Virus record (IMG/VR): IMGVR_UViG_3300020109_000014
Reading direction: 5' to 3' (one strand)
Source of the DNA: an uncultured virus (IMG/VR IMGVR_UViG_3300020109_000014)
Lineage: Duplodnaviria; Heunggongvirae; Uroviricota; Caudoviricetes
DNA: 64,000 bases
Below the pieces are notes generated by a model. That model ran no database searches. It was not told the origin of the DNA and saw only the letters and a program-made list of their open reading frames with translations. The position numbers were made by a program, and so were the translations under genes. This document shows, one piece after another, positions 1 to 64,000 of this stretch. The stretch's first letter is position 1; every line of letters begins with the position of its first letter.

Positions 1-436
1 CCATAGAACCCTTGTTCCAAACGATCACACCTTGCTGTAACCATTTAGGAAGATTCTCGTATGCTGTCTGTAATCTTCCTAATAGGTCACGAGCAGTGGA
101 TGCTTTGTTGGCAAGAATACCAATGTTGGAACTATCATTAAACAAAGCATAGTGAAGTAGATAAGAAACCACAACAGTAGATTTGCCTGTCTGACGTGGC
201 AACTTAGCAATATTGAATCTATTGTTATGAAATTTATCAACTAATTCTTTTTGGAATTCATACATCCTAAAAGGAATAAGACCTTCATCAACAGAAACAA
301 TTTTGACATAATTTAAAGCAAAGTAAACGGGGTCTTCTTTACATTTAATATATTCTTCAATTTGTTCCCTAGTAAAATCAATAGGAACATTTGCTTTTTT
401 TAATAAAGGATTACCAAGATATACACCATCAGCCAT
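1..436 (-). CDS. gp17: Terminase large subunit gp17, 5' part (runs off the window start)
   Basis: Not in the ORF track. Manual translation from ATG at 436 gives MADGVYLGNPLLKKANVPIDF...RFNIAKLPRQTGKSTVVVSYLLHYALFN..., with the T4 gp17 Walker A (PRQxGKS). It lies downstream of gp16. Confidence 0.95.
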   Translation of the reverse strand, partial: MADGVYLGNPLLKKANVPIDFTREQIEEYIKCKEDPVYFALNYVKIVSVDEGLIPFRMYEFQKELVDKFHNNRFNIAKLPRQTGKSTVVVSYLLHYALFNDSSNIGILANKASTARDLLGRLQTAYENLPKWLQQGVIVWNKGSM

Positions 437-659
437 AATTTTGTTTATAAACGGACATTAAATTTAAATCTTCCATTCTCTTCTTCCACCCATCACCTTC
501 TGTAGTTCCTTTACATGGATTGATGCAAGTATTATCACCGAATTTATCACAAACCAAAGAAGCTAATGTTGTATCATCTCCTTTTTTGTTAGTTCCACTC
601 CAGTAATGCTGCCCATTAATCCAGTTCGCCCCGCATTTAGGACAGGTTTTAATATTCAT
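429..659 (-). CDS. Hypothetical Cys-rich cyanophage protein (CxxC), about 76 aa
   Basis: ORF track 429..719. The more plausible start is MNIKTCPKCG at 659. The stop overlaps the gp17 start. Confidence 0.6.
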   Translation of the reverse strand: MNIKTCPKCGANWINGQHYWSGTNKKGDDTTLASLVCDKFGDNTCINPCKGTTEGDGWKKRMEDLNLMSVYKQNYG

Positions 660-756
660 AAGACTTACAATAAGACGGCAATTTATTATATAGTATACTT
701 TAGTATCGTGAAGTAGCAATTAAGACATGTTATGTTAGCAATCCCAAGCACGAAGT

Positions 757-1014
757 TTATATTAGTATTGGATTGTTAGTTGTATCATAACGTTGATAGG
801 CAGCAGGAGTTCTGGTAGTATTATCAGAATTTCTTGCTTGATATGTTCCAGGAGTTCTTACAGTATTGTCTGAATTCCTTGGCACATAATCACCATTCCA
901 TACATCATATGTCATAGTTGACCAACCTTCAGTTCCAGAATAAAGAGTAACTGAATATGATTCTGGTTGAGCATCAACTGGATTGTTATCCTTATCGTAT
1001 CTAATGTAAGACAT
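757..1014 (-). CDS. Hypothetical late protein with internal repeats
   Basis: 85-aa ORF with RNSDNTxRTP twice. Late promoter ATAAATA lies just upstream. Confidence 0.7.
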   Translation of the reverse strand: MSYIRYDKDNNPVDAQPESYSVTLYSGTEGWSTMTYDVWNGDYVPRNSDNTVRTPGTYQARNSDNTTRTPAAYQRYDTTNNPILI

Positions 1015-1024
1015 TTTTTATTAT

Positions 1025-1031
1025 TATTTAT
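1025..1031 (-). promoter_or_regulatory. T4-like late promoter (ATAAATA)
   Basis: tatttat on the + strand, 10 nt upstream of the ATG at 1014. Confidence 0.55.
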
Positions 1032-1444
1032 TCTTCTGAAATTTTCTTGCCCATTTCTTTGAGCATCTTCTGTAGATCAGCTGTAGAACCAAGAAACATA
1101 GTATTGTTTACAGTTGTTGGAGCAGAACCTTTTATTGGAGCATCTAGATCTTTCATCTTCTTCTGTAAATCTATAAGCTTATCGGTCATGTCTGAGACCT
1201 GCTTCATAGCGTTTACAGCGACTTCATACGCTCTAGGGTGTCCAGACTCCTGAGCAACCTCTAAGGCGCCTTGTACCGCCTCCTGACCTTTCTCTATGAG
1301 ATCGTATAACTGACCCCTGGTATATTCATAATCTTTTTCTGGGTCTTCTTGCTTCTTAGGAGCAACTGGTGTTATTTCAATATTCTCTGGTTTTACAACA
1401 TCAATGTCAAATATTTGTTCCATATTTTTTTCAAACTCATTCAT
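1028..1444 (-). CDS. gp16: Terminase small subunit gp16
   Basis: DYEYTRGQLYDLIEKGQEA...HPRAYEV...GSTADLQK motifs; located between gp15 and gp17. Confidence 0.92.
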   Translation of the reverse strand: MNEFEKNMEQIFDIDVVKPENIEITPVAPKKQEDPEKDYEYTRGQLYDLIEKGQEAVQGALEVAQESGHPRAYEVAVNAMKQVSDMTDKLIDLQKKMKDLDAPIKGSAPTTVNNTMFLGSTADLQKMLKEMGKKISEE

Positions 1445-1448
1445 AAGA

Positions 1449-2258
1449 TCAATACAATTCTATGCCCTCGTTAAATCCAAAGTCATCGTCAGCAACAACT
1501 AACAAATCATCAGCTTGATCAATATCTCCATCTGCATCTTTATCTTGGAGAGCTTTTGGTGTATATGTAAATTTAGCATTTCTCTTATGTTCATTCAGAT
1601 CTCCGAGTGTCTCGTAAATTATTGCTTTACGAATGATATCAGCCTGGTTAAATGGACCGTAGATATATGATTTTGCTGTAAAATTTAAAGTCCAAACAAT
1701 TGTTCTTCTTGATAGAAAATCTCCATCCCAATCATCCTCATAATTAATATTATTTAAACAAATTTGAATATCTTTTTTCTCATTCATGTCTGGGATCATG
1801 TTAAGAGTGATATTAAAATTTGGTTGAAAAAATGGTAATATTTGCTCTAAAATTTGTAGACCATCATCTTGGTTCTTAGCAATAATACCAAGTTCAAATT
1901 CTAAATTATAAGGTACGGGAACATATTGAACCTTTACTTCATTTCCGTTGTCATCTATAATATTTCTATACTTTTGAATCGGACTAGTTTTTCTAGACCC
2001 ATCATAAGATACGTTAGACAATTCAAAATAAATTCTAGGTAATACGATAGCAACTCTTCTTTTTGAAGTAGTATCTAAATTCTGTTCAATCCTAGTTAGA
2101 AATTTTTGTTTAGGACCATAAGCAATAGGAACCTTTTCAACTTCTAGAACATCTCCTGTTTGTGGATCTATCTTTCTAATTTCAATATTATTGAATAGAG
2201 TTCCAAAACCAACTACAGTTTTTTTAATTGCTTCGTTATAAAAATGTCGTCCTAACAT
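1449..2258 (-). CDS. gp15: Tail sheath stabiliser / tail terminator gp15
   Basis: MLGRHFYNEAIKKTVVGFGTLFNNI, KVPIAYGPKQKF and QILEQILPFFQP motifs; synteny. Confidence 0.93.
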   Translation of the reverse strand: MLGRHFYNEAIKKTVVGFGTLFNNIEIRKIDPQTGDVLEVEKVPIAYGPKQKFLTRIEQNLDTTSKRRVAIVLPRIYFELSNVSYDGSRKTSPIQKYRNIIDDNGNEVKVQYVPVPYNLEFELGIIAKNQDDGLQILEQILPFFQPNFNITLNMIPDMNEKKDIQICLNNINYEDDWDGDFLSRRTIVWTLNFTAKSYIYGPFNQADIIRKAIIYETLGDLNEHKRNAKFTYTPKALQDKDADGDIDQADDLLVVADDDFGFNEGIELY

Positions 2259-3142
2259 CAGATACTACCTGTAAAATTACCATATTCACCAAAAGGATTT
2301 CTTTCTGCCCAGTCAACTATATCGTCACCAGCATCTTCAAAATCTCTATTCTTATCATAATTGCTATTAGTATTATTTAGAGTATCAAATGATCCTACCT
2401 CCCACACAGCTCCGCTATCATCCCCAGTAATGGTGTCTTCGTCAGCAAAATTTCCAGTACGATTAACTAATTGTAATACTCTGGTTGTTGAATCCCATGA
2501 TTTAACTTTTGCCATAATATTACCAGGGGTGCTAGTTACTAATTCTCCTGGTGTGAAATTTCCAATACCACCAGAACTCATAATTAAACCAATAGCAGAA
2601 CTAAACAACTGCTCTATTTCATCAATTTCATCAACACCAGTATCAATATTATCACTGCCAATTTCGTAAATTTCTGCTACAATAGTGTAGAAATAAATTT
2701 TTCCCAACTGGAAAAAAGGACTAATTCTTTGTACAAATTTTATTTCATATAAAGCTTTAGTCAATGGGACGTAAAGCAAATCACCTTCATTGGGTCTTTC
2801 TGGAATTGTTAATGTATGATTATTAGAAGCTTGTTGCCATCTTCTTTGAGACACAGTAAATCTAATTTCATCAGTAATTCTTAATCCAAATTTACTAATG
2901 AATTCTGATTGATTTCCAAATCCCTCTACATTTTGTAGAAGCATTTCAATTTGAAATTGATCTTCATATTTTGAATAGATAACATCATCATCCCCCAAAG
3001 GACCTTCCTTTAAAATAGTCCTGGGTAGATAGTAGATATCAGAACCAAACAATTTAATCTGTTCGTCTGCTAAATCTTGTAATAGATTTTGTTCCCCTTG
3101 GTATCCATCATAATACGTGGGAAAATAAGGACTGGTAGGCAT
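2258..3142 (-). CDS. gp14: Neck protein gp14
   Basis: EQIKLFGSDIYYLPR, SKFGLRITDE, RPNEGDLLY and PFFQLGK motifs; synteny. Confidence 0.93.
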   Translation of the reverse strand: MPTSPYFPTYYDGYQGEQNLLQDLADEQIKLFGSDIYYLPRTILKEGPLGDDDVIYSKYEDQFQIEMLLQNVEGFGNQSEFISKFGLRITDEIRFTVSQRRWQQASNNHTLTIPERPNEGDLLYVPLTKALYEIKFVQRISPFFQLGKIYFYTIVAEIYEIGSDNIDTGVDEIDEIEQLFSSAIGLIMSSGGIGNFTPGELVTSTPGNIMAKVKSWDSTTRVLQLVNRTGNFADEDTITGDDSGAVWEVGSFDTLNNTNSNYDKNRDFEDAGDDIVDWAERNPFGEYGNFTGSI

Positions 3143-3143
3143 A

Positions 3144-3974
3144 TTATCCGATCATATCGATTGGTGGGAGTGTATACTTAGTAGGCATATCATCTTCTAA
3201 TTGTTGTATCTCAGCAATAGCATCTTCATACAACTGTCTTCCATTTAAATTTACTCCACCAGGAAGAGTTATGTTATTGTACTTAATTAAATTCTGTCCC
3301 CATTGCTTCTTCATTAAAGCAGTAGCATATCTTTTGAGGAAGCTATCGTTATATACTTGAGACCAGTTTTCTGGATCTAAAGCACGATGGCATTCGATTA
3401 ATAGATAATTGCCTGGTATCAATCTTGATTTATCAATATCAATATATAAACGATCTTGACGTTTGTTAAATCTAAATTGTACTACAGCACCAGTATTAAC
3501 AACCATGTCAAGCGTTTCAAAATACTGACGAATCATATAATAATTTGGCATGTCAAAATTACCAAAAGCAAACCCAGATGAGAATGAAAAAATATCCATC
3601 AAGAAATACTGGTTGCTTAAACCAAACAAATCATTACGAACCCAATTAGAAGAAACGCCAAATACTTTGGTGATACCAATAACATGATCTGGAACTTCTA
3701 TAAAATTATTTCTATTTTCCCACGTAGCAGAATAAGGATCTAAGGTAGTTTCTGATTCGTCTGAACTGTCAAATCTATTATAATCGTCTTCGGTAATTTC
3801 ATGCTTTAAGTACATTGTTTCCACGCCATCATAGTGCCACTCTTGATAAAACTGAATAGCTGTATCAATAATATCATCAACTTGATCATTATCTATGTTA
3901 ATCTGTAACACAGGATAACCAAGTTGACGTTTACAGTAATCAATTAACCCCTGGCGAGTAGATGGTCTTGCCAT
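3144..3974 (-). CDS. gp13: Neck protein gp13
   Basis: MARPSTRQGLIDYCKRQLGYPVLQIN and KKQWGQNLIKY..LPGGVNLNG motifs. Confidence 0.94.
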   Translation of the reverse strand: MARPSTRQGLIDYCKRQLGYPVLQINIDNDQVDDIIDTAIQFYQEWHYDGVETMYLKHEITEDDYNRFDSSDESETTLDPYSATWENRNNFIEVPDHVIGITKVFGVSSNWVRNDLFGLSNQYFLMDIFSFSSGFAFGNFDMPNYYMIRQYFETLDMVVNTGAVVQFRFNKRQDRLYIDIDKSRLIPGNYLLIECHRALDPENWSQVYNDSFLKRYATALMKKQWGQNLIKYNNITLPGGVNLNGRQLYEDAIAEIQQLEDDMPTKYTLPPIDMIG

Positions 3975-3995
3975 GTATTTAAATACTCTTTTTTA

Positions 3996-4003
3996 TATTT
4001 ATA
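3996..4003 (-). promoter_or_regulatory. T4-like late promoter TATAAATA upstream of gp13
   Basis: Exact T4 late consensus on the minus strand, 21 nt upstream of the ATG. Confidence 0.75.
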
Positions 4004-4442
4004 CCCTATCAAAAATGAAGGGTCCGCCAGTAGACTTGCCAAAAACTAATCTACCGTCAGCATCATAACCAGTATCTTTTGCTATGTACTGAGAATCATT
4101 AAATTTAACCTCACTGTTAATTCTAATTCCTTTTACGATACATTCCCCACAAGGCATGGCAATCCAAAATCCGTTCACATAATTAAATTGATAATTACAA
4201 TTCAATTCCCAATCCATATTATATGATTGAAATATTACTTCTTTTTCTGTAATATATTCATACTTATGATACTCTTGTCTATAAGGTCTACCCCTAGGAT
4301 ATTGATACTCATACCAATTTTGAGACATCAATTTATTATCGCCCAAATCTTTATACACAATACGGATCATTGCGAATTGTGATGGATAAGAAAACGCTTG
4401 TTTTTTATTTAAATATTGCCCTATAATAGATTCAAATTTCAT
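3999..4442 (-). CDS. cpeT: CpeT/CpcT-like T-type phycobiliprotein (bilin) lyase, phage-encoded
   Basis: GQYLNKKQAFSYPSQFAMIRI, WYEY..RPYRQ and DTGYDADGRLVFG..GPFIF match the T-lyase pattern (N..QA...P..F..I; PYRQ; D.G.D..G..V.G...GPF.F). It has the compact size and position next to gp13 typical of cyanomyovirus cpeT. RBS GAGGTG. Confidence 0.85.
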   Translation of the reverse strand: MKFESIIGQYLNKKQAFSYPSQFAMIRIVYKDLGDNKLMSQNWYEYQYPRGRPYRQEYHKYEYITEKEVIFQSYNMDWELNCNYQFNYVNGFWIAMPCGECIVKGIRINSEVKFNDSQYIAKDTGYDADGRLVFGKSTGGPFIFDRV

Positions 4443-4454
4443 ATCACCTCACAA

Positions 4455-4476
4455 TAAAAAACCCCCCGAAGGGGGT
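4455..4476 (-). terminator. Rho-independent terminator with a UUCG tetraloop
   Basis: Minus strand ACCCCC-TTCG-GGGGGT followed by a T run. Confidence 0.8.
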
Positions 4477-4483
4477 GGTTTAA

Positions 4484-4696
4484 TCATTCTACAACTTCAG
4501 TTTCGGAAACGGGAGTTTCTTCTGCTGAAACTTCTTCCTTAGGATCTAAAATTTGGAGAGTTTCTAGACCCCCTTGTAGTTTGGTTCTATACTCTCTTGC
4601 TTTTGATAGATCTTCTTCAAGTTTGGTAATTTGCTCATTAATATTTTTGAGTTGATTCTCAAAATTTTCTCTAAGAGCGGTAGTGTCAGTAGACAT
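4484..4696 (-). CDS. Small coiled-coil protein, about 70 aa (conserved cyanophage hypothetical)
   Basis: ORF track 4484..4741. The likely start is MSTDTT at 4696 (AGAGGA upstream). Heptad pattern. Confidence 0.75.
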   Translation of the reverse strand: MSTDTTALRENFENQLKNINEQITKLEEDLSKAREYRTKLQGGLETLQILDPKEEVSAEETPVSETEVVE

Positions 4697-4744
4697 AATA
4701 AGTTCCTCTTTAATAATACTGTACGAAGGATATTGTAACATAAT

Positions 4745-4752
4745 TATTTATG
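4745..4752 (-). promoter_or_regulatory. Late promoter CATAAATA
   Basis: Overlaps the stop codon of the giant fibre gene. Confidence 0.55.
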
Positions 4753-7700
4753 GTTTGTCTTTGAGAGATTTAATTTCCTCTTGTAGCATATTTATTTGAA
4801 TTTGTTGTTCTTTGATTGCCTCAATGAGGACTGATACCATATTAGCATAAGCAACAGTCTTCATGCCATCTTCATTTTCAAATATAACTTCTGGAATAAC
4901 TTCCTCAACCTCTTGAGCAATTAAACCAATCTGGTGAGTATCAATATCAATTCGATCAAATTCTACACCTCTAAGATTTAGAACTTTATCTAAAGCATTT
5001 TCAATTGTTTTGATATTTTTCTTAAGTCTGATATCAGAACTTGCTGTTACTGTACCAGTTACAGTAACATTACCTGCGGAATTGATTTCTAACCTATTTG
5101 AAGTAGAACCACCGCCATACAATCTAGTAAGACCACTATTAGTATTACCATAACCAATATACATACCGTCATTGGCGCTGGTGCTATTGTTGTTTCTAAT
5201 AATACGAGCATTTAAAACAGTGTCAGTATTATTAGGCATACCAGCAGTGGTATTGACTGCTGTGGTAGCATTACCTACGGTTAATGTTGATGGGTTAACC
5301 CACGTTGGGGCACTAGCGCCAGTGTTAACAACTAATACCTGACCAGCAGATCCAATGTTTAATTTAACAGTTGTTGAGGCAGCAGATTGATATAAGAGAT
5401 CGCCAGCAACACCAGCAGTAATATTTGCAGCAGAGGCAACAGAAAGACCAGAAATATTAGACCAAGCAGGCGCCGCTGCTCCACCAATCAGAACCTGTGT
5501 ATTCTGTCCTGCCGCTAAGAATGCCGTTGCTCCAGGACCGCTTTGGTAATGTATTTGTCCAGCACCACCACCTGATACGTTAGCAGCAGCTCCAACAGTA
5601 AGAGTTGATTGGGCAACCCAACCAGGAACAGCAAGGCTTCCACCAGACCTTAATATTTGACCAGCCTCGCCTGTTGGTAATTTAGATGTAGTATTAACGG
5701 CAGACTGATACAAAATTTTATTGGTATCGGCGGCGATGCTGGTAATGTTGCCAGCAACAATTGAAGATTGATTAATATAAACTGGTAATTTGGAGGAACT
5801 TAGAGCAAGAACTTGTCCAGCAGATGCTGCTGCCACAGGAAGTTTTGCTGTTGCTCCAGTACCAGATTGATATAGAATTTCTCCAGCAGCACCACCACTA
5901 ATATTACCAGCAGTAATTGTATTTGGATTAATCCAAGCAGGTGGGTTATTTGCTCCTTGAGTTGATAAAATAAATCCAGAATTTGATACTGGCAATTTAG
6001 CTGTTGCTCCAGCAGCAGATTGATATAGAACTTCACCAATAGCTCCACCATCCACATTACCAGCAGTGATTGTATTTTGTGCTACCCAAGAAGGAGCCGT
6101 AGCACCAGCATTTACTACCAATACCTGGCCAGCAGATCCAATATTTAATTTAACAGTTGTTCCAACGTTAGATTGATATAAGAGATCGCCACGTACACCA
6201 GCATGTATGTTACCAGCAGTAATAGAAGATTGGTTGATCCAAAGAGGAGCTGCTCCAGTTCCTTGTGAACTTAATACTTGACCAGCTGTTCCTTGTGAGA
6301 ACTTGGACGTAACATTTACGGCAGATTGATATAGTAAAGATCCAGTATCACCATCAACGCTAGCAATATTACCAGCAGTAATATTGCTTTGTGCTGTCCA
6401 AGAAGGAGCCGTAGCATTGGTATTTACTACCAATACCTGACCAGCAGATCCAATGGTTAACTTAGAAGTTGTTGAGGCAGCAGATTGATATAAGAGATCG
6501 CCAGCAACACCAGCATGTATGTTGCCAGCAGTGATTGTATTTTGTGCCACCCATGAAGGATTTTGATTAGTTCCATTAGTCTGGAGTAAAGATCCAGCAG
6601 CACCTACAGGTAATTTTGCTGTTGCTCCAACGCCAGATTGATATAATACTTGCCCTCGAACTCCACCATTAATATTACCAGCAGTAATGTTAATTTGTGC
6701 TGTCCAAATAGGAGCCGAAGACCCACCTACTACCAATACCTGACCAGAAGTACCAATTCCTAAAACTGTTGTTGTATTTGTTCCTGATTGATAAAGTAGA
6801 GATCCAGCAGCACCACCAGCAGAAACGTTAGTAGCACTTGTAGCATTTCCACTTAAAGCTCCATTGAATGTTTTAGCTGTTAATCTTCCTACAGATGGAT
6901 TAAAGAATAATCCAAGTGAAGAGTCTGAGCTATATTTAATATCTGCTGGGGTTTCTGTAGATGAGAAGAATCCAACCACCAAATTAGTTGATGTAGCAGC
7001 ATCTGATGTAACAGCAATTTTAGTTGCTGATCCAATATTAATCGCTGATGGTGAGGTCCATTTAGGAGCAGTGGCGTCAGAATTTACTGTAAGAATTTGG
7101 TTGGTAGTACCAATATTTAATTTTGCTAGTGTTGGGGTTGTTGCTGAAGCATACAACATATCACCAATAGCATAAGCATTGATTCCTGTACCACCTCTAA
7201 CAGCAGCTAAAGTACCAGCATTAGCATTGTTGACGTTTGTATAATAACTACCATCCTGATCATCTAGTAAATCAACATTTAAATTTGTTACTTTAGTCGT
7301 AGAAGTTACAGATAATGGAGAAGTACCTGTAGGCGCTGGAAGAATTAATTGACCAGATTTATCAAATGAGAATGTACGAAGAGTTGATACAGTTTGATCT
7401 GCTGCTTTAGAAGCATCGTCTCCAAATACAAAATCTAGTCTACCACCAGCACCAGCACTTACACCATTGGCATCAGAATGCCTAATTAAGAAACCAAAGT
7501 TTGAAGTTTGATATTTAGTGCCATCATTAATGTATAAACCACCAGCAATATGAGATCCAGAAGTTCTGAGAATTGATTTATCTCTAGAGTTCCAATCTCT
7601 ATCATCTAAGAGATCGGCATCTAAACCAGAACCAGAACCATCATTATTTTCATTCCAAATTCTATAATCATTAGTACCAGAACTGAAGAATATTGAGCTA

Positions 7701-10700
7701 TTATTTTTAGCAAAGAATCTAATTGTTCTGTCGGCATCTACTTGTGCCCATGTTGTTAATGTATCAGCAGCACTTCCATCGCCAATACCAAAGTACAATG
7801 AAGTTCCATTATGACCTATTGCCCAAGATTTACCTACTCCAGCATTACCGCCAATACCAATAACAGAGAATCCTCCACCATCTGCTAAATTACCAGCAAT
7901 AACTTTGTTAGAATAAATATCAGGATCAATAATTGTGTTATCTGCTAATTGAGCAGCGTCATTAATAGTTACGAAACTTGATAATGTTGTAACTCCAGTT
8001 ACGGTTAATGATCCAGCCGTTGCTGTATTCTCATCAGATCTCATTACCTGAGATTTTGTAATACCTTGTAAGAAGTTGGCATTCAGACCTGAAATATCAG
8101 TGTCATTTCCAGAGTGCCAGACAGTATTGCTGTTATAAGTAAATCCATTACCAGTAATATTTAAAGCACCATTACCACTATTAGTAGTACCCCCAGTGAC
8201 TTGGAATCTTACATCATATTCATTGAATGCTCCGCTTGAATGGAAATCAATGATAGCACCACTAGAAGGAGTGTTGTTGGCAACATTGTTACCATCATTT
8301 CTTCCTAAGATTAATCTAGCTCCAGTACCATCATCTTGTAATGTAGAAGAAGTATAGGTGGCAAATGGCGAAAGTCTTAGTGAATTCCATGTTTGTTCAA
8401 AACCAGTAAATCCAATTTTTGTAGCAGAACCAATAGAACCACTATCTAATTGAATTGTAAGAATTACGTAATTAAGTTCTGTTTTAACCTCTTCTACAGG
8501 GAATTTTTGCTCTATCAGCTTTAATGTTGCTTGACCAACTACTTGGAGAATATCATTGTATAATGAGTAAGTGGTGCCAATTACGAAGTTAAGATCTCCG
8601 TTATTTAATCTTCCAGAGAAATAAATTTCATAGTGTGCTTTGTCAATATATCTAACAGTAGTTAATGATTCTAAGAATTTCTTAGAAGACATTATTGGTT
8701 GTAATCTGGAATCATTGATGCTGCCACCATCAAGGTTTAGAGCATTTGTATAGAACTTGGCATCTTTTGCTTGTAGTTTATCAGCATCTAATCCAGATCC
8801 AAATCCATCATTACCAGAAGTCCATACCTTATACCAAGGTGAGAAAGCGTTTGTTGGATCAGTTGGGATAATGTTTCCTGTACCACGAATGTACATATTT
8901 GGAACAACATCATCAAGAGTTGTAGAAGAACTAGCACCACCACCACCTGTACCAACGTTAAGAGTACCATCAGTAAATGCTAACTGTTTTAAACCACCAT
9001 TACTAGCATCTGTACCAATACCAGATGGTCTAATAGTCAGTAATGTTACACGCTCTCCTTCATCTTCTAAGGTTCTATCAACTAGAGAAGATCTAAAATT
9101 AGAAGATATTCTTGCTGCCAAACTTAAACCTGATCCGTAAGCAGAAGGAGCTGGTACAGCGTTGATGGAATCTGTTATAGTTTCTACTCTAGTTGTAGTA
9201 CCAGATTTGCCAGTAATATCAATTGAATATGTACCAGATAATCTATCTGGTCTTAGAGTGCCAGATTCTAAGTTTGAAGCATCAAGATAGAATACACCTT
9301 GCTTACCATCAAGTAAGTCAGAATCTAATCCTGATTCTGGACCAGTTTTTAAAGTAACTGCTCCATCAGGACCATATGTATATTGTGATTTCTGGAATCT
9401 AGCAACACCAACTGTACCAAAAGGATCTAATGATGTTGTTTGATTTGTAACTCTCTTGACATCCATTTCGATGCTAGAGAAGTATGTTTGCTGAGTTGAA
9501 GCAAGAACAGTAAGTTTAGCGCCAGTTCCTAATCCTAAAGCACCTGGAATGGGATCGATATCAAAATCTTCTGTATATCCATTACCACCATCAGTTATAA
9601 GGGCATTAGTAATTAAACCATTTTGAACAGTAAATGTTGCTTTAGCACCAGAACCTGTATTTGAACCGAATAGTTCTACGTTATTGAACGTACCAGTTGA
9701 GAATGGAACTCCAAACTGAACTTCTTTGTTTACTATATTAGCAGTATTATTTGCTGATAAAGTAATTGTTCCCGAAGTTCCACTATCAAGCTGAATGCTG
9801 GTGATAATAGCATTGGTAGCAACTCCCTCAGCAGTTACCTTTTGCCCAATAACAGCTTTGGTAACGTCAACTACGCTAATTGTATTTTCTCCTATATTAC
9901 CATTGGTAATAGTTGAAGTGTAATAGTTACCTGGACTTTCTATAAAGATGCCAGCAGCATATGCTCCTTTGGTAAAGTTAGAATCAAATTGTAATGCAGT
10001 TTCTGTTCTTATAATGGTAAATACTGTACCAACAGGGACATCATTAATTAGCGTAGAACTTAATACAACTCTAGTATTACCACCAACAGTTAATATTTCA
10101 AGAACAATTGTATCTGCTGACACACCATTACCAATAACTCTCTGTCCAGTTTGTATTAAACTCGTTAATGGAATAGTGATGTAGTTTACTGGCGGGATTA
10201 AAGGATCACCACTTCCAGGTGAGAATAGAACAGTTTTTACTAAGAATTTAGATTCTGGTAATTTAACACCTTGTACAACTGGTTTAAATGATTGATCGCC
10301 CCTTAAGAATGTAAACGAGTTTGCTGAACCAGTATTAGGTAATGCTAATCTAGAAGTAGAAATAGTACCAGTAGTAATAGAAGCAGCATCAATAGAAGCT
10401 GATGTCAGTGGAACCCAGTTAAATTCATTTGATCCTGATGTATTAACAACTCTAGATATGTTTACTGTGACAGGAGTAGCATTATGACTATTAATATTGT
10501 CAACATCAGTAAATTTAACAGAATTTTCAATATTAATAGAAACTCTACTTTCAACAAAAGATGTTAATTGAGCTCTTTCCCCGACGTAAACATAGAAACA
10601 TGTACCACCATCTGCTGGTTGAGGAATGCCAGATTGACCAGAGAAAGCAGATGTTCCTGAAGTTCCCTCTGTTGTTACTTTATAAAGATTTGTTCCAACA

Positions 10701-13700
10701 AAAATTAAATCATCGACAAGATATGTTTGATTTGCTGACCAAGCAACTTCTCCTATAGAAATAGATACAGTTGGTGTGGTATCATATCCACTTCCTTTAT
10801 TGGTAATTTCAACTGCCGAAATTCTACTACCAACAACAACAGGAGTTGCTGTTGCTTGAACACCATCACCTTGATTCGGAGCAGAGATAACTACAGATGG
10901 AGTTTCATTTAAATAAACATTACCACCGCCAGAAACTGAAATTGAGAATACAGTACCATATAAAGTACTAGTTACTGAACCAATAGCACCTGTTGCCGAA
11001 CCAATAACTAATGATCCAGTTGTAAATGTTGTGGATATATTTGGAGGATAAGCTAAAAATTGAGTATCTACATCATTATTTAAAATATATGAAACTGTAC
11101 CAGTAGCGATTTGAACTTCTGTATTGCCAGATCCAGCGTCAGTAATTGTTATAGGAATTTCGTCAATAACATTTTCTGGAGATGCTGCTAACTGAACAAA
11201 ATTATTTGGAAGAACAATAAGATAATAAGACTCTCCAGCAACTATAGGACCATCAGTTGTTTGAATTGGGTTAACTGGACTTGATACAATTGAAAGAATT
11301 TGACCGCTAGAGAATCCAGTTTTAGGAGTAAAGATTTTATTATTTGCTACATCAACATCAGAAGCACTGATAGTATCATTCAATCTTGTAACTTGTACAG
11401 CAATATCACCAGAATTTAATCCTTCTAAAGCAAGTCTTTGGGAAGTGTTTTCTACTGTATAAACTTTAAATGGTCTGATAGGTGGAATTTGATCTAGATT
11501 AATCTTACCATCATTTCCTAGTTCTACAAGAGCATTTGGAACTGGATTTGTTGAATATGGTTTACCAAAATATGGACCTAGGTTATTAGTTACAAAGTCT
11601 CTAACAGCTTTCTGTGTTGGTAGTTTTTGGTTTGTAGCAGCAGCACCACCTAATGTTGGCGAAGCATCAAATCCAGTAACAACAAGATCACCACCACGAA
11701 TACGTAAGAATTCAATTTCCGAGATAGATACTTGACCAGTAAAGTAAATGTTACCAGTTCTGTTTTCCATCTTCACGGTACGACCTACCTTGAAGTCACC
11801 TGCCTCATCAGTACCAGAAGCATATACTCTACCGTAACTTTGTGATACTTGCTCGTTATCTTCAATCTTCTGTCCACCATTTTCTGGTAGAGCATAGTAA
11901 TTAATACCAGAACCAATATATTCAAACGAATGACCAGAAGAGTTAATGATAGATGGTCTGAATAATCTAATTGTTTTATTAATTAATTCTGAAGTGTTGA
12001 GATTGACTATCTGACCAGATTCTTTATTTTTTATTAAAAGAGCATCATTTAACTCAATTCTAGAACTAACTTCTCCAGTTCCACCAACTGTTGTTTGAGA
12101 TACTACAGTTATAAAAAATTCAATGTCTGATACGACATTTTCATATCCATCAATTTTAACAACAAAGTTTTCTTGTGGTCTTCTTCCTAATCCATCTACA
12201 CGGAATATTGTTTTACCAGCGCCCGTAACACCAATTTCGCTAATGGTAGCAATATCAAATACATATGGTTCTTCTCTATATCCAGTAGCACGTAGAGCAT
12301 ATGTACCAAAGTTTGAAGCAGAGTTGGTAACAGAAGCATATCCACCAGATTCGGCAAGAATACCATCTTGGCAGAAGATACAGAATACAGATACCAACTG
12401 AGTGTAACCATCATTCTTAACTAAGTATCCAGTGCCTCCCTGTGAAATAATAGTGAAGGCGTTAGCAACCATCGATTTACCTTGTGGGGCAAGCTTTGAT
12501 GATCCATCTTCTTTCAAACCTGGACGAGGAACGTTAATTTGTTTAATCTTAGAACCATCAACTTCACAACCACCACCACCTAAGAATGAAATAATCGAAC
12601 AGTTTTGAATATATGGAGAAGTTTCAATAATGTCATTGGCATTAATCATTCTACCACGAATTACTGGTCTGTTACCAGCATCAATCATTGTACCAGAACC
12701 TTGTACAATTGTTGGGTTGTAAAGAGTTCCTCGATTTCTAACAACTAAAGCAACGTTATCATTAGTAGCCTCTGGTAAATCTCCACCATTTAGCACAGCA
12801 TCTAAGATGGCAAATAGATTAATTAATGTAGTAATAATATTGGCACATTCTGGATAGGATGTGTCTTCTGTAATGAATTCATCCGTAGACGCTCTTTGTA
12901 AACCTTGGAAATAATCACCAGCAAAAATACCAGGGAAGTTTGCTGGGAAGTATTTACGAGGATTGTATTGAGTGCCATAAGTAGCTGCTGGTAATGGAGC
13001 TCCAGATTGAGCTAAAGTACTATCAAGAATACTCCATAAAGTTTCTATGGTGCTTTGTACTGAAGCACATGACGTTGGATCTGTATTGTCATTAGTAAGA
13101 GGATCTGGGAGAATAGATAAATCAGTAAATGGATCTTCGTCTGTATATTCTCCTGGATCAGGTAAATTATTTGTAACTGCTAATTTAACTAGATTTTTAG
13201 CGTACTCATAAGCATATCTACTCTTTTGTAGTTCATCCTGAATAAAAGTAACAGCGCCAGTATTTGTTAAATAAGATTGAGTTGCTTGAATTGTAGCAGA
13301 GTTGCCTCCAGTAATTAAATCTTTAATCCAAGCGGTCATAATTAATTGAGTGTCTCTCAAACATTTTGCTTCATTTGGAATTGTTACAAGAGGATACTCT
13401 TCGTTAGCAGCACCTACTGCTTCCTCAGCGATATATTTAAAGTTTCTAGCAATAAGTCTAGCAGCATCAATTTTAGTTCCTCCAGAATCATTTGTGATGA
13501 TGTCAACAAACTGCTGGAATAAAGATTCTATTGATGCTTCCACGAAAGCACACTGTGGATATCCAGCAGGATCTGGTAATATATCATTGTTTACGACATA
13601 ATCTGCTGTGGCAAATTGTTTAGTATACGTTGTAGTAGCACTAGTCTTCCAATTTCTCATAGCAAGGACTGCTAGATCTTTTACCTTTTCAAAAGTTTCT

Positions 13701-16700
13701 ATACTTTGAACTAGTTGATTACCAATATAGTCAAGGTGACCAGAAGCATTTCTATATAATTCGGCAGCTTTAATAGTTTCTGAGTTGCCGCCATATCTTA
13801 AATCAAAAATGAGAGCATCTAATACATAACCAATATCTCTTTGGCATGTAGCATTATCATACTGAGAAACAAGATTAGCTAATGAAGTTGAAGGATTAAG
13901 TGTGGTTAGATATGGATAGATATTTTCAATGTATCCAACTGCTTCCTGCTTAATAAATGTCTTATTAGCAGTGATGTTATTAGCAGCATCAAACCATGGA
14001 GCACCTACTTCACTAAATGAGAAGAATAGTTTTGCTGTTGTTGTTGAAGCATTTGCTGGGAAAGCAGCAGCTGTCAATGACTTAGAGTTACCTAAAGTTA
14101 TTGTATTGCTTCCTCTATTAATTCCAATTACATAAGCATATGAATCTGGGGTAAGATCAGTGTATCTAAACTCATTAGCAGATACTCTCATTCCAAGAAC
14201 AACGCCATTTGTGTTAGGAACTGTTACTACATTATTTCCGCTTACTGTCGTACAGTCTCTAATTTCAAAATTCCAATTTCTTGTGGCAGCAATTGCCATA
14301 TGCTTGGCATAATCGTAAATGTGTAAAGTCTTACCTAATTGATCGCCAACAAAACCTACATCTAAAGTTGCTCCAGTTAAATAAGAATCTGCTGAACGAA
14401 CAATACCAACAGTACCACCAAGAATTATATCACGTTGTACGGAGCGAAGGATAATTCTTAAATCTCTCTTACATTTAGTAATGTTTGGAATTGAAACACC
14501 AGGGAAAGAAACTTCTCCTGATGCTAATGCTTCGTTAATAATAAAGTTTTCATTAATAGCAATTTGATTAGCTGTATCTAGATTTGAATTTTCAGCATCA
14601 CCAGTTAAAATATTAATGATTAAATCAAATCTATTTGTAATAGCAGTGGCAACATTCTGGCAATAAGGAGTTTCAGTATCAATAATTAAGAACTCATCTC
14701 TTACATAATCAAGATCTGTATACTCCTTCTGATAATATTGTTTTCCTGGGAATTCAATCCAATTTCTCATAGCAAGGATACATAGATCTCTTGCTTTTCT
14801 GAAAGCGGCAACAGATTGAATTAGTTGATTATCGATTAATTTGATGTTACCGTTTTGCTCCTTGTATAAATTGGCATAGTTAATACTATTTGCGTTGCTA
14901 TCATTTAAAGTTATATCATTAATGACAGCATCAATAAGAAGCTTAATATCTCTCTTACACTTAATTTCGTTAAATGAATATGTTCCTCTATTTACAGTTA
15001 TTCCAGATAAAGAATCTAAATCACCATCATTAATAGTTGTAGTAATAATAGAAACTAAAGTAGTAATTCCTGAAGCAACATCAGAGCAGACAAATTTATC
15101 AAAGTTTGTTAATCTTTCTGGATCAGCAGTAATTGATAAATCACGATAGTTCAATTGGTTTCTTATGGCAAGAATCATGAGATCTCTTGCTTTATTAAAA
15201 GCAAAAATAGATGCTGCTTCTTCATCAACCAGACCATTTGAAATTGGTTGCCCTTCTTGGAAATAAGATCTAGCAGCAGTTACTGATCTCCAGTTACTAC
15301 CGTCAGCAACGTCTTTTGCTACAGCATCAACAATGATACCAATGTCTCTACGACATTTTGTTTCACCAATTCCAAACACTCCTTGTGTTTCTGGGAAAGC
15401 ATCTAATCCAGTTAAAGATCCAGCAGTAATGACATCAGTAATAATCTTACTTAACGATGCGATTCCTGCTTGAACATCAACACATGCTGCAGCAGTTCCT
15501 GAAGGCAGATTTGGGATATTGCCACCACTTCCGTTATATTGGGCTGGTCCTGCAGTAATAGTTAAATCCTTAATTGTTAATTGATTAGTTACTGCTTTCC
15601 TCATCATATCACGAGCCATGTTGAATGCTGTGATAGATTGAGTTTCTTCGTTTACTAATCCATTTGAAAGAGGACTTGAAACATTTGTGAAATATTGATT
15701 TACAAATTCTCTTGAATATTTGTTACCTTTAGTAAATACATCTAAAGAAACTGCTTCTACAAACTTCTTAACATCACGCTTACACTTAATTTCTCCAACT
15801 AAAACATCGTAAGTAGCAGCAGCAAGGAAAGAACTTTTGGTTGTTCCTAAGTTTCCAGCAGTAATTCTGGTTGTTACAAGTGTCGTTAGAGTTGTAATTG
15901 CTGTTTGAACATCAGCACACGAAGAAGGATTGGCATTGCTTCCTGTTACAGGATCTGCTGTAATTGTGAGGTCTTTGTAATAAAGTTGATTGGTGATCGC
16001 TTGATTAATTACATCTCTTGCTTTGTTAAAAGCAACTACAGATTGTGCTTCCTCATTTTGTAATCCATTACTAATCCAAGAAGAACCATCGGGAGTGAAA
16101 TAACGTGATAAGAATGTTCTCGTATTGAAATCGGTTAATTGACGTAAATCAGCTTCAATAGCAATAACAAATTGCCCAATATCTCTCTTACACTTTGTTT
16201 CTCCCTTGAGTGTAACTGGTTCTACTTCTGCTGGAAGACCAGTTAAATTACCTGCGGTAATTCTTGCTGTAATCAATGAAGATAAAGTATCAATAGTAGA
16301 TCTTACGTTAGTACAGGAGTTAGGATTTGTATTTGATACAGCTCCAGATCCAGGTGCTGGGTCTGGAGTAATTGTAAGATCTTTAGCGAACAACTGGTTA
16401 GTAATCGCATTCTTCATCATGTCACGAGCCATGTTAAAAGCAACTACAGATTGAGCTGTTTCGTCTACAAGACCATTGGAAATAGGAATACCATTATTAA
16501 AATATTGTAGTACAAATTTACGTGAATATTTGTTTGATTTTAAAGTTAAATCTAGAGATACAGAATCAACAAAGTATGCTAAATCTCTCTTACACTTTGC
16601 TTCCCCAGCAGGAATCGTTCCTGTTGTTTCAGATGGTAAACCAATTATATTACCAGCAGTAATTCTATCTGTGACAATAAGTGCTAAGCTAGTAATAGCT

Positions 16701-19700
16701 GCTTGAACGTTAGCACAGGAGTCGGGATTTGTATTCGATACAGTTCCAGATCCAGGTGTTGGATCTGCGGTAATAGTAAGATCTTTAACTGTTAACTGGT
16801 TAGCAACAGCCCTATTCATCTCGTCTCTTGCTTTATTAAAAGCAACATTTGATTCCGCTTCTTCTCCTAGAAGACCATTGGAAATAGGAATACCATTATT
16901 AAAATATTGTAGTACAAATTTACGAGTATATGTATTACCACCACCATTAGAAATATCCAAAGATAAAGCATCGACGAAAATACCAATATCTCTCTGGCAT
17001 TTTTGTGGATTTGGATTTACAAATTCTGGATTGAATATTAAAATAGCAGCATAAGCATTTGCTATAATTTCATCTCGATTTAATTGAATTAAACGATAAG
17101 CATCTTTAAATCTAGATGTAGGAGTTGTTTGAGCATCTCCAGGATAATAGAAATCTGGGAATTGTATAGCAATTTCAGCAGCAGCACGGTCAATAATTTG
17201 CTGCCTATTCTGCTGAATTAAACGATACGAATCTCTAAATCTTGAAGAAGATGTAGTTTGAGGATCGCCAGGATAATAGAAATCTGGATACTCCACAGCA
17301 ATCTGAGCAGCAGCACGATCAATAATTTCTTGCTTGTTATTATAAATTAAATCCGCCGAATCTTCGTAACGGTTATTGTTGCCATCATTTTCTTTTACTA
17401 GATTATTGATGTTTAATGATGTTAGTACGTCAGTTACAACAGCAACTAATGATGTGATAGCAGATTGAACATCAGCACAAGCGCCAACATTATCATTTGG
17501 AATGTTTCCACCACCTCCACCATAAGTAGCAGCACCAGGAGTGATGGTTAAATCTTTAACTGTTAATTGATTAGCAATAGCTTGCTTCATCAAATCTCTA
17601 GCAGCATTGAATGCTGTTATTGACTGAGGAACTTCTCCTTCCAAACCATCTGGAATAAATGTGTTGCCATTGAAATATGTTAGAACAAACTTTCTGGCAT
17701 AGGTGTTGCCACCAACAAATACATCAAGTGATACGTAATCAACTAACAAACCAATGTCACGCTTACACTTAGATTCTAGATCAGTTGGAGCTGGGGATGG
17801 AAGACCATTTGCTTCCATAGTAGCATAAGCAGTATCAATAATTTCCTGTTTGTTTAATTGGATTAATCGATAAGCATCTTTAAATCTTGATCTCTTTGTA
17901 GTTTGAGCATCGGCAGGGAAATAAAAATCTGGATGTTGTACAGCAACTTCTGCTGAAGAACGATCAACAATTTCTTTGATATTTTGAGTAATTAAACGGT
18001 ATCCATCAGCAAATCTACTGAATTCGTCAGTAACTGAATTTCCAGGGAAAACGAAGTCTGGAAATTCTACAGCAATCTGAGCAAGTGCTTTGTCAGTAAT
18101 TTCGTTTTTGTTTTTGAGAATAAGGTTAGAAGCGTCCTTATATCTCATCGACTCATCAAGATATACATCAGGATGAATAGTAACACTATCCATCTCACTT
18201 TCTAATGATTTACTTAGATATAAAATTTTATTTTCTACATCAATAGAAGTAATGTATGTATTATCTTGAATAGCGTCACCGCTAGTTACTAATTGCCCTA
18301 CCTTTACTTTTGCAGTATTAGTTATTTGAATAAAAGATGGATAAGCATCAGCGTTTGAAGTATCAATAACTGTTTTGGTAAAAGTTGGTAATGGATAAGC
18401 AAATCCATCATATGTCTCTTTTAACCAACCATTAACTTCCTCAGCAATAAAATCTTTATTAAATTCTATCTGATTTGTAGCGTCAAAGTAACGATCATCC
18501 GTATTGTTTACTACAATATCATCAATTAAAGTAAATAAGTTTGTTAATGTAACAGCAACGTTAGTACATTCTGGAAATTCTGGATAGTTGGTAGTTCTTG
18601 GAACTAAATCATCTGTCCAAATTGGTGTAAATGATGTTTCACCTTCACTAAGTTTTAAATTAATATTTCTTGTTTTAAAGCCTGTTATTTCACCATCAGC
18701 AAAAGTGTGATCTGCTCCAGAAAGACCTGTATTAAATTTCCAGATTCTTATTTGAGTTGGAGATACAACTTCTTTAATGAAGTAATCTGTTTCTACTTGT
18801 TGTTCTAGATTATTATAAGAATATAATCTCATTTTGGGAACAAGACCAATTGTTCCTGCTGCTGAAACAACTTCAACAATATCACTATCTTTTTTAAACT
18901 TCAGACTAATTTTTGTTTGCCAATTTCTCATGGCAAGAATAGCATAATCTCTTGCTAATTGGAAAGCAAAACGAGATTGTCTATGCTGGTTATCAATATA
19001 TTCAACTGATTGAGTAGAATTATTTCTATATGATTTTGCCGCTTCGATTGAAGTAGCGTTGCCACCATATGGGAGATCGGCAATAACAGCATTTAAAATA
19101 TGTTTAAGATCTCTCTTACAAAGATTTTCTCCATCTGAAGCACCATCGTCAGAACTAACTGGTGGTAATCCAGTCAAATTGCCAGCACTAATAGCACTAG
19201 TTAAAATGGTTGTTAAAGTAGTAATAGCGGTTTTAACGTTAGCACAATTATTTTCCCCAACAGTTAAGTATGTTGTTGGATCATGAGTTATTGAAAGATC
19301 TCTATATGCTTTTAACGGCGAATAAGTTGGAGTTATAGGCAATGAATTGTTAACAGCTAATTTTGCATATTCAGCAGCTTTGGTGAAAACAGCAATAGAT
19401 TGAGGTTCAACACCAACAAGACCATTAGGAATTGGCACTCCAGTAATGGCATTAAAATAAGATCTGGTTACAACAATTGTACTCTTATTTGATCCGTCAT
19501 ATAAATCATTTGCCAGACCTCTTAAAAAGATCTTGACATCTCTACGGCATTTACTTTTTAATGCTAAGTTTGCTGCTCCCCAAGTAGCAAAGTTTGATTC
19601 ATTCCACAACCATCCAATAGCTTCATCGGCAATAAAATCTAAATTTTTGTAGATTAAATTTCTAGCATCTTTAAATCTTAATCTACTAGCATTTGTACCA

Positions 19701-21862
19701 GGATAGACAAAATCTGGATAACGAGAACTAATTGCTCCAGTAATTTCTTCAGCGATAAAATCTCTATTATTTCTAATAAATGTTACAGCATCTATAAATC
19801 TATATGATGTAAATGTAGAATCAGTAAATCCATATGGAGAGTTTAATAGCGAAATCTCGACATACTTTGTTTTTGCTTTTGCTTTACACTGTCCAATTGG
19901 TGGTAAATATACTGAGGTGTAACTTGGTTGAATTTGTTTCTTAACGACAATTCTTCTAGAAAAACCGTCAGCATCATATAAAACTTGATCAACTCTTTGA
20001 AAACCAAAGAATGAATTTAAAGCAACTGGGGCATTATTTGGTTTTGATATAAAAACAATATCGAATTCTTTAAATTCATGAAGACCAGCAAATTTAAAAA
20101 TTATACCACCACTACCAGGAGTTAATTGACCATTATCACCTGGCGTTGGGTGAGTAGACCATTTACTAGCATCAATTTCTTCTACAATGTATTCTCTTAA
20201 TTCTGTCTCGCCATATTTTACAACTTCACCTTCTGCTCTAGTTGATTTAAATAATGCTACGTTAGCTAGATAAGTAACAGAATTTATTACGTATGAAATA
20301 ACTTCATCATCAGCAAAAGACTGTGATGGAGAATTATCATTTACTGTAATATTTAAAGATGCTTCTCTTCTATCACCCAAATAGATATATGCAGATGATC
20401 CGTTTACAGCATTTTTTGGTGTAGCTAATACACCACTATAAGCAATAGTTCCACTACTTCCTGAGGTGGTTACTTTATAAATTGAATTGCTTACTCTTAC
20501 AATATCCCCAACTAAATATTCTTGCTCAGCTTCCCACACATAATCAGGAGCAGGAGTAGCAGAAATAATAGACGTTAAAGTTGCTGAACACGACGTTTGT
20601 TGCCCAACAATATTAGTTCCTGCTGTAATTAAAGCATTTAATTTAGCAACGTCACCAGTATGTTCTTTAATGTTAAGAATGGCACTTTTTTGCCCGAACA
20701 TTTTGTGACCGATTGGGAACCTTCTTCTGAAAGATTCTGTCCCATCAATTCTAGTATCATTTCCACCAATCTCATCATCAAAGTAAAATCTTTGCTTATC
20801 ATCAAATACAAAAGCAAAGTTATGAGTATATACTGGGTTACCTTCCGAATCCAAAGCATCACGGAAGGTAAGACCATTCATATAGTTTTGGTTGGACGCC
20901 TTGAACATATGGCGCCCTGGATTTACTGGTCTAACGATTACTAAACGTAAGTTATCACCAATAACCGAACACAATGGTGGAATTGAAATTGGGTTATCTT
21001 CGTAATATTCGCCACCAGCAACAATTAAAGTTTCTCTACTTGGAGTAGCAGCTGCTAATTGAGCAGCTTTTTTGATTGTCCTAACTGGTTTGGCAGGAGA
21101 TCTACCATTATTTGTATCACTACCAATTTCAGAAGAAACATAGATACGACCACCTACGTCATTTGTGGCAACATTGTAAACAAATTCTGTGGTGGCAATT
21201 CTTCTACTTTGATCTTGTAGAGGAGGAGTAGCAGTTAACTCTGGATAAACAGTTTGACCGTAAAAAGGTAGATTCGCATTTGTTAAATTTGTGTATGAAC
21301 CTAGACGTGGAGCTCTAAGTAAAATACCAGGAGTTACAAAATTTTGTACGTTTAAATTAGTAACCGTAGCACTATCGCTAACAATAGAAGCAGATGTTCT
21401 AATAGCACCAAGAACATCTAATTCAAAGTCAATAGTGTCTAATTCACACGTACCCTGAGCGGTAACTCCACCTAAAGGAGCTTCTGCAAATACTATTGTT
21501 GGTGGTTGAGAATATCCTCTACCAGGATCTGTAATAATAACTGAAATAATACTTCCAGTATCTGGATCTCTTACAGCACTTAGAACAGCTACTTTTGAAT
21601 TTCGGCTAATAATATCTGGTTGTGATACTGTAATAGTTGGAGTAATTAAATATCCAACTCCAGGATTAGTAATATTTACTTTTGCTATCCTTTCGCCAGT
21701 CCTATTAAGACCTACTCTAGAAGCACCATTTTTTCTAACTACTCTAATAATTTCCTTACTTTCAAGTCCTTCTCCCGAACTTATAGTTACGAAAGATTTA
21801 CCGTTTATATTAAGCTCAGTTGATTCAATAATTTGCTTGTTAGGATTGAACTTTAAGCTCAT
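4748..21862 (-). CDS. Giant tail-fibre-like virion protein (5704 aa): split beta-helix, 12 phycobiliprotein-like domains, fibre repeats, C-terminal S74 intramolecular chaperone
   Basis: C-terminal SDIRLKKNIKTIENALDKVLNLRGVEF...GLIAQEVEEVIPE followed by a coiled coil (S74). LDADLLD fibre motifs, 12 CxRD motifs, late promoter upstream. Confidence 0.88.
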   Translation of the reverse strand: MSLKFNPNKQIIESTELNINGKSFVTISSGEGLESKEIIRVVRKNGASRVGLNRTGERIAKVNITNPGVGYLITPTITVSQPDIISRNSKVAVLSAVRDPDTGSIISVIITDPGRGYSQPPTIVFAEAPLGGVTAQGTCELDTIDFELDVLGAIRTSASIVSDSATVTNLNVQNFVTPGILLRAPRLGSYTNLTNANLPFYGQTVYPELTATPPLQDQSRRIATTEFVYNVATNDVGGRIYVSSEIGSDTNNGRSPAKPVRTIKKAAQLAAATPSRETLIVAGGEYYEDNPISIPPLCSVIGDNLRLVIVRPVNPGRHMFKASNQNYMNGLTFRDALDSEGNPVYTHNFAFVFDDKQRFYFDDEIGGNDTRIDGTESFRRRFPIGHKMFGQKSAILNIKEHTGDVAKLNALITAGTNIVGQQTSCSATLTSIISATPAPDYVWEAEQEYLVGDIVRVSNSIYKVTTSGSSGTIAYSGVLATPKNAVNGSSAYIYLGDRREASLNITVNDNSPSQSFADDEVISYVINSVTYLANVALFKSTRAEGEVVKYGETELREYIVEEIDASKWSTHPTPGDNGQLTPGSGGIIFKFAGLHEFKEFDIVFISKPNNAPVALNSFFGFQRVDQVLYDADGFSRRIVVKKQIQPSYTSVYLPPIGQCKAKAKTKYVEISLLNSPYGFTDSTFTSYRFIDAVTFIRNNRDFIAEEITGAISSRYPDFVYPGTNASRLRFKDARNLIYKNLDFIADEAIGWLWNESNFATWGAANLALKSKCRRDVKIFLRGLANDLYDGSNKSTIVVTRSYFNAITGVPIPNGLVGVEPQSIAVFTKAAEYAKLAVNNSLPITPTYSPLKAYRDLSITHDPTTYLTVGENNCANVKTAITTLTTILTSAISAGNLTGLPPVSSDDGASDGENLCKRDLKHILNAVIADLPYGGNATSIEAAKSYRNNSTQSVEYIDNQHRQSRFAFQLARDYAILAMRNWQTKISLKFKKDSDIVEVVSAAGTIGLVPKMRLYSYNNLEQQVETDYFIKEVVSPTQIRIWKFNTGLSGADHTFADGEITGFKTRNINLKLSEGETSFTPIWTDDLVPRTTNYPEFPECTNVAVTLTNLFTLIDDIVVNNTDDRYFDATNQIEFNKDFIAEEVNGWLKETYDGFAYPLPTFTKTVIDTSNADAYPSFIQITNTAKVKVGQLVTSGDAIQDNTYITSIDVENKILYLSKSLESEMDSVTIHPDVYLDESMRYKDASNLILKNKNEITDKALAQIAVEFPDFVFPGNSVTDEFSRFADGYRLITQNIKEIVDRSSAEVAVQHPDFYFPADAQTTKRSRFKDAYRLIQLNKQEIIDTAYATMEANGLPSPAPTDLESKCKRDIGLLVDYVSLDVFVGGNTYARKFVLTYFNGNTFIPDGLEGEVPQSITAFNAARDLMKQAIANQLTVKDLTITPGAATYGGGGGNIPNDNVGACADVQSAITSLVAVVTDVLTSLNINNLVKENDGNNNRYEDSADLIYNNKQEIIDRAAAQIAVEYPDFYYPGDPQTTSSSRFRDSYRLIQQNRQQIIDRAAAEIAIQFPDFYYPGDAQTTPTSRFKDAYRLIQLNRDEIIANAYAAILIFNPEFVNPNPQKCQRDIGIFVDALSLDISNGGGNTYTRKFVLQYFNNGIPISNGLLGEEAESNVAFNKARDEMNRAVANQLTVKDLTITADPTPGSGTVSNTNPDSCANVQAAITSLALIVTDRITAGNIIGLPSETTGTIPAGEAKCKRDLAYFVDSVSLDLTLKSNKYSRKFVLQYFNNGIPISNGLVDETAQSVVAFNMARDMMKNAITNQLFAKDLTITPDPAPGSGAVSNTNPNSCTNVRSTIDTLSSLITARITAGNLTGLPAEVEPVTLKGETKCKRDIGQFVIAIEADLRQLTDFNTRTFLSRYFTPDGSSWISNGLQNEEAQSVVAFNKARDVINQAITNQLYYKDLTITADPVTGSNANPSSCADVQTAITTLTTLVTTRITAGNLGTTKSSFLAAATYDVLVGEIKCKRDVKKFVEAVSLDVFTKGNKYSREFVNQYFTNVSSPLSNGLVNEETQSITAFNMARDMMRKAVTNQLTIKDLTITAGPAQYNGSGGNIPNLPSGTAAACVDVQAGIASLSKIITDVITAGSLTGLDAFPETQGVFGIGETKCRRDIGIIVDAVAKDVADGSNWRSVTAARSYFQEGQPISNGLVDEEAASIFAFNKARDLMILAIRNQLNYRDLSITADPERLTNFDKFVCSDVASGITTLVSIITTTINDGDLDSLSGITVNRGTYSFNEIKCKRDIKLLIDAVINDITLNDSNANSINYANLYKEQNGNIKLIDNQLIQSVAAFRKARDLCILAMRNWIEFPGKQYYQKEYTDLDYVRDEFLIIDTETPYCQNVATAITNRFDLIINILTGDAENSNLDTANQIAINENFIINEALASGEVSFPGVSIPNITKCKRDLRIILRSVQRDIILGGTVGIVRSADSYLTGATLDVGFVGDQLGKTLHIYDYAKHMAIAATRNWNFEIRDCTTVSGNNVVTVPNTNGVVLGMRVSANEFRYTDLTPDSYAYVIGINRGSNTITLGNSKSLTAAAFPANASTTTAKLFFSFSEVGAPWFDAANNITANKTFIKQEAVGYIENIYPYLTTLNPSTSLANLVSQYDNATCQRDIGYVLDALIFDLRYGGNSETIKAAELYRNASGHLDYIGNQLVQSIETFEKVKDLAVLAMRNWKTSATTTYTKQFATADYVVNNDILPDPAGYPQCAFVEASIESLFQQFVDIITNDSGGTKIDAARLIARNFKYIAEEAVGAANEEYPLVTIPNEAKCLRDTQLIMTAWIKDLITGGNSATIQATQSYLTNTGAVTFIQDELQKSRYAYEYAKNLVKLAVTNNLPDPGEYTDEDPFTDLSILPDPLTNDNTDPTSCASVQSTIETLWSILDSTLAQSGAPLPAATYGTQYNPRKYFPANFPGIFAGDYFQGLQRASTDEFITEDTSYPECANIITTLINLFAILDAVLNGGDLPEATNDNVALVVRNRGTLYNPTIVQGSGTMIDAGNRPVIRGRMINANDIIETSPYIQNCSIISFLGGGGCEVDGSKIKQINVPRPGLKEDGSSKLAPQGKSMVANAFTIISQGGTGYLVKNDGYTQLVSVFCIFCQDGILAESGGYASVTNSASNFGTYALRATGYREEPYVFDIATISEIGVTGAGKTIFRVDGLGRRPQENFVVKIDGYENVVSDIEFFITVVSQTTVGGTGEVSSRIELNDALLIKNKESGQIVNLNTSELINKTIRLFRPSIINSSGHSFEYIGSGINYYALPENGGQKIEDNEQVSQSYGRVYASGTDEAGDFKVGRTVKMENRTGNIYFTGQVSISEIEFLRIRGGDLVVTGFDASPTLGGAAATNQKLPTQKAVRDFVTNNLGPYFGKPYSTNPVPNALVELGNDGKINLDQIPPIRPFKVYTVENTSQRLALEGLNSGDIAVQVTRLNDTISASDVDVANNKIFTPKTGFSSGQILSIVSSPVNPIQTTDGPIVAGESYYLIVLPNNFVQLAASPENVIDEIPITITDAGSGNTEVQIATGTVSYILNNDVDTQFLAYPPNISTTFTTGSLVIGSATGAIGSVTSTLYGTVFSISVSGGGNVYLNETPSVVISAPNQGDGVQATATPVVVGSRISAVEITNKGSGYDTTPTVSISIGEVAWSANQTYLVDDLIFVGTNLYKVTTEGTSGTSAFSGQSGIPQPADGGTCFYVYVGERAQLTSFVESRVSINIENSVKFTDVDNINSHNATPVTVNISRVVNTSGSNEFNWVPLTSASIDAASITTGTISTSRLALPNTGSANSFTFLRGDQSFKPVVQGVKLPESKFLVKTVLFSPGSGDPLIPPVNYITIPLTSLIQTGQRVIGNGVSADTIVLEILTVGGNTRVVLSSTLINDVPVGTVFTIIRTETALQFDSNFTKGAYAAGIFIESPGNYYTSTITNGNIGENTISVVDVTKAVIGQKVTAEGVATNAIITSIQLDSGTSGTITLSANNTANIVNKEVQFGVPFSTGTFNNVELFGSNTGSGAKATFTVQNGLITNALITDGGNGYTEDFDIDPIPGALGLGTGAKLTVLASTQQTYFSSIEMDVKRVTNQTTSLDPFGTVGVARFQKSQYTYGPDGAVTLKTGPESGLDSDLLDGKQGVFYLDASNLESGTLRPDRLSGTYSIDITGKSGTTTRVETITDSINAVPAPSAYGSGLSLAARISSNFRSSLVDRTLEDEGERVTLLTIRPSGIGTDASNGGLKQLAFTDGTLNVGTGGGGASSSTTLDDVVPNMYIRGTGNIIPTDPTNAFSPWYKVWTSGNDGFGSGLDADKLQAKDAKFYTNALNLDGGSINDSRLQPIMSSKKFLESLTTVRYIDKAHYEIYFSGRLNNGDLNFVIGTTYSLYNDILQVVGQATLKLIEQKFPVEEVKTELNYVILTIQLDSGSIGSATKIGFTGFEQTWNSLRLSPFATYTSSTLQDDGTGARLILGRNDGNNVANNTPSSGAIIDFHSSGAFNEYDVRFQVTGGTTNSGNGALNITGNGFTYNSNTVWHSGNDTDISGLNANFLQGITKSQVMRSDENTATAGSLTVTGVTTLSSFVTINDAAQLADNTIIDPDIYSNKVIAGNLADGGGFSVIGIGGNAGVGKSWAIGHNGTSLYFGIGDGSAADTLTTWAQVDADRTIRFFAKNNSSIFFSSGTNDYRIWNENNDGSGSGLDADLLDDRDWNSRDKSILRTSGSHIAGGLYINDGTKYQTSNFGFLIRHSDANGVSAGAGGRLDFVFGDDASKAADQTVSTLRTFSFDKSGQLILPAPTGTSPLSVTSTTKVTNLNVDLLDDQDGSYYTNVNNANAGTLAAVRGGTGINAYAIGDMLYASATTPTLAKLNIGTTNQILTVNSDATAPKWTSPSAINIGSATKIAVTSDAATSTNLVVGFFSSTETPADIKYSSDSSLGLFFNPSVGRLTAKTFNGALSGNATSATNVSAGGAAGSLLYQSGTNTTTVLGIGTSGQVLVVGGSSAPIWTAQINITAGNINGGVRGQVLYQSGVGATAKLPVGAAGSLLQTNGTNQNPSWVAQNTITAGNIHAGVAGDLLYQSAASTTSKLTIGSAGQVLVVNTNATAPSWTAQSNITAGNIASVDGDTGSLLYQSAVNVTSKFSQGTAGQVLSSQGTGAAPLWINQSSITAGNIHAGVRGDLLYQSNVGTTVKLNIGSAGQVLVVNAGATAPSWVAQNTITAGNVDGGAIGEVLYQSAAGATAKLPVSNSGFILSTQGANNPPAWINPNTITAGNISGGAAGEILYQSGTGATAKLPVAAASAGQVLALSSSKLPVYINQSSIVAGNITSIAADTNKILYQSAVNTTSKLPTGEAGQILRSGGSLAVPGWVAQSTLTVGAAANVSGGGAGQIHYQSGPGATAFLAAGQNTQVLIGGAAAPAWSNISGLSVASAANITAGVAGDLLYQSAASTTVKLNIGSAGQVLVVNTGASAPTWVNPSTLTVGNATTAVNTTAGMPNNTDTVLNARIIRNNNSTSANDGMYIGYGNTNSGLTRLYGGGSTSNRLEINSAGNVTVTGTVTASSDIRLKKNIKTIENALDKVLNLRGVEFDRIDIDTHQIGLIAQEVEEVIPEVIFENEDGMKTVAYANMVSVLIEAIKEQQIQINMLQEEIKSLKDKP
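5270..6850 (-). repeat. Ten tandem ~52-aa fibre repeats (G.LLYQS....T.KL..G..GQ.L......P.W..Q..ITAGNI)
   Basis: Counted in the translation. About 49 nt are identical between copies at ~5370-5417 and ~6467-6515. Confidence 0.85.
12785..19810 (-). repeat. Array of 12 phycobiliprotein-like (globin-fold) domains within the giant fibre
   Basis: 12 N-halves (RF.DA..LI..N...I...A.......P), 12 K-C-x-R-D motifs (K replaced in two) and 12 second Cys motifs (C..V...I..L). Confidence 0.75.
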
Positions 21863-21915
21863 TTTTCAATAGCCCCGTATTTGCTGTTAAAAGTGAAAAA
21901 CCTTTTATATAAAGG

Positions 21916-21923
21916 TATTTATG
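21916..21923 (-). promoter_or_regulatory. Late promoter CATAAATA for the giant fibre gene
   Basis: tatttatg on the + strand, about 53 nt upstream of the ATG at 21862. Confidence 0.6.
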
Positions 21924-22482
21924 TTAAAAATGTTGATGAGATGATTTGTAGATAACACATCCACAAAACTTGCTGATTAGCAGTTCCTGGATTACCAGTA
22001 GCAGTAAATGATAAAAATCTATTTTGTATATATGGTACTACAGACCAAATAAATCCTGTTGGAAAATCTTCGGCAAAAGATGTTTCAATATCACTAATTT
22101 GTGTAATAGTATTATTAGTACATAAAACAGACAGATCATAATTTAAAGATAGTCTGTAAGAACTATCGGAAGCATTTGTAGCAACAATACTACTTTTTAT
22201 TATGTTCAACGAGTTATTGGGAAGTTGTGGATAAACACCTAATGTCTGTGTATAATCACCCAATGTAAAAGTTTGAGTAGCCTGATTAAAAGTAGTTCTA
22301 GCAACTAAAATATAATCATTTTTTTGGGACAGGTCACCCAAAAAAGTATGATTTTGATTAAGCGTCGTTAAGTTTTTTAGTTCAATATTATGACCAGAAG
22401 CTACTTCTATAAAAGAAGTTACTACACCATCATTATCTTCTACACTGAATCCTTTACCAGCAATAAAATTTTGCTTAGACAT
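21919..22482 (-). CDS. Hypothetical beta-rich structural protein (187 aa)
   Basis: ORF tightly packed between the two giant fibre genes. Confidence 0.75.
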   Translation of the reverse strand: MSKQNFIAGKGFSVEDNDGVVTSFIEVASGHNIELKNLTTLNQNHTFLGDLSQKNDYILVARTTFNQATQTFTLGDYTQTLGVYPQLPNNSLNIIKSSIVATNASDSSYRLSLNYDLSVLCTNNTITQISDIETSFAEDFPTGFIWSVVPYIQNRFLSFTATGNPGTANQQVLWMCYLQIISSTFLT

Positions 22483-22484
22483 TA

Positions 22485-25400
22485 TTATTTTTTAATTAAA
22501 GTACTTGTGAATTTTGATGTAAATTCAACATTAGGATCATCATATCCAGGGATTTTATTTACTGTAATATTTAGCACACCATTTATTACGCCTAATGAAT
22601 ATTCAACTAATTTTTGTCCAGTAAATACATCACTACTTTCGGAGAAATAAACATTATTGGAATCATCTACAACAAATGTAAGCTCTGTTATTTCATATTC
22701 CGAAGCGGCAGAAGAAGTTTGTACTAATACTTTACCAGATCTATAAATGTTAGTATCACATGTACCAATAATAATGTCTTGAGTAAATGATACCCCAGAA
22801 ATACCTTTAATTGTAAAATCATCTAGATTTACAAATTTGCCTGTGTTATCTACAAACGTTTCAAATGTTCCCTGATCATCATAATCTATTTCAATAGCAG
22901 CAGTTCCTGATCCTTGATTTGAGAATCTAATAAAATCAGTTCCATTAATATTTAAAGTTAGAGTATCTTTGTTTGTTGAAATAATAGGAGCATTATTAAA
23001 ATTGATATTTAAAATGTCATTATTTAATGATAGATTTGTATTTCTTAGTTCTAAAATTTCTGGATCAACACCACTAGATTTTTTAACAGTTAGCAAATTA
23101 CCAGATGATACTGTTGAAGTTAATTCAAGAACATCGCCTTGTAATTCTAACTTGCTCACACCAGCAGATTCACTGAATACTAAATCATATTTTTTGCTGG
23201 CATTGAATATTGTAGAAATAGTTCTTACTGTATCAAATTCTAATTTTGAAATAGATAATCTAGTAGAATTTACAGAATTATTATAGAAATAGAAGATGTT
23301 TTCATTTGCTGCTGGAGCAGATTCGGCAATTAAATAAGTATTACCATCAACATCTCTTACTCCACCTACAGATCCCCATTGGTTTCCATCATAACCTTCA
23401 AATCCCCACTGTTCGGTATTGAATCTAATTAATCCCCTAACAGCTTCTGTTGTTGGTCTTTGAGCGAAATTACCAACAGGAACTCTTAATCCAGTAGTAG
23501 TATCAATTTGTACAATACCATTTGTTGATGGTTTGATATTAATACCAGATCCAGAAACATCAGTAACTGAGAAAGTTATAGTATAACCACCAATATTACC
23601 AGTTAATGAATCATTTATTAAATAACCAAATCCACCACTTACAAAAGCAATATTTTCTGGTAGAATATTTTGGCTTTCAACCAATACAGAAATTACAGCA
23701 CCAGATCCAGATCCGCCAGATAATACTATGTTGGAATAAGAACCATTACTAATTAAAGGAACATCAGGATCAAAAGTACTTAATCTACAGATAACACCAA
23801 AAGATTTTGTATTATAAGAAATATTTTGAATTAGTTGATTTCCAGAAAGAATTAATCCATTTCTAGTAACTATATTTCTTGAAGTTAAATCTCCTATGGT
23901 TGTTAAACTGCCTGTAGGAATATCAATTCCTAATGTCTGAGTATAATTAACAGTTCTAGCTACGATAGCATTTGAACCAGTTAACTGACCATTAAATACA
24001 AAATCGTTTGTTGAGTTACTTACATCAAAATTAAGATCACCACTATTTGATTTAATAGCATTAGTAGTAAATTCTAAGTTGTTGACGGTTAATTTATCGG
24101 TTAATGAATTATGATATACAGCACCACCATCAACATATAAATCGCCTTGAACTTCTAGACCTACATTAGTAGTCCAATAATTGCTAGAAGCATTCCAAGT
24201 AATAGTCTTATCTTGAGTCGCGTGTAGTGTAATACCACCACCATTAGCAGCAGGATCTGATGGTGTATCTATGGCACCTAATTCAATATTTTTATCATCA
24301 ATAGAAATTGTGGATGAGTTTACGGTAGTTGTAACTCCGTCTACAATTAAATTACCTCTAATCTGTACATCACCGCTATTATTTCCTACTACTCCAGGAT
24401 CGATGACAATTAAAGTATTTGAGGAAGTAATTTCATTTGATACAATTCTAATTTCTTCAATTACCACACCACCATTACCATTCGCTGTAATGGTAATATC
24501 TCCATTAATAACTTGTGTATTTGTAATGGTACTGCCGTTGATATTGATATCATCAATTTGAACTTCGCCAACTACAGTAAGTATAGATAAATCAGAAACT
24601 GTACCAAAGTTAACATTATTTACAGTTTCTACTACACCAGTGCCGTTAGGAGTTAACGTAATATTACCATCGGCGTTTGTCGAGCTAATTACATTACCAT
24701 CTAATCTTAAATTATCAGCATTGACTTCACCAACTACAGTTAAGGTAGAAGTGATATCTACATCTTTACTTGTAGTTGTTTTACCACTTCCATTAGGTGT
24801 TAATACAATATCAGCATTTCCATCTATTGAAGATAAAATATTTCCAGTGATTTTTAAAGTTTCTACAATAACACCTGTTGTGTCGATAGAAGAAATAGTG
24901 CTAGTGTCAATTCTAATATTATCAGCATTAAACTGTCCAACTATTGTCAAAGTAGAATTGTCTGCTACTGTACCAAAATTAACGTCATTTACAGTTTCTA
25001 CTACACCAAATCCATTAGGAGTTAAAGTGATATTACCATCAGTATTTGTGGAGCTAATTACATTGCCATCAACACGAATATTATCAATATTAAATTGACC
25101 AACTACATTTAACGTGTTCGTGATATTTACTTGTTTGGTAGTAACAATTCTGCCAGTTCCATCTGGAGTAATATTGATATCTCCATTTGTAGCAACAGAT
25201 GAAAGTGTATTGCCAGTAATCTGTAAAGTTTCTACAATAACACCTGTTGTGTCGATAGAAGAAATAGTGCTAGCATCAACACGAATATTATCAATATTAA
25301 ATTGACCTAATACTGTTAATGTAGAAAGATCTTCTAATCTACCTATGTTTACATCATTTACAGTTTCTACTACACCTGTGCCATCAGGCGTTAAAGTAAT

Positions 25401-28400
25401 ATTACCATTAGTATTTGTGGAACTAATTACATTGCCATCAACACGAATATTGTCAATATTAAATTGACCTAATACTGTTAAGGTTGATAAATCAGTAGAA
25501 GTACCAAAATCAACATCATTAACTGTAGTAACTTTTCCAGCCCCATTTGGAGTTAATACAATACTAGCATTTGAACCGATTGAGGAAAGAACATTGCCCG
25601 TCACTTTTAATGTTTCTACAATAACACCTGTTGTGTCAATAGAAGAAATAGTACTATCATCAATTCTTACGTTGTCAATATTAAACTGACCTTTTACTGT
25701 CAGCGTTGAAAAATCTGCTAATGTACCAAAGTTAACATCATTTACAGTTTCTACTACACCAGATCCATTAGGCGTTAAAGTAATATTGCCGTTAGTATTT
25801 GTAGAACTAATTACATTACCATCTAACCTTAAATTATCAGCATTGAGTTGCCCAACTACAGTTAATGTAGCAGTGATATCTACATCTTTACTAGTGACTG
25901 TCTTTCCTGCTCCATTAGGAGTGATAACAATATTAGAGTTTACAATGCTTGATCCTAATACATTATTTGTTATCGATAATGTTTCTAAAATAAGACCACC
26001 ACTGTTTGTAGATGTTATTGTATTACCATTAATATTAATATTGTCAATTTGTGTTTCACCAACAACAGTAAATGTTGATAAATCTCCAATAGTACCAAAG
26101 TTAACATCGTTAATAGTTTGTATTGTACCAGCACCATTAGCCTCTAAAATTATACTACCGTTGGTATTGGTAGCGATAATATTATTATTTTCTATTTTAA
26201 TATTACCTGATTGGGTTTGCTCAACCGAAACACTTTCTAATGAAGTAGTTCCCAATACAGCAAGATTAGCATTTACTATAACATCTCCTGTTTCATCACC
26301 AACAACTTTTGGATCTAAAATTAAAGTTGTATTAGTTGGTGTTGAAATAATATTATCTACTATTCTAATCTGTTCAATGTAAGCACCGCCAGTGCCATTA
26401 CCAGTAATAATTAAATCAGCATTGTCGTTGGTTGTGCTAATTGTATTGCCATTAATGTTAATATTATCTACTTGTAAATCACCATTTACAGTTACTGTTA
26501 CATCTAATGGTGTGGTTGTATTTCCAAAAGTTGTATTTTTATTGACTTGTGTTGGTGTTTGAATTGTAACTGTATGTGTTGGACCACCTTGAATAGTTAA
26601 ATTTCCTGACGTAGATAAAGTAGAACCATTCAAACTGAATGTATCTACTACTAACTCACCAACAATTGTAAGTTTAGACTCATTTCCACTAACACCAAAA
26701 AATACATCGCTTAATGTTTGTACAAAACCATCTCCACTAGGTGATAATACTAAGTTTCCATTGTAATCAGTAACACTAATTGTATTACCATCAATCCTAA
26801 TATTATCTATATTAGTCTGACCAATTACTGTAAGTATAGCTTCGTCGGCAGGAACTTCTGTAAAAATATTAAATGGTCTACCTATGTTTACATCATTTAC
26901 CGTTTCTACTACCCCCGTGCCATTAGGAGTTAAGGTAATATTTCCATTAGTATCACTAGAACTAATTACATTTCCGTCAATTCTAATATTATCTAAGTTA
27001 GTTTGACCAATTATAGTGAGTATAGATTCGTCTGATGCAATTCCAAAATTGACATCATTAGTTGTAGTAACTTTTCCAATACCATTTGGTTTCAAAATTA
27101 AATCTGTATTTACTCTTGTGGTGCTCAATACGTTGCCATATAATCTAATATAATCTGCTGTAAAAGTACCAGTTAAAATAACATCACCTATATTAGCAAA
27201 TACAACTTCAGTAGAAGATAAAGGAGAACTTACATTTTGACTTAATGTTATAGTAGTTGCTGTTATAGAATCAACTGTAGTTCCTGATGCTATGTTTGTT
27301 GATAAGAAAGTAATAACATCTTGACCAGCAGAAATACCTACAGCACTAGTAACTGTAATTTTTAATGGATCATAGATAAAGAATGCTCCTGTTAAAGTTG
27401 TTCCCCAATTACTACCAGCAGTAATTTTTACATTAATAGAAGCAACGGTTAAAGTTAAATCATCTCCAGTTCCTCCAATATCAGATGCTGGTATGGTAAT
27501 AGTTTCTGCTACAGCAAATCCAGCACCGCCATCAATAATTGTAACATTTGATGCTGCTCCATTTTCATCAATAGTAATAGAGAAAGAAGCAACAGTTCCC
27601 GCCAAAGATCCAGAAACTGGACCAACCGTATATGTTCCAGCAGTTCTGGTTGGATCAGCTGATGAAGTATTTACTGTGGCGATATATCCAGGAGTTATTG
27701 CTGTTACATCAGCATAAAAATTTCCAGCAAATGTTATTCTATGACCAACAGCAACAGTACTAATAGTCGTTGCTAATAAGAAATCAGTTCCGACAGTTCC
27801 TGTAGAAGTTATAGTTTCACCGACACTATCTGCTGTTGTTGTGGCATTTAATATGCCAAAATTAGTTGTTCCTGTATTAGTTGTTGTACCAGTAAATAAT
27901 GTTGTTCCAGCAACATTAATATTACCACCAATGAAAAGATCTTTTTCAATACCAACGCCGCCAGCGATAACAAGTGCTCCTGTTGTGATACTCGTTGATT
28001 GTGTAGTAGCATTTATTCTGAATGTAGGAATAGTCGAACTCAACTCCATTGATAAAGCACTAGCAGGATCCGTTGGAAGCGTTCTGCCAAGTGTTAATCT
28101 TGAAACACCACCTGTATGAAATTCTAAAGTATTATTTGCTTCTCCAGGATTTTTTTCTGGAAGAATAAATGTCTGGTTGTCTACAGATCTTACGCCACCA
28201 AGAGAACCCCAAGCAGTTCCATTATACCCTTCAAAATAAGTTCCTGTGCTATTAAATCTAACCATACCAGCAATGCCAGTTGGTTGCTCTTCTGTTGATC
28301 CTAATGGTAATATAAACGCGTTTGTTCCAATAACTTCAACATATCCATTTCCATTAGGAGCCAGTAAAATATTACCATCAGTATCTTCACTTGAAATTGT

Positions 28401-31400
28401 ATTTACACTTAATCCTAAATTACCGACATAAGCTTTTTGACTAATATAAATATCTCTCCACTTCTGGGAAGTAGAACCTAAATCGTAGGTGCCAGTTGTA
28501 TCTGGAATGAAGCTTGAGTTGATGTCAGCATTAAATACAATATTATCTGTATTTAAATCTCCGAGAGTAATTGTACCTGGAGTGCTGCTACCAGCTCTAA
28601 ATGTAATATCGCCATCAACTGTTAAATTGCCATTAACAGTTGTATTTTTATGTAATGTGATGGACTCAGAACCATTTGTTGTTGCTAGTGTGATATATGG
28701 ATTAGATGCTTCGCTAATTGTAAAAGCAGAAGCACTATTGTCAATAATAGAAACATTAGTAGCAACTGCTGATACTGTAATATCTCCACCTTTGACAGTT
28801 AAATCTCCTTCAGTTACAACATCACCAGATGTGGTGGCAACACTAAATTTAGTTGCTGGGGTAGCAGCACCATCATTGATCAAGAAGTCTTGAGAAGTTC
28901 CACCTCTGAAAATGAAATCTCCAGTGCCGTTAGGATCAATAGTTAAATCGCCGTTAGCATTTTCTGTTCCAATTGTATTAGCAGTAATACCTACATTTCC
29001 GATATATGCTTTTTGACTTAATTGTAAGTCACGCCATTTTAGTGAGCTGGTTCCTAAATCAAAAGCAGCAGAAGAATTTGGATTTACTGAAGTTGTAATT
29101 TGAGCATTAACTGCCAAAGTATCAGCAGCAGCATCGCCTAGTATCACACTACCATTTAGCGTGGTGTTACCAGTTACAGTTACTGTTCCACTAGCAGATA
29201 CATTTCTATGTAGAGTAATTAATTCGGCACCGTCTGTGGATGCTAATGTAATATAAGAATTGGTGCCTTCTTTAATTGTTAAAGCATTGGCATTATTATC
29301 AATAATAGCAATATTAGTAGCAGCATTTGAAACAGTAATTGTTCCGCCTTTTACTGTTAGATTGCCTTCTGTAGTAGTATCTCCGCTTGTTGATACAACA
29401 CTAAATTTGTTTACCGACCCGTCATTGATAACAAAACTTTGTGATGCTCCACCAGTAAATTGTAAATTACCAGTACCGTTTGGATCAAAAATAATATTTC
29501 CGTTTGTATTTGTTGAGGAAATTGTGTTGTCATCCACATCAACATTCAAGTTACCAATATAGGCTCCACGAGAAAGATAAAGATCTTTCCACCTCAGTGA
29601 TGATGTACCAAAGTCTCTGGTTCCTGTTGTAGAAGGAACAAAATCACTAGCAACTCTAGCAGTTACTGTAACCGTATCATTAATAGCAGAATCACCGATA
29701 GTAGTGTTACCATTAACGGTAAGATTACTAGTGATAGTTACATTAGTACTGAACGTAGTATCTTTATGTAAAGTAATCGATTCTGTAGTATCTGTGGTAT
29801 TTAAAGTGACGTAAGAGTTTGTTCCCTCCTTGATCGTAAATGAAGCAGCATTATTGTCAATGATAGCAACGTTAGTAGCAACAGCTGATACAGTAATATC
29901 ACCACCTTTTACAGTTAAGTCTCCCTCAGCAACTACGTCACCAGTTGTAGAAGCAACGGAAAACTTAGTTACAGGCGTTCCAGCACCATCATTAATCAAG
30001 AAGTCTTGGGAAGTACCACCTTTAAAAATGAAGTCTCCTGTGCCGTTAGGATCAACGGTAATATTACCATCAGCATTAGTAGATGAAATGACGTTGGTAT
30101 CTAGTAACAGGTTGGCAAAATATCCACCAGTGCCAGCATAGACAGTTCTCCACTTCTGGGAAGTAGAACCTAAATCGTAGGTGCCATTTGTATCTGGAAT
30201 GAAGCTTGAGTTGATGTCAGCATTAAATACAATATTATCAGTATTGATATCACCTAATGTAATAGTACCAGCAGATCCACTACCAGCTCTAAAAGTAATA
30301 TCTCCATCTACAGTTAAATTGCCATTAACAGTTGTATTTTTATGTAATGTGATGGACTCAGAACCATCGGTAGTATTTAATGTTACATAAGAATTTGCTC
30401 CTTCTTTAATTGTAAACGAAGCAGCATTATTATCGATGATGGCAACATTAGTAGCAACAGCAGAAACAGTAACAGTTCCACCTTTTACTGTAAGATTTCC
30501 TTCAGATACTGTATTGCCAGTTGTAGAAGCAACACTAAATTTAGTTGTAGCGCCATCGTTAATTTCAAAATTTTGTGATGCTCCACCAGTAATTACAACA
30601 CTACCAGTACCATTTGGATCAAAAATAATATTTCCGTTTGTATCTGTTGAAGAAAGTGTATTAGTGTTGATTCTTAAATTAGCAGCATATAGATTTGATT
30701 GTGTCCAAATATCTTTCCATCTAAATGTTGTGTTACCAAAATCATATGTATTACTTGTTAATGGTAATACATTTGAACTGACTTGAGCATTGAAAGCAAT
30801 TGAGTCGGTAGATACATCACCTAAAGTTATTGATCCATTAGATCCTTGACCTGCTCTAAATGTAATATCACCATCTACAATTAAATTACCACCAATGTTT
30901 GTATTTTTGTGAAGAGTAATTGATTCACCACCATTAGTAGTGTTTAAAGTTACATAAGAATTCGTTCCTTCTTTAATTGTAAACGAAGAAGCGTTATTAT
31001 CAATGATAGCAACGTTAGTAGCAACAGCAGAAACAGTAATATCACCACCTTTAATTGTTATGTCACCTTCCGTTGTAACATCACCAGTAGTTGAATTTAC
31101 TACAAATTTATTTACTGGTGTTGGTGTGGTGCCATCATTAATAATAAAATCTTGTGATGCTCCACCAGTAAGAACTACATCTCCAGTTCCATTAGCATCT
31201 AAAATAATATCACCATTTGTGTTTGTTGATGATAGAGTATTCCCATCAATTCTCAAATTATCAGCATTGAATTGACCAACAACTGTTAGTGTAGATGAAT
31301 CTCCAGATGTACCAAGATTAACATCATTAACAGTTTCAATTACTCCAGTGCCATTAGCACTTAAAGTAATATTACCATTTGTATTTGTTGATGATAGAGT

Positions 31401-33755
31401 ATTGCCATCAATCCTTAGATTATCGGCATTTAACTGACCGACAATAGTTACGGTTGAAGGATCACTAATAGCACCAAAGTTAACATCAGCATTTGTAGAA
31501 ATGTCTCCAGTTATATCAAATGTTCCTGTTACAAATAAATTGCTATCAATTGTTGTACTTCCAGCACCAGCAGGAGCAATAGTAATATCACCTGTTGTTG
31601 TTTCAATAGTGTTTCCAGTAAAATCTAGATTACCAACAGTAATATTTGTTGGAGTAATAACTACTGAGTCTACGTTATCAGTAACTGTTATGTTAGAAAG
31701 ACTTGATACACTAAAAGCTTGTGAACCGAAATTTAATGTTCCTTGTCTTTGATCTACTTCAAATACATCACCAATTTTTACATTTCCTCTTTGGTCAATC
31801 GTAACATATGAAACATCGCCACCATTAGCTTCAACAATTTCGTTTCCTTCTATAGCCTTAGTTTCATCAGCAGTAAAATCTTTTCCAGATCCAACAAAAT
31901 TTAAGTTGAATGAAATGAGACGTAATTTACATCCAGTTCCATCTGCCTTTACTCCATAATCTCCGAATTCTGCGGCAGATGAAATAGATCTCAGCTCAGC
32001 ACCAAACTGCTGATAATCTGCCAAAATAATTCTAGCAGCAGTTGCTACAGTTGCTGTGTCTTCAGCATTTCTAATTCTAATATCTTGTATAACTACAGAA
32101 TCATCAACAATAATTGTTGAATTATTTGTTCCATCTAGATGGAGAAGTAAAGTATTAAAATCATCATTAGCGTAAGCAAAAGACGCTGGAGTGAAAGTAG
32201 TATCATATCTACCAATACCTTTACTTAATCTAAATTCATCAATATAACCTGTTAATCCACTAGTACCATTGTAATTAGCACCAATTCTAATGGTGCTTTG
32301 GGGATAAACATTAGTATCAGTATATGGAGATCCTTGAAGATTTCCATTTAAGAATAATCTTGTTACTCCAGTTTTTCTAGAAAGAGCAACATGATACCAA
32401 GTATTTGTTGCCATTGTAGTGGCACCAACAATTCTATCAGAACCTGCTGTGTAATATCTTAAAACACCACCAGAAATATAAATGACTGGGAGGGTGTCTC
32501 CAGCAAGAGTTCTTTGATCATATAAAACTTGAGTATTAGATGCTGTTCTTCTAACCCAAAAATCTACAGTAAAATCACCAGTACCCAAATCAAAATCAGG
32601 ATCAGAAGCGTAAGTTAAGTAACTGGTTGTTTCTGGAAAGAATAAAGATGCATTACCAAATTTGAATTGACTGGTAGATATAGCGGTAGATCCAACTAGA
32701 GTAGCAACTTTTGCTGTCCTATCTGCTGCATTAGCAAAAAAACCAGTCCCTTTGTTAGTTAAAATTAAATAATTTCCTACTGCTGTCGATTCTATAACGC
32801 CAGAAGCAACTAAATTACCAGAAGCATCAAAATATTTTACAATATCATTAGGAGAAATAGTTCCAGTAACACCAGATAATCTTAGACGAGTTCTACCTTG
32901 ACCTGATAATCCAAGATCGCCAGACTCGGCAAGAATACCATACTCAGCAAAATAAGAGAAACAGTTGATCCATTCAACTCTTGCTCCATTTGTAATCTTA
33001 AGTGCTATAGCATTGGCACAGATGAGTGTAATTTCATTACAAAGAATAGCTGGTTCTAGCGTATTGTATTGTACAACAGCACCATCAACTAAGATACCAC
33101 CACCAGCATCATTAGCATCGTAACCATATGGATCAGTAGCAGAAGTTACTGATCCTTTGTTGAGAACAGTAACTCTTTGTAAATAAGGACTTCTTTCTAA
33201 TGTGATACTATCTTGCGCAAATCTGAATGCCCATCCTGTATTGAGAAGGGGATCAAATAGCATACCACCAATGGTAAGATCTTCTACACCAGTATCGCCA
33301 TTAAGTAAGAAACAATCTTTAGTTCTTGTTGCTGTAGTAGGTACAATTTTTGTAGATCTAATTGCTGTACCTTTGACAACTACGCCAGCAGGTATTGTTA
33401 AAGGGAAAATCTCTTCAAATGTTCCAGGACCAATATGAATTGTGTCTCCAGAACTTGCTAGAGCAAGAGCATACTTTACTGTTCTAAGAGCAACATTTCT
33501 AGTTCTACCTGGATTTTTTCTATATCCTGGAGATTCAGGATCAACATCCACAGAATCCACGCCGTTGGTAGTTACATACCAAACAGTCCCTTCATATGAA
33601 GAGACTGTACCATCAAGATAATTAATTGCTCTAGCAAGAGTATTAGGCAGTGGAGTATTTAAAGTAGATACATCTCCTAAATCTGCTCCAATCAAATTGA
33701 GCTGCTGTCTCTGCTGCTCTAGAGTGAAGGTTTTAGCTACATTTCTAACTGCCAT
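22485..33755 (-). CDS. Giant virion structural / fibre protein (3756 aa): N-terminal beta-helix, LamG/concanavalin-A-like domain (~32130-32670), many GN.ISSTNTNGNI.L.PNG.G repeats
   Basis: WYVTTNG..D...GDTIHIGPGTFEE (beta-helix start); DFTVDFW...WYHVALSR...GYIDEFRLSKG (LamG); G..RFN....FEGY.G..WGS.GGV.D motifs. Confidence 0.85.
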   Translation of the reverse strand: MAVRNVAKTFTLEQQRQQLNLIGADLGDVSTLNTPLPNTLARAINYLDGTVSSYEGTVWYVTTNGVDSVDVDPESPGYRKNPGRTRNVALRTVKYALALASSGDTIHIGPGTFEEIFPLTIPAGVVVKGTAIRSTKIVPTTATRTKDCFLLNGDTGVEDLTIGGMLFDPLLNTGWAFRFAQDSITLERSPYLQRVTVLNKGSVTSATDPYGYDANDAGGGILVDGAVVQYNTLEPAILCNEITLICANAIALKITNGARVEWINCFSYFAEYGILAESGDLGLSGQGRTRLRLSGVTGTISPNDIVKYFDASGNLVASGVIESTAVGNYLILTNKGTGFFANAADRTAKVATLVGSTAISTSQFKFGNASLFFPETTSYLTYASDPDFDLGTGDFTVDFWVRRTASNTQVLYDQRTLAGDTLPVIYISGGVLRYYTAGSDRIVGATTMATNTWYHVALSRKTGVTRLFLNGNLQGSPYTDTNVYPQSTIRIGANYNGTSGLTGYIDEFRLSKGIGRYDTTFTPASFAYANDDFNTLLLHLDGTNNSTIIVDDSVVIQDIRIRNAEDTATVATAARIILADYQQFGAELRSISSAAEFGDYGVKADGTGCKLRLISFNLNFVGSGKDFTADETKAIEGNEIVEANGGDVSYVTIDQRGNVKIGDVFEVDQRQGTLNFGSQAFSVSSLSNITVTDNVDSVVITPTNITVGNLDFTGNTIETTTGDITIAPAGAGSTTIDSNLFVTGTFDITGDISTNADVNFGAISDPSTVTIVGQLNADNLRIDGNTLSSTNTNGNITLSANGTGVIETVNDVNLGTSGDSSTLTVVGQFNADNLRIDGNTLSSTNTNGDIILDANGTGDVVLTGGASQDFIINDGTTPTPVNKFVVNSTTGDVTTEGDITIKGGDITVSAVATNVAIIDNNASSFTIKEGTNSYVTLNTTNGGESITLHKNTNIGGNLIVDGDITFRAGQGSNGSITLGDVSTDSIAFNAQVSSNVLPLTSNTYDFGNTTFRWKDIWTQSNLYAANLRINTNTLSSTDTNGNIIFDPNGTGSVVITGGASQNFEINDGATTKFSVASTTGNTVSEGNLTVKGGTVTVSAVATNVAIIDNNAASFTIKEGANSYVTLNTTDGSESITLHKNTTVNGNLTVDGDITFRAGSGSAGTITLGDINTDNIVFNADINSSFIPDTNGTYDLGSTSQKWRTVYAGTGGYFANLLLDTNVISSTNADGNITVDPNGTGDFIFKGGTSQDFLINDGAGTPVTKFSVASTTGDVVAEGDLTVKGGDITVSAVATNVAIIDNNAASFTIKEGTNSYVTLNTTDTTESITLHKDTTFSTNVTITSNLTVNGNTTIGDSAINDTVTVTARVASDFVPSTTGTRDFGTSSLRWKDLYLSRGAYIGNLNVDVDDNTISSTNTNGNIIFDPNGTGNLQFTGGASQSFVINDGSVNKFSVVSTSGDTTTEGNLTVKGGTITVSNAATNIAIIDNNANALTIKEGTNSYITLASTDGAELITLHRNVSASGTVTVTGNTTLNGSVILGDAAADTLAVNAQITTSVNPNSSAAFDLGTSSLKWRDLQLSQKAYIGNVGITANTIGTENANGDLTIDPNGTGDFIFRGGTSQDFLINDGAATPATKFSVATTSGDVVTEGDLTVKGGDITVSAVATNVSIIDNSASAFTISEASNPYITLATTNGSESITLHKNTTVNGNLTVDGDITFRAGSSTPGTITLGDLNTDNIVFNADINSSFIPDTTGTYDLGSTSQKWRDIYISQKAYVGNLGLSVNTISSEDTDGNILLAPNGNGYVEVIGTNAFILPLGSTEEQPTGIAGMVRFNSTGTYFEGYNGTAWGSLGGVRSVDNQTFILPEKNPGEANNTLEFHTGGVSRLTLGRTLPTDPASALSMELSSTIPTFRINATTQSTSITTGALVIAGGVGIEKDLFIGGNINVAGTTLFTGTTTNTGTTNFGILNATTTADSVGETITSTGTVGTDFLLATTISTVAVGHRITFAGNFYADVTAITPGYIATVNTSSADPTRTAGTYTVGPVSGSLAGTVASFSITIDENGAASNVTIIDGGAGFAVAETITIPASDIGGTGDDLTLTVASINVKITAGSNWGTTLTGAFFIYDPLKITVTSAVGISAGQDVITFLSTNIASGTTVDSITATTITLSQNVSSPLSSTEVVFANIGDVILTGTFTADYIRLYGNVLSTTRVNTDLILKPNGIGKVTTTNDVNFGIASDESILTIIGQTNLDNIRIDGNVISSSDTNGNITLTPNGTGVVETVNDVNIGRPFNIFTEVPADEAILTVIGQTNIDNIRIDGNTISVTDYNGNLVLSPSGDGFVQTLSDVFFGVSGNESKLTIVGELVVDTFSLNGSTLSTSGNLTIQGGPTHTVTIQTPTQVNKNTTFGNTTTPLDVTVTVNGDLQVDNININGNTISTTNDNADLIITGNGTGGAYIEQIRIVDNIISTPTNTTLILDPKVVGDETGDVIVNANLAVLGTTSLESVSVEQTQSGNIKIENNNIIATNTNGSIILEANGAGTIQTINDVNFGTIGDLSTFTVVGETQIDNININGNTITSTNSGGLILETLSITNNVLGSSIVNSNIVITPNGAGKTVTSKDVDITATLTVVGQLNADNLRLDGNVISSTNTNGNITLTPNGSGVVETVNDVNFGTLADFSTLTVKGQFNIDNVRIDDSTISSIDTTGVIVETLKVTGNVLSSIGSNASIVLTPNGAGKVTTVNDVDFGTSTDLSTLTVLGQFNIDNIRVDGNVISSTNTNGNITLTPDGTGVVETVNDVNIGRLEDLSTLTVLGQFNIDNIRVDASTISSIDTTGVIVETLQITGNTLSSVATNGDINITPDGTGRIVTTKQVNITNTLNVVGQFNIDNIRVDGNVISSTNTDGNITLTPNGFGVVETVNDVNFGTVADNSTLTIVGQFNADNIRIDTSTISSIDTTGVIVETLKITGNILSSIDGNADIVLTPNGSGKTTTSKDVDITSTLTVVGEVNADNLRLDGNVISSTNADGNITLTPNGTGVVETVNNVNFGTVSDLSILTVVGEVQIDDININGSTITNTQVINGDITITANGNGGVVIEEIRIVSNEITSSNTLIVIDPGVVGNNSGDVQIRGNLIVDGVTTTVNSSTISIDDKNIELGAIDTPSDPAANGGGITLHATQDKTITWNASSNYWTTNVGLEVQGDLYVDGGAVYHNSLTDKLTVNNLEFTTNAIKSNSGDLNFDVSNSTNDFVFNGQLTGSNAIVARTVNYTQTLGIDIPTGSLTTIGDLTSRNIVTRNGLILSGNQLIQNISYNTKSFGVICRLSTFDPDVPLISNGSYSNIVLSGGSGSGAVISVLVESQNILPENIAFVSGGFGYLINDSLTGNIGGYTITFSVTDVSGSGINIKPSTNGIVQIDTTTGLRVPVGNFAQRPTTEAVRGLIRFNTEQWGFEGYDGNQWGSVGGVRDVDGNTYLIAESAPAANENIFYFYNNSVNSTRLSISKLEFDTVRTISTIFNASKKYDLVFSESAGVSKLELQGDVLELTSTVSSGNLLTVKKSSGVDPEILELRNTNLSLNNDILNINFNNAPIISTNKDTLTLNINGTDFIRFSNQGSGTAAIEIDYDDQGTFETFVDNTGKFVNLDDFTIKGISGVSFTQDIIIGTCDTNIYRSGKVLVQTSSAASEYEITELTFVVDDSNNVYFSESSDVFTGQKLVEYSLGVINGVLNITVNKIPGYDDPNVEFTSKFTSTLIKK

Positions 33756-33960
33756 TTTTTAATAACTCTCGTAAAAGATTTTTGATATCAGAAAGTTCTT
33801 CTTTAAGAAGTTGAACGTCTTGTTGTATTTGATTGAATGATGAAGCAGATAAGCGAGTTTTTCTCGCATCTTCGAAGGCACTTTTATCAGTATTTATAAT
33901 CGCTCCAGTACGATTATCCCTTACGAGACCATCGTGCCCGCTTACTTTTAAATAATCCAT
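33745..33960 (-). CDS. Conserved cyanophage hypothetical protein (71 aa, C-terminal coiled coil)
   Basis: KVSGHDGLVRDNRTGAIINTD; usual position after the VrlC-like gene. Confidence 0.8.
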   Translation of the reverse strand: MDYLKVSGHDGLVRDNRTGAIINTDKSAFEDARKTRLSASSFNQIQQDVQLLKEELSDIKNLLRELLKNGS

Positions 33961-33967
33961 TTACAAA

Positions 33968-36900
33968 TTAATAACTAGCTACAGCTCTTATATCTTGAAT
34001 CTTGGGAACATATGCTGGATCATCTGTTTTCATAATAATTTTAATAGCAAATGATGCAAATTCTGGTAAATTAGAAGCACTATATTTCAATTCCTGATAA
34101 AAATCTTGTTTTTCAAATTGACCTGATATAGAGTTCGCTGGTTTAGCAAGATCTTTATTATTTGGAGATCCATCTACATTAAAATATTCCCAATTAATAT
34201 CTTCAAAATTAGATTGAACTGATGATAATTTAATTTTATACAGAACTTTAATATTTTCAGTATCTTTGATATTTGCCGTCATTCTAAAATCAATTGAAGT
34301 TCCTGGATTATTAATAGAAACTTCTTTGGTTACATATTTTGCTAGAGAAGAACTATTTTTTGAATTAGTCTCTTCTACATAATCAACACCATATGTAAAT
34401 GTCATTTGATCAACTTCAACATATTTACCATCAGCAGATTTAATTACATCGCCTGCTCTAAAAATATCAGGTATTTGTGAATCATAATTTTCTGCTCTTG
34501 TGTATGGACTATTAGTAGTTATCTCACTAGTATAGTTATTATTAATTGGAGCATATGAATTTTCAACTATCAATTCTTTATCTTCTGAATCCCATGATAC
34601 AACTTTTCCATTAATCTTATTAGGATAAGATATAGAAGTATTTTGGGGGAAATAAGAAACTATATTTGAATTTTCATCAAATGTATAAGTCAATTCAGAA
34701 ATATCAGTAATTGTTACAGTAACACTCGTGAGTGTGGTGCCATTCGTTAGTTTTACCGTAACAGTTTCATTTTTAATAAATGGTGTTTTAGTTTTTAATT
34801 TTACTTGTGCTGTGGACCCACTTAAAGAAATTACCGAACCTTCTGCTTTTGAACTATTTCCAATAAAAGTTTGGTTAGCTTCAATAGAATTTGCTGCGCC
34901 TAAAACAGCAATGGATAAATTATAAATTGGTAAGAAAGATAAAACTTGATTTCTCTTACCATATCTATTCTCTTTACCTGCTGAATTTTCTACTCTATTG
35001 CTTATTGTTTTGATAGAAGAAGTTCTTAAATCAATTACTGGAGAAAGATTAGTTGATTTTGAAGAAAGTAAAAATTTATACGTCAGTGAATTGCCAATTT
35101 CGTTCATTGTTTCATTAACTCTTGAGGCAATAACTTTTTGATTAGTGAAGAAATGTTCGTCGTTGATAAATGTTTTTTCGTATTCTGATTGTGAATATGA
35201 AATATAATTAGTAGTATTTGAATCTACTGGTACTATGTTTGTAGTTTTTACATAACTATCAATTTTTGTAGAATTTACTTGAAGATAAGCAACTTGAGCA
35301 TAAAGTTTTTCATACTTTCTGTTATAAGTTGCTAGTACTTTATTTCCTCCACCAAATGTACTAGATCCTGCTCTATTTGGACCTAGAATATTGTAAGTAT
35401 CAATACCAGAATTTGAAACTTTGAATAGTTCGGCATTTAATAAAACAGATGATATACCGCCAACATCTTCTACATTTCTGTAAAAAGCATATGAGTTTCC
35501 TTTATCTTCAAACCCATGATCTCTGTGGAAAAGTTTTACAATATAATTGTTGTTCTTAAATAATGGTGAAGTAGCATTTGTATTTGAACGTACACTAGTT
35601 TCAAAAGGATCTTTGTCTAATAATTCGTAACCTAATGGTTTATTAGATAATAATAATTCACCAGATTTTGAAATATTAAATTCTGCTCTGTACATAGTAA
35701 ATTTAATATCTTCCGAAAGATCTTCAGTCCAATTATCCGTATTTTGAGATTTGTAAACAGATCCAAGCAAAGGTTGGGTGGTTACAACAGCACTAGTTGC
35801 TTTTTCAACTTCTCCTAACTTAGATGCCCATAACAAATAATCAATCGAATCAGTTTCAATGTTTAAGGCATACTTAACATCATTTTGTAAATAAACTGGA
35901 TATTCAAAAGCAAATCTTGTCGGAGTTGTTGATACTATAGCTCCGTCAGAATCTACAGCAATTCCCATTCGTACAGATGGAGTATCAATTTCAATTAGTG
36001 ATTCTATTGTGGCTCCTCCAGAACCTGTTCCTATTCCTTTAATAACAACTGAAGGTGGTTCTGTATACCCTCTTCCTGATAAGGAAATGTTGGCATTGTA
36101 AATAGTTCCATTAGATACATCAACAGATCCAGTTGCTGTGCTGCCTCCAGGTAACTGAGGACTTTCTATAACAATAGAAGCACTTTCGTAATTTTCTCCT
36201 AAATTAGTAACTTTTAAATCAACAACTCTACCAGAATCTTTAGTGATAGAAATTAATGCTGATTTATTATTAGTAGCATTATATGTTGTAACTGATGGAA
36301 TCGTCAATGGCTCACCTGTACTGCCACCTACGAAAGATTTGCCATTATGATTACTTAAAACTAACGTATATACTTGTTCTTTATTTAATTCAAATTCTGT
36401 GCTATTTTCGTCCCCAACTAAAATATTGTTTTTGTCGTACACTTTAGAAATAGGACCACTAGCATTAGAATTTTTGCCAACTACTACTTCTGATTTTTTA
36501 ATTTTGATTGTTTCTACATCACCAGTTAAATATACCTTTAAATAAGTATCTGGATATAAAGTTGATTCAGTTCCAGGTACAATATATTTTCCTGGTTTAT
36601 CTGTATCTATATTTGAAATATAAACTCTAATAGGAATCTTAGAACTTTTTGCTGAGAAGAACAAATCTAAACCAGTAGTAAATACCCCACCATCATAATT
36701 TTCTACTTTAAAAGTTTGTGCCAAAGGATTTGGTTTAATTTTTGATTGGGTGTTGTTATTAATCAACTGTACACCTTCATTAGCTTTGAAGAATGATGGT
36801 GCTGTTGATACAATACTAGAAGGATTTTCTGGCAAAATGCCAGTAGCATAAAACTTGACTTCAGCAAAAGTATCAACATTGTCAGTAATTGATCCAGAAG

Positions 36901-39900
36901 ATCCTGAAGTCAATATAATTGTTTTTGTGCCAGTAGTAAATTTAATTTCTTCAGAAGAATCATCATAAGAAACAGTGTTAATATCTCCAGTCCACTTACT
37001 GTTTTCTACTGGAGCAAGACCATTAGGAATTAAAATAATACCACTTAAATTTCCATTATCGTCTGTAATCAAAGAAGAATTAAATGTAGAAAGTGAATTT
37101 TCTGCAATACCAGTAAATTTAGTATCAGGAACAACCCAACGATTAATATTTCTACCTTCCATGAAAACAGAAATTTTAGTGTTGGGTTTTAATCTACGAA
37201 CAATAAATCTAACAGGAATAGATCTTACGAAAAATTGTAATCCAGTTGACACTTTGGTGTTATTAACAACTTTAGATCCAACACCTTTTGCTAATTCATT
37301 ATTTTGAGGGCTAACATTTGAACTACTCGACACAGAAGCAGAACTTACAGAAGATTTAATATCTTCACTATTAATGTTTGCTAAAGATTCTATATTGAAA
37401 AATGATTTATTAGTTCCAACCCAATTAATAATAAATGAGTTGTGTAAACTAGAAAATGATTCTTTTACATCACTTTTAGCTAAAAATATAGTATTTAATT
37501 TTGTATTACTATCTACTACCAAAGGAGCAGTTTTTGTATCATACCACTGATCTACAGTAGGAAAGATAGCACAATCTCCTACGTATTGTAGGACAACAAA
37601 TTCGTTTGGATTGATTGTTTTGGTGGCATTACTATTTCCTAATAATTTAACTTCTTTATATGGAAGAGTAATAATTCCATTATTATTGACATAACCAGAA
37701 ACAATACGTTGATCTTCTCTTATATTAACTTCTTTTAATCCAATGCTATCTTCTTTTGATTGAGGTCTCAACACAGATTGCTGAGTATCAATAGCACATT
37801 TATAATCAACTGATTGTAAATTACCAATTTTATGAGCTTCGAAATTATCTACAATAAAACCAGATTTAAATCTGTCCATTCCAATTTCATCTTTGACTTG
37901 CATGTTTAATGCTTGTTGTTCTAAGATGCTTAGTGTAGTATAATATTCTAAACGCTCAATTCTTTTTTCTAATTTGCCAATATCTCTCATTGTATAACGT
38001 TTGTTATCAACGGGAAGAATTCTAATATCTTTACTAGTGTTAGTAAATGATGGGATGTGTATGTAACACAAACTAATAGCATCATCAACTGCTTCTGGTT
38101 TTGAAGGATTTAATGAAGAATTACCTTCTTTAATTAGAAAATCTCCTTTCTTCGTTAAGAAAACACCATCAATTCTGTCTAGATACTGTGTTTCACTAAA
38201 TGACATTGTATACTCTAAATTAGAATCAGATGCTGGTGTAAGTGAAACTACACCACCAGCGCCAACAAAATTGACATAATCAAAATTGTTTGGATTTGAA
38301 AGAATAGATATATCTTGGAATCCAGTTATTGTAGTATTAGAATCTACTTTTGGTCTGAAATCAATAACGTCTTTTAATGAAACAACTCCATGTACTGTAG
38401 AATTAAAAGTAGGAATTAACTCCGAAGAAACTCCCGCTTCATGTAAGTATGAATCTACGGTACAAAAATCTCCTAAAGAATGCTCAAAGTAATCAAATGC
38501 TACAACTAATTGACCAGAAGGAGCATCAAATCCTGGTTTAAGAACAATTCTAGAAATATCGTAGAAAGTATCTCTTTGACCATCATCAAAAGTAAATTTA
38601 TAAGTAATATCCGTGCCACTAATTAAATTACCGTTAGCATCAACTTTAGGTGGATTAGTAGATGTACCCTCATAAACGTATCTTAGTTTATAGACATCAG
38701 AATATGAGAATACTTCAATTGTATCTGTATCATAATCTTTCCCCCTTAGTGGAATAACTTTATCTCCAGAAGATACAATTATAATTCTTTTGTTGCTTAT
38801 TGAAGTTTTTAATCTTGCTTTTGCTTTGTTAACTTCTACTGTGGCGGTAAGTTTTAATTTTGGATATGTTCCACCTTGATTAATAATACCGAAATACGTA
38901 TTTGGTAAATTGATGACAAAAGAACCAGCTGTAACTTGAGAATTTGTATTAGTTGATTGAATAACCTGTACTACAGAAGGATCTGTAAAATCGATGTAAA
39001 CAATATCTCCATTATCAACAATAGTTGATGATCCTTTATCTAATACTGTTAAAATATAATTATTTTCTGTCGGAGTAACAAATCTTTGTGTTCCTACAGG
39101 TAATTGAGCGGAGAATGTGATTGTTCCACCACTTGATGATAAATCAGTAGTAAAATCTTTTCTGATATAATATTTAAATTTTGTGTCGCTGTTGTCATTA
39201 ATTAAAGATTTTAATTGCTTGCTGCCAGTTGGATAAATTAATGAAGAAGTAGAAACATTTTCTACATTTGGACGTACACGTATTATACTACTGTTAGTAA
39301 TGTTTGTTTGTAAAGCATAATCCAAATAGATTCTAGATTTTGTAGTTCCTTGTGGATCCGTTACATATTGTACTATAGTCTTTACTACATTATTATTGGA
39401 ATCATTGAATTGTATGATGTCGCCTTGTATAAGATCTCTTGACAAACTAGCACCAAATCCGCTACATTCAAGATATTTTTCTCCCTTCAATCCAGAAAAA
39501 GTAAAATTAGTAATTTGTAAATAGGAAGAATATGAAGTATCTGTTAAATCAACGTCAGATGTAAATTTATACTGATTATAATCTGAAGCAAATGATTTAA
39601 TATTTTGAGGTGTGTAAGTTAATACAGTATTTTTAAATAATACTGGAGTAATATTAGCTACATTTGCTGGAACTGTTGGCGTTGGGAAAGCAGTAACAAC
39701 AGGAGGCGCCGCATATGTTTCCGATAATACAGTTCTATTTAAAATAACTGCCCTGTAAATTCTACCACCGAACGCGTCAACTCTTATATTAGCAGCATCT
39801 ATTGTAGATCCATTAATAATTAATTTTGTGCCATCATTATTATAACTATTACCGCCGTAGTTAACAATAAAATGGGAGATAGTATTTTCTGTAGCAATTT

Positions 39901-42079
39901 TAACAGAATTACCATCCTCATCAAAAATTGTTTCTCCTGGTAAAAATGTTCCAGATAAAGTTGATACAAATAAAGTATTTCCAAAAGTGTAATTTTCTGT
40001 TGTGTCGTTTTCAATTACACCATAAGCTCTACTAGTTTTTCCTGTAATGTATTTTCCTGTAGAAAATCCTGTATCAATTACAGATTCTGTAATAATCTTG
40101 GTAAAGAATACTGGATTAAAATATGAAAAATTGAATGATGCTGTATAAGGAGTCAACGGGTTGTTTATGTCCGTACCAGATCCTACCTTTCCTCTTGAAA
40201 GTATAATATCAGTATCTTCATTAAATCCGTTTGCTCTCTTATTAAAAGAAAAATCTTTTGGTTTTGCTATTCCAATAATAGGGGTAATAGTTGGATTATA
40301 ATCGACAATCCACCCATAATAAGCCGTCCCAGCGGCAAGGGCATTTTGCTCTGTGAGGTAAAGATATCTTAATTTAGCTGCTCCAGCATCATCATATTCT
40401 TTAAAGTAAGTATCTAAGTAAGACTTTTTACCAAGAATAGTTAACTCTACGAAATATTGGTCTGGAGAAGGTGAAACTTGGGGTCTATTTACTAAAGAGT
40501 GACCAATTACGTCAACATAATCTACACTAGATGGAACACTTCCTGATCTTGTTTTGATAAACCAAAGTTTTGTTGGATATTGAGATGCCAGTGTTGGCAA
40601 ATCGCCTTGTATTTGGACGTAAATAGTTTTAGTAGCATCAGATAAACTAAATTTTTGTGATCTTCTATCTACGGTTTGTTTAAAATAAGTATCAGTTTCG
40701 GTGTTATTTAAACCAATGGTGCCATCGTTAAATAAACCATTTAGAAAAACATTGGGATAAGCAGTTAATTCATCACCAACTGTATTTAAAGGAACGCTTC
40801 CATAAACATTAGTAATTTTAAAGTTTGATAAACCTTTAGATTTTAGTGTTACGTTATCTTTTGTTAAAGTATCTCTAGCTTTATTTACTGTTAGATATTT
40901 TGTTTGCTTATTTACAATTTCATATCCTCTCACATAAGCTTTTCCTGGTCCAACTCCAAGGACCATTTTAGTGCTTGCTTCCGTTTCAGAAAGACCATTT
41001 ACTAATTTAGTTGATGGATTATATTGATAAAATCCATCGTTGCCATTTCTTTGATAATATTCTCTAATATCTAATGAAAAATCATTAACAACATAATCGC
41101 CAGATTCGTCGTATGTTCTTCGTGCTAAAGTTTCTTCTAATAAAGTATAATCAGCTGGTTTAATTAGTGATTCGATAGAACCAGATCTGATCTGTAGTAA
41201 TTGAATAAAATTCTTATCAGTTACAGCATTATAATCAAATCTCTTTAATTCTAAAGAAATTTTTAATCTATGAGCACCAGGAGAAGAATAGTTTGAATAA
41301 CCTCTAGCAATATCATATAAAGAAGGATCTTCTTCTGGAGTAACAATATCTTCTACAATCGTAAACCCAATTTTTGCTGATGGTTTATCGTAATATTTGT
41401 CAATAATTAATAATTGGGAATCGTTCCTTACAAAATATCCATTTACAAAATAGATTCCTTCCTGTACCTTTACAGCAGAAGCAAATCCCATCGCTGGGTT
41501 ATTTAGATTAAGAGTGTCTTCTGTAATTGGATCAATAACTGTAATGCTTGTTGGTAAAACACTTCCATCAGTACCTACTACAAGTAATGGTGTATTAATT
41601 CCATCAACAACTTCTAACGTTTCACCTTGTCTAAAAGTAGATTCATTATTGGAATCACCACTTGTCAAATATGTTACATACAATGTATCGGAGTCTGTTT
41701 CCGTAGCATATTGAGAATCAATTACATTAGCAATAACATTAGAATTAATTCCTCTTAATTTTAATCCAATAAGAGTCTTAATATCATATTTTTTGTATAC
41801 AATATTTTCTCCTTCACTAACAGCTACTTCAGATACAGAAGACAACTTAACGTAGTTTATTTTTGTATTTAACCCAACTTCACCAGGAACTACTTGTTCT
41901 CCCTGCTTAAAATTAAATTTACCATAACTTTCAATCTGTGATTGAAGAATTGATTGTAAAGTTGTTAATTCTCTAGTTTGAACAGCATATCCAGGTCTAA
42001 AAAGAACCTTATAAAAATTTTTTGACTGATCAAAATCGTCAAAATATGGAACTACGTTAAGTGGTGTCTTCTGTGGCAT
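33968..42079 (-). CDS. Large virion structural protein, VrlC/DUF4815-like (2703 aa)
   Basis: PYFDDFD..KNFYKVLFRPGYAVQTRELTTLQ, PGAHRLKI, LARRTYDESGDY, RYTMRDIGKLEKRIERLEYYT and PLAQTF motifs. Confidence 0.88.
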   Translation of the reverse strand: MPQKTPLNVVPYFDDFDQSKNFYKVLFRPGYAVQTRELTTLQSILQSQIESYGKFNFKQGEQVVPGEVGLNTKINYVKLSSVSEVAVSEGENIVYKKYDIKTLIGLKLRGINSNVIANVIDSQYATETDSDTLYVTYLTSGDSNNESTFRQGETLEVVDGINTPLLVVGTDGSVLPTSITVIDPITEDTLNLNNPAMGFASAVKVQEGIYFVNGYFVRNDSQLLIIDKYYDKPSAKIGFTIVEDIVTPEEDPSLYDIARGYSNYSSPGAHRLKISLELKRFDYNAVTDKNFIQLLQIRSGSIESLIKPADYTLLEETLARRTYDESGDYVVNDFSLDIREYYQRNGNDGFYQYNPSTKLVNGLSETEASTKMVLGVGPGKAYVRGYEIVNKQTKYLTVNKARDTLTKDNVTLKSKGLSNFKITNVYGSVPLNTVGDELTAYPNVFLNGLFNDGTIGLNNTETDTYFKQTVDRRSQKFSLSDATKTIYVQIQGDLPTLASQYPTKLWFIKTRSGSVPSSVDYVDVIGHSLVNRPQVSPSPDQYFVELTILGKKSYLDTYFKEYDDAGAAKLRYLYLTEQNALAAGTAYYGWIVDYNPTITPIIGIAKPKDFSFNKRANGFNEDTDIILSRGKVGSGTDINNPLTPYTASFNFSYFNPVFFTKIITESVIDTGFSTGKYITGKTSRAYGVIENDTTENYTFGNTLFVSTLSGTFLPGETIFDEDGNSVKIATENTISHFIVNYGGNSYNNDGTKLIINGSTIDAANIRVDAFGGRIYRAVILNRTVLSETYAAPPVVTAFPTPTVPANVANITPVLFKNTVLTYTPQNIKSFASDYNQYKFTSDVDLTDTSYSSYLQITNFTFSGLKGEKYLECSGFGASLSRDLIQGDIIQFNDSNNNVVKTIVQYVTDPQGTTKSRIYLDYALQTNITNSSIIRVRPNVENVSTSSLIYPTGSKQLKSLINDNSDTKFKYYIRKDFTTDLSSSGGTITFSAQLPVGTQRFVTPTENNYILTVLDKGSSTIVDNGDIVYIDFTDPSVVQVIQSTNTNSQVTAGSFVINLPNTYFGIINQGGTYPKLKLTATVEVNKAKARLKTSISNKRIIIVSSGDKVIPLRGKDYDTDTIEVFSYSDVYKLRYVYEGTSTNPPKVDANGNLISGTDITYKFTFDDGQRDTFYDISRIVLKPGFDAPSGQLVVAFDYFEHSLGDFCTVDSYLHEAGVSSELIPTFNSTVHGVVSLKDVIDFRPKVDSNTTITGFQDISILSNPNNFDYVNFVGAGGVVSLTPASDSNLEYTMSFSETQYLDRIDGVFLTKKGDFLIKEGNSSLNPSKPEAVDDAISLCYIHIPSFTNTSKDIRILPVDNKRYTMRDIGKLEKRIERLEYYTTLSILEQQALNMQVKDEIGMDRFKSGFIVDNFEAHKIGNLQSVDYKCAIDTQQSVLRPQSKEDSIGLKEVNIREDQRIVSGYVNNNGIITLPYKEVKLLGNSNATKTINPNEFVVLQYVGDCAIFPTVDQWYDTKTAPLVVDSNTKLNTIFLAKSDVKESFSSLHNSFIINWVGTNKSFFNIESLANINSEDIKSSVSSASVSSSSNVSPQNNELAKGVGSKVVNNTKVSTGLQFFVRSIPVRFIVRRLKPNTKISVFMEGRNINRWVVPDTKFTGIAENSLSTFNSSLITDDNGNLSGIILIPNGLAPVENSKWTGDINTVSYDDSSEEIKFTTGTKTIILTSGSSGSITDNVDTFAEVKFYATGILPENPSSIVSTAPSFFKANEGVQLINNNTQSKIKPNPLAQTFKVENYDGGVFTTGLDLFFSAKSSKIPIRVYISNIDTDKPGKYIVPGTESTLYPDTYLKVYLTGDVETIKIKKSEVVVGKNSNASGPISKVYDKNNILVGDENSTEFELNKEQVYTLVLSNHNGKSFVGGSTGEPLTIPSVTTYNATNNKSALISITKDSGRVVDLKVTNLGENYESASIVIESPQLPGGSTATGSVDVSNGTIYNANISLSGRGYTEPPSVVIKGIGTGSGGATIESLIEIDTPSVRMGIAVDSDGAIVSTTPTRFAFEYPVYLQNDVKYALNIETDSIDYLLWASKLGEVEKATSAVVTTQPLLGSVYKSQNTDNWTEDLSEDIKFTMYRAEFNISKSGELLLSNKPLGYELLDKDPFETSVRSNTNATSPLFKNNNYIVKLFHRDHGFEDKGNSYAFYRNVEDVGGISSVLLNAELFKVSNSGIDTYNILGPNRAGSSTFGGGNKVLATYNRKYEKLYAQVAYLQVNSTKIDSYVKTTNIVPVDSNTTNYISYSQSEYEKTFINDEHFFTNQKVIASRVNETMNEIGNSLTYKFLLSSKSTNLSPVIDLRTSSIKTISNRVENSAGKENRYGKRNQVLSFLPIYNLSIAVLGAANSIEANQTFIGNSSKAEGSVISLSGSTAQVKLKTKTPFIKNETVTVKLTNGTTLTSVTVTITDISELTYTFDENSNIVSYFPQNTSISYPNKINGKVVSWDSEDKELIVENSYAPINNNYTSEITTNSPYTRAENYDSQIPDIFRAGDVIKSADGKYVEVDQMTFTYGVDYVEETNSKNSSSLAKYVTKEVSINNPGTSIDFRMTANIKDTENIKVLYKIKLSSVQSNFEDINWEYFNVDGSPNNKDLAKPANSISGQFEKQDFYQELKYSASNLPEFASFAIKIIMKTDDPAYVPKIQDIRAVASY

Positions 42080-42118
42080 TGTAAATTATTCTCTATAAAA
42101 TTAACGAGAAATTTATAA

Positions 42119-43945
42119 TTAAAATTCAATTACTAATTTAATATCTTCAATCTGATCAGCAGCTCTTGTAATTAATCTTCTGTTTTCAACATAGATTACT
42201 TCGCCACTGTTTGCTTCAATTTCTGGTGAAGCTTGACCATTTAAGAATGTAACTCCCAAAATAGTTCCATTGGTGGTAGCATCAACAGTTCCTGAAGCAC
42301 CAGATGATCCTCCTACAATTGGATTAGCACCTGATGATATAAAACCTCTAACAATACCTTGATAAGCATGTAGATCTGGAGTTTGAATATATTTAAGAAC
42401 ACCAGAAGTTGTTGAACCGCTATCTAGGGTCCAAGAAACTACAGTGCCATAAGCATCCACACCGCTAACTGTTTGTGTAATAATTTCATCTGCTTGATAT
42501 CCCGCTGTTGCCCCAGTAATTTTTACAGCGTATAAATTATTTAAAGTATCGATAGTAGCATAAGTTGTTGTTCCGTAGGTATATGGATCTCTCATAATTC
42601 CAATTCTACGGAAATCATTGTCAACTGGGAAATCACCAGAACCTTCAGCATATGTAAGACGAATATTTGTCATGACACGTTTGCCATTAAGTTCTTGTTC
42701 CATATTGGCGCCACCATGACCACCTTGAGGAGGCAGAATCACAAATAAAGAACCAGTAGCAGTTCCTCCAACAGTTTGTGAAGCAGTTAAAGCAGAATCT
42801 GTGAATAAACCATAAGCAGCAGCTCCAGCACCAGTACCAGTTGCCAAAGGAACCGAAGCATAAGTATATCCACTTCCTTTATCAGTAACAGTTGATGAAG
42901 TAACAGATCCACCAGCAATAACAACAGTTACTTTGCCGCCAGATCCGTCACCAACAATTGGAGCATAGAAAGTACCATTTGGTAAATTAGCACCAGGATC
43001 TCTAACAAGAACAACATCAACAGCACCAGCAACGGCAGCAGCTTCTACAGCAGCTCTAGAAGCGTTAGTTTTTTGAACAATAGGAATAAAATCTGTAGAT
43101 AGGAATCTAATTACATCATCAGTTGGAATAGTATACATATACTTCCAAACATATCCAGCTGTTCCTGCTTCTTCCTTATAAAGTCCAGCAGCATATGTGC
43201 CTGATCCTGGTGATGGAGTTGTTTTTGGTTCACTAGTAGCATTTTGACCAGATTGATATAATGGTGTAGTACCATTATATAAGCATTTAAATACTTCGTA
43301 TTGAGAATTAATTACATAGAATTTAGCATCAGCAATTGATGCAGCTCCCGTAGCACTTTGATTTCCGATGATACCATTCGCTGTGGCAAAATAATCTGGT
43401 CTCCACATATCATATTTTGGATTTGCTGTTAAATCCCAATTGTATCTTCTAATTACAGTTCTAGCAAAGTCTGAAGTAATTCTTTTGGCAGCAATGATAT
43501 CATCATATAATTCAAACTTTTCCTTTAAATTATCTAAAGGAAGTGGTGGTACATCTTCTGTAGCATATCTGTATACACCTGTTAATGCTCGAGCCCCAGT
43601 TTCTGCTGTGCCGTCCCAACATTTAAGAGTGGAACCTAATGTAGGAGCAGAACTAACAGTAGGACCAATAGAATAGAGGAGAAGACTATCTTCACGAACT
43701 TCTCTAATTACTCCTTTGAAAGTAGCACTAGCATAGTTGTTACCAACAAATACTGTTTGCCCTACAGCAAAAGCAGTTGAATTTCTGTTATAAATTTCTA
43801 AAAAAGCATCCCATCTTTGAGGACGCCCAACAAAGAAATACATTCTTGTACGCTCTTCGCCAACATCACTAGAACCTTCCGAAAGGGATTCTAGAAATTG
43901 CTGAGCATTAAAAATTCTAAATTTATCGGAGATAATAGCAGGCAT
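42119..43945 (-). CDS. gp8: Baseplate wedge subunit gp8
   Basis: MPAIISDKFRIFNAQQF, VFKCLYN, GYVWKYMYTI, NDFRRIG and C-terminal YVENRRLITRAADQIEDIKLVIEF. Confidence 0.92.
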   Translation of the reverse strand: MPAIISDKFRIFNAQQFLESLSEGSSDVGEERTRMYFFVGRPQRWDAFLEIYNRNSTAFAVGQTVFVGNNYASATFKGVIREVREDSLLLYSIGPTVSSAPTLGSTLKCWDGTAETGARALTGVYRYATEDVPPLPLDNLKEKFELYDDIIAAKRITSDFARTVIRRYNWDLTANPKYDMWRPDYFATANGIIGNQSATGAASIADAKFYVINSQYEVFKCLYNGTTPLYQSGQNATSEPKTTPSPGSGTYAAGLYKEEAGTAGYVWKYMYTIPTDDVIRFLSTDFIPIVQKTNASRAAVEAAAVAGAVDVVLVRDPGANLPNGTFYAPIVGDGSGGKVTVVIAGGSVTSSTVTDKGSGYTYASVPLATGTGAGAAAYGLFTDSALTASQTVGGTATGSLFVILPPQGGHGGANMEQELNGKRVMTNIRLTYAEGSGDFPVDNDFRRIGIMRDPYTYGTTTYATIDTLNNLYAVKITGATAGYQADEIITQTVSGVDAYGTVVSWTLDSGSTTSGVLKYIQTPDLHAYQGIVRGFISSGANPIVGGSSGASGTVDATTNGTILGVTFLNGQASPEIEANSGEVIYVENRRLITRAADQIEDIKLVIEF

Positions 43946-43981
43946 TTAATTTTCTCTATGACGGGACAGGTTTTTCTAAGT

Positions 43982-43995
43982 TATTTATATTTATA
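43982..43995 (-). promoter_or_regulatory. Two overlapping late promoters TATAAATA upstream of gp8
   Basis: tatttatatttata on the + strand. Confidence 0.75.
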
Positions 43996-43999
43996 CTGT

Positions 44000-46900
44000 T
44001 TATCCAGGACCTGGATCTAATGGATAATCCAATGGCAAATCAGCAATTTCGATAGATCTAATATAGTCGCCAGGAGGATGTGTTTGACCTCCAGTATCTA
44101 AATAACCTCTATCTAATCCAGTAAATCGATCATTTTGTTTTCCAGAGTATCTAACTATTTCTTTGTTAATTAATAACAATCCAGATGATGGAAATCCTTT
44201 TGTGCTTGTAACATATACAACAGTAGTTGATGGTGATAATGGGGCATCCAAATATGCTCCAAATTCTTGTACAGACGCTGGAACTAAATCAAAAATTCTG
44301 CCATCTTCCAGATAATGAGAAAGGTTTCTCGTTTCAAATTGTTCAATAGTCAGATTAGGATAATAATATTCAAATTCTTCTAAGGTCATTCCTGATACAT
44401 TGGAAGAACCACTGCCAGTAAAAGCATTGTTTTCATATAATCCTATATTCCATCCAGCATTTGTTAATCCATATCTACCATCAAAAGATTCTGATGATTT
44501 ATAATCAAACAATCCAACATCAATATAACGGTCAATTTCTCTAGAAGTATCTACAATAGTAGTAGATTGTAATTCTGGTCTTATTGTGGTTGTGATATTT
44601 GGTAAAATTGCTGGTGATATAGTTGTAGAGGATTTCTTAATAATATCAGTAGAAATAATATTTGATACAGCAGCAAAAGCATAAGAAACCATTGATTGTT
44701 GTGGTTTCGGTGTAATAATCTCATTTATTTGGATATCAGTATTAATTTCACCAAGAGATTGTCCCACAGAAACAATCTGATTAGATACACCTAATGTTCC
44801 GTTTGCTATTATACTAATTCTAGAAGAAGAAATTAAACCTTGTAGATATATTTTTGGTATAAGTTCAAAACTAGTTACACTATCAATTTTTCTTTGATTA
44901 GATTTAATTCTATTATAACCTCTGGCAACAACCACCTTTGGAGCTTCTGTATATCCAGATCCACCATCAAGTAAAACAATATCTAAAATATCTCCACCAT
45001 ACGATATAACTTCTGCTCTAGCGCCACCACCTTTTTCTGTTTGAGGAACAAATTCAATTATAGGTGTTGTGTAATACTGATATGCTGTTGGTTGTAGTAA
45101 AACATTTTGACTAAAGAATAATTGTAAATCTCTCTTATTCCAAATTAAATCTATAACAGAACCATCGTTGTCAATAACAGCATTAATACTTAAACCTTCA
45201 CCTCTAGTTATTTCATTATAATTTGTTACTGTAATTTTAGAATAAAAATCATTAGTAATGATTTCATCATCATTATAATTTTTTGGTTTTACTATATCAG
45301 GAACATTTATGATTTCTCTGTAAGATTTTTCTCCATCAATCTGAATTAAATCACCTTCAACTAAAGAATTGAAATGTTTTGTTTTTCTGTAAGATTCAAT
45401 TTGATCTCCGAGAGAATAACCATATAACCATAATGGTTGTTTTTTACCTTTAACTAATATTCTTTCTCCGTCTGAATTTACAGCATAAGATGAATTTATA
45501 GTGTATGATCCAGACAAAGTATAATCATACTTGTCATTAACTCTAAACACTAAATTATTAGAAGTAATAATTGAATCTAAAAGATTTATTGGTGTTAATA
45601 AAATTAATCTAAGATCGTTAGCAATTTTATCAACTTTTTTCAATTCTCCTAATAAAATATTATTTTGTAGTACTTTTACATTTTGAGAATAAAATTCTGG
45701 TGAATGATTACTATAAAGATTTGTTAAACTATCAAAATTTGGAATAAGATTTACACCAGATAGTGTTAATGATATTTTATTATAAAAAGTATCTGCTTCA
45801 AAATCATACACTGTTAATGTTTTTGGTAAATCTCTACCATATAGCAAGATAACAGAAACATCTTGATAAGTTTCAAATCCATCTTTGGCAATATATTTTT
45901 GTATAGGAGATGTAAAAGTAATATTAGGACCTACAATTTCATATGATTTATTTTCTTGTTGTAAAACACCATCAATAAAAACTAAAGCAAAGTATGAGTC
46001 ATCTATTTTTCTTACTCTACCACTAACTTCATCTTTAATTAAATATGGACCTGCTCCTCTATATTGAATAACCTCAGTATCAATAGTTAATCGTTCATAA
46101 CTACCTACAGTGTAAATAAAGCACTTTTCTGGTAAATCTTCAGTAGTTACTGGATTTAATGGTGGTTGAGAAAATACAATCTTATCAGTTTCGTTTGGAT
46201 CTTCTGATCTATCAATATAATAAGAATTGCCATAAGGAGTATTAGAATCTATTTTTGATTTTTGTAATACTCCATTTAAAAATACCAATAAATTTTCGTT
46301 TTTATCTGTCTTTACTATAGTATTATCAGAATAGTACAAATTAAAAACTGTATCTACCCCATCAAACAATGGCGTGATATCTTTGAGTGGTTTAAAATAT
46401 CTATCATTTAAACCGCTATTTTTAAACTTGATTAATCTTCCATAAAAATTTTGACTTTCTACTAATTGACCCTCTATAATTCTATCACCAAGAGGAGGTT
46501 CTGAAAAAGAAATTTGAGTGCCAGAAACAGTAAATGCTTCTTCTGGATGTTGAACTATACCGTCCAAAGAAATAATTAAATTTTCTGAATTACTGACACT
46601 GATTGGTAAATTAGTTTTTTTATCATACATTGTGAAAACTCTATCACCATCTGCTTTAGAAGTGTCATTACTAAAGTCACCATTAAATGGAGTAAGCAAT
46701 CCTATTTCTCTAGCAAATAATTCAGAAGAATCAAACGTATCTACGGATATAGATCCAATACCTCTCTCAACAATTAAACTATCGACAGATAAAGTTGATG
46801 TTGTGATTTGCTTTTTAGTTGTTACTACAGTTAAAGAAATTGGTGGTAAAGATATACAACTATATGATTCTATTACTTTTTGATTGGTGGGCATTCTAGT

Positions 46901-49900
46901 AGAAGCCGCAGACTCAATTAAAACTTCACCAAATAATTGGAATCCAGCTGGATGGGTAGTTTGTTTAATTAAATCTCGCCAAACATCAACAGGAGTTCTA
47001 GATTTAATTACATAAGAATAATCTTGATAAAAATAAGAATCAGTTAATTTTTGGGAGTTTGTACTTAATTTTCCTCTGTCAGAAGCATAATATCCTAAGT
47101 TATCATATGATGTCTGAATTTGTGGAACAAACTCAGTGTAAATTTGATTTTCAATTACAGCTGTATTTTTACTAGAAAGACCTTGTATTGATTCGCCAGA
47201 AACAAATATGCCATCTATTCTATCAACTTTTAATAAATTTGTTCTTGACCTCCACCCATTTTTAGATACCCTAGCTCTAGATTTTGTTGATGGTTGGTAT
47301 ATAATTTCCCCTTCACTAAATTCTTTGTCACCAATATTTTTTAAAACTAATGTTGTATTTGATTTGAAGGATGGTAACGTTGATTTGTCATTATTAAATG
47401 ATACTCCATTCTGGATAATTTTTACATTTTGTGGAATGCCAATATTATTTGAGCTCAAGTAAATTTTTACATCTGTTTCAATAATTTCTGCTGTTGGTTT
47501 GTAAGAATAATTTAATCCTCTATCAGTTACTTTAACATTTTTAATTTTGCCGTTTAATGTGATAATATCAAATTTAGCACCAGTACCATCACCATTAGTA
47601 ATAACTAATTGTGGTTTTGAATAATTTTGTCCTTGATTATTAATTATTACACCAGAAATTTGTTTTTTGATTGAGTCATAAGAAATTTCAACTTCTGCTT
47701 TTTTTGAACTAGTTGGGACAACTCCAACAACAGAAGGAATTTTTTTATAGTTGGAACCAGTATCTAAAATTTTGATGCTATTAATTTTTCCTATGGCATA
47801 TTCAGATGATGTAGTATATCGAATATTTCCACTTCCATCATAAGCTGGAATATTTGACAATGAATATACAAATCTATTATCCGTAGTGTATGTTATAATT
47901 TTTTCGCCAATTAAAGGATCATTTATTATTCTTAAATAAGAATTTTTGGTATTTACATTATTTGAAGCTTTAATAAAATAAAAGAAAGCACTATAATTCA
48001 AAGGCACTTTATCTTCATACGAATTTAAAGAAATACTTGGACCAAATCCAAATTTTACCGAAAGAAAAGATCCAGCATTTCCTGGTGAAATATTATTTGT
48101 ATATTTCTCTTCAGTAAAAATATTATAATTGGCGCTAGCAGAAAAATCTAAATATGTACCAAGCATAGAGTAATGACTGGTATCAAATTTATATTTGTAA
48201 TACTTTTGTACATCAATAATAGGATTTGTTACAAACGATATATTATCTCTAGAAAATTCTAATTGATATTCTGGGCTTGAAGTAGTTTTTAAAGTAACTA
48301 ATTTTGCTGGAATACTATTATCATAAAAAGTAGAACTTAATAATAAAATAATTGGTGATTCAATACCATATTGATAAGAAACAAAAATTTCTTTATCTGT
48401 ATTGTTATATGAAATATAAAATGGTTTACTTTGATCATCACCAAATGGTCTATATCCAGCGTTGAATCTGTAATTGCCTTTATATAAACTAACTTCTTTG
48501 CCATCATAATGATTGACTGGGGTAGTTCCTAACTGTGCTCTTAGAATAGATACTTTTTTATTATTTGTGTCTACCGAAGTAATTTTTACAATCTCTTCAC
48601 CTATGAGTAAGTAATCATCATTTGAAAGATTTAAAACATTATCTAACTGTAATGATGTGTTATCATATCCTAAACCAACATGATCAACTTCTATTAAAAT
48701 TCTTTGATTATTAATAGAACCATTCGATCTGAATAAAATGTCATCTGGAATAGTTAGACGATCACCTCTTCTATAGTTTTTTCCTTTGTTTGTGAATGTA
48801 ATACTTTGGATACCACCATAACCACCTGGCGTAACAACTACTGTTGCTTTAGCGTTATATGGATCTCCTGGTTTTCCAATATTTTTTCTAGATAATGTTT
48901 GATCTTGGAAAATTAATTCTACATCAGTATAAGTGTCTGATAGATAATCTAATCCTGTATTTAAATAAGTGAAATTTCCTATCCCAGTATCTTTAATAAT
49001 AGAAGAATGTGAAACTTCATTTAAAATTGCTGATTGATATAATCTTTTTCTGACATAATAAACAGTCTCAGTTAAATTATCATCTGGAGTTATATCAATA
49101 TTAATTCTATCATTTACTGCTAATTGGTGTGGTTGATCTGTATTGACGATTGCTATTTTATCGTCTACACTAAAAATCTCTAAGTTTTCGCTTAAGGAAA
49201 AGATATTTAAAATTTTAGCTTTAGGAGTGTCATTTAAATTACTACTTTTTAAAAAGTAATCATCATCTACAATAAAATCTGTTGTATATCCTTGTAAAGG
49301 AATTACTTTAATTTTTAATGAGTTTTGTCTATTTGTTCCTTCTAAAACTTCTCCAGTAGCAATATTAGAATCTTCTTTATCTTCGCCATCTGTTAATGTA
49401 ATTATAGAACCCTTAGTAAAACTAGCATTTTTATCTAAGATTATATTAATGACTTTAGTTTCAGAAAATAGTTTGTTTGTAGTATTAAATGATTTTAAAG
49501 TATTAGTGACAGCAAATTCACAGTCTCTTAATACAAAAGCTTTATCATTGAATACATCTCCAATTAAAGTTCCTGCTGCTAAAACTTCACCAGTGCTATC
49601 TCTTTGCTCTATAGTATCACCATTAAACAAATAAGCATTTCCTTTAATGTTTATTTGTACCGCTTTAGTTTCGGTTGATTCTATAGATAAAACATTTTTT
49701 CCCTTTACAGAAGAAACACTAGCAGTGGCACCAAATCCTTCAGTAAAATTATTGTCAATAATCAAAGAATTGTTGACGGAAAAATTTGGAATAGAATTTT
49801 CTATAAGAACAGAAGAAATATTTCCACTTTTTACATCTTGTATAAAAGTATATAAATTTTCTCCATTGCTCTCAAAATAATTTGTTTTTAATCTCTTGAC

Positions 49901-52585
49901 ATTTAATGGTAAATCATCTTGTAAAATCTTTGAATTGTAGTTAGAATCTACAGGTAATGAGTAAAAATTATCACCTAAAATATAAGGAAAAACTGGAGTA
50001 TTTTGTGAATCGATTGTGATAAAGTAAGCATAAACACCTTTTGGATATTCTGGTGTGACACAAAATCTTCCATTATTTTGATCTAATTCTGTTTTTCCAG
50101 AATTTACACTAGGAAACCAAACATAATCATCAATAAATGTTCCCATTTCATAATCTGTAATGCTAGGACCATTTTCTCTACTAGCAATTAATTGATATCC
50201 GCTAGATAAACGTGTTACAGATGATCCAGAATCAGTTGGATTTGAATATCCGTATGGTCCATATATTGGATTCCCGTCATAAGCATATCCTAAAATAGGT
50301 GAATGTACTAGAGTATTTGTTTGATCAAATCCAGCAGTTATATTATCATTAACTCTATATCTCAATAATTTGGGATTAGCAATAGATCCATATCCATAAT
50401 TTTTTGTTGGATCATAATTTATAAAAGCGTATCCATTGTTAACATCCAAAGAATCATAAATTTTTTTATATCTATTTTTAACCCATTTTTTGATTAAAGC
50501 TGTTGCTTGAGCTCCAGTACCAACAGGTTCAACTGTTACCCTAGTATTTTCTCTTGTATAAAATCTTCCATTATTAATTGACTTACAAGATTCAATTTTG
50601 CCATCAGGAGATAATATAGCTTCATATTCGGCAAAGTTTCCTTTACCTAGATCGTCAGATATTTTTATAATTGGTGGAGAAGAATAATATTCACCAGGAT
50701 CATCAATATTAATACTAGTAATTTTTCCGTTGGTGACAACAGCAGATAATTTTGCTTTTCTACCTGAAGTAATAGTAATTACAGGATCTTTGGTAAAATT
50801 TTCTTCGGTATCAATAATGATAGAATCAACTGTTTCGCCAGACAAAACTGATCTTGCTTTATTTGGCAATCCATTTACTAAAACAAATGGTGCTGCCTTA
50901 TAAGCATTACCCTTGAAATCTAGATTAACATTGACAATTTTTCCATATTTGATAAACTCCTCATCTCTATATCCAAACGCTGGTGTACCATCAATAAGAA
51001 TACCAACATCTCTATTTCCAGTTGAATATACTTCTGTTGTTATAATAGGACGTTTTCTAATTAATTTTAATAATTTTTGATCTTCTAAAACAAGATTTAA
51101 ATCGTTCCTTAAGATGTTTGTGTAAGATGGAAAACTAGATGAGCATATGTAATAATACTGATCATCTTCATAAACAGCAGAAACATCAGAAATTAAATCA
51201 TTGACTTGAGAATTGATAGATGGGTAAGCAGATATAAATTTCGTAGCAGTATCATTTACTTTCCACCTAATAGAATTTTGTAGAGCATCAAAAATAACAG
51301 TATCTCTTGTTGTAAATCCAGGATCAGAAATTTGTAACTGATCTCCAGTTTCAGAATATGGATATCCTTCTTTTGGTAGTAAATTATATACAATACCAAC
51401 TGAAATTAAATTTACAATACCAGAATCATGTGTACCAACTAACGTCGAATAATTATAAACTACTTTATTAATATTATGATTTTGTGGATTAATTCTACTG
51501 TTAATAACAAATTGATTTACATTTTTTTGTGTAAATGTGATGACTTCAGATCCAATTAATAATTTTCCTTGCTTGCCCCAACCCCTTGTTGAGTATACAT
51601 CGACTCTATCTCCAGTTGTAGAAGAAGCACTTAGATTAGATCTTAATGTAGTTTTAGAAAATACATTGAAATTTCCATTTACTGATAATGGTTGTAAAAT
51701 TAATTCGTATATATCATCATTGTCAGATTTACCAGCATAAATCACATTATCTACAACAGCAGAAGCATATGAAATGGATTTATCAAAATCATCTAGTAAT
51801 TGATTAATCTTATTGCCAATTAATTTTTGAATATCCCCAGATAATACTTTTACTTTAATTGAGTATACTGAAGTCCAATCTGATGTAGATCCCTTGAGAG
51901 TAAAATCTTTTGGGTTATAAACAGAAACCTTTTCGTTTATATCATGAGATATAATTGAATTAAAAATAAATTTTATAGATTTTTCTGTGCCTTTAGACTT
52001 ATAAAATTTACCAATATTCTTTATTAAAGTTCTTTTATCTACTTCTTGCTTTAAATATTTTTCTGGAAATGCTCCTAGATATTGACTTTCAAAACTTTTT
52101 ACTAAAGCATATAAAAATAAATTACTAATGTTATGTACTACATCTCCTTGATAGTGGGGAGCAGCTTGTGTAGTTACAAATTCTGATTCTCTATACAGAT
52201 CACCTAAAGTAGTATTTCCACTAACACCTCTAGAGACTTCTAAAAAGGCAGTATCAGTTTTTTCTTTGTAGAAACAAATTTCTCCAGCAATTTGAATATA
52301 ACCATTCTTATCGGGAAAAGATTTGGTTGAAACAACATTAATAGTTGTATCCGTACTTACAATACTGGATAGAAGAGTAGTATTTTGCTGTAGTAAGTCG
52401 TTCTCGTAAGAATTAATATCACGATACTTAGTGATATTGTTTATAATATCTAAAGGCTGACCTTTTATTTCTAACTGCTCGTAGTATTTTTCTACGATCT
52501 TAGAAAATTGTGTGTAATCATTTGCTATAAATGATGGTAACTGTGACTCAACTAGAGTCGAGATTGTTCTTGTTCTAGCAGACAT
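44000..52585 (-). CDS. gp7: Baseplate wedge initiator gp7 (expanded, 2861 aa)
   Basis: LIKNIGKFYKSKGTEKSIKFIF, HSPILGYAYDGNPIYGPYGY, LDQNNGRFCVTPEYP (YHYH-like) and DSYFYQDYSYVIKS...HPAGFQLFG; between gp6 and gp8. Confidence 0.88.
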   Translation of the reverse strand: MSARTRTISTLVESQLPSFIANDYTQFSKIVEKYYEQLEIKGQPLDIINNITKYRDINSYENDLLQQNTTLLSSIVSTDTTINVVSTKSFPDKNGYIQIAGEICFYKEKTDTAFLEVSRGVSGNTTLGDLYRESEFVTTQAAPHYQGDVVHNISNLFLYALVKSFESQYLGAFPEKYLKQEVDKRTLIKNIGKFYKSKGTEKSIKFIFNSIISHDINEKVSVYNPKDFTLKGSTSDWTSVYSIKVKVLSGDIQKLIGNKINQLLDDFDKSISYASAVVDNVIYAGKSDNDDIYELILQPLSVNGNFNVFSKTTLRSNLSASSTTGDRVDVYSTRGWGKQGKLLIGSEVITFTQKNVNQFVINSRINPQNHNINKVVYNYSTLVGTHDSGIVNLISVGIVYNLLPKEGYPYSETGDQLQISDPGFTTRDTVIFDALQNSIRWKVNDTATKFISAYPSINSQVNDLISDVSAVYEDDQYYYICSSSFPSYTNILRNDLNLVLEDQKLLKLIRKRPIITTEVYSTGNRDVGILIDGTPAFGYRDEEFIKYGKIVNVNLDFKGNAYKAAPFVLVNGLPNKARSVLSGETVDSIIIDTEENFTKDPVITITSGRKAKLSAVVTNGKITSINIDDPGEYYSSPPIIKISDDLGKGNFAEYEAILSPDGKIESCKSINNGRFYTRENTRVTVEPVGTGAQATALIKKWVKNRYKKIYDSLDVNNGYAFINYDPTKNYGYGSIANPKLLRYRVNDNITAGFDQTNTLVHSPILGYAYDGNPIYGPYGYSNPTDSGSSVTRLSSGYQLIASRENGPSITDYEMGTFIDDYVWFPSVNSGKTELDQNNGRFCVTPEYPKGVYAYFITIDSQNTPVFPYILGDNFYSLPVDSNYNSKILQDDLPLNVKRLKTNYFESNGENLYTFIQDVKSGNISSVLIENSIPNFSVNNSLIIDNNFTEGFGATASVSSVKGKNVLSIESTETKAVQINIKGNAYLFNGDTIEQRDSTGEVLAAGTLIGDVFNDKAFVLRDCEFAVTNTLKSFNTTNKLFSETKVINIILDKNASFTKGSIITLTDGEDKEDSNIATGEVLEGTNRQNSLKIKVIPLQGYTTDFIVDDDYFLKSSNLNDTPKAKILNIFSLSENLEIFSVDDKIAIVNTDQPHQLAVNDRINIDITPDDNLTETVYYVRKRLYQSAILNEVSHSSIIKDTGIGNFTYLNTGLDYLSDTYTDVELIFQDQTLSRKNIGKPGDPYNAKATVVVTPGGYGGIQSITFTNKGKNYRRGDRLTIPDDILFRSNGSINNQRILIEVDHVGLGYDNTSLQLDNVLNLSNDDYLLIGEEIVKITSVDTNNKKVSILRAQLGTTPVNHYDGKEVSLYKGNYRFNAGYRPFGDDQSKPFYISYNNTDKEIFVSYQYGIESPIILLLSSTFYDNSIPAKLVTLKTTSSPEYQLEFSRDNISFVTNPIIDVQKYYKYKFDTSHYSMLGTYLDFSASANYNIFTEEKYTNNISPGNAGSFLSVKFGFGPSISLNSYEDKVPLNYSAFFYFIKASNNVNTKNSYLRIINDPLIGEKIITYTTDNRFVYSLSNIPAYDGSGNIRYTTSSEYAIGKINSIKILDTGSNYKKIPSVVGVVPTSSKKAEVEISYDSIKKQISGVIINNQGQNYSKPQLVITNGDGTGAKFDIITLNGKIKNVKVTDRGLNYSYKPTAEIIETDVKIYLSSNNIGIPQNVKIIQNGVSFNNDKSTLPSFKSNTTLVLKNIGDKEFSEGEIIYQPSTKSRARVSKNGWRSRTNLLKVDRIDGIFVSGESIQGLSSKNTAVIENQIYTEFVPQIQTSYDNLGYYASDRGKLSTNSQKLTDSYFYQDYSYVIKSRTPVDVWRDLIKQTTHPAGFQLFGEVLIESAASTRMPTNQKVIESYSCISLPPISLTVVTTKKQITTSTLSVDSLIVERGIGSISVDTFDSSELFAREIGLLTPFNGDFSNDTSKADGDRVFTMYDKKTNLPISVSNSENLIISLDGIVQHPEEAFTVSGTQISFSEPPLGDRIIEGQLVESQNFYGRLIKFKNSGLNDRYFKPLKDITPLFDGVDTVFNLYYSDNTIVKTDKNENLLVFLNGVLQKSKIDSNTPYGNSYYIDRSEDPNETDKIVFSQPPLNPVTTEDLPEKCFIYTVGSYERLTIDTEVIQYRGAGPYLIKDEVSGRVRKIDDSYFALVFIDGVLQQENKSYEIVGPNITFTSPIQKYIAKDGFETYQDVSVILLYGRDLPKTLTVYDFEADTFYNKISLTLSGVNLIPNFDSLTNLYSNHSPEFYSQNVKVLQNNILLGELKKVDKIANDLRLILLTPINLLDSIITSNNLVFRVNDKYDYTLSGSYTINSSYAVNSDGERILVKGKKQPLWLYGYSLGDQIESYRKTKHFNSLVEGDLIQIDGEKSYREIINVPDIVKPKNYNDDEIITNDFYSKITVTNYNEITRGEGLSINAVIDNDGSVIDLIWNKRDLQLFFSQNVLLQPTAYQYYTTPIIEFVPQTEKGGGARAEVISYGGDILDIVLLDGGSGYTEAPKVVVARGYNRIKSNQRKIDSVTSFELIPKIYLQGLISSSRISIIANGTLGVSNQIVSVGQSLGEINTDIQINEIITPKPQQSMVSYAFAAVSNIISTDIIKKSSTTISPAILPNITTTIRPELQSTTIVDTSREIDRYIDVGLFDYKSSESFDGRYGLTNAGWNIGLYENNAFTGSGSSNVSGMTLEEFEYYYPNLTIEQFETRNLSHYLEDGRIFDLVPASVQEFGAYLDAPLSPSTTVVYVTSTKGFPSSGLLLINKEIVRYSGKQNDRFTGLDRGYLDTGGQTHPPGDYIRSIEIADLPLDYPLDPGPG

Positions 52586-52590
52586 CTAGT

Positions 52591-54390
52591 TTATTCTGGA
52601 TATACCGTAAATTTACTTTGAGCAATATCTACATCAATATAAGCTTCTCTTAAAACATTAATATCACCATTTTTTGGTCTAACTCTCAATTCAATTCTAT
52701 TGTCATCAAAAGACCCTTTAATGATAGTTAAATTGTACATCATCACCTCACCTTTAATATAATCAACTTTACCTAAAGAATCATTCAAAACAATCTTTTC
52801 GCCAGTTAGAGAATCCAATCTATATAGGACAATCACACCATCCATATCTTCAACATAGCAAGTGAAGTTGGGATACTCACTAACAACAAATCCAGTTGAT
52901 TGTACAGCAGGACTATCACAATCATAATCAAATTCATTCTGATAGCATAACTCATAATAAAATGTTGAATTGAGAGCAGGATAAAAATCCTTCCTCATTA
53001 TGACTCTAGTATTATTAGAATTAATTGATTGGTCAGTATTATCAATCGTTCCAATAATTTTACTTAATCTAAATTTACCATTGAATTTTTCTACTTCAGA
53101 TTGAGCAAGATATTTTTCTATAGTTTGAATAACTTTTTTCTTAATTTCTGCTGCAGAAAGAGTTGTTCTTGATTTACTGAAAGATATATCACTGATTAAT
53201 TCTAGATAAAGAATAGATGGGTCTACAATTTCTGGAATCACAGATCCTACCATGTAAGATTTTAATTTTTCTGTAAGATCTCTTTTTGTTAGAACCGATA
53301 GTGAAGCGGTATTTTTTGGTTTAATAACAATTTTAACTTTTCCATATTCTGGTGGTACTTCGTTTTCTCCGCCATAAGTGATAATATCAGAAATAGATGG
53401 GTATATATTTCTTACAATAGCAGCATAATCTTGTGCCGTAACTGCTCTATCTTGTGTACCAAAATATTTTGGAGCATTAAATTTGATTTTAGAAATACTT
53501 TCAACTTCTTCTCCGCCAGAAGCAATCGATGCTGTAGTTACATTTGTCACTGTAAATGGATAATTAGTTAGTCCATCAATATCTTGTAACACGCCAGCAA
53601 ATGTAAATTGTCTAGAACCATTTGTGGCGGAACCATTTGTGAGTAAATATGTAACCTCAACAAAATTACCATTAAGTAATTTCTTTCCAATTACACCATC
53701 ACCAAAGAAAATTTCATAATTCTCGTCTTCAATTTCTTCTACAAAGAAAACAAGTGATTGTGAATTGACATCAAGGATATTATTTGAATATTCAAAAGTT
53801 TTATATGCTGTCGAAGAAACTGTATCGAAAACTTTGACACGAATAGATGATACATCTAATCCCACATTCTGAATAATAAATCTTTGACTTTTTAGTGATG
53901 TGTTAATAGTATATGAATTTGTGACAATAGTTCCTTCGTAAATTGGAACATTTGTAAAATTGGCAACCCCAGCTACAACTGGAGCGGTTATATTATCAAC
54001 GGTAACATACTCATATAAATCACCATCATAAATGGTTGTAAATCCAGTTCCTTTCTTTAAGGTGATTGTAGTTGGAATTGTACCTGTAAAATTAATCTGG
54101 AAATTAACTCTTGCTTCTGGAGCAATAGCAGACTTTGGTGTGTATCCTAACTGCTTAGCAATTGCTACAACATTATCTCTTAATGTGGCAGAATCTAAAA
54201 ATAGTTCATTCACTACCATGTTGGTATTGAATGCCGTGTAGTATGTGTTATATGCCAACACATCAAGAAGAGTGTTCCATACAGAACCCTCAAAATCATA
54301 ACCAGTAAAATCAGATTGTGTCTTTAAATAATCTTTTAACGCTACTTTAATATCATTAAAGTCTAGATTAGAAACCTGAGTGTATGGCAT
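52591..54390 (-). CDS. gp6: Baseplate wedge subunit gp6
   Basis: LDFNDIK..LKDYL, LLDVLAYNTYY..FNTNM..NELFLDSA, AKQLGY.P and QDRAVTAQDY motifs. Confidence 0.95.
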   Translation of the reverse strand: MPYTQVSNLDFNDIKVALKDYLKTQSDFTGYDFEGSVWNTLLDVLAYNTYYTAFNTNMVVNELFLDSATLRDNVVAIAKQLGYTPKSAIAPEARVNFQINFTGTIPTTITLKKGTGFTTIYDGDLYEYVTVDNITAPVVAGVANFTNVPIYEGTIVTNSYTINTSLKSQRFIIQNVGLDVSSIRVKVFDTVSSTAYKTFEYSNNILDVNSQSLVFFVEEIEDENYEIFFGDGVIGKKLLNGNFVEVTYLLTNGSATNGSRQFTFAGVLQDIDGLTNYPFTVTNVTTASIASGGEEVESISKIKFNAPKYFGTQDRAVTAQDYAAIVRNIYPSISDIITYGGENEVPPEYGKVKIVIKPKNTASLSVLTKRDLTEKLKSYMVGSVIPEIVDPSILYLELISDISFSKSRTTLSAAEIKKKVIQTIEKYLAQSEVEKFNGKFRLSKIIGTIDNTDQSINSNNTRVIMRKDFYPALNSTFYYELCYQNEFDYDCDSPAVQSTGFVVSEYPNFTCYVEDMDGVIVLYRLDSLTGEKIVLNDSLGKVDYIKGEVMMYNLTIIKGSFDDNRIELRVRPKNGDINVLREAYIDVDIAQSKFTVYPE

Positions 54391-54786
54391 TTATCGACTT
54401 CTCTCTAAGAAAAATTGTATTTGAATTGGGGGATCATCTTCTCTGCCAATAATACTCATAATAAGATCTATATTATACCCATCATTATCATAATCAATAT
54501 CTGCAGTGATTTCGTCAATTTGTACTCTAGGTTCAAAATTACTAATCGTACTAGCAATCTCAGTTTGAACTGATGTTATTGTTGCTGCATCTAATGGTTC
54601 AAATAATAATCTAGATAAGTCCGATCCTATATCTGGATTGAAAACTCTTTCTCCCCTAATTGTCAATAACAAATTTGTAATTGCCTGCTTAATATCAGCC
54701 TCATCCTTTTTAATGGTGAGATCACCAGTTACAGGATGGGGCTTAAATGTGATATTCAGATCTTTAAAAGTCTGGAACTCAGGCAT
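54391..54786 (-). CDS. gp25: Baseplate wedge subunit gp25
   Basis: FKDLNITF..HPVTGD, IKQAITNLLLT..GERVFNP..GS and FEPRV motifs. Confidence 0.95.
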   Translation of the reverse strand: MPEFQTFKDLNITFKPHPVTGDLTIKKDEADIKQAITNLLLTIRGERVFNPDIGSDLSRLLFEPLDAATITSVQTEIASTISNFEPRVQIDEITADIDYDNDGYNIDLIMSIIGREDDPPIQIQFFLERSR

Positions 54787-54799
54787 TATGGGAGTTTTT

Positions 54800-54811
54800 T
54801 ATTTATTTATG
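54800..54811 (-). promoter_or_regulatory. Late promoter(s) ATAAATA upstream of gp25
   Basis: tatttatttatg on the + strand. Confidence 0.65.
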
Positions 54812-54812
54812 G

Positions 54813-54992
54813 TCATTGATGCCATCTTTCCACATAATCATCAAATCCGCCTCTACCTCCACAAGGTCTAGAATACCTATCAGTTGGAGGTGTGTTGACC
54901 TTTGAATCTAACACATAATCGGTAATTAACCGATTTGTACCCCAATTTTGTTTCATAAACTCAACATCACGATCTACTTGATACTTTGCCAT
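54813..54992 (-). CDS. Small hypothetical protein (59 aa, MAKYQVDRDVEFMKQNWG...VERWHQ)
   Basis: Manual translation, below the track cutoff. GGAG RBS upstream; fills the gap. Confidence 0.7.
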   Translation of the reverse strand: MAKYQVDRDVEFMKQNWGTNRLITDYVLDSKVNTPPTDRYSRPCGGRGGFDDYVERWHQ

Positions 54993-55033
54993 CTGTTTTC
55001 TCCGTAAAGTAAACAGAACTTTTAAAGGGGTTA

Positions 55034-55462
55034 CTATCCCTTGACTATTCTATTATACATCTCTTTTGACCAATACTGATAATATTCTGTTTTGCTTAAA
55101 TGACTTCTAGCATCCAAAAGGTCATCACGTCGCTGAACTATAATTACGTTATGCTTTGCACAGTTTGTCTGAACCCCATTAATGTAGGATGGTTCAGAGC
55201 TATGGTCGTCTAAAAATATATAGTCTCTATAAATCATGTTGAGTTCAGAGCAACGCTGCATCATCTGACAAACTTCACAATCCCCAACTACAAAAATAGC
55301 GATATCAACCCCTTCAACAGGACCGACATCGCTCAAAGTACATTCTTTAATACAATAAGTCGCTTTAGCAGCATATGGACATACAGGAAACCCTCCAAGC
55401 GCCTCCTGTGGTCTTGTAACGTTATTTATCCATTCATTAATATCTTCAGCGACCCTGCCCAC
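55034..55462 (-). CDS. Hypothetical protein (about 142 aa, CPYA motif)
   Basis: ORF track 55034..55558. The likely start is GTG at 55462 with an AGAGG RBS, overlapping the end of the upstream basic ORF. Confidence 0.65.
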   Translation of the reverse strand: MGRVAEDINEWINNVTRPQEALGGFPVCPYAAKATYCIKECTLSDVGPVEGVDIAIFVVGDCEVCQMMQRCSELNMIYRDYIFLDDHSSEPSYINGVQTNCAKHNVIIVQRRDDLLDARSHLSKTEYYQYWSKEMYNRIVKG

Positions 55463-55589
55463 GATACCTCTTTCTAGCGCCATTACGGGACGTAGCAGCA
55501 TATTTCGTATGTTTCCCCATACCCTGACGAGTACACTTGGGTTTGGATTCGATAACAACCTTAGTTGTGAATGACGGACGCTTTGCCAT
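55446..55589 (-). CDS. Small highly basic protein (47 aa, MAKRPSF...KCTRQGMGKHTKYAATSRNGARKRYRGQGR)
   Basis: Manual translation. GAGG RBS; resembles a small conserved cyanomyovirus ORF. Confidence 0.75.
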   Translation of the reverse strand: MAKRPSFTTKVVIESKPKCTRQGMGKHTKYAATSRNGARKRYRGQGR

Positions 55590-55622
55590 TATTTACCTCG
55601 TTAAGACTTTCTAATTATACCA

Positions 55623-55997
55623 CTATTTTTTTTGATTAGCAATAATTACGGTAGGGTACTGAAAAGGAGCAACAAATAATCTCTTAGTACCTGGAAATGA
55701 TGTTAATTCTGTAGCATCGCCTTGTACCGCTGGTAAAAGTTTATTGATGTATACATTCGTATTAACAGTCGTAACTACCTTCCTGCCTGCTACAGGCACC
55801 ACACAGGGAATTAATGGATTGTTTGGTGTTCCATTAACAGTATCTGGTGGTAACGCTGCATGTATAAACTTTACCTGTGTTTTGTTAATATACACATTTG
55901 GTGATTGGTAAGGTGACGTTACAGGTTTTGCTGGATATGTACACGGTCCATTGATTGATGTTGTATCTGGAGTGGTTGGACCTACAAGGAGCGGCAT
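55623..55997 (-). CDS. PAAR-like spike-tip protein (gp5.4-like), divergent
   Basis: Repeated S/N.NVYIN motifs, PAVQGD and PTVII; Pro-rich; upstream of gp25. Confidence 0.6.
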   Translation of the reverse strand: MPLLVGPTTPDTTSINGPCTYPAKPVTSPYQSPNVYINKTQVKFIHAALPPDTVNGTPNNPLIPCVVPVAGRKVVTTVNTNVYINKLLPAVQGDATELTSFPGTKRLFVAPFQYPTVIIANQKK

Positions 55998-56185
55998 TTA
56001 TCTTCTACCTCTTTTAATCGTTTATCAATTTCGTTTAAATATTCTACAAGATTTATATGCTCTTCTCGATTAGGTGGTTTGTACATAAATTTAAAAGGCA
56101 TTGGTATTTGGTCGAGTTTTTCTTTAAAACTGTTGACCAATCTCGTTAAGGAGTTCAGGCGCTCCTCCATCTCGTAATTCCACAT
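55982..56185 (-). CDS. Hypothetical protein (67 aa, coiled coil)
   Basis: ORF track; overlaps its neighbours as in an operon. Confidence 0.6.
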   Translation of the reverse strand: MWNYEMEERLNSLTRLVNSFKEKLDQIPMPFKFMYKPPNREEHINLVEYLNEIDKRLKEVEDKCRSL

Positions 56186-56372
56186 TTGTTACATTCTCCT
56201 TTTTAATGAGACCATCATCGTAGATGGTGTCTACATTGACTTGAGGGGCGTTTAACCCAGTATAATATTGATCAGCAATGGACTCCATGCTATCGGCAAA
56301 CTCATTGAAGTTATCAAAGAATTGTTCCTTTAGAGTACCATCTGAAGTCTTATAAGTTACTTTCTGTTTCAT
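56124..56372 (-). CDS. Hypothetical protein (82 aa), first gene of the late operon
   Basis: ORF track; late promoter upstream. Confidence 0.7.
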   Translation of the reverse strand: MKQKVTYKTSDGTLKEQFFDNFNEFADSMESIADQYYTGLNAPQVNVDTIYDDGLIKKENVTNVELRDGGAPELLNEIGQQF

Positions 56373-56431
56373 GGCGACTTTTGGGGTGATTTTTTTGTGG
56401 CGGAAATTTTTTGGATTAGGGATCCTATCGT

Positions 56432-56439
56432 TATTTATT
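56432..56439 (-). promoter_or_regulatory. Late promoter AATAAATA heading the structural module
   Basis: tatttatt on the + strand, about 60 nt upstream of the ATG at 56372. Confidence 0.6.
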
Positions 56440-56554
56440 TCGGTCGTCTGGATACTTTTGTAGGTTAGAGAGGGTCAAATATGGGACCCGCTCGGCGCGC
56501 CGCCCACCTAGGGGGCGGGGGCAAACCACTGCCCCCCCTGGGGGTGTGCTAGGA

Positions 56555-56755
56555 TCAACCGTTGCCCATCACAACAGCGTAGGCGCTGGGAGAGGCGATG
56601 TGAGCACGATCTCGCCACTGCTGACTGCCTCGCTTGGTGCTGAACTTGACCATCTCACAGATCAACTCACCCTTACGTGGGCGGCGGGGGCGGACGGTCT
56701 TGAACTTGAACCCAGCGGCGGTGAGTTGCTCGGGGGTGGCGGTTGCGAAATTCAT
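56555..56755 (-). CDS. Early hypothetical basic protein (66 aa)
   Basis: ORF preceded by a promoter cassette (-10 TAGACT). Confidence 0.7.
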   Translation of the reverse strand: MNFATATPEQLTAAGFKFKTVRPRRPRKGELICEMVKFSTKRGSQQWRDRAHIASPSAYAVVMGNG

Positions 56756-56797
56756 GTGGTGTCTGTGTGTGTGTGGTTAGTCTACAGGGTCAGGGGG

Positions 56798-56953
56798 TCA
56801 GCGACCATCCCAGCAGGCGCTTTCCCAACCGTCACGCTGGAAGCGGCGGGCATCGTAATCGTCGGCGTCCATCAGGTCGTCGTGCTCACAGTCCTCATAG
56901 AAGCGGTCGGACTGGGAGTAGGAGTTGCCGTAAGCGAAGGAAGTGGTTGCCAT
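56798..56953 (-). CDS. Early acidic hypothetical protein (51 aa, MATTSFAYGNSYSQSDRFYEDC...)
   Basis: Manual translation; ATG follows the CATCAACCAAACGA leader motif. Confidence 0.7.
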   Translation of the reverse strand: MATTSFAYGNSYSQSDRFYEDCEHDDLMDADDYDARRFQRDGWESACWDGR

Positions 56954-56991
56954 GGTTGAAGTCGTTTGGTTGATGTGGTTAGTCTAGACGC

Positions 56992-57168
56992 TCAGGGCAT
57001 CTCACAGGCGCCAGGGAGGACACTGTTGTAGGTGGCACAGCGGGCGGCGGTCTGTTGGTTGACTGCCTGAACGGTGTCAGCAGCGAAGTCGATGGCAGCA
57101 GCACCCACGGTAGCGATGGGGGCATAGAAGGCGGCGCCGAGGGCGAGGATGGCGAGAGTCTTGAGCAT
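56992..57168 (-). CDS. Early hypothetical protein with signal peptide (58 aa, MLKTLAILALGAAFYAP...RCATYNSVLPGACEMP)
   Basis: Manual translation; cassette leader upstream. Confidence 0.7.
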   Translation of the reverse strand: MLKTLAILALGAAFYAPIATVGAAAIDFAADTVQAVNQQTAARCATYNSVLPGACEMP

Positions 57169-57240
57169 GGTCTGGTTCGTTTGGTTGATGTGTTTAGTAT
57201 AGAGGCGGGGGAGGGGGGAAGGCGCCCCCCTGTGGACAGT

Positions 57241-57462
57241 TCAGAAATCGTCCAGCATCTCGTCCAGTTCGTCGGTGTCGATCTTAGCGTCCATCCAACG
57301 GGCACCGTCTGGGGTCATCTGCCCCCACAGCATCTCAAGGTGGGGAATGAGAGCGTTGTAGCGGGTGAACTTTTGAGCGAGGTTGTAGGTCCGCTCATCG
57401 TTCTGAATCCACAGGGCGACGTTCCAGGTCTCCCAGTTTGCCCATCCGTTGTAGGTCGTCAT
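57241..57462 (-). CDS. Early hypothetical protein (73 aa, YNGWANWETWNVALW motif)
   Basis: ORF track; motif common in phage hypotheticals; cassette upstream. Confidence 0.85.
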   Translation of the reverse strand: MTTYNGWANWETWNVALWIQNDERTYNLAQKFTRYNALIPHLEMLWGQMTPDGARWMDAKIDTDELDEMLDDF

Positions 57463-57500
57463 GGTTTGAGTCGTTTGGTTGATGTGGTTAGTCTACAGGG

Positions 57501-57674
57501 TCAGGAGCGCCCGAGGTGCTCGAACTGTGCCAGACTGCTAGGTGCCACATGGGCGGGTGATCCACAGGAGCGGTAGAAGTCCACCATCCGCTCAGCCTCT
57601 GCCAGCGTGGGGAACCACTGTGACCGCCACTCCTGGCTGCTGTAGGGGGTCTGGTAACGAACTTCGATCTTCAT
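57501..57674 (-). CDS. Early hypothetical protein (57 aa, MKIEVRYQTPY...)
   Basis: Start reassigned to the ATG after the cassette leader. Confidence 0.75.
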   Translation of the reverse strand: MKIEVRYQTPYSSQEWRSQWFPTLAEAERMVDFYRSCGSPAHVAPSSLAQFEHLGRS

Positions 57675-57752
57675 TGGTTTGGTTTGGTTGATGCTGATAG
57701 TATGGCAGCCCCTGGTGGGGTTTGGGGGCATCTGTGGACACCCCCTACACTG

Positions 57753-57950
57753 TCACATACCGTTCAGAAAGTCATGGAGGTCCTCACGGTATTCTGCCTC
57801 GGTCTGGTAGACTCGACCGTGGATTTCCCGAGGGTAGGTCGCCGTGGGGGCGGGTGCCTTGCTGGGCTCTTTGCCTTGGGAGAGGATCTGAGCGACGTAG
57901 GGGTTCACGTCGTAGATCTCGCCAGGCATGTCTTGGATCTCATCCCACAT
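57753..57950 (-). CDS. Early hypothetical protein (65 aa, MWDEIQDMPGEI...)
   Basis: Start reassigned to the ATG after the cassette leader. Confidence 0.75.
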   Translation of the reverse strand: MWDEIQDMPGEIYDVNPYVAQILSQGKEPSKAPAPTATYPREIHGRVYQTEAEYREDLHDFLNGM

Positions 57951-58032
57951 AGGTTTGGTTCGTTTGGTTGATGCTCTTAGTATGGCAGCCCCTGATGGGG
58001 TTTGGGGTAGTTGGTGGACAGTGCCTCTACTG

Positions 58033-58221
58033 TCACAGGATCTGGAGATCGTCAAGGATCACCCCATCCTTCCGAATCTCAGCGTAGACGAACTCGTCTG
58101 CTTTGATGGCGAGCAGGCGCTGCGCCTCTGCCCAGGTCTGGCAGTCGATAGATTCCCAGGGGTCAGACGGAACGTAGACGGTGAAGCGGCGTTCCATCAG
58201 TGAGGGGTTAAGGTTGTTCAT
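58033..58221 (-). CDS. Early hypothetical protein (62 aa), possibly leaderless
   Basis: ATG lies 6 nt after the -10 CATACT. Confidence 0.65.
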   Translation of the reverse strand: MNNLNPSLMERRFTVYVPSDPWESIDCQTWAEAQRLLAIKADEFVYAEIRKDGVILDDLQIL

Positions 58222-58283
58222 GCTGTTAGTATGGCATGGATCGGGGGGCATTTCAACCCCCTATGTGCCACTTAGTCAGGTGG

Positions 58284-58394
58284 TCAGTCCCACCATCCGT
58301 TGCGGGTGTTGACCTTCATGCCCAAGGCGGCACACATCATGGGGAAACCGATGGCGACGATCATCAGGAGAGCGGCGGCAAGGTAGTGATTCAT
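58284..58394 (-). CDS. Small membrane peptide (36 aa, MNHYLAAALLMIVAIGFPMMCAALGMKVNTRNGWWD)
   Basis: Manual translation; ATGA overlap with the upstream ORF. Confidence 0.6.
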   Translation of the reverse strand: MNHYLAAALLMIVAIGFPMMCAALGMKVNTRNGWWD

Positions 58395-58564
58395 GTGGTC
58401 TCATGGTAGGCGTCGCTGACTTTTTCCTGTACACTGTCGAAGACCTTTTGATCCATCCAGTCGGGGAGGATCTGGCAGCCCTGATGGGAGCAGACCAGAT
58501 CATAGAGCACTGCCATCTCGTCAGTGGTAAAGGCGGTCAGCATGTCGTAGCGGTTGTAGTACAT
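58391..58564 (-). CDS. Early hypothetical protein (57 aa, MYYNRYDMLTAF...)
   Basis: Manual translation; cassette upstream. Confidence 0.7.
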   Translation of the reverse strand: MYYNRYDMLTAFTTDEMAVLYDLVCSHQGCQILPDWMDQKVFDSVQEKVSDAYHETT

Positions 58565-58631
58565 CTGTGTTTGTGGTTGATGTGGTTAGTATGGCATCGA
58601 TCAGGGGGCATTTCAACCCCCTGTGTACCAC

Positions 58632-58880
58632 TTAGTCAACTGTCACATCATCTGGACCTTCTTTAAGTTCAATGCCAAAATCTTCCAGCACTTCGTCACC
58701 ATACAACTCACGAATCTCATTGATCAACTGTTCTTCATCATAGGCAGAATAGCACTCGTAAAGTGTATCGAAGACGAATTGTTCCATCGTCTTCATGTCC
58801 ATGCTGTCCATCACATGTTCAGCATACTTCTCACAAAGTTCGGAGAAGTTGTCAGTCCAAGTGTAAGCGTTGTTGGTCAT
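58632..58880 (-). CDS. Acidic hypothetical protein (82 aa)
   Basis: ORF track. Confidence 0.75.
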   Translation of the reverse strand: MTNNAYTWTDNFSELCEKYAEHVMDSMDMKTMEQFVFDTLYECYSAYDEEQLINEIRELYGDEVLEDFGIELKEGPDDVTVD

Positions 58881-58884
58881 GGTT

Positions 58885-59085
58885 TCAGTTCAGAATGTGA
58901 CGATAGTCGATAGATTTGATACACCAACCTGTCCATGATGTGATCTCTTCAATGAGATCATCTTCATCATCTGCCTCCCAGATGTGTCCTACTGTGTCGT
59001 CGATGATGTCATTCATCTCAGCAGATGTGATCTCATCTTCAGATCCAGTGAAATCAAACTCGATCTCAGTGATTTGGAATTGCAT
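58885..59085 (-). CDS. Acidic hypothetical protein (66 aa)
   Basis: ORF track; TGATG coupling. Confidence 0.75.
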   Translation of the reverse strand: MQFQITEIEFDFTGSEDEITSAEMNDIIDDTVGHIWEADDEDDLIEEITSWTGWCIKSIDYRHILN

Positions 59086-59261
59086 CAGAAACGAATGATA
59101 GGGTGGTCTACATCAAGCACCTGACATTCATCAGTTGCAAACACTAACTCAACTTTGAGTTGATAATACTCATCGGTGCCTTCATCGTAGACGGCAACAT
59201 CAGAATTGAGTTGATCTTCGTTGAGTTGTTGCAACTGTTGCAGGAGTTCGTTGTACGTCAT
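59085..59261 (-). CDS. Hypothetical protein (58 aa, MTYNELLQQLQQLNEDQLNSDV...)
   Basis: Manual translation; TGATG overlaps at both ends. Confidence 0.75.
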   Translation of the reverse strand: MTYNELLQQLQQLNEDQLNSDVAVYDEGTDEYYQLKVELVFATDECQVLDVDHPIIRF

Positions 59262-59386
59262 CACTTTCTCAGGGGTGAATTGAAATAACGAGTGAACGCT
59301 GTGGCAACAATGATACCAGTTGAGATAATACCAACCAAACCAAGAATGGTAATACCGTCACCAGTGAATGTGTAGAAGTCAGGCAT
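59261..59386 (-). CDS. Small membrane peptide (41 aa, MPDFYTFTGDGITILGLVGIISTGIIVATAFTRYFNSPLRK)
   Basis: Manual translation; cassette upstream. Confidence 0.7.
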   Translation of the reverse strand: MPDFYTFTGDGITILGLVGIISTGIIVATAFTRYFNSPLRK

Positions 59387-59472
59387 GATTTCGTTTGGAA
59401 CAGATGTAGTATGGCATCAACAAGTGACCAATGGGGGAATCAGTGGACACTTGTTGATCTGGCACATTAATA

Positions 59473-59649
59473 TCAGAAATCGATGGTTTCTAGTGTAGGC
59501 TGATTAGACTTCATTTTGTCATACATTTCAGTCATCAGTTCCATATGCTGATCGACAGGATCTTGCTCGACAAAACTATCAAGAACTTTCAACAGTTCGT
59601 TACCATTAGCGGTACGATCCAGCAGTTTAATCATCAGTGAAGTAGACAT
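59473..59649 (-). CDS. Hypothetical protein (58 aa)
   Basis: ORF track, start reassigned to the ATG (MSTSLM). Confidence 0.65.
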   Translation of the reverse strand: MSTSLMIKLLDRTANGNELLKVLDSFVEQDPVDQHMELMTEMYDKMKSNQPTLETIDF

Positions 59650-59687
59650 AGTAAAAGAAAGCAAAAGAACAGTGGGGTTTGTATATA

Positions 59688-59804
59688 CTACTCTTGAGTA
59701 GTATAATCTATATCATAGTAGTTAGCACTACTATCATCGAATTCTATATCTTCATAGAATTCTTCATCGTTAATCTCTTCAATTAGATAATCAGTAAAAG
59801 TCAT
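59688..59804 (-). CDS. Possible very acidic peptide (38 aa, MTFTDYLIEEINDEEFYEDIEF...)
   Basis: Manual translation only. Confidence 0.4.
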   Translation of the reverse strand: MTFTDYLIEEINDEEFYEDIEFDDSSANYYDIDYTTQE

Positions 59805-59919
59805 AATTATTGAGATTTAATAGTTTTTAAAATTTTGAAAATCCAAAAAATCCATATTTTTGTAAAATTTGAATATTCAATAAAACTGGGAATGTAAGGA
59901 GTTGAGTAATGTGACATAC

Positions 59920-60246
59920 TCAAGCAAGTTTCATAGAAGAACGGAAAGGCACAGTTTCAATACCTCGGTCAGTGTTCAGATTAATGAACCAATGCCACTG
60001 CTTTTGAAACACACACTCACCATCACGACCATGCTCCCGAAGGATAGCATTGAGACGAGATTTGGTGGTATTGGATTGCCAACCACCATCAAACAGTCGG
60101 ACAAAAGTATCACCAACCTCAGCAATACAATTGCCGTGAAGAAATACAGAACTGACACCATCAATAGTGACAACTTCAGTGTTATCAAGTTTCCAGTCAC
60201 GTTGCTCGGTGATGGCAGCGTTCATCAGACGTTCGATCTTTCTCAT
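59920..60246 (-). CDS. Early hypothetical protein (108 aa, LHGN.IA / GGWQSNTTKSRLNA motif)
   Basis: ORF track; TTGACT/CATACT promoter cassette upstream. Confidence 0.85.
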   Translation of the reverse strand: MRKIERLMNAAITEQRDWKLDNTEVVTIDGVSSVFLHGNCIAEVGDTFVRLFDGGWQSNTTKSRLNAILREHGRDGECVFQKQWHWFINLNTDRGIETVPFRSSMKLA

Positions 60247-60318
60247 GGGGTGAATCCCTCAGTGATGTACATAGTATGGCATGGGTTGGGGGCGAAGTCA
60301 ATGCCCTGTGGACACTTG

Positions 60319-60495
60319 TCAGACTGTCACAGGATCACCGATAACGCTCACGTCGATCTCTTTAATATTCAAACCACACAGCTGATTGTATACACGTTTG
60401 GAGATAACATCACAGGCATTCTTTAACTTAGAACGTTCGTACCAAATAGTGATACAACCGTCGAAAGTTTCAACTTGAATTCGAATGTCTTTCAA
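60319..60495 (-). CDS. Hypothetical protein (58 aa, TTG start, MKDIRIQVETFDG...)
   Basis: Manual translation; AGGA RBS and cassette upstream. Confidence 0.6.
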   Translation of the reverse strand: MKDIRIQVETFDGCITIWYERSKLKNACDVISKRVYNQLCGLNIKEIDVSVIGDPVTV

Positions 60496-60612
60496 AGGTC
60501 AATTCCTGACGACTCATGTAATATATCACCACCAGACACCCCTGGGAGGTCTTCTGTGCCACTTCTTAAACTGTCCTAGGGTGATACCACCGAGGGGATA
60601 TTTGATGCTATG

Positions 60613-60635
60613 AAAAAACCCATCCGAAGATGGGT
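60613..60635 (-). terminator. Rho-independent terminator with a UUCG tetraloop
   Basis: Minus strand ACCCATC-TTCG-GATGGGT-TTTTT. Confidence 0.8.
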
Positions 60636-60649
60636 GGTAAAGTTTACAT

Positions 60650-60814
60650 TCAATAGTCTACGTATGTATCATCGTGGTCTTTGAATTTTGCTTGACGTTT
60701 ACTTCGACTTGAGTAACGTTTGGCATTCTGAACTTCATAACCATAATCTTCATATTCATCTTCAAAGCTCACTTCTTTGAAGGATTCGGTATACTTTCGG
60801 TTGTTTTTTGTCAT
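60650..60814 (-). CDS. Small charged hypothetical protein (54 aa, MTKNNRKYTESF...)
   Basis: Manual translation; ends just before the terminator. Confidence 0.65.
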   Translation of the reverse strand: MTKNNRKYTESFKEVSFEDEYEDYGYEVQNAKRYSSRSKRQAKFKDHDDTYVDY

Positions 60815-60846
60815 TGTTTGAATAAAACAGTGATAATTGTTAAGAA

Positions 60847-61119
60847 TTACTGTACAATCGTATTTATTTGTTGGATATTTTCACTTTTGATTGCTGAAGT
60901 GATAAATTTACCAACACTTTCACCATTTTTGATAGTATTTTGAAGGTTTTCTTCAAAATTATTATCAATTACTGTGTAATTATATTCTTTATCACTAGAA
61001 TTAAATACTACAGTACAAGTATTCTCAATAATACCAACTGATTTAATAGCAGTACTATTAAATCCTTGATATACTACTCCTTGATCTTCTTTAGTAATCA
61101 TTGAATTCAGTAAAATCAT
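60847..61119 (-). CDS. KTSC-domain-like protein
   Basis: NSTAIKSVG...VVFNS..EYNY...ESVGKFI resembles the KTSC pattern. Confidence 0.55.
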   Translation of the reverse strand: MILLNSMITKEDQGVVYQGFNSTAIKSVGIIENTCTVVFNSSDKEYNYTVIDNNFEENLQNTIKNGESVGKFITSAIKSENIQQINTIVQ

Positions 61120-61468
61120 TAAAATTTAAAAATTGAGTTTTTTGAAAATCTTAAAAAACTAAAAAAGTAAGTTTTTTAAGTTTTTGAGATTTTGAGATTT
61201 TTGAGATTTCGAAGATTTTGGAAAACCTCGAAATCCCTCAATCTCGCTTCCATTTAATTTCGTGATGACCAATCACAAATACAGTATAGGGCATTTAGAG
61301 GCATCTGTCAAGGGTCTCGGAGGGTCTCTGTGCCACTTTGAGGACTGTCATATACTTCCTTGACTTTCGATGGGTTGGGCGCTAAGACAACAAGACCTCC
61401 GCCCATTTACATACTCTACCGTACAATAGATCACACTACCTATATTTTTTAATATATTTTTAAATACC

Positions 61469-61504
61469 TGTGGAAATTGCGGAAACTGTGGAAATTGTGG
61501 AAAA
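61469..61504. repeat. Four tandem 9-mers TG(T/C)GGAAA(T/C/A), DnaA-box-like
   Basis: tgtggaaat tgcggaaac tgtggaaat tgtggaaaa. Confidence 0.8.
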
Positions 61505-62125
61505 CTATTTCCATCTTGGACCTACTACCCAACCGACTAAAGATTTACGTTGACCTGATTTAACTTTAGTAACACGATGACGTAGATGAGAATCAAAGAT
61601 AATTAATGTACCTCTTTCTACTGGTGCTATATTAAGGTTTAGATCATCATTAGCAATGAGTTGTAATTGTCCTCCTGTATATTCATCTGAGTCTGATAGT
61701 TGAAGAGAGAAAGATAATTTACGAGTATATTCTGCTAATGGCATAACGTAATCTTTTAGATTAACTGATTGAGAAGTAGGATATCTTTCTGATTGATACA
61801 ATCGACGTAATCCTGAATCAGTATGCCAATGATAGAATTGACCAGGATTATAGACTGTATATTGTAAGGAGGAATTATCAATAGATGTAATATCAAATCT
61901 CCAATTAGCAAAATTTGCTTTTTGGATATAATACCAAAGAAAACCTGCTATCCAATCTTCATCTGGAATCCAAGCATTAAGAGAATCTCTTTTTGAATGT
62001 ACTACACCACTAGATTTAATTGTTGATGCTTCTAATTGATTATGATATGACTGACAATGAATAGAGATAAGGTCAGTAATATCTTTTGGTAATTTAGTAT
62101 TGTATAATGCTGCTGGATCAGCCAT
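61505..62125 (-). CDS. 2OG-Fe(II) oxygenase (prolyl-4-hydroxylase-like)
   Basis: QYTVY..GQFYHWHTD...RKLSFSLQLS...Y.GG.L...HRVTKV.SG.RKSLVGW (HxD...H...R). Confidence 0.92.
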   Translation of the reverse strand: MADPAALYNTKLPKDITDLISIHCQSYHNQLEASTIKSSGVVHSKRDSLNAWIPDEDWIAGFLWYYIQKANFANWRFDITSIDNSSLQYTVYNPGQFYHWHTDSGLRRLYQSERYPTSQSVNLKDYVMPLAEYTRKLSFSLQLSDSDEYTGGQLQLIANDDLNLNIAPVERGTLIIFDSHLRHRVTKVKSGQRKSLVGWVVGPRWK

Positions 62126-62348
62126 TTTCTTTTTTTAATTGTCTATATTGTTGGCGTAGTTCTTTAATATTAAAGTATAGAATAGTTTCTGTTTCAATAC
62201 TACGCATCCACTCACGTACCTCATCACCGATAGCAATAGCATCATCATTACGATTTTTAGATACGAGATGAGAGAACTGTTCAAAATAAGTTTCTAGGAT
62301 ATGATCCACTTGTTTTGATACTGATTGCTCTTCGGTCATGGTGTACAT
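62118..62348 (-). CDS. Hypothetical protein (76 aa)
   Basis: ORF track; coupled to its neighbours. Confidence 0.7.
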   Translation of the reverse strand: MYTMTEEQSVSKQVDHILETYFEQFSHLVSKNRNDDAIAIGDEVREWMRSIETETILYFNIKELRQQYRQLKKENG

Positions 62349-62545
62349 TAGTAGTTGTTCCTATTATAGGATTTTGTGGTAGGTTTTGTCAAGTAATCTG
62401 GTTTAGGACAGGATTGATGAAAGGTGCCATTGATATAACAGGCATAGCCTTCTTGATAGTATGCAATTGGAGGAGGATCTGGTGATTCACAGATATAATA
62501 TTGATTGAAGCAGAGTTGAAGAATAGTAAGAGCTGCTGGTATCAT
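62348..62545 (-). CDS. Hypothetical Cys-containing protein (65 aa)
   Basis: ORF track; ATGA and TAATG overlaps. Confidence 0.6.
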   Translation of the reverse strand: MIPAALTILQLCFNQYYICESPDPPPIAYYQEGYACYINGTFHQSCPKPDYLTKPTTKSYNRNNY

Positions 62546-62799
62546 TTTTGAATAACAGTAACATTATTCAGGAGATGATCATAGGAAATAAATTCAGCAT
62601 TATTAGGTAAGATATTAATAATTGCTTGTGTAAATTCTTGTGGGAAGTTACCATGATATTTCCAGAACAGTGCTAATTCTGCTTCTGAAATTTGAGTATG
62701 TGGGAATACACGGAGTGTATGTGTTCCTGGTTGGAGTTGTGGAAATGATTCCATGAGTGTCTGAATATGAGACACTGTGAGGTTAGAGAGTTTAGTCAT
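62542..62799 (-). CDS. Hypothetical protein (85 aa)
   Basis: ORF track; ATGA overlaps. Confidence 0.7.
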   Translation of the reverse strand: MTKLSNLTVSHIQTLMESFPQLQPGTHTLRVFPHTQISEAELALFWKYHGNFPQEFTQAIINILPNNAEFISYDHLLNNVTVIQK

Positions 62800-63035
62800 T
62801 TGACGTAGTACGCTTTAGTTTCTGTAGTTTGAAGGAGATCAATACATTGACGATAGATTTTATTTGTAGTAGGGGAAAGATCTAACCAATCAATGACATC
62901 AGCAGAATCCCAATCAACCCATTCAATCATAGAATCATGCTCATCACGAACAAGATTACAGATAATAGGTTGACCGAAGTCATCAATACTGAGTGCTTTA
63001 TCTTGAATAACAACATACATCAAGTTGTAGGACAT
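62796..63035 (-). CDS. Hypothetical protein (79 aa)
   Basis: ORF track; AGGAG RBS. Confidence 0.75.
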   Translation of the reverse strand: MSYNLMYVVIQDKALSIDDFGQPIICNLVRDEHDSMIEWVDWDSADVIDWLDLSPTTNKIYRQCIDLLQTTETKAYYVK

Positions 63036-63074
63036 GATTCTCCTTGTGTGTTTAGTAAGATTGTAGCACAGAAA

Positions 63075-63428
63075 TCAGCGAAGGTAAAGATAACCACCCG
63101 CCCAGTTAGCACGACGGAACATCTCTTCACGGGAAGGAATAGAGAGCACATTGAAACGAACATGCTTAGCAGGAGCTTTGATGCTAGCAGGTTTGAACAC
63201 ATCACCAGTCTTCTTGTCAATGAAAGCATGGATGCTGTCACGACGACCATCGATATACATGAAGACTTTATGATACTTACGACCAGAAGACTCAAGGGCG
63301 AAGAAATAACCATCGGGAGCAGTCTGTTGGAGAGCATCACACAACATCATACCGTACTTGACGATGTTGAGATGGATGGTGTTACGAGCGTCTTGTTCTG
63401 CTTGAAACTGGGCGAAGGTAGCAGTCAT
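63075..63428 (-). CDS. Early conserved phage hypothetical protein (117 aa, HAFIDKKTGDVFKPAS.KAPAK motif)
   Basis: ORF track; cassette upstream. Confidence 0.85.
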   Translation of the reverse strand: MTATFAQFQAEQDARNTIHLNIVKYGMMLCDALQQTAPDGYFFALESSGRKYHKVFMYIDGRRDSIHAFIDKKTGDVFKPASIKAPAKHVRFNVLSIPSREEMFRRANWAGGYLYLR

Positions 63429-63464
63429 TGGTGGGGTTGTTTGGTATGTAGTTAGTATAGAGGT

Positions 63465-63638
63465 TTAGAAGTCCTCTAGGAGGTCCCAGGGGACAGTTTC
63501 AAAACTGTCCTCAAACAATTGATCTTCCGCCTCACGTAGGATACGCTCACGGACTACAGGATTATCATAGCAATCCATGAGATTATCAACTTGATCAAGG
63601 ACAAAATTATTCATATTATCAAATTTATCGTTTAACAT
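63465..63638 (-). CDS. Acidic hypothetical protein (57 aa, MLNDKFDNMNNF...)
   Basis: Manual translation; TGATG overlap. Confidence 0.6.
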   Translation of the reverse strand: MLNDKFDNMNNFVLDQVDNLMDCYDNPVVRERILREAEDQLFEDSFETVPWDLLEDF

Positions 63639-63862
63639 CATGATTCGTGTGAATGGTTACCTCGTACAAGTTCAAGTTCATTTAATTGGTTTTTATAGAC
63701 GAGCATACAAACATCTCGCCGTGGATCATCAGGGAAATGGCGGACACATACAGTCATATATTCATCACATGTGAATTTGACTACACCAAACATGCCTCTA
63801 TAATATACCTCTGTTCCCTCTGGTAGCATATTGTTCGGGTGTAATTGGATCTTCATGAACAA
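63638..63862 (-). CDS. Hypothetical protein (real start probably at MLPEG)
   Basis: ORF track. Confidence 0.65.
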   Translation of the reverse strand: MFMKIQLHPNNMLPEGTEVYYRGMFGVVKFTCDEYMTVCVRHFPDDPRRDVCMLVYKNQLNELELVRGNHSHES

Positions 63863-63998
63863 AAACTCCTACAGCATCAGGATAGTCAATATTAGCAAAA
63901 TACATTGCTTGAATGGAATTATTTGAGATGACATAGTAATCAACTTTCATTACAGATGATTCTTCTTCATTCTCATCTTGATAAGGTAATTCTAGTTC
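63798..63998 (-). CDS. Partial hypothetical ORF entering from the window end
   Basis: Open frame ELELPYQDENEEESSVMKVDYY...RGIL* to the edge of the window. Confidence 0.5.
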   Translation of the reverse strand, partial: ELELPYQDENEEESSVMKVDYYVISNNSIQAMYFANIDYPDAVGVFVHEDPITPEQYATRGNRGIL

Positions 63999-64000
63999 TA

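Follow-up and report, generated by a model that had tools for sequence, protein, structure and literature searches.

The giant fibre gene and its surroundings

The window, by which we mean the whole 64,000-nucleotide stretch of DNA that was analysed, carries a giant gene at positions 4748–21862 on the minus strand, the strand to which all the features described below belong. ORF analysis, Pfam matches and synteny with relatives identify it as a tail-fibre-like gene of a T4-like cyanophage, encoding 5,704 amino acids. It occupies the same slot as S-PM2p091, following gp8, a VrlC-like gene and a large and a small ORF, and preceding gp13–gp16. The annotations of its relatives go no further than tail fibre, structural protein or baseplate protein. 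Near the C-terminus there is a Peptidase_S74 intramolecular chaperone (4886–5038; PF13884, E 1.5e-15), which we take to be typical of trimeric fibres and spikes, and this suggests that the fibre is probably trimeric. The next gene downstream (3999–4442) matches the cpeT/cpcT-type phycobilin lyases (PF06206, E 7.6e-9).

The first half of a DUF1565 domain lies at 20789–21160 (PF07602, E 6.8e-6) and a second half of DUF1565 type, which closes the outermost bracket, was located at 12263–12637 by comparing 72 relatives that carry both halves. In 34 of these the halves are joined by fewer than 150 amino acids and in 38 all the array domains fall between them. The whole nested array is therefore an insertion into a loop of an unrelated DUF1565 domain, and such an insertion suggests that the array projects from the fibre as a stalk.

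Order and pairing of the domain halves

Profiles for three domain parts, N (helices A–B), C (helices E–G) and H (the last Cys helix), were first built on segments of the window itself and then improved with related sequences. They parse the protein as NNCHCH / NNNNCHNNNCHCHCHCHCHCH / NCNCHNCHH, giving 12 N, 12 C and 12 H, and there are 12 CxRD motifs in the 5,704 residues. A stack parse places the 12 domains in strict nesting to a depth of six, and there is a single branch. Strictly nested arrangements make up 1.75e-5 of the orderings of 12 domains that keep only N before C before H, a null model which is generous because the adjacency of C and H is ancestral. The first-pass annotation had read the region 14600–18500 as N3 N4 N5 N6 C N7 N8 N9 followed by six C-halves, seven of each kind, and the profile parse reproduces this order exactly, together with the N N C C order claimed for the upstream block.

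In the upstream block (18506–19804) domain 1 (N 19715–19804, C 18917–19120, H 18506–18571) surrounds domain 2 (N 19613–19678, C 19340–19555, H 19178–19249). The central block opens with N3 (helices A–B, 18410–18493; depth 1), whose partner, the seventh C with its H (14603–14962), is 1,150 residues distant and of the AMRNW type; a small beta-rich module lacking a Pfam match (18161–18373) separates N3 from N4. The parse and the congruence test described below assign N4 (18059–18145; depth 2) to the sixth C (with H, 15023–15361) and N5 (17930–18019; depth 3) to the fifth (with H, 15416–15787), as they do the outer pair, which the motif also supports. The branch point is N5, with two children inside its B–E loop. 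One is a side branch consisting of an uninterrupted domain (N6, first C and H, 17417–17890; depth 4, from the parse) and the other begins with N7 (17285–17374; depth 4, placed by its fold-search range), which is closed by the fourth C and H (15851–16198). Within the latter lies N8 (17156–17245; depth 5, placed by fold-search ranges, one match in one case and five in another), closed by the third C and H (16247–16600), both closures being supported by fold search and parse. Innermost is an uninterrupted domain of phycobiliprotein beta fold (N9, second C and H, 16649–17116; depth 6). The downstream block (12782–14578) is formed by domain 10 (N 14501–14578, C 14270–14479, H 12782–12850), with domains 11 and 12 as well as a beta-module lodged in its G–H loop, so that two whole domains and the module do separate its C part from its Cys helix, as had been noticed earlier. 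The two insertion sites originally proposed, the B–E loop and the G–H loop, thus both occur in the profile parses.

One argument for the pairing needed revision. Motifs A(M/T)RNW and NxxFIxxE, said to be shared by the outermost halves, are indeed present there but are not exclusive to them, since AMRNW also occurs on the inner C11 and NxxFIxxE on the inner N2 and N11. They mark a subfamily and, because N3 and the seventh C are the only members of the subfamily in their block, the pairing of these two is still supported.

Among 312 related proteins, 38 are cut near the array. In the remaining 274, which are kin and therefore not independent samples, N and C counts are equal in 263, over 41 architectures, and 262 yield valid brackets, with 2–15 domains and depths of up to 10. 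Only C matches holding the CxRD start were counted, excess C tokens being mostly split matches in 15 proteins inspected; before this rule was introduced, 177 of 217 proteins had been scored as balanced. Of the 12 non-valid strings, nine have an N that falls below threshold where one is expected and one is cut at its 5' end; the other two are L020 and L135. Where N, C and H numbers all agree (196 proteins), 184 show strict nesting and the remaining 12 represent a single circularly permuted type. Three matches were found in cellular genomes, all on metagenome-assembled contigs which are probably binned phage.

Pairing was tested through the congruence of N- and C-half similarity matrices. For the window, rho is 0.63 under nesting, 0.23 under first-in-first-out pairing and 0.26 ± 0.12 for random pairings, of which one in 500 reached the nested value. 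When 162 uninterrupted domains serve as the reference, the two schemes disagree in 53 representatives and nesting outperforms first-in-first-out pairing in all 53. In a comparison of the window protein with the 11-domain P0006 orthologous partners are kept only under nesting. The seven pairings predicted from the letters, running from N6 with the first C to N3 with the seventh, coincide with the stack parse and win this test.

AlphaFold models of single chains concur for three of the seven pairs. The N7–fourth C triple folds with pLDDT 92.6 and pTM 0.92, and N9–second C superposes on residues 32–172 of phycocyanin beta (132 residues, 2.0–2.1 Å, Z about 16). Judged by aligned ranges, N8–third C and N7–fourth C are also whole globin folds, with one to five globin matches at Z 5.7–7.8; globin 1ith_B, for example, aligns with model residues 4 to 508 over 131 residues and so spans the N7 pair. 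When N7 was deleted, N8–third C was spanned by 5 of the 50 matches listed and N8–fourth C by none of them, and the fourth C matched only generic helical bundles. No crossed N–C pair was seen in the fold-search ranges of the folded models. Use of pLDDT to reveal an orphaned half after removal of N7 was abandoned, because the third and fourth C both stay at high confidence and the measure does not discriminate. A Foldseek search of the PDB with the 520-residue model returned nothing at E ≤ 0.001.

We consider with high confidence that these computations show a seven-domain single-chain stalk, six domains deep, with one fork at N5–fifth C. The same nested register would also be obtained if N and C paired between chains of a trimer, yielding a braided sleeve instead of three arms; the S74 chaperone implies a trimer, on family knowledge, and sequence congruence is blind to whether pairing is within or between chains. 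Such swapping is nevertheless improbable given that a single chain folds with the pTM quoted above and that the junctions are short, with medians of 8 amino acids for N–C of uninterrupted domains, 13 for N–N and 17 for H–C, as expected for in-chain loop insertion. An independent solenoid of N repeats, or first-in-first-out or crosswise pairing, named in the first-pass annotation as the outcome that would tell against nesting and suggested by the tandem runs of N and C halves with like neighbours, is largely refuted and very improbable in view of the matched counts, the defeat of first-in-first-out pairing in every representative, and models with nested and no crossed pairs.

In the single-chain stalk each child sits in the helix B–E loop of its parent, with the consequence that the chain runs outwards along the N-halves and returns along the C-halves. 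The stalks are loops emerging from the DUF1565 domain, in a fibre that is probably a trimer. Depth changes when an N and its matching C are added or lost on either side of the innermost junction. The most plausible mechanism is a double crossover, out of register, between the genomes of phages, whereby a complete inner shell would be exchanged in a single event.

Phycobiliprotein character and the cpeT connection

The phycobiliprotein family PF00502 matches the whole protein with E 9e-25 and a score of 87.9 bits, above the cut-off of 22.2, and was found on 104 of 120 homologues among the matches listed. The suggestion that nesting would hide the homology from HMM searches is thus not borne out; an uninterrupted domain alone gives no PF00502 match, which indicates that it is divergence that weakens detection. 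The best solved matches by sequence are alpha chains, and we call the domains beta-like because of their fold and their Cys153 equivalent. Profile positions align with Asp39, Cys82 and Cys153 of the beta chain 6jpr_B, where the Cys153 stretch is sub-threshold but agrees with the structural end register. All three equivalents are kept in 12 of the 12 window domains and, among relatives, in 95% of 361 N-halves (Asp39), 98% of 361 C-halves (Cys82) and 97% of 345 H segments (Cys153). Within CxRD the C, R and D are conserved at 98, 91 and 98%, respectively, in the 361 C-halves. Most other domain positions drift, whereas both Cys and both Asp residues are 95–98% conserved. Asp39 presumably acts as the counter-ion. 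The pocket of the Cys153 site would draw its Asp39 from the N-half and its Cys from helix H, and would therefore form only where halves pair. N-halves start at helix A and the X–Y hairpin region, which is involved in alpha–beta dimer formation, is absent; in some fold-search matches its place is partly taken by helix B of the parent domain.

The genome from which the window derives has two array genes, each next to a cpeT gene of its own; the lyase gene lies upstream in one pair and downstream in the other. In a set of 75 loci, cpeT lies within 2 kb upstream of the array at 31 and not so at 44, and at 23 of the 30 array loci with both flanks it is on neither side. Among 25 phage genomes, 13 have array and cpeT, nine have neither, three have the array only and none has cpeT only. 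Of the first 20, seven were picked for having one of the genes and the other 13 divide into four with both and nine with neither; the last five were picked for a domain match. A perfect co-occurrence, seen in the 20, was broken by three of these five, S-SKS1, S-B43 and B23, which have the domain and no cpeT match; no lyase was found among four genes neighbouring the B23 array. Phages S-CBWM1 and S-B68 carry an S-type lyase and show no domain match. A modelled complex of CpeT with a domain gives weak support for binding, scoring 0.37 against 0.00 for the best control, with one of three runs also at 0.00; contact agreement over the runs was at least 0% and partner pLDDT at least 79. Of 157 solved pairs 116 came up to the score mark used, as did 2 of 215 mismatched pairs; only 18 of the 157 solved pairs, but both mismatches, did so with scores of 0.60 or less.

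Host T-type lyases act on beta Cys153, according to a review (PMC10452541). On balance, we favour covalent attachment of bilins at the Cys82 and Cys153 equivalents, with the phage CpeT serving the Cys153 site. The chief alternative is that the stalks are nested but pigment-free, as scaffolds or mimics that bind the host, with cpeT nearby through synteny and serving host phycobiliproteins, a serious possibility on which we would nevertheless not wager. It accommodates the three phages with the domain and no cpeT, the many loci where the genes are not adjacent, the weak support for the complex, and the assignment of cpeT to host antenna assembly in reviews (PMC10452541). It fits poorly with four attachment-site residues staying conserved while their surroundings drift, with cpeT lying on opposite sides of the two array genes of one genome, and with cpeT never occurring without the domain in the 25 genomes. 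Moreover, P-HM1 carries both array and cpeT, and its Prochlorococcus host is described as lacking phycobilisomes in two papers (PMC2984593, PMC3037559), one of which terms the role of phage cpeT unresolved (PMC3037559).

A bilin-bearing array would constitute a pigmented arm of the virion. Its leading candidate use, proposed tentatively, is light gating of adsorption. In one study, P-HM1 and P-HM2 do not adsorb in the dark and P-SSM2 does, light-dependent adsorption is put down to host receptors or tail fibres that are sensitive to light, and that of S-PM2 is stated, citing Jia 2010, to be independent of host photosynthesis (PMC6628666). We find the array in P-HM1 and P-HM2 and none in P-SSM2, so that dark adsorption splits with array presence in the three myoviruses having data, two of which are close relatives. 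That split argues against the other reading of a bilin-bearing array, in which the pigment serves photoprotection, the next candidate use, or host-surface recognition instead of switching adsorption. We rate this only as possible; up to 24 sites per chain would resemble a screen or antenna more than a single switch, and adsorption of P-SSM2, which lacks the array, is also higher in light (PMC6628666).

The best explanation overall is very probably a nested, phycobiliprotein-beta-like stalk on the fibre, most likely bearing bilins. A bolder extension, which we advance as possible but less likely than not, is that virions of T4-like cyanophages are pigmented, the phage's CpeT loading bilins on nested arms of fibres and baseplate wedges that act as a light sensor. 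If true, a pigmented virion would explain both phage cpeT and light-dependent adsorption: the lyase gains a candidate substrate with the right cysteine in the same genomes, and the fibre a candidate chromoprotein. The self-nested fold itself, six deep here and 10 in relatives, branched, and gaining or losing matched halves, is unusual for folding and repeat evolution, since 1,150 residues must follow N3 before its partner appears, and the array might serve as a single-chain scaffold for arraying bilins.

Relationship to known systems

The array domains resemble the phycobiliprotein beta subunits CpcB and CpeB (PF00502) in their globin-type helices A-B-E-F-G-H, at the superposition given above, and in keeping the Asp39, CxRD and Cys153 equivalents. 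They differ in lacking the X–Y hairpin region, alignments starting at about chain residue 32, in having no alpha partner that was seen, and in being repeated, split, part of a virion protein and 13–20% identical. The linker ApcE (LCM) likewise shows that the phycobiliprotein fold can accommodate extra sequence between its helices B and E, which is where we take its PB-loop to lie; ApcE 4xxi aligned over chain residues 48–239 with 117 residues (Z 14.7, 1.9 Å), which fits a removed loop. In contrast to the array, ApcE has one domain with one non-homologous loop and no self-nesting. The neighbouring gene matches the family of the CpcT/CpeT T-type lyases (PF06206), although, unlike that of the host enzymes, its proposed substrate would be a phage structural protein. 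S-PM2p091 (T4-GC 830), the S-CAM3 short tail fibre and P-HM1 gp7 belong to the same family and slot and contain the same domains, the window array being among the larger ones in these fibre and baseplate proteins of T4-like cyanophages. A search of main texts, mostly from outside the subscription journals, turned up no account of phage fibres with phycobiliprotein domains or nesting.

The closest architecture is that of Si3 of cyanobacterial RNA polymerase, which likewise forms a long arm emerging from a host-domain loop and builds several of its motif copies (SBHM-2 to -5) out of chain segments that are far apart in sequence (PMC10895346). Si3, however, consists of eight copies of an all-beta sandwich-barrel hybrid motif in an enzyme, whereas the phage array is helical and branched, uses two insertion sites, and among relatives has 2–15 copies and depths of up to 10; no homology of its domains to sandwich-barrel hybrid motifs was found, both AlphaFold models being all-helical. 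The arrangement described here is thus a variant of nested architecture, while a pigmented virion, if confirmed, would be categorically new.

Piece order and nesting of the array

The array of phycobiliprotein-beta-like domains is built from three recurring pieces, N (helices A-B), C (from the CxRD motif up to and including helix G) and H (the last Cys helix), which occur in the window in the order NNCHCH, NNNNCHNNNCHCHCHCHCHCH, NCNCHNCHH, with 12 of each. A stack parse of this order reproduced all seven N-C pairs proposed in the first-pass annotation and yielded a depth of 6 with one branch, where the domain N5-C5th (ordinals number the C-halves of the 14600-18500 block) encloses both N6-C1st and a triple in which N7-C4th encloses N8-C3rd and the latter N9-C2nd. 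The two motifs taken earlier as signs of outer halves mark a subfamily, not outer position as such, and an outer bracket had been overlooked: the array (about aa 358-3075) interrupts a DUF1565 domain. Among 72 proteins with both DUF1565 halves, 34 carry them within 150 aa of one another and 38 carry all their phycobiliprotein-like domains between them, and this insertion supports the array being a loop that projects from the fibre. Small beta-rich modules (18161-18373, about 13997-14266 and about 18600-18900) occupy B-E and G-H loops, as nested domains do; a Pfam scan of two of the three gave no match.

A set of 120 proteins, together with loci from further searches, provided 312 distinct array proteins, of which 274 were counted, 38 being left out as cut near the array. 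N equals C in 263 of the 274, and in 262 they balance like parentheses. The comparison of nesting depth in homologues, advocated earlier, bore out the balance and showed that, across 41 architectures, the number of domains ranges from 2 to 15 and depth reaches 10. Nine of the 12 invalid strings have a weak N in place, one is cut and two are unexplained. The strict rule that a domain is N (domains) C (domains) H is obeyed by 184 of 196 proteins with equal N, C and H; the other 12 are of one circularly permuted type in YHYH baseplate-wedge proteins (P0082, P0095, L083:4259 and kin), whose outer domain has its last Cys helix ahead of the first N and its last C without H.

Ten consecutive N-halves, at depth 10, occur in P0008, P0009, P0011-P0013, L201 and L209, and P0008 carries a 409-aa insertion within one C-half. 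In ACG-2014f (KJ019100.1:180784-190950) and S-CAM7 (KU686212.1:187655-198418), frames of about 4,000 aa hold N-type and C-type matches separated by about 9 kb, which may represent a single domain with some 3,000 residues inside it. Three array loci (L220-L222) come from contigs that are assigned to Flavobacteriales and Euryarchaeota metagenome-assembled genomes, probably mis-binned phage DNA.

Pairing of the halves and predicted fold

Piece order alone does not discriminate between nested and first-in-first-out pairing; sequence congruence does. Within the window, the correlation between N-N and C-C similarities is 0.63 for nested and 0.23 for first-in-first-out pairing; random order-compatible pairings gave 0.26 +/- 0.12, with 1 of 500 as high as nesting. 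Against 162 uninterrupted reference domains from other proteins, the global correlation was 0.72 nested versus 0.41 first-in-first-out, and first-in-first-out lost to nesting in all 53 representatives (of 66) for which the schemes differ, counts that are not independent because the proteins are related. Moreover, relative to the 11-domain protein P0006, each orthologue of N3-N7 retains the partner that nesting assigns to it, and the one additional N and C sit either side of the innermost junction. Independent folding of the N-halves as a solenoid is excluded, since N and C counts match in relatives.

Structural models cover three of the block's seven pairs. An AlphaFold2 model of N7 N8 N9 C2nd C3rd C4th (82 rows) had pLDDT 92.6 and pTM 0.92. 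Its N9-C2nd domain superimposes on phycocyanin beta residues 32-172 (2.0-2.1 A, 132 residues), with phycobiliproteins throughout the 50 matches listed. A wide fold search, whose ranges give first and last aligned residues only, found one globin across N8-C3rd (model 45..379, 127 residues) and one across N7-C4th (4..508, 131 residues), as the predicted pairs imply. When N7 was omitted, pLDDT singled out no orphan C-half; among 50 matches listed, five were globins across N8-C3rd (110-142 residues, Z 6.1-7.8), none spanned N8-C4th, and nine aligned the 4th C alone to generic bundles (82-93 residues). We consider the nesting real and well supported.

In phycocyanin structures, Asp39 serves as counter-ion to the Cys153 bilin, so that a Cys153-type site draws on both N and H and depends on the halves being correctly paired. 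The domain profile aligned to 6jpr_B provides equivalents of beta Asp39, Cys82 and Cys153, the Cys153 stretch being sub-threshold, and the structural register (model 242 = chain 172) places model Cys223 on Cys153. The three equivalents occur in each of the 12 window domains and are 95-98% conserved in relatives; in sequence comparison, the best-scoring solved structures are alpha chains. Pigment is predicted as a likely component of the virion.

Genomic setting and possible function

The giant fibre ORF (4748-21862, minus strand, 5,704 aa) contains the array and ends in a Peptidase_S74 chaperone, preceded at aa about 4900-5530 (about 5200-7200) by many tandem glycine-rich repeats of type G.LLYQS..G.T..L..G. 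Its neighbours, gp25, gp6, a YHYH/baseplate-wedge gene, gp8, a DUF4815 gene and neck, gp15 and small terminase genes, define the structural region of a T4-like phage, in a virus record of 156,598 bases. S-PM2p091 occupies the same gene slot. A tblastn search with the block matched 276 phage records, each bearing the name Synechococcus, Prochlorococcus, Cyanophage or marine virus, and most of the 40 matches listed are annotated as tail or fibre proteins. At 56000-60000, G+C climbs from about 0.33 to 0.44-0.54, skews flip and long ORFs are few, possibly reflecting a tRNA or RNA-gene cluster.

The next gene after the fibre ORF encodes a CpeT-family lyase. The P-HM1 CpeT reportedly binds phycoerythrobilin without transfer to the host beta subunit. 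Host T-type lyases are described as acting on beta Cys153 (PMC10452541), the role of phage cpeT is called unresolved in PMC3037559, and the lyases are treated as host-antenna genes in PMC10665884 and PMC12801897. The virus carries a second array gene (contig G000 C1:3677-14656; 3,660 aa, NNNCHCHCH NCH NCH), with a second cpeT (2222-2671) about 1 kb upstream. In S-CAM3 and S-PM2, cpeT lies 1-2 kb before an array gene. Of 75 loci, 31 have cpeT at most 2 kb upstream, and of 30 loci with both flanks, seven have it within that distance on one side or the other. Of 25 genomes, 12 of them chosen for having array or cpeT, 13 have both, nine neither, three the array only and none cpeT only. P-SSM4 has cpeT (NC_006884.2:16645-17070), contrary to a statement in PMC2984593. 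Gp7 of P-HM1, P-HM2 and MED4-213, phages whose hosts lack phycobilisomes according to PMC2984593, contains the domain as well. A predicted CpeT-domain complex is weakly supported by a score of 0.37 (best control 0.00; partner pLDDT at least 79; contact agreement between runs at least 0%), the mark being reached by 116 of 157 solved and two of 215 mismatched pairs, with 18 of the 157 and both mismatches at 0.60 or under.

In the dark, P-HM1 and P-HM2 are described as not adsorbing and P-SSM2 as adsorbing less than in light, the effect being ascribed to host receptors or tail fibres (10.1101/167650, PMC6628666). The domain is present in P-HM1 and P-HM2 and absent from P-SSM2, a match that is only a lead because it involves three phages, two of them close kin; light-gating by the array is a minority reading.

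Origin of depth and nearest architecture

A single tandem duplication could not convert N C into N N C C, and two separate duplications would be expected to pass through unbalanced intermediates, of which relatives show few or none. A matched pair would be gained or lost in one step by a double crossover displaced by one shell, with its left exchange in N and its right one in C, and we infer that depth changed in this way. N4-N6 resemble N7-N9 at 60-70%, and the 3rd C resembles the 5th at 64%, which is consistent with a whole triple having been copied into itself.

Literature searches yielded no account of phycobiliprotein domains, or of nesting, in phage fibres. The nearest architecture to the fibre array is the Si3 arm of cyanobacterial RNA polymerase, in which four of eight motifs are described as formed from distant chain segments (PMC10895346).
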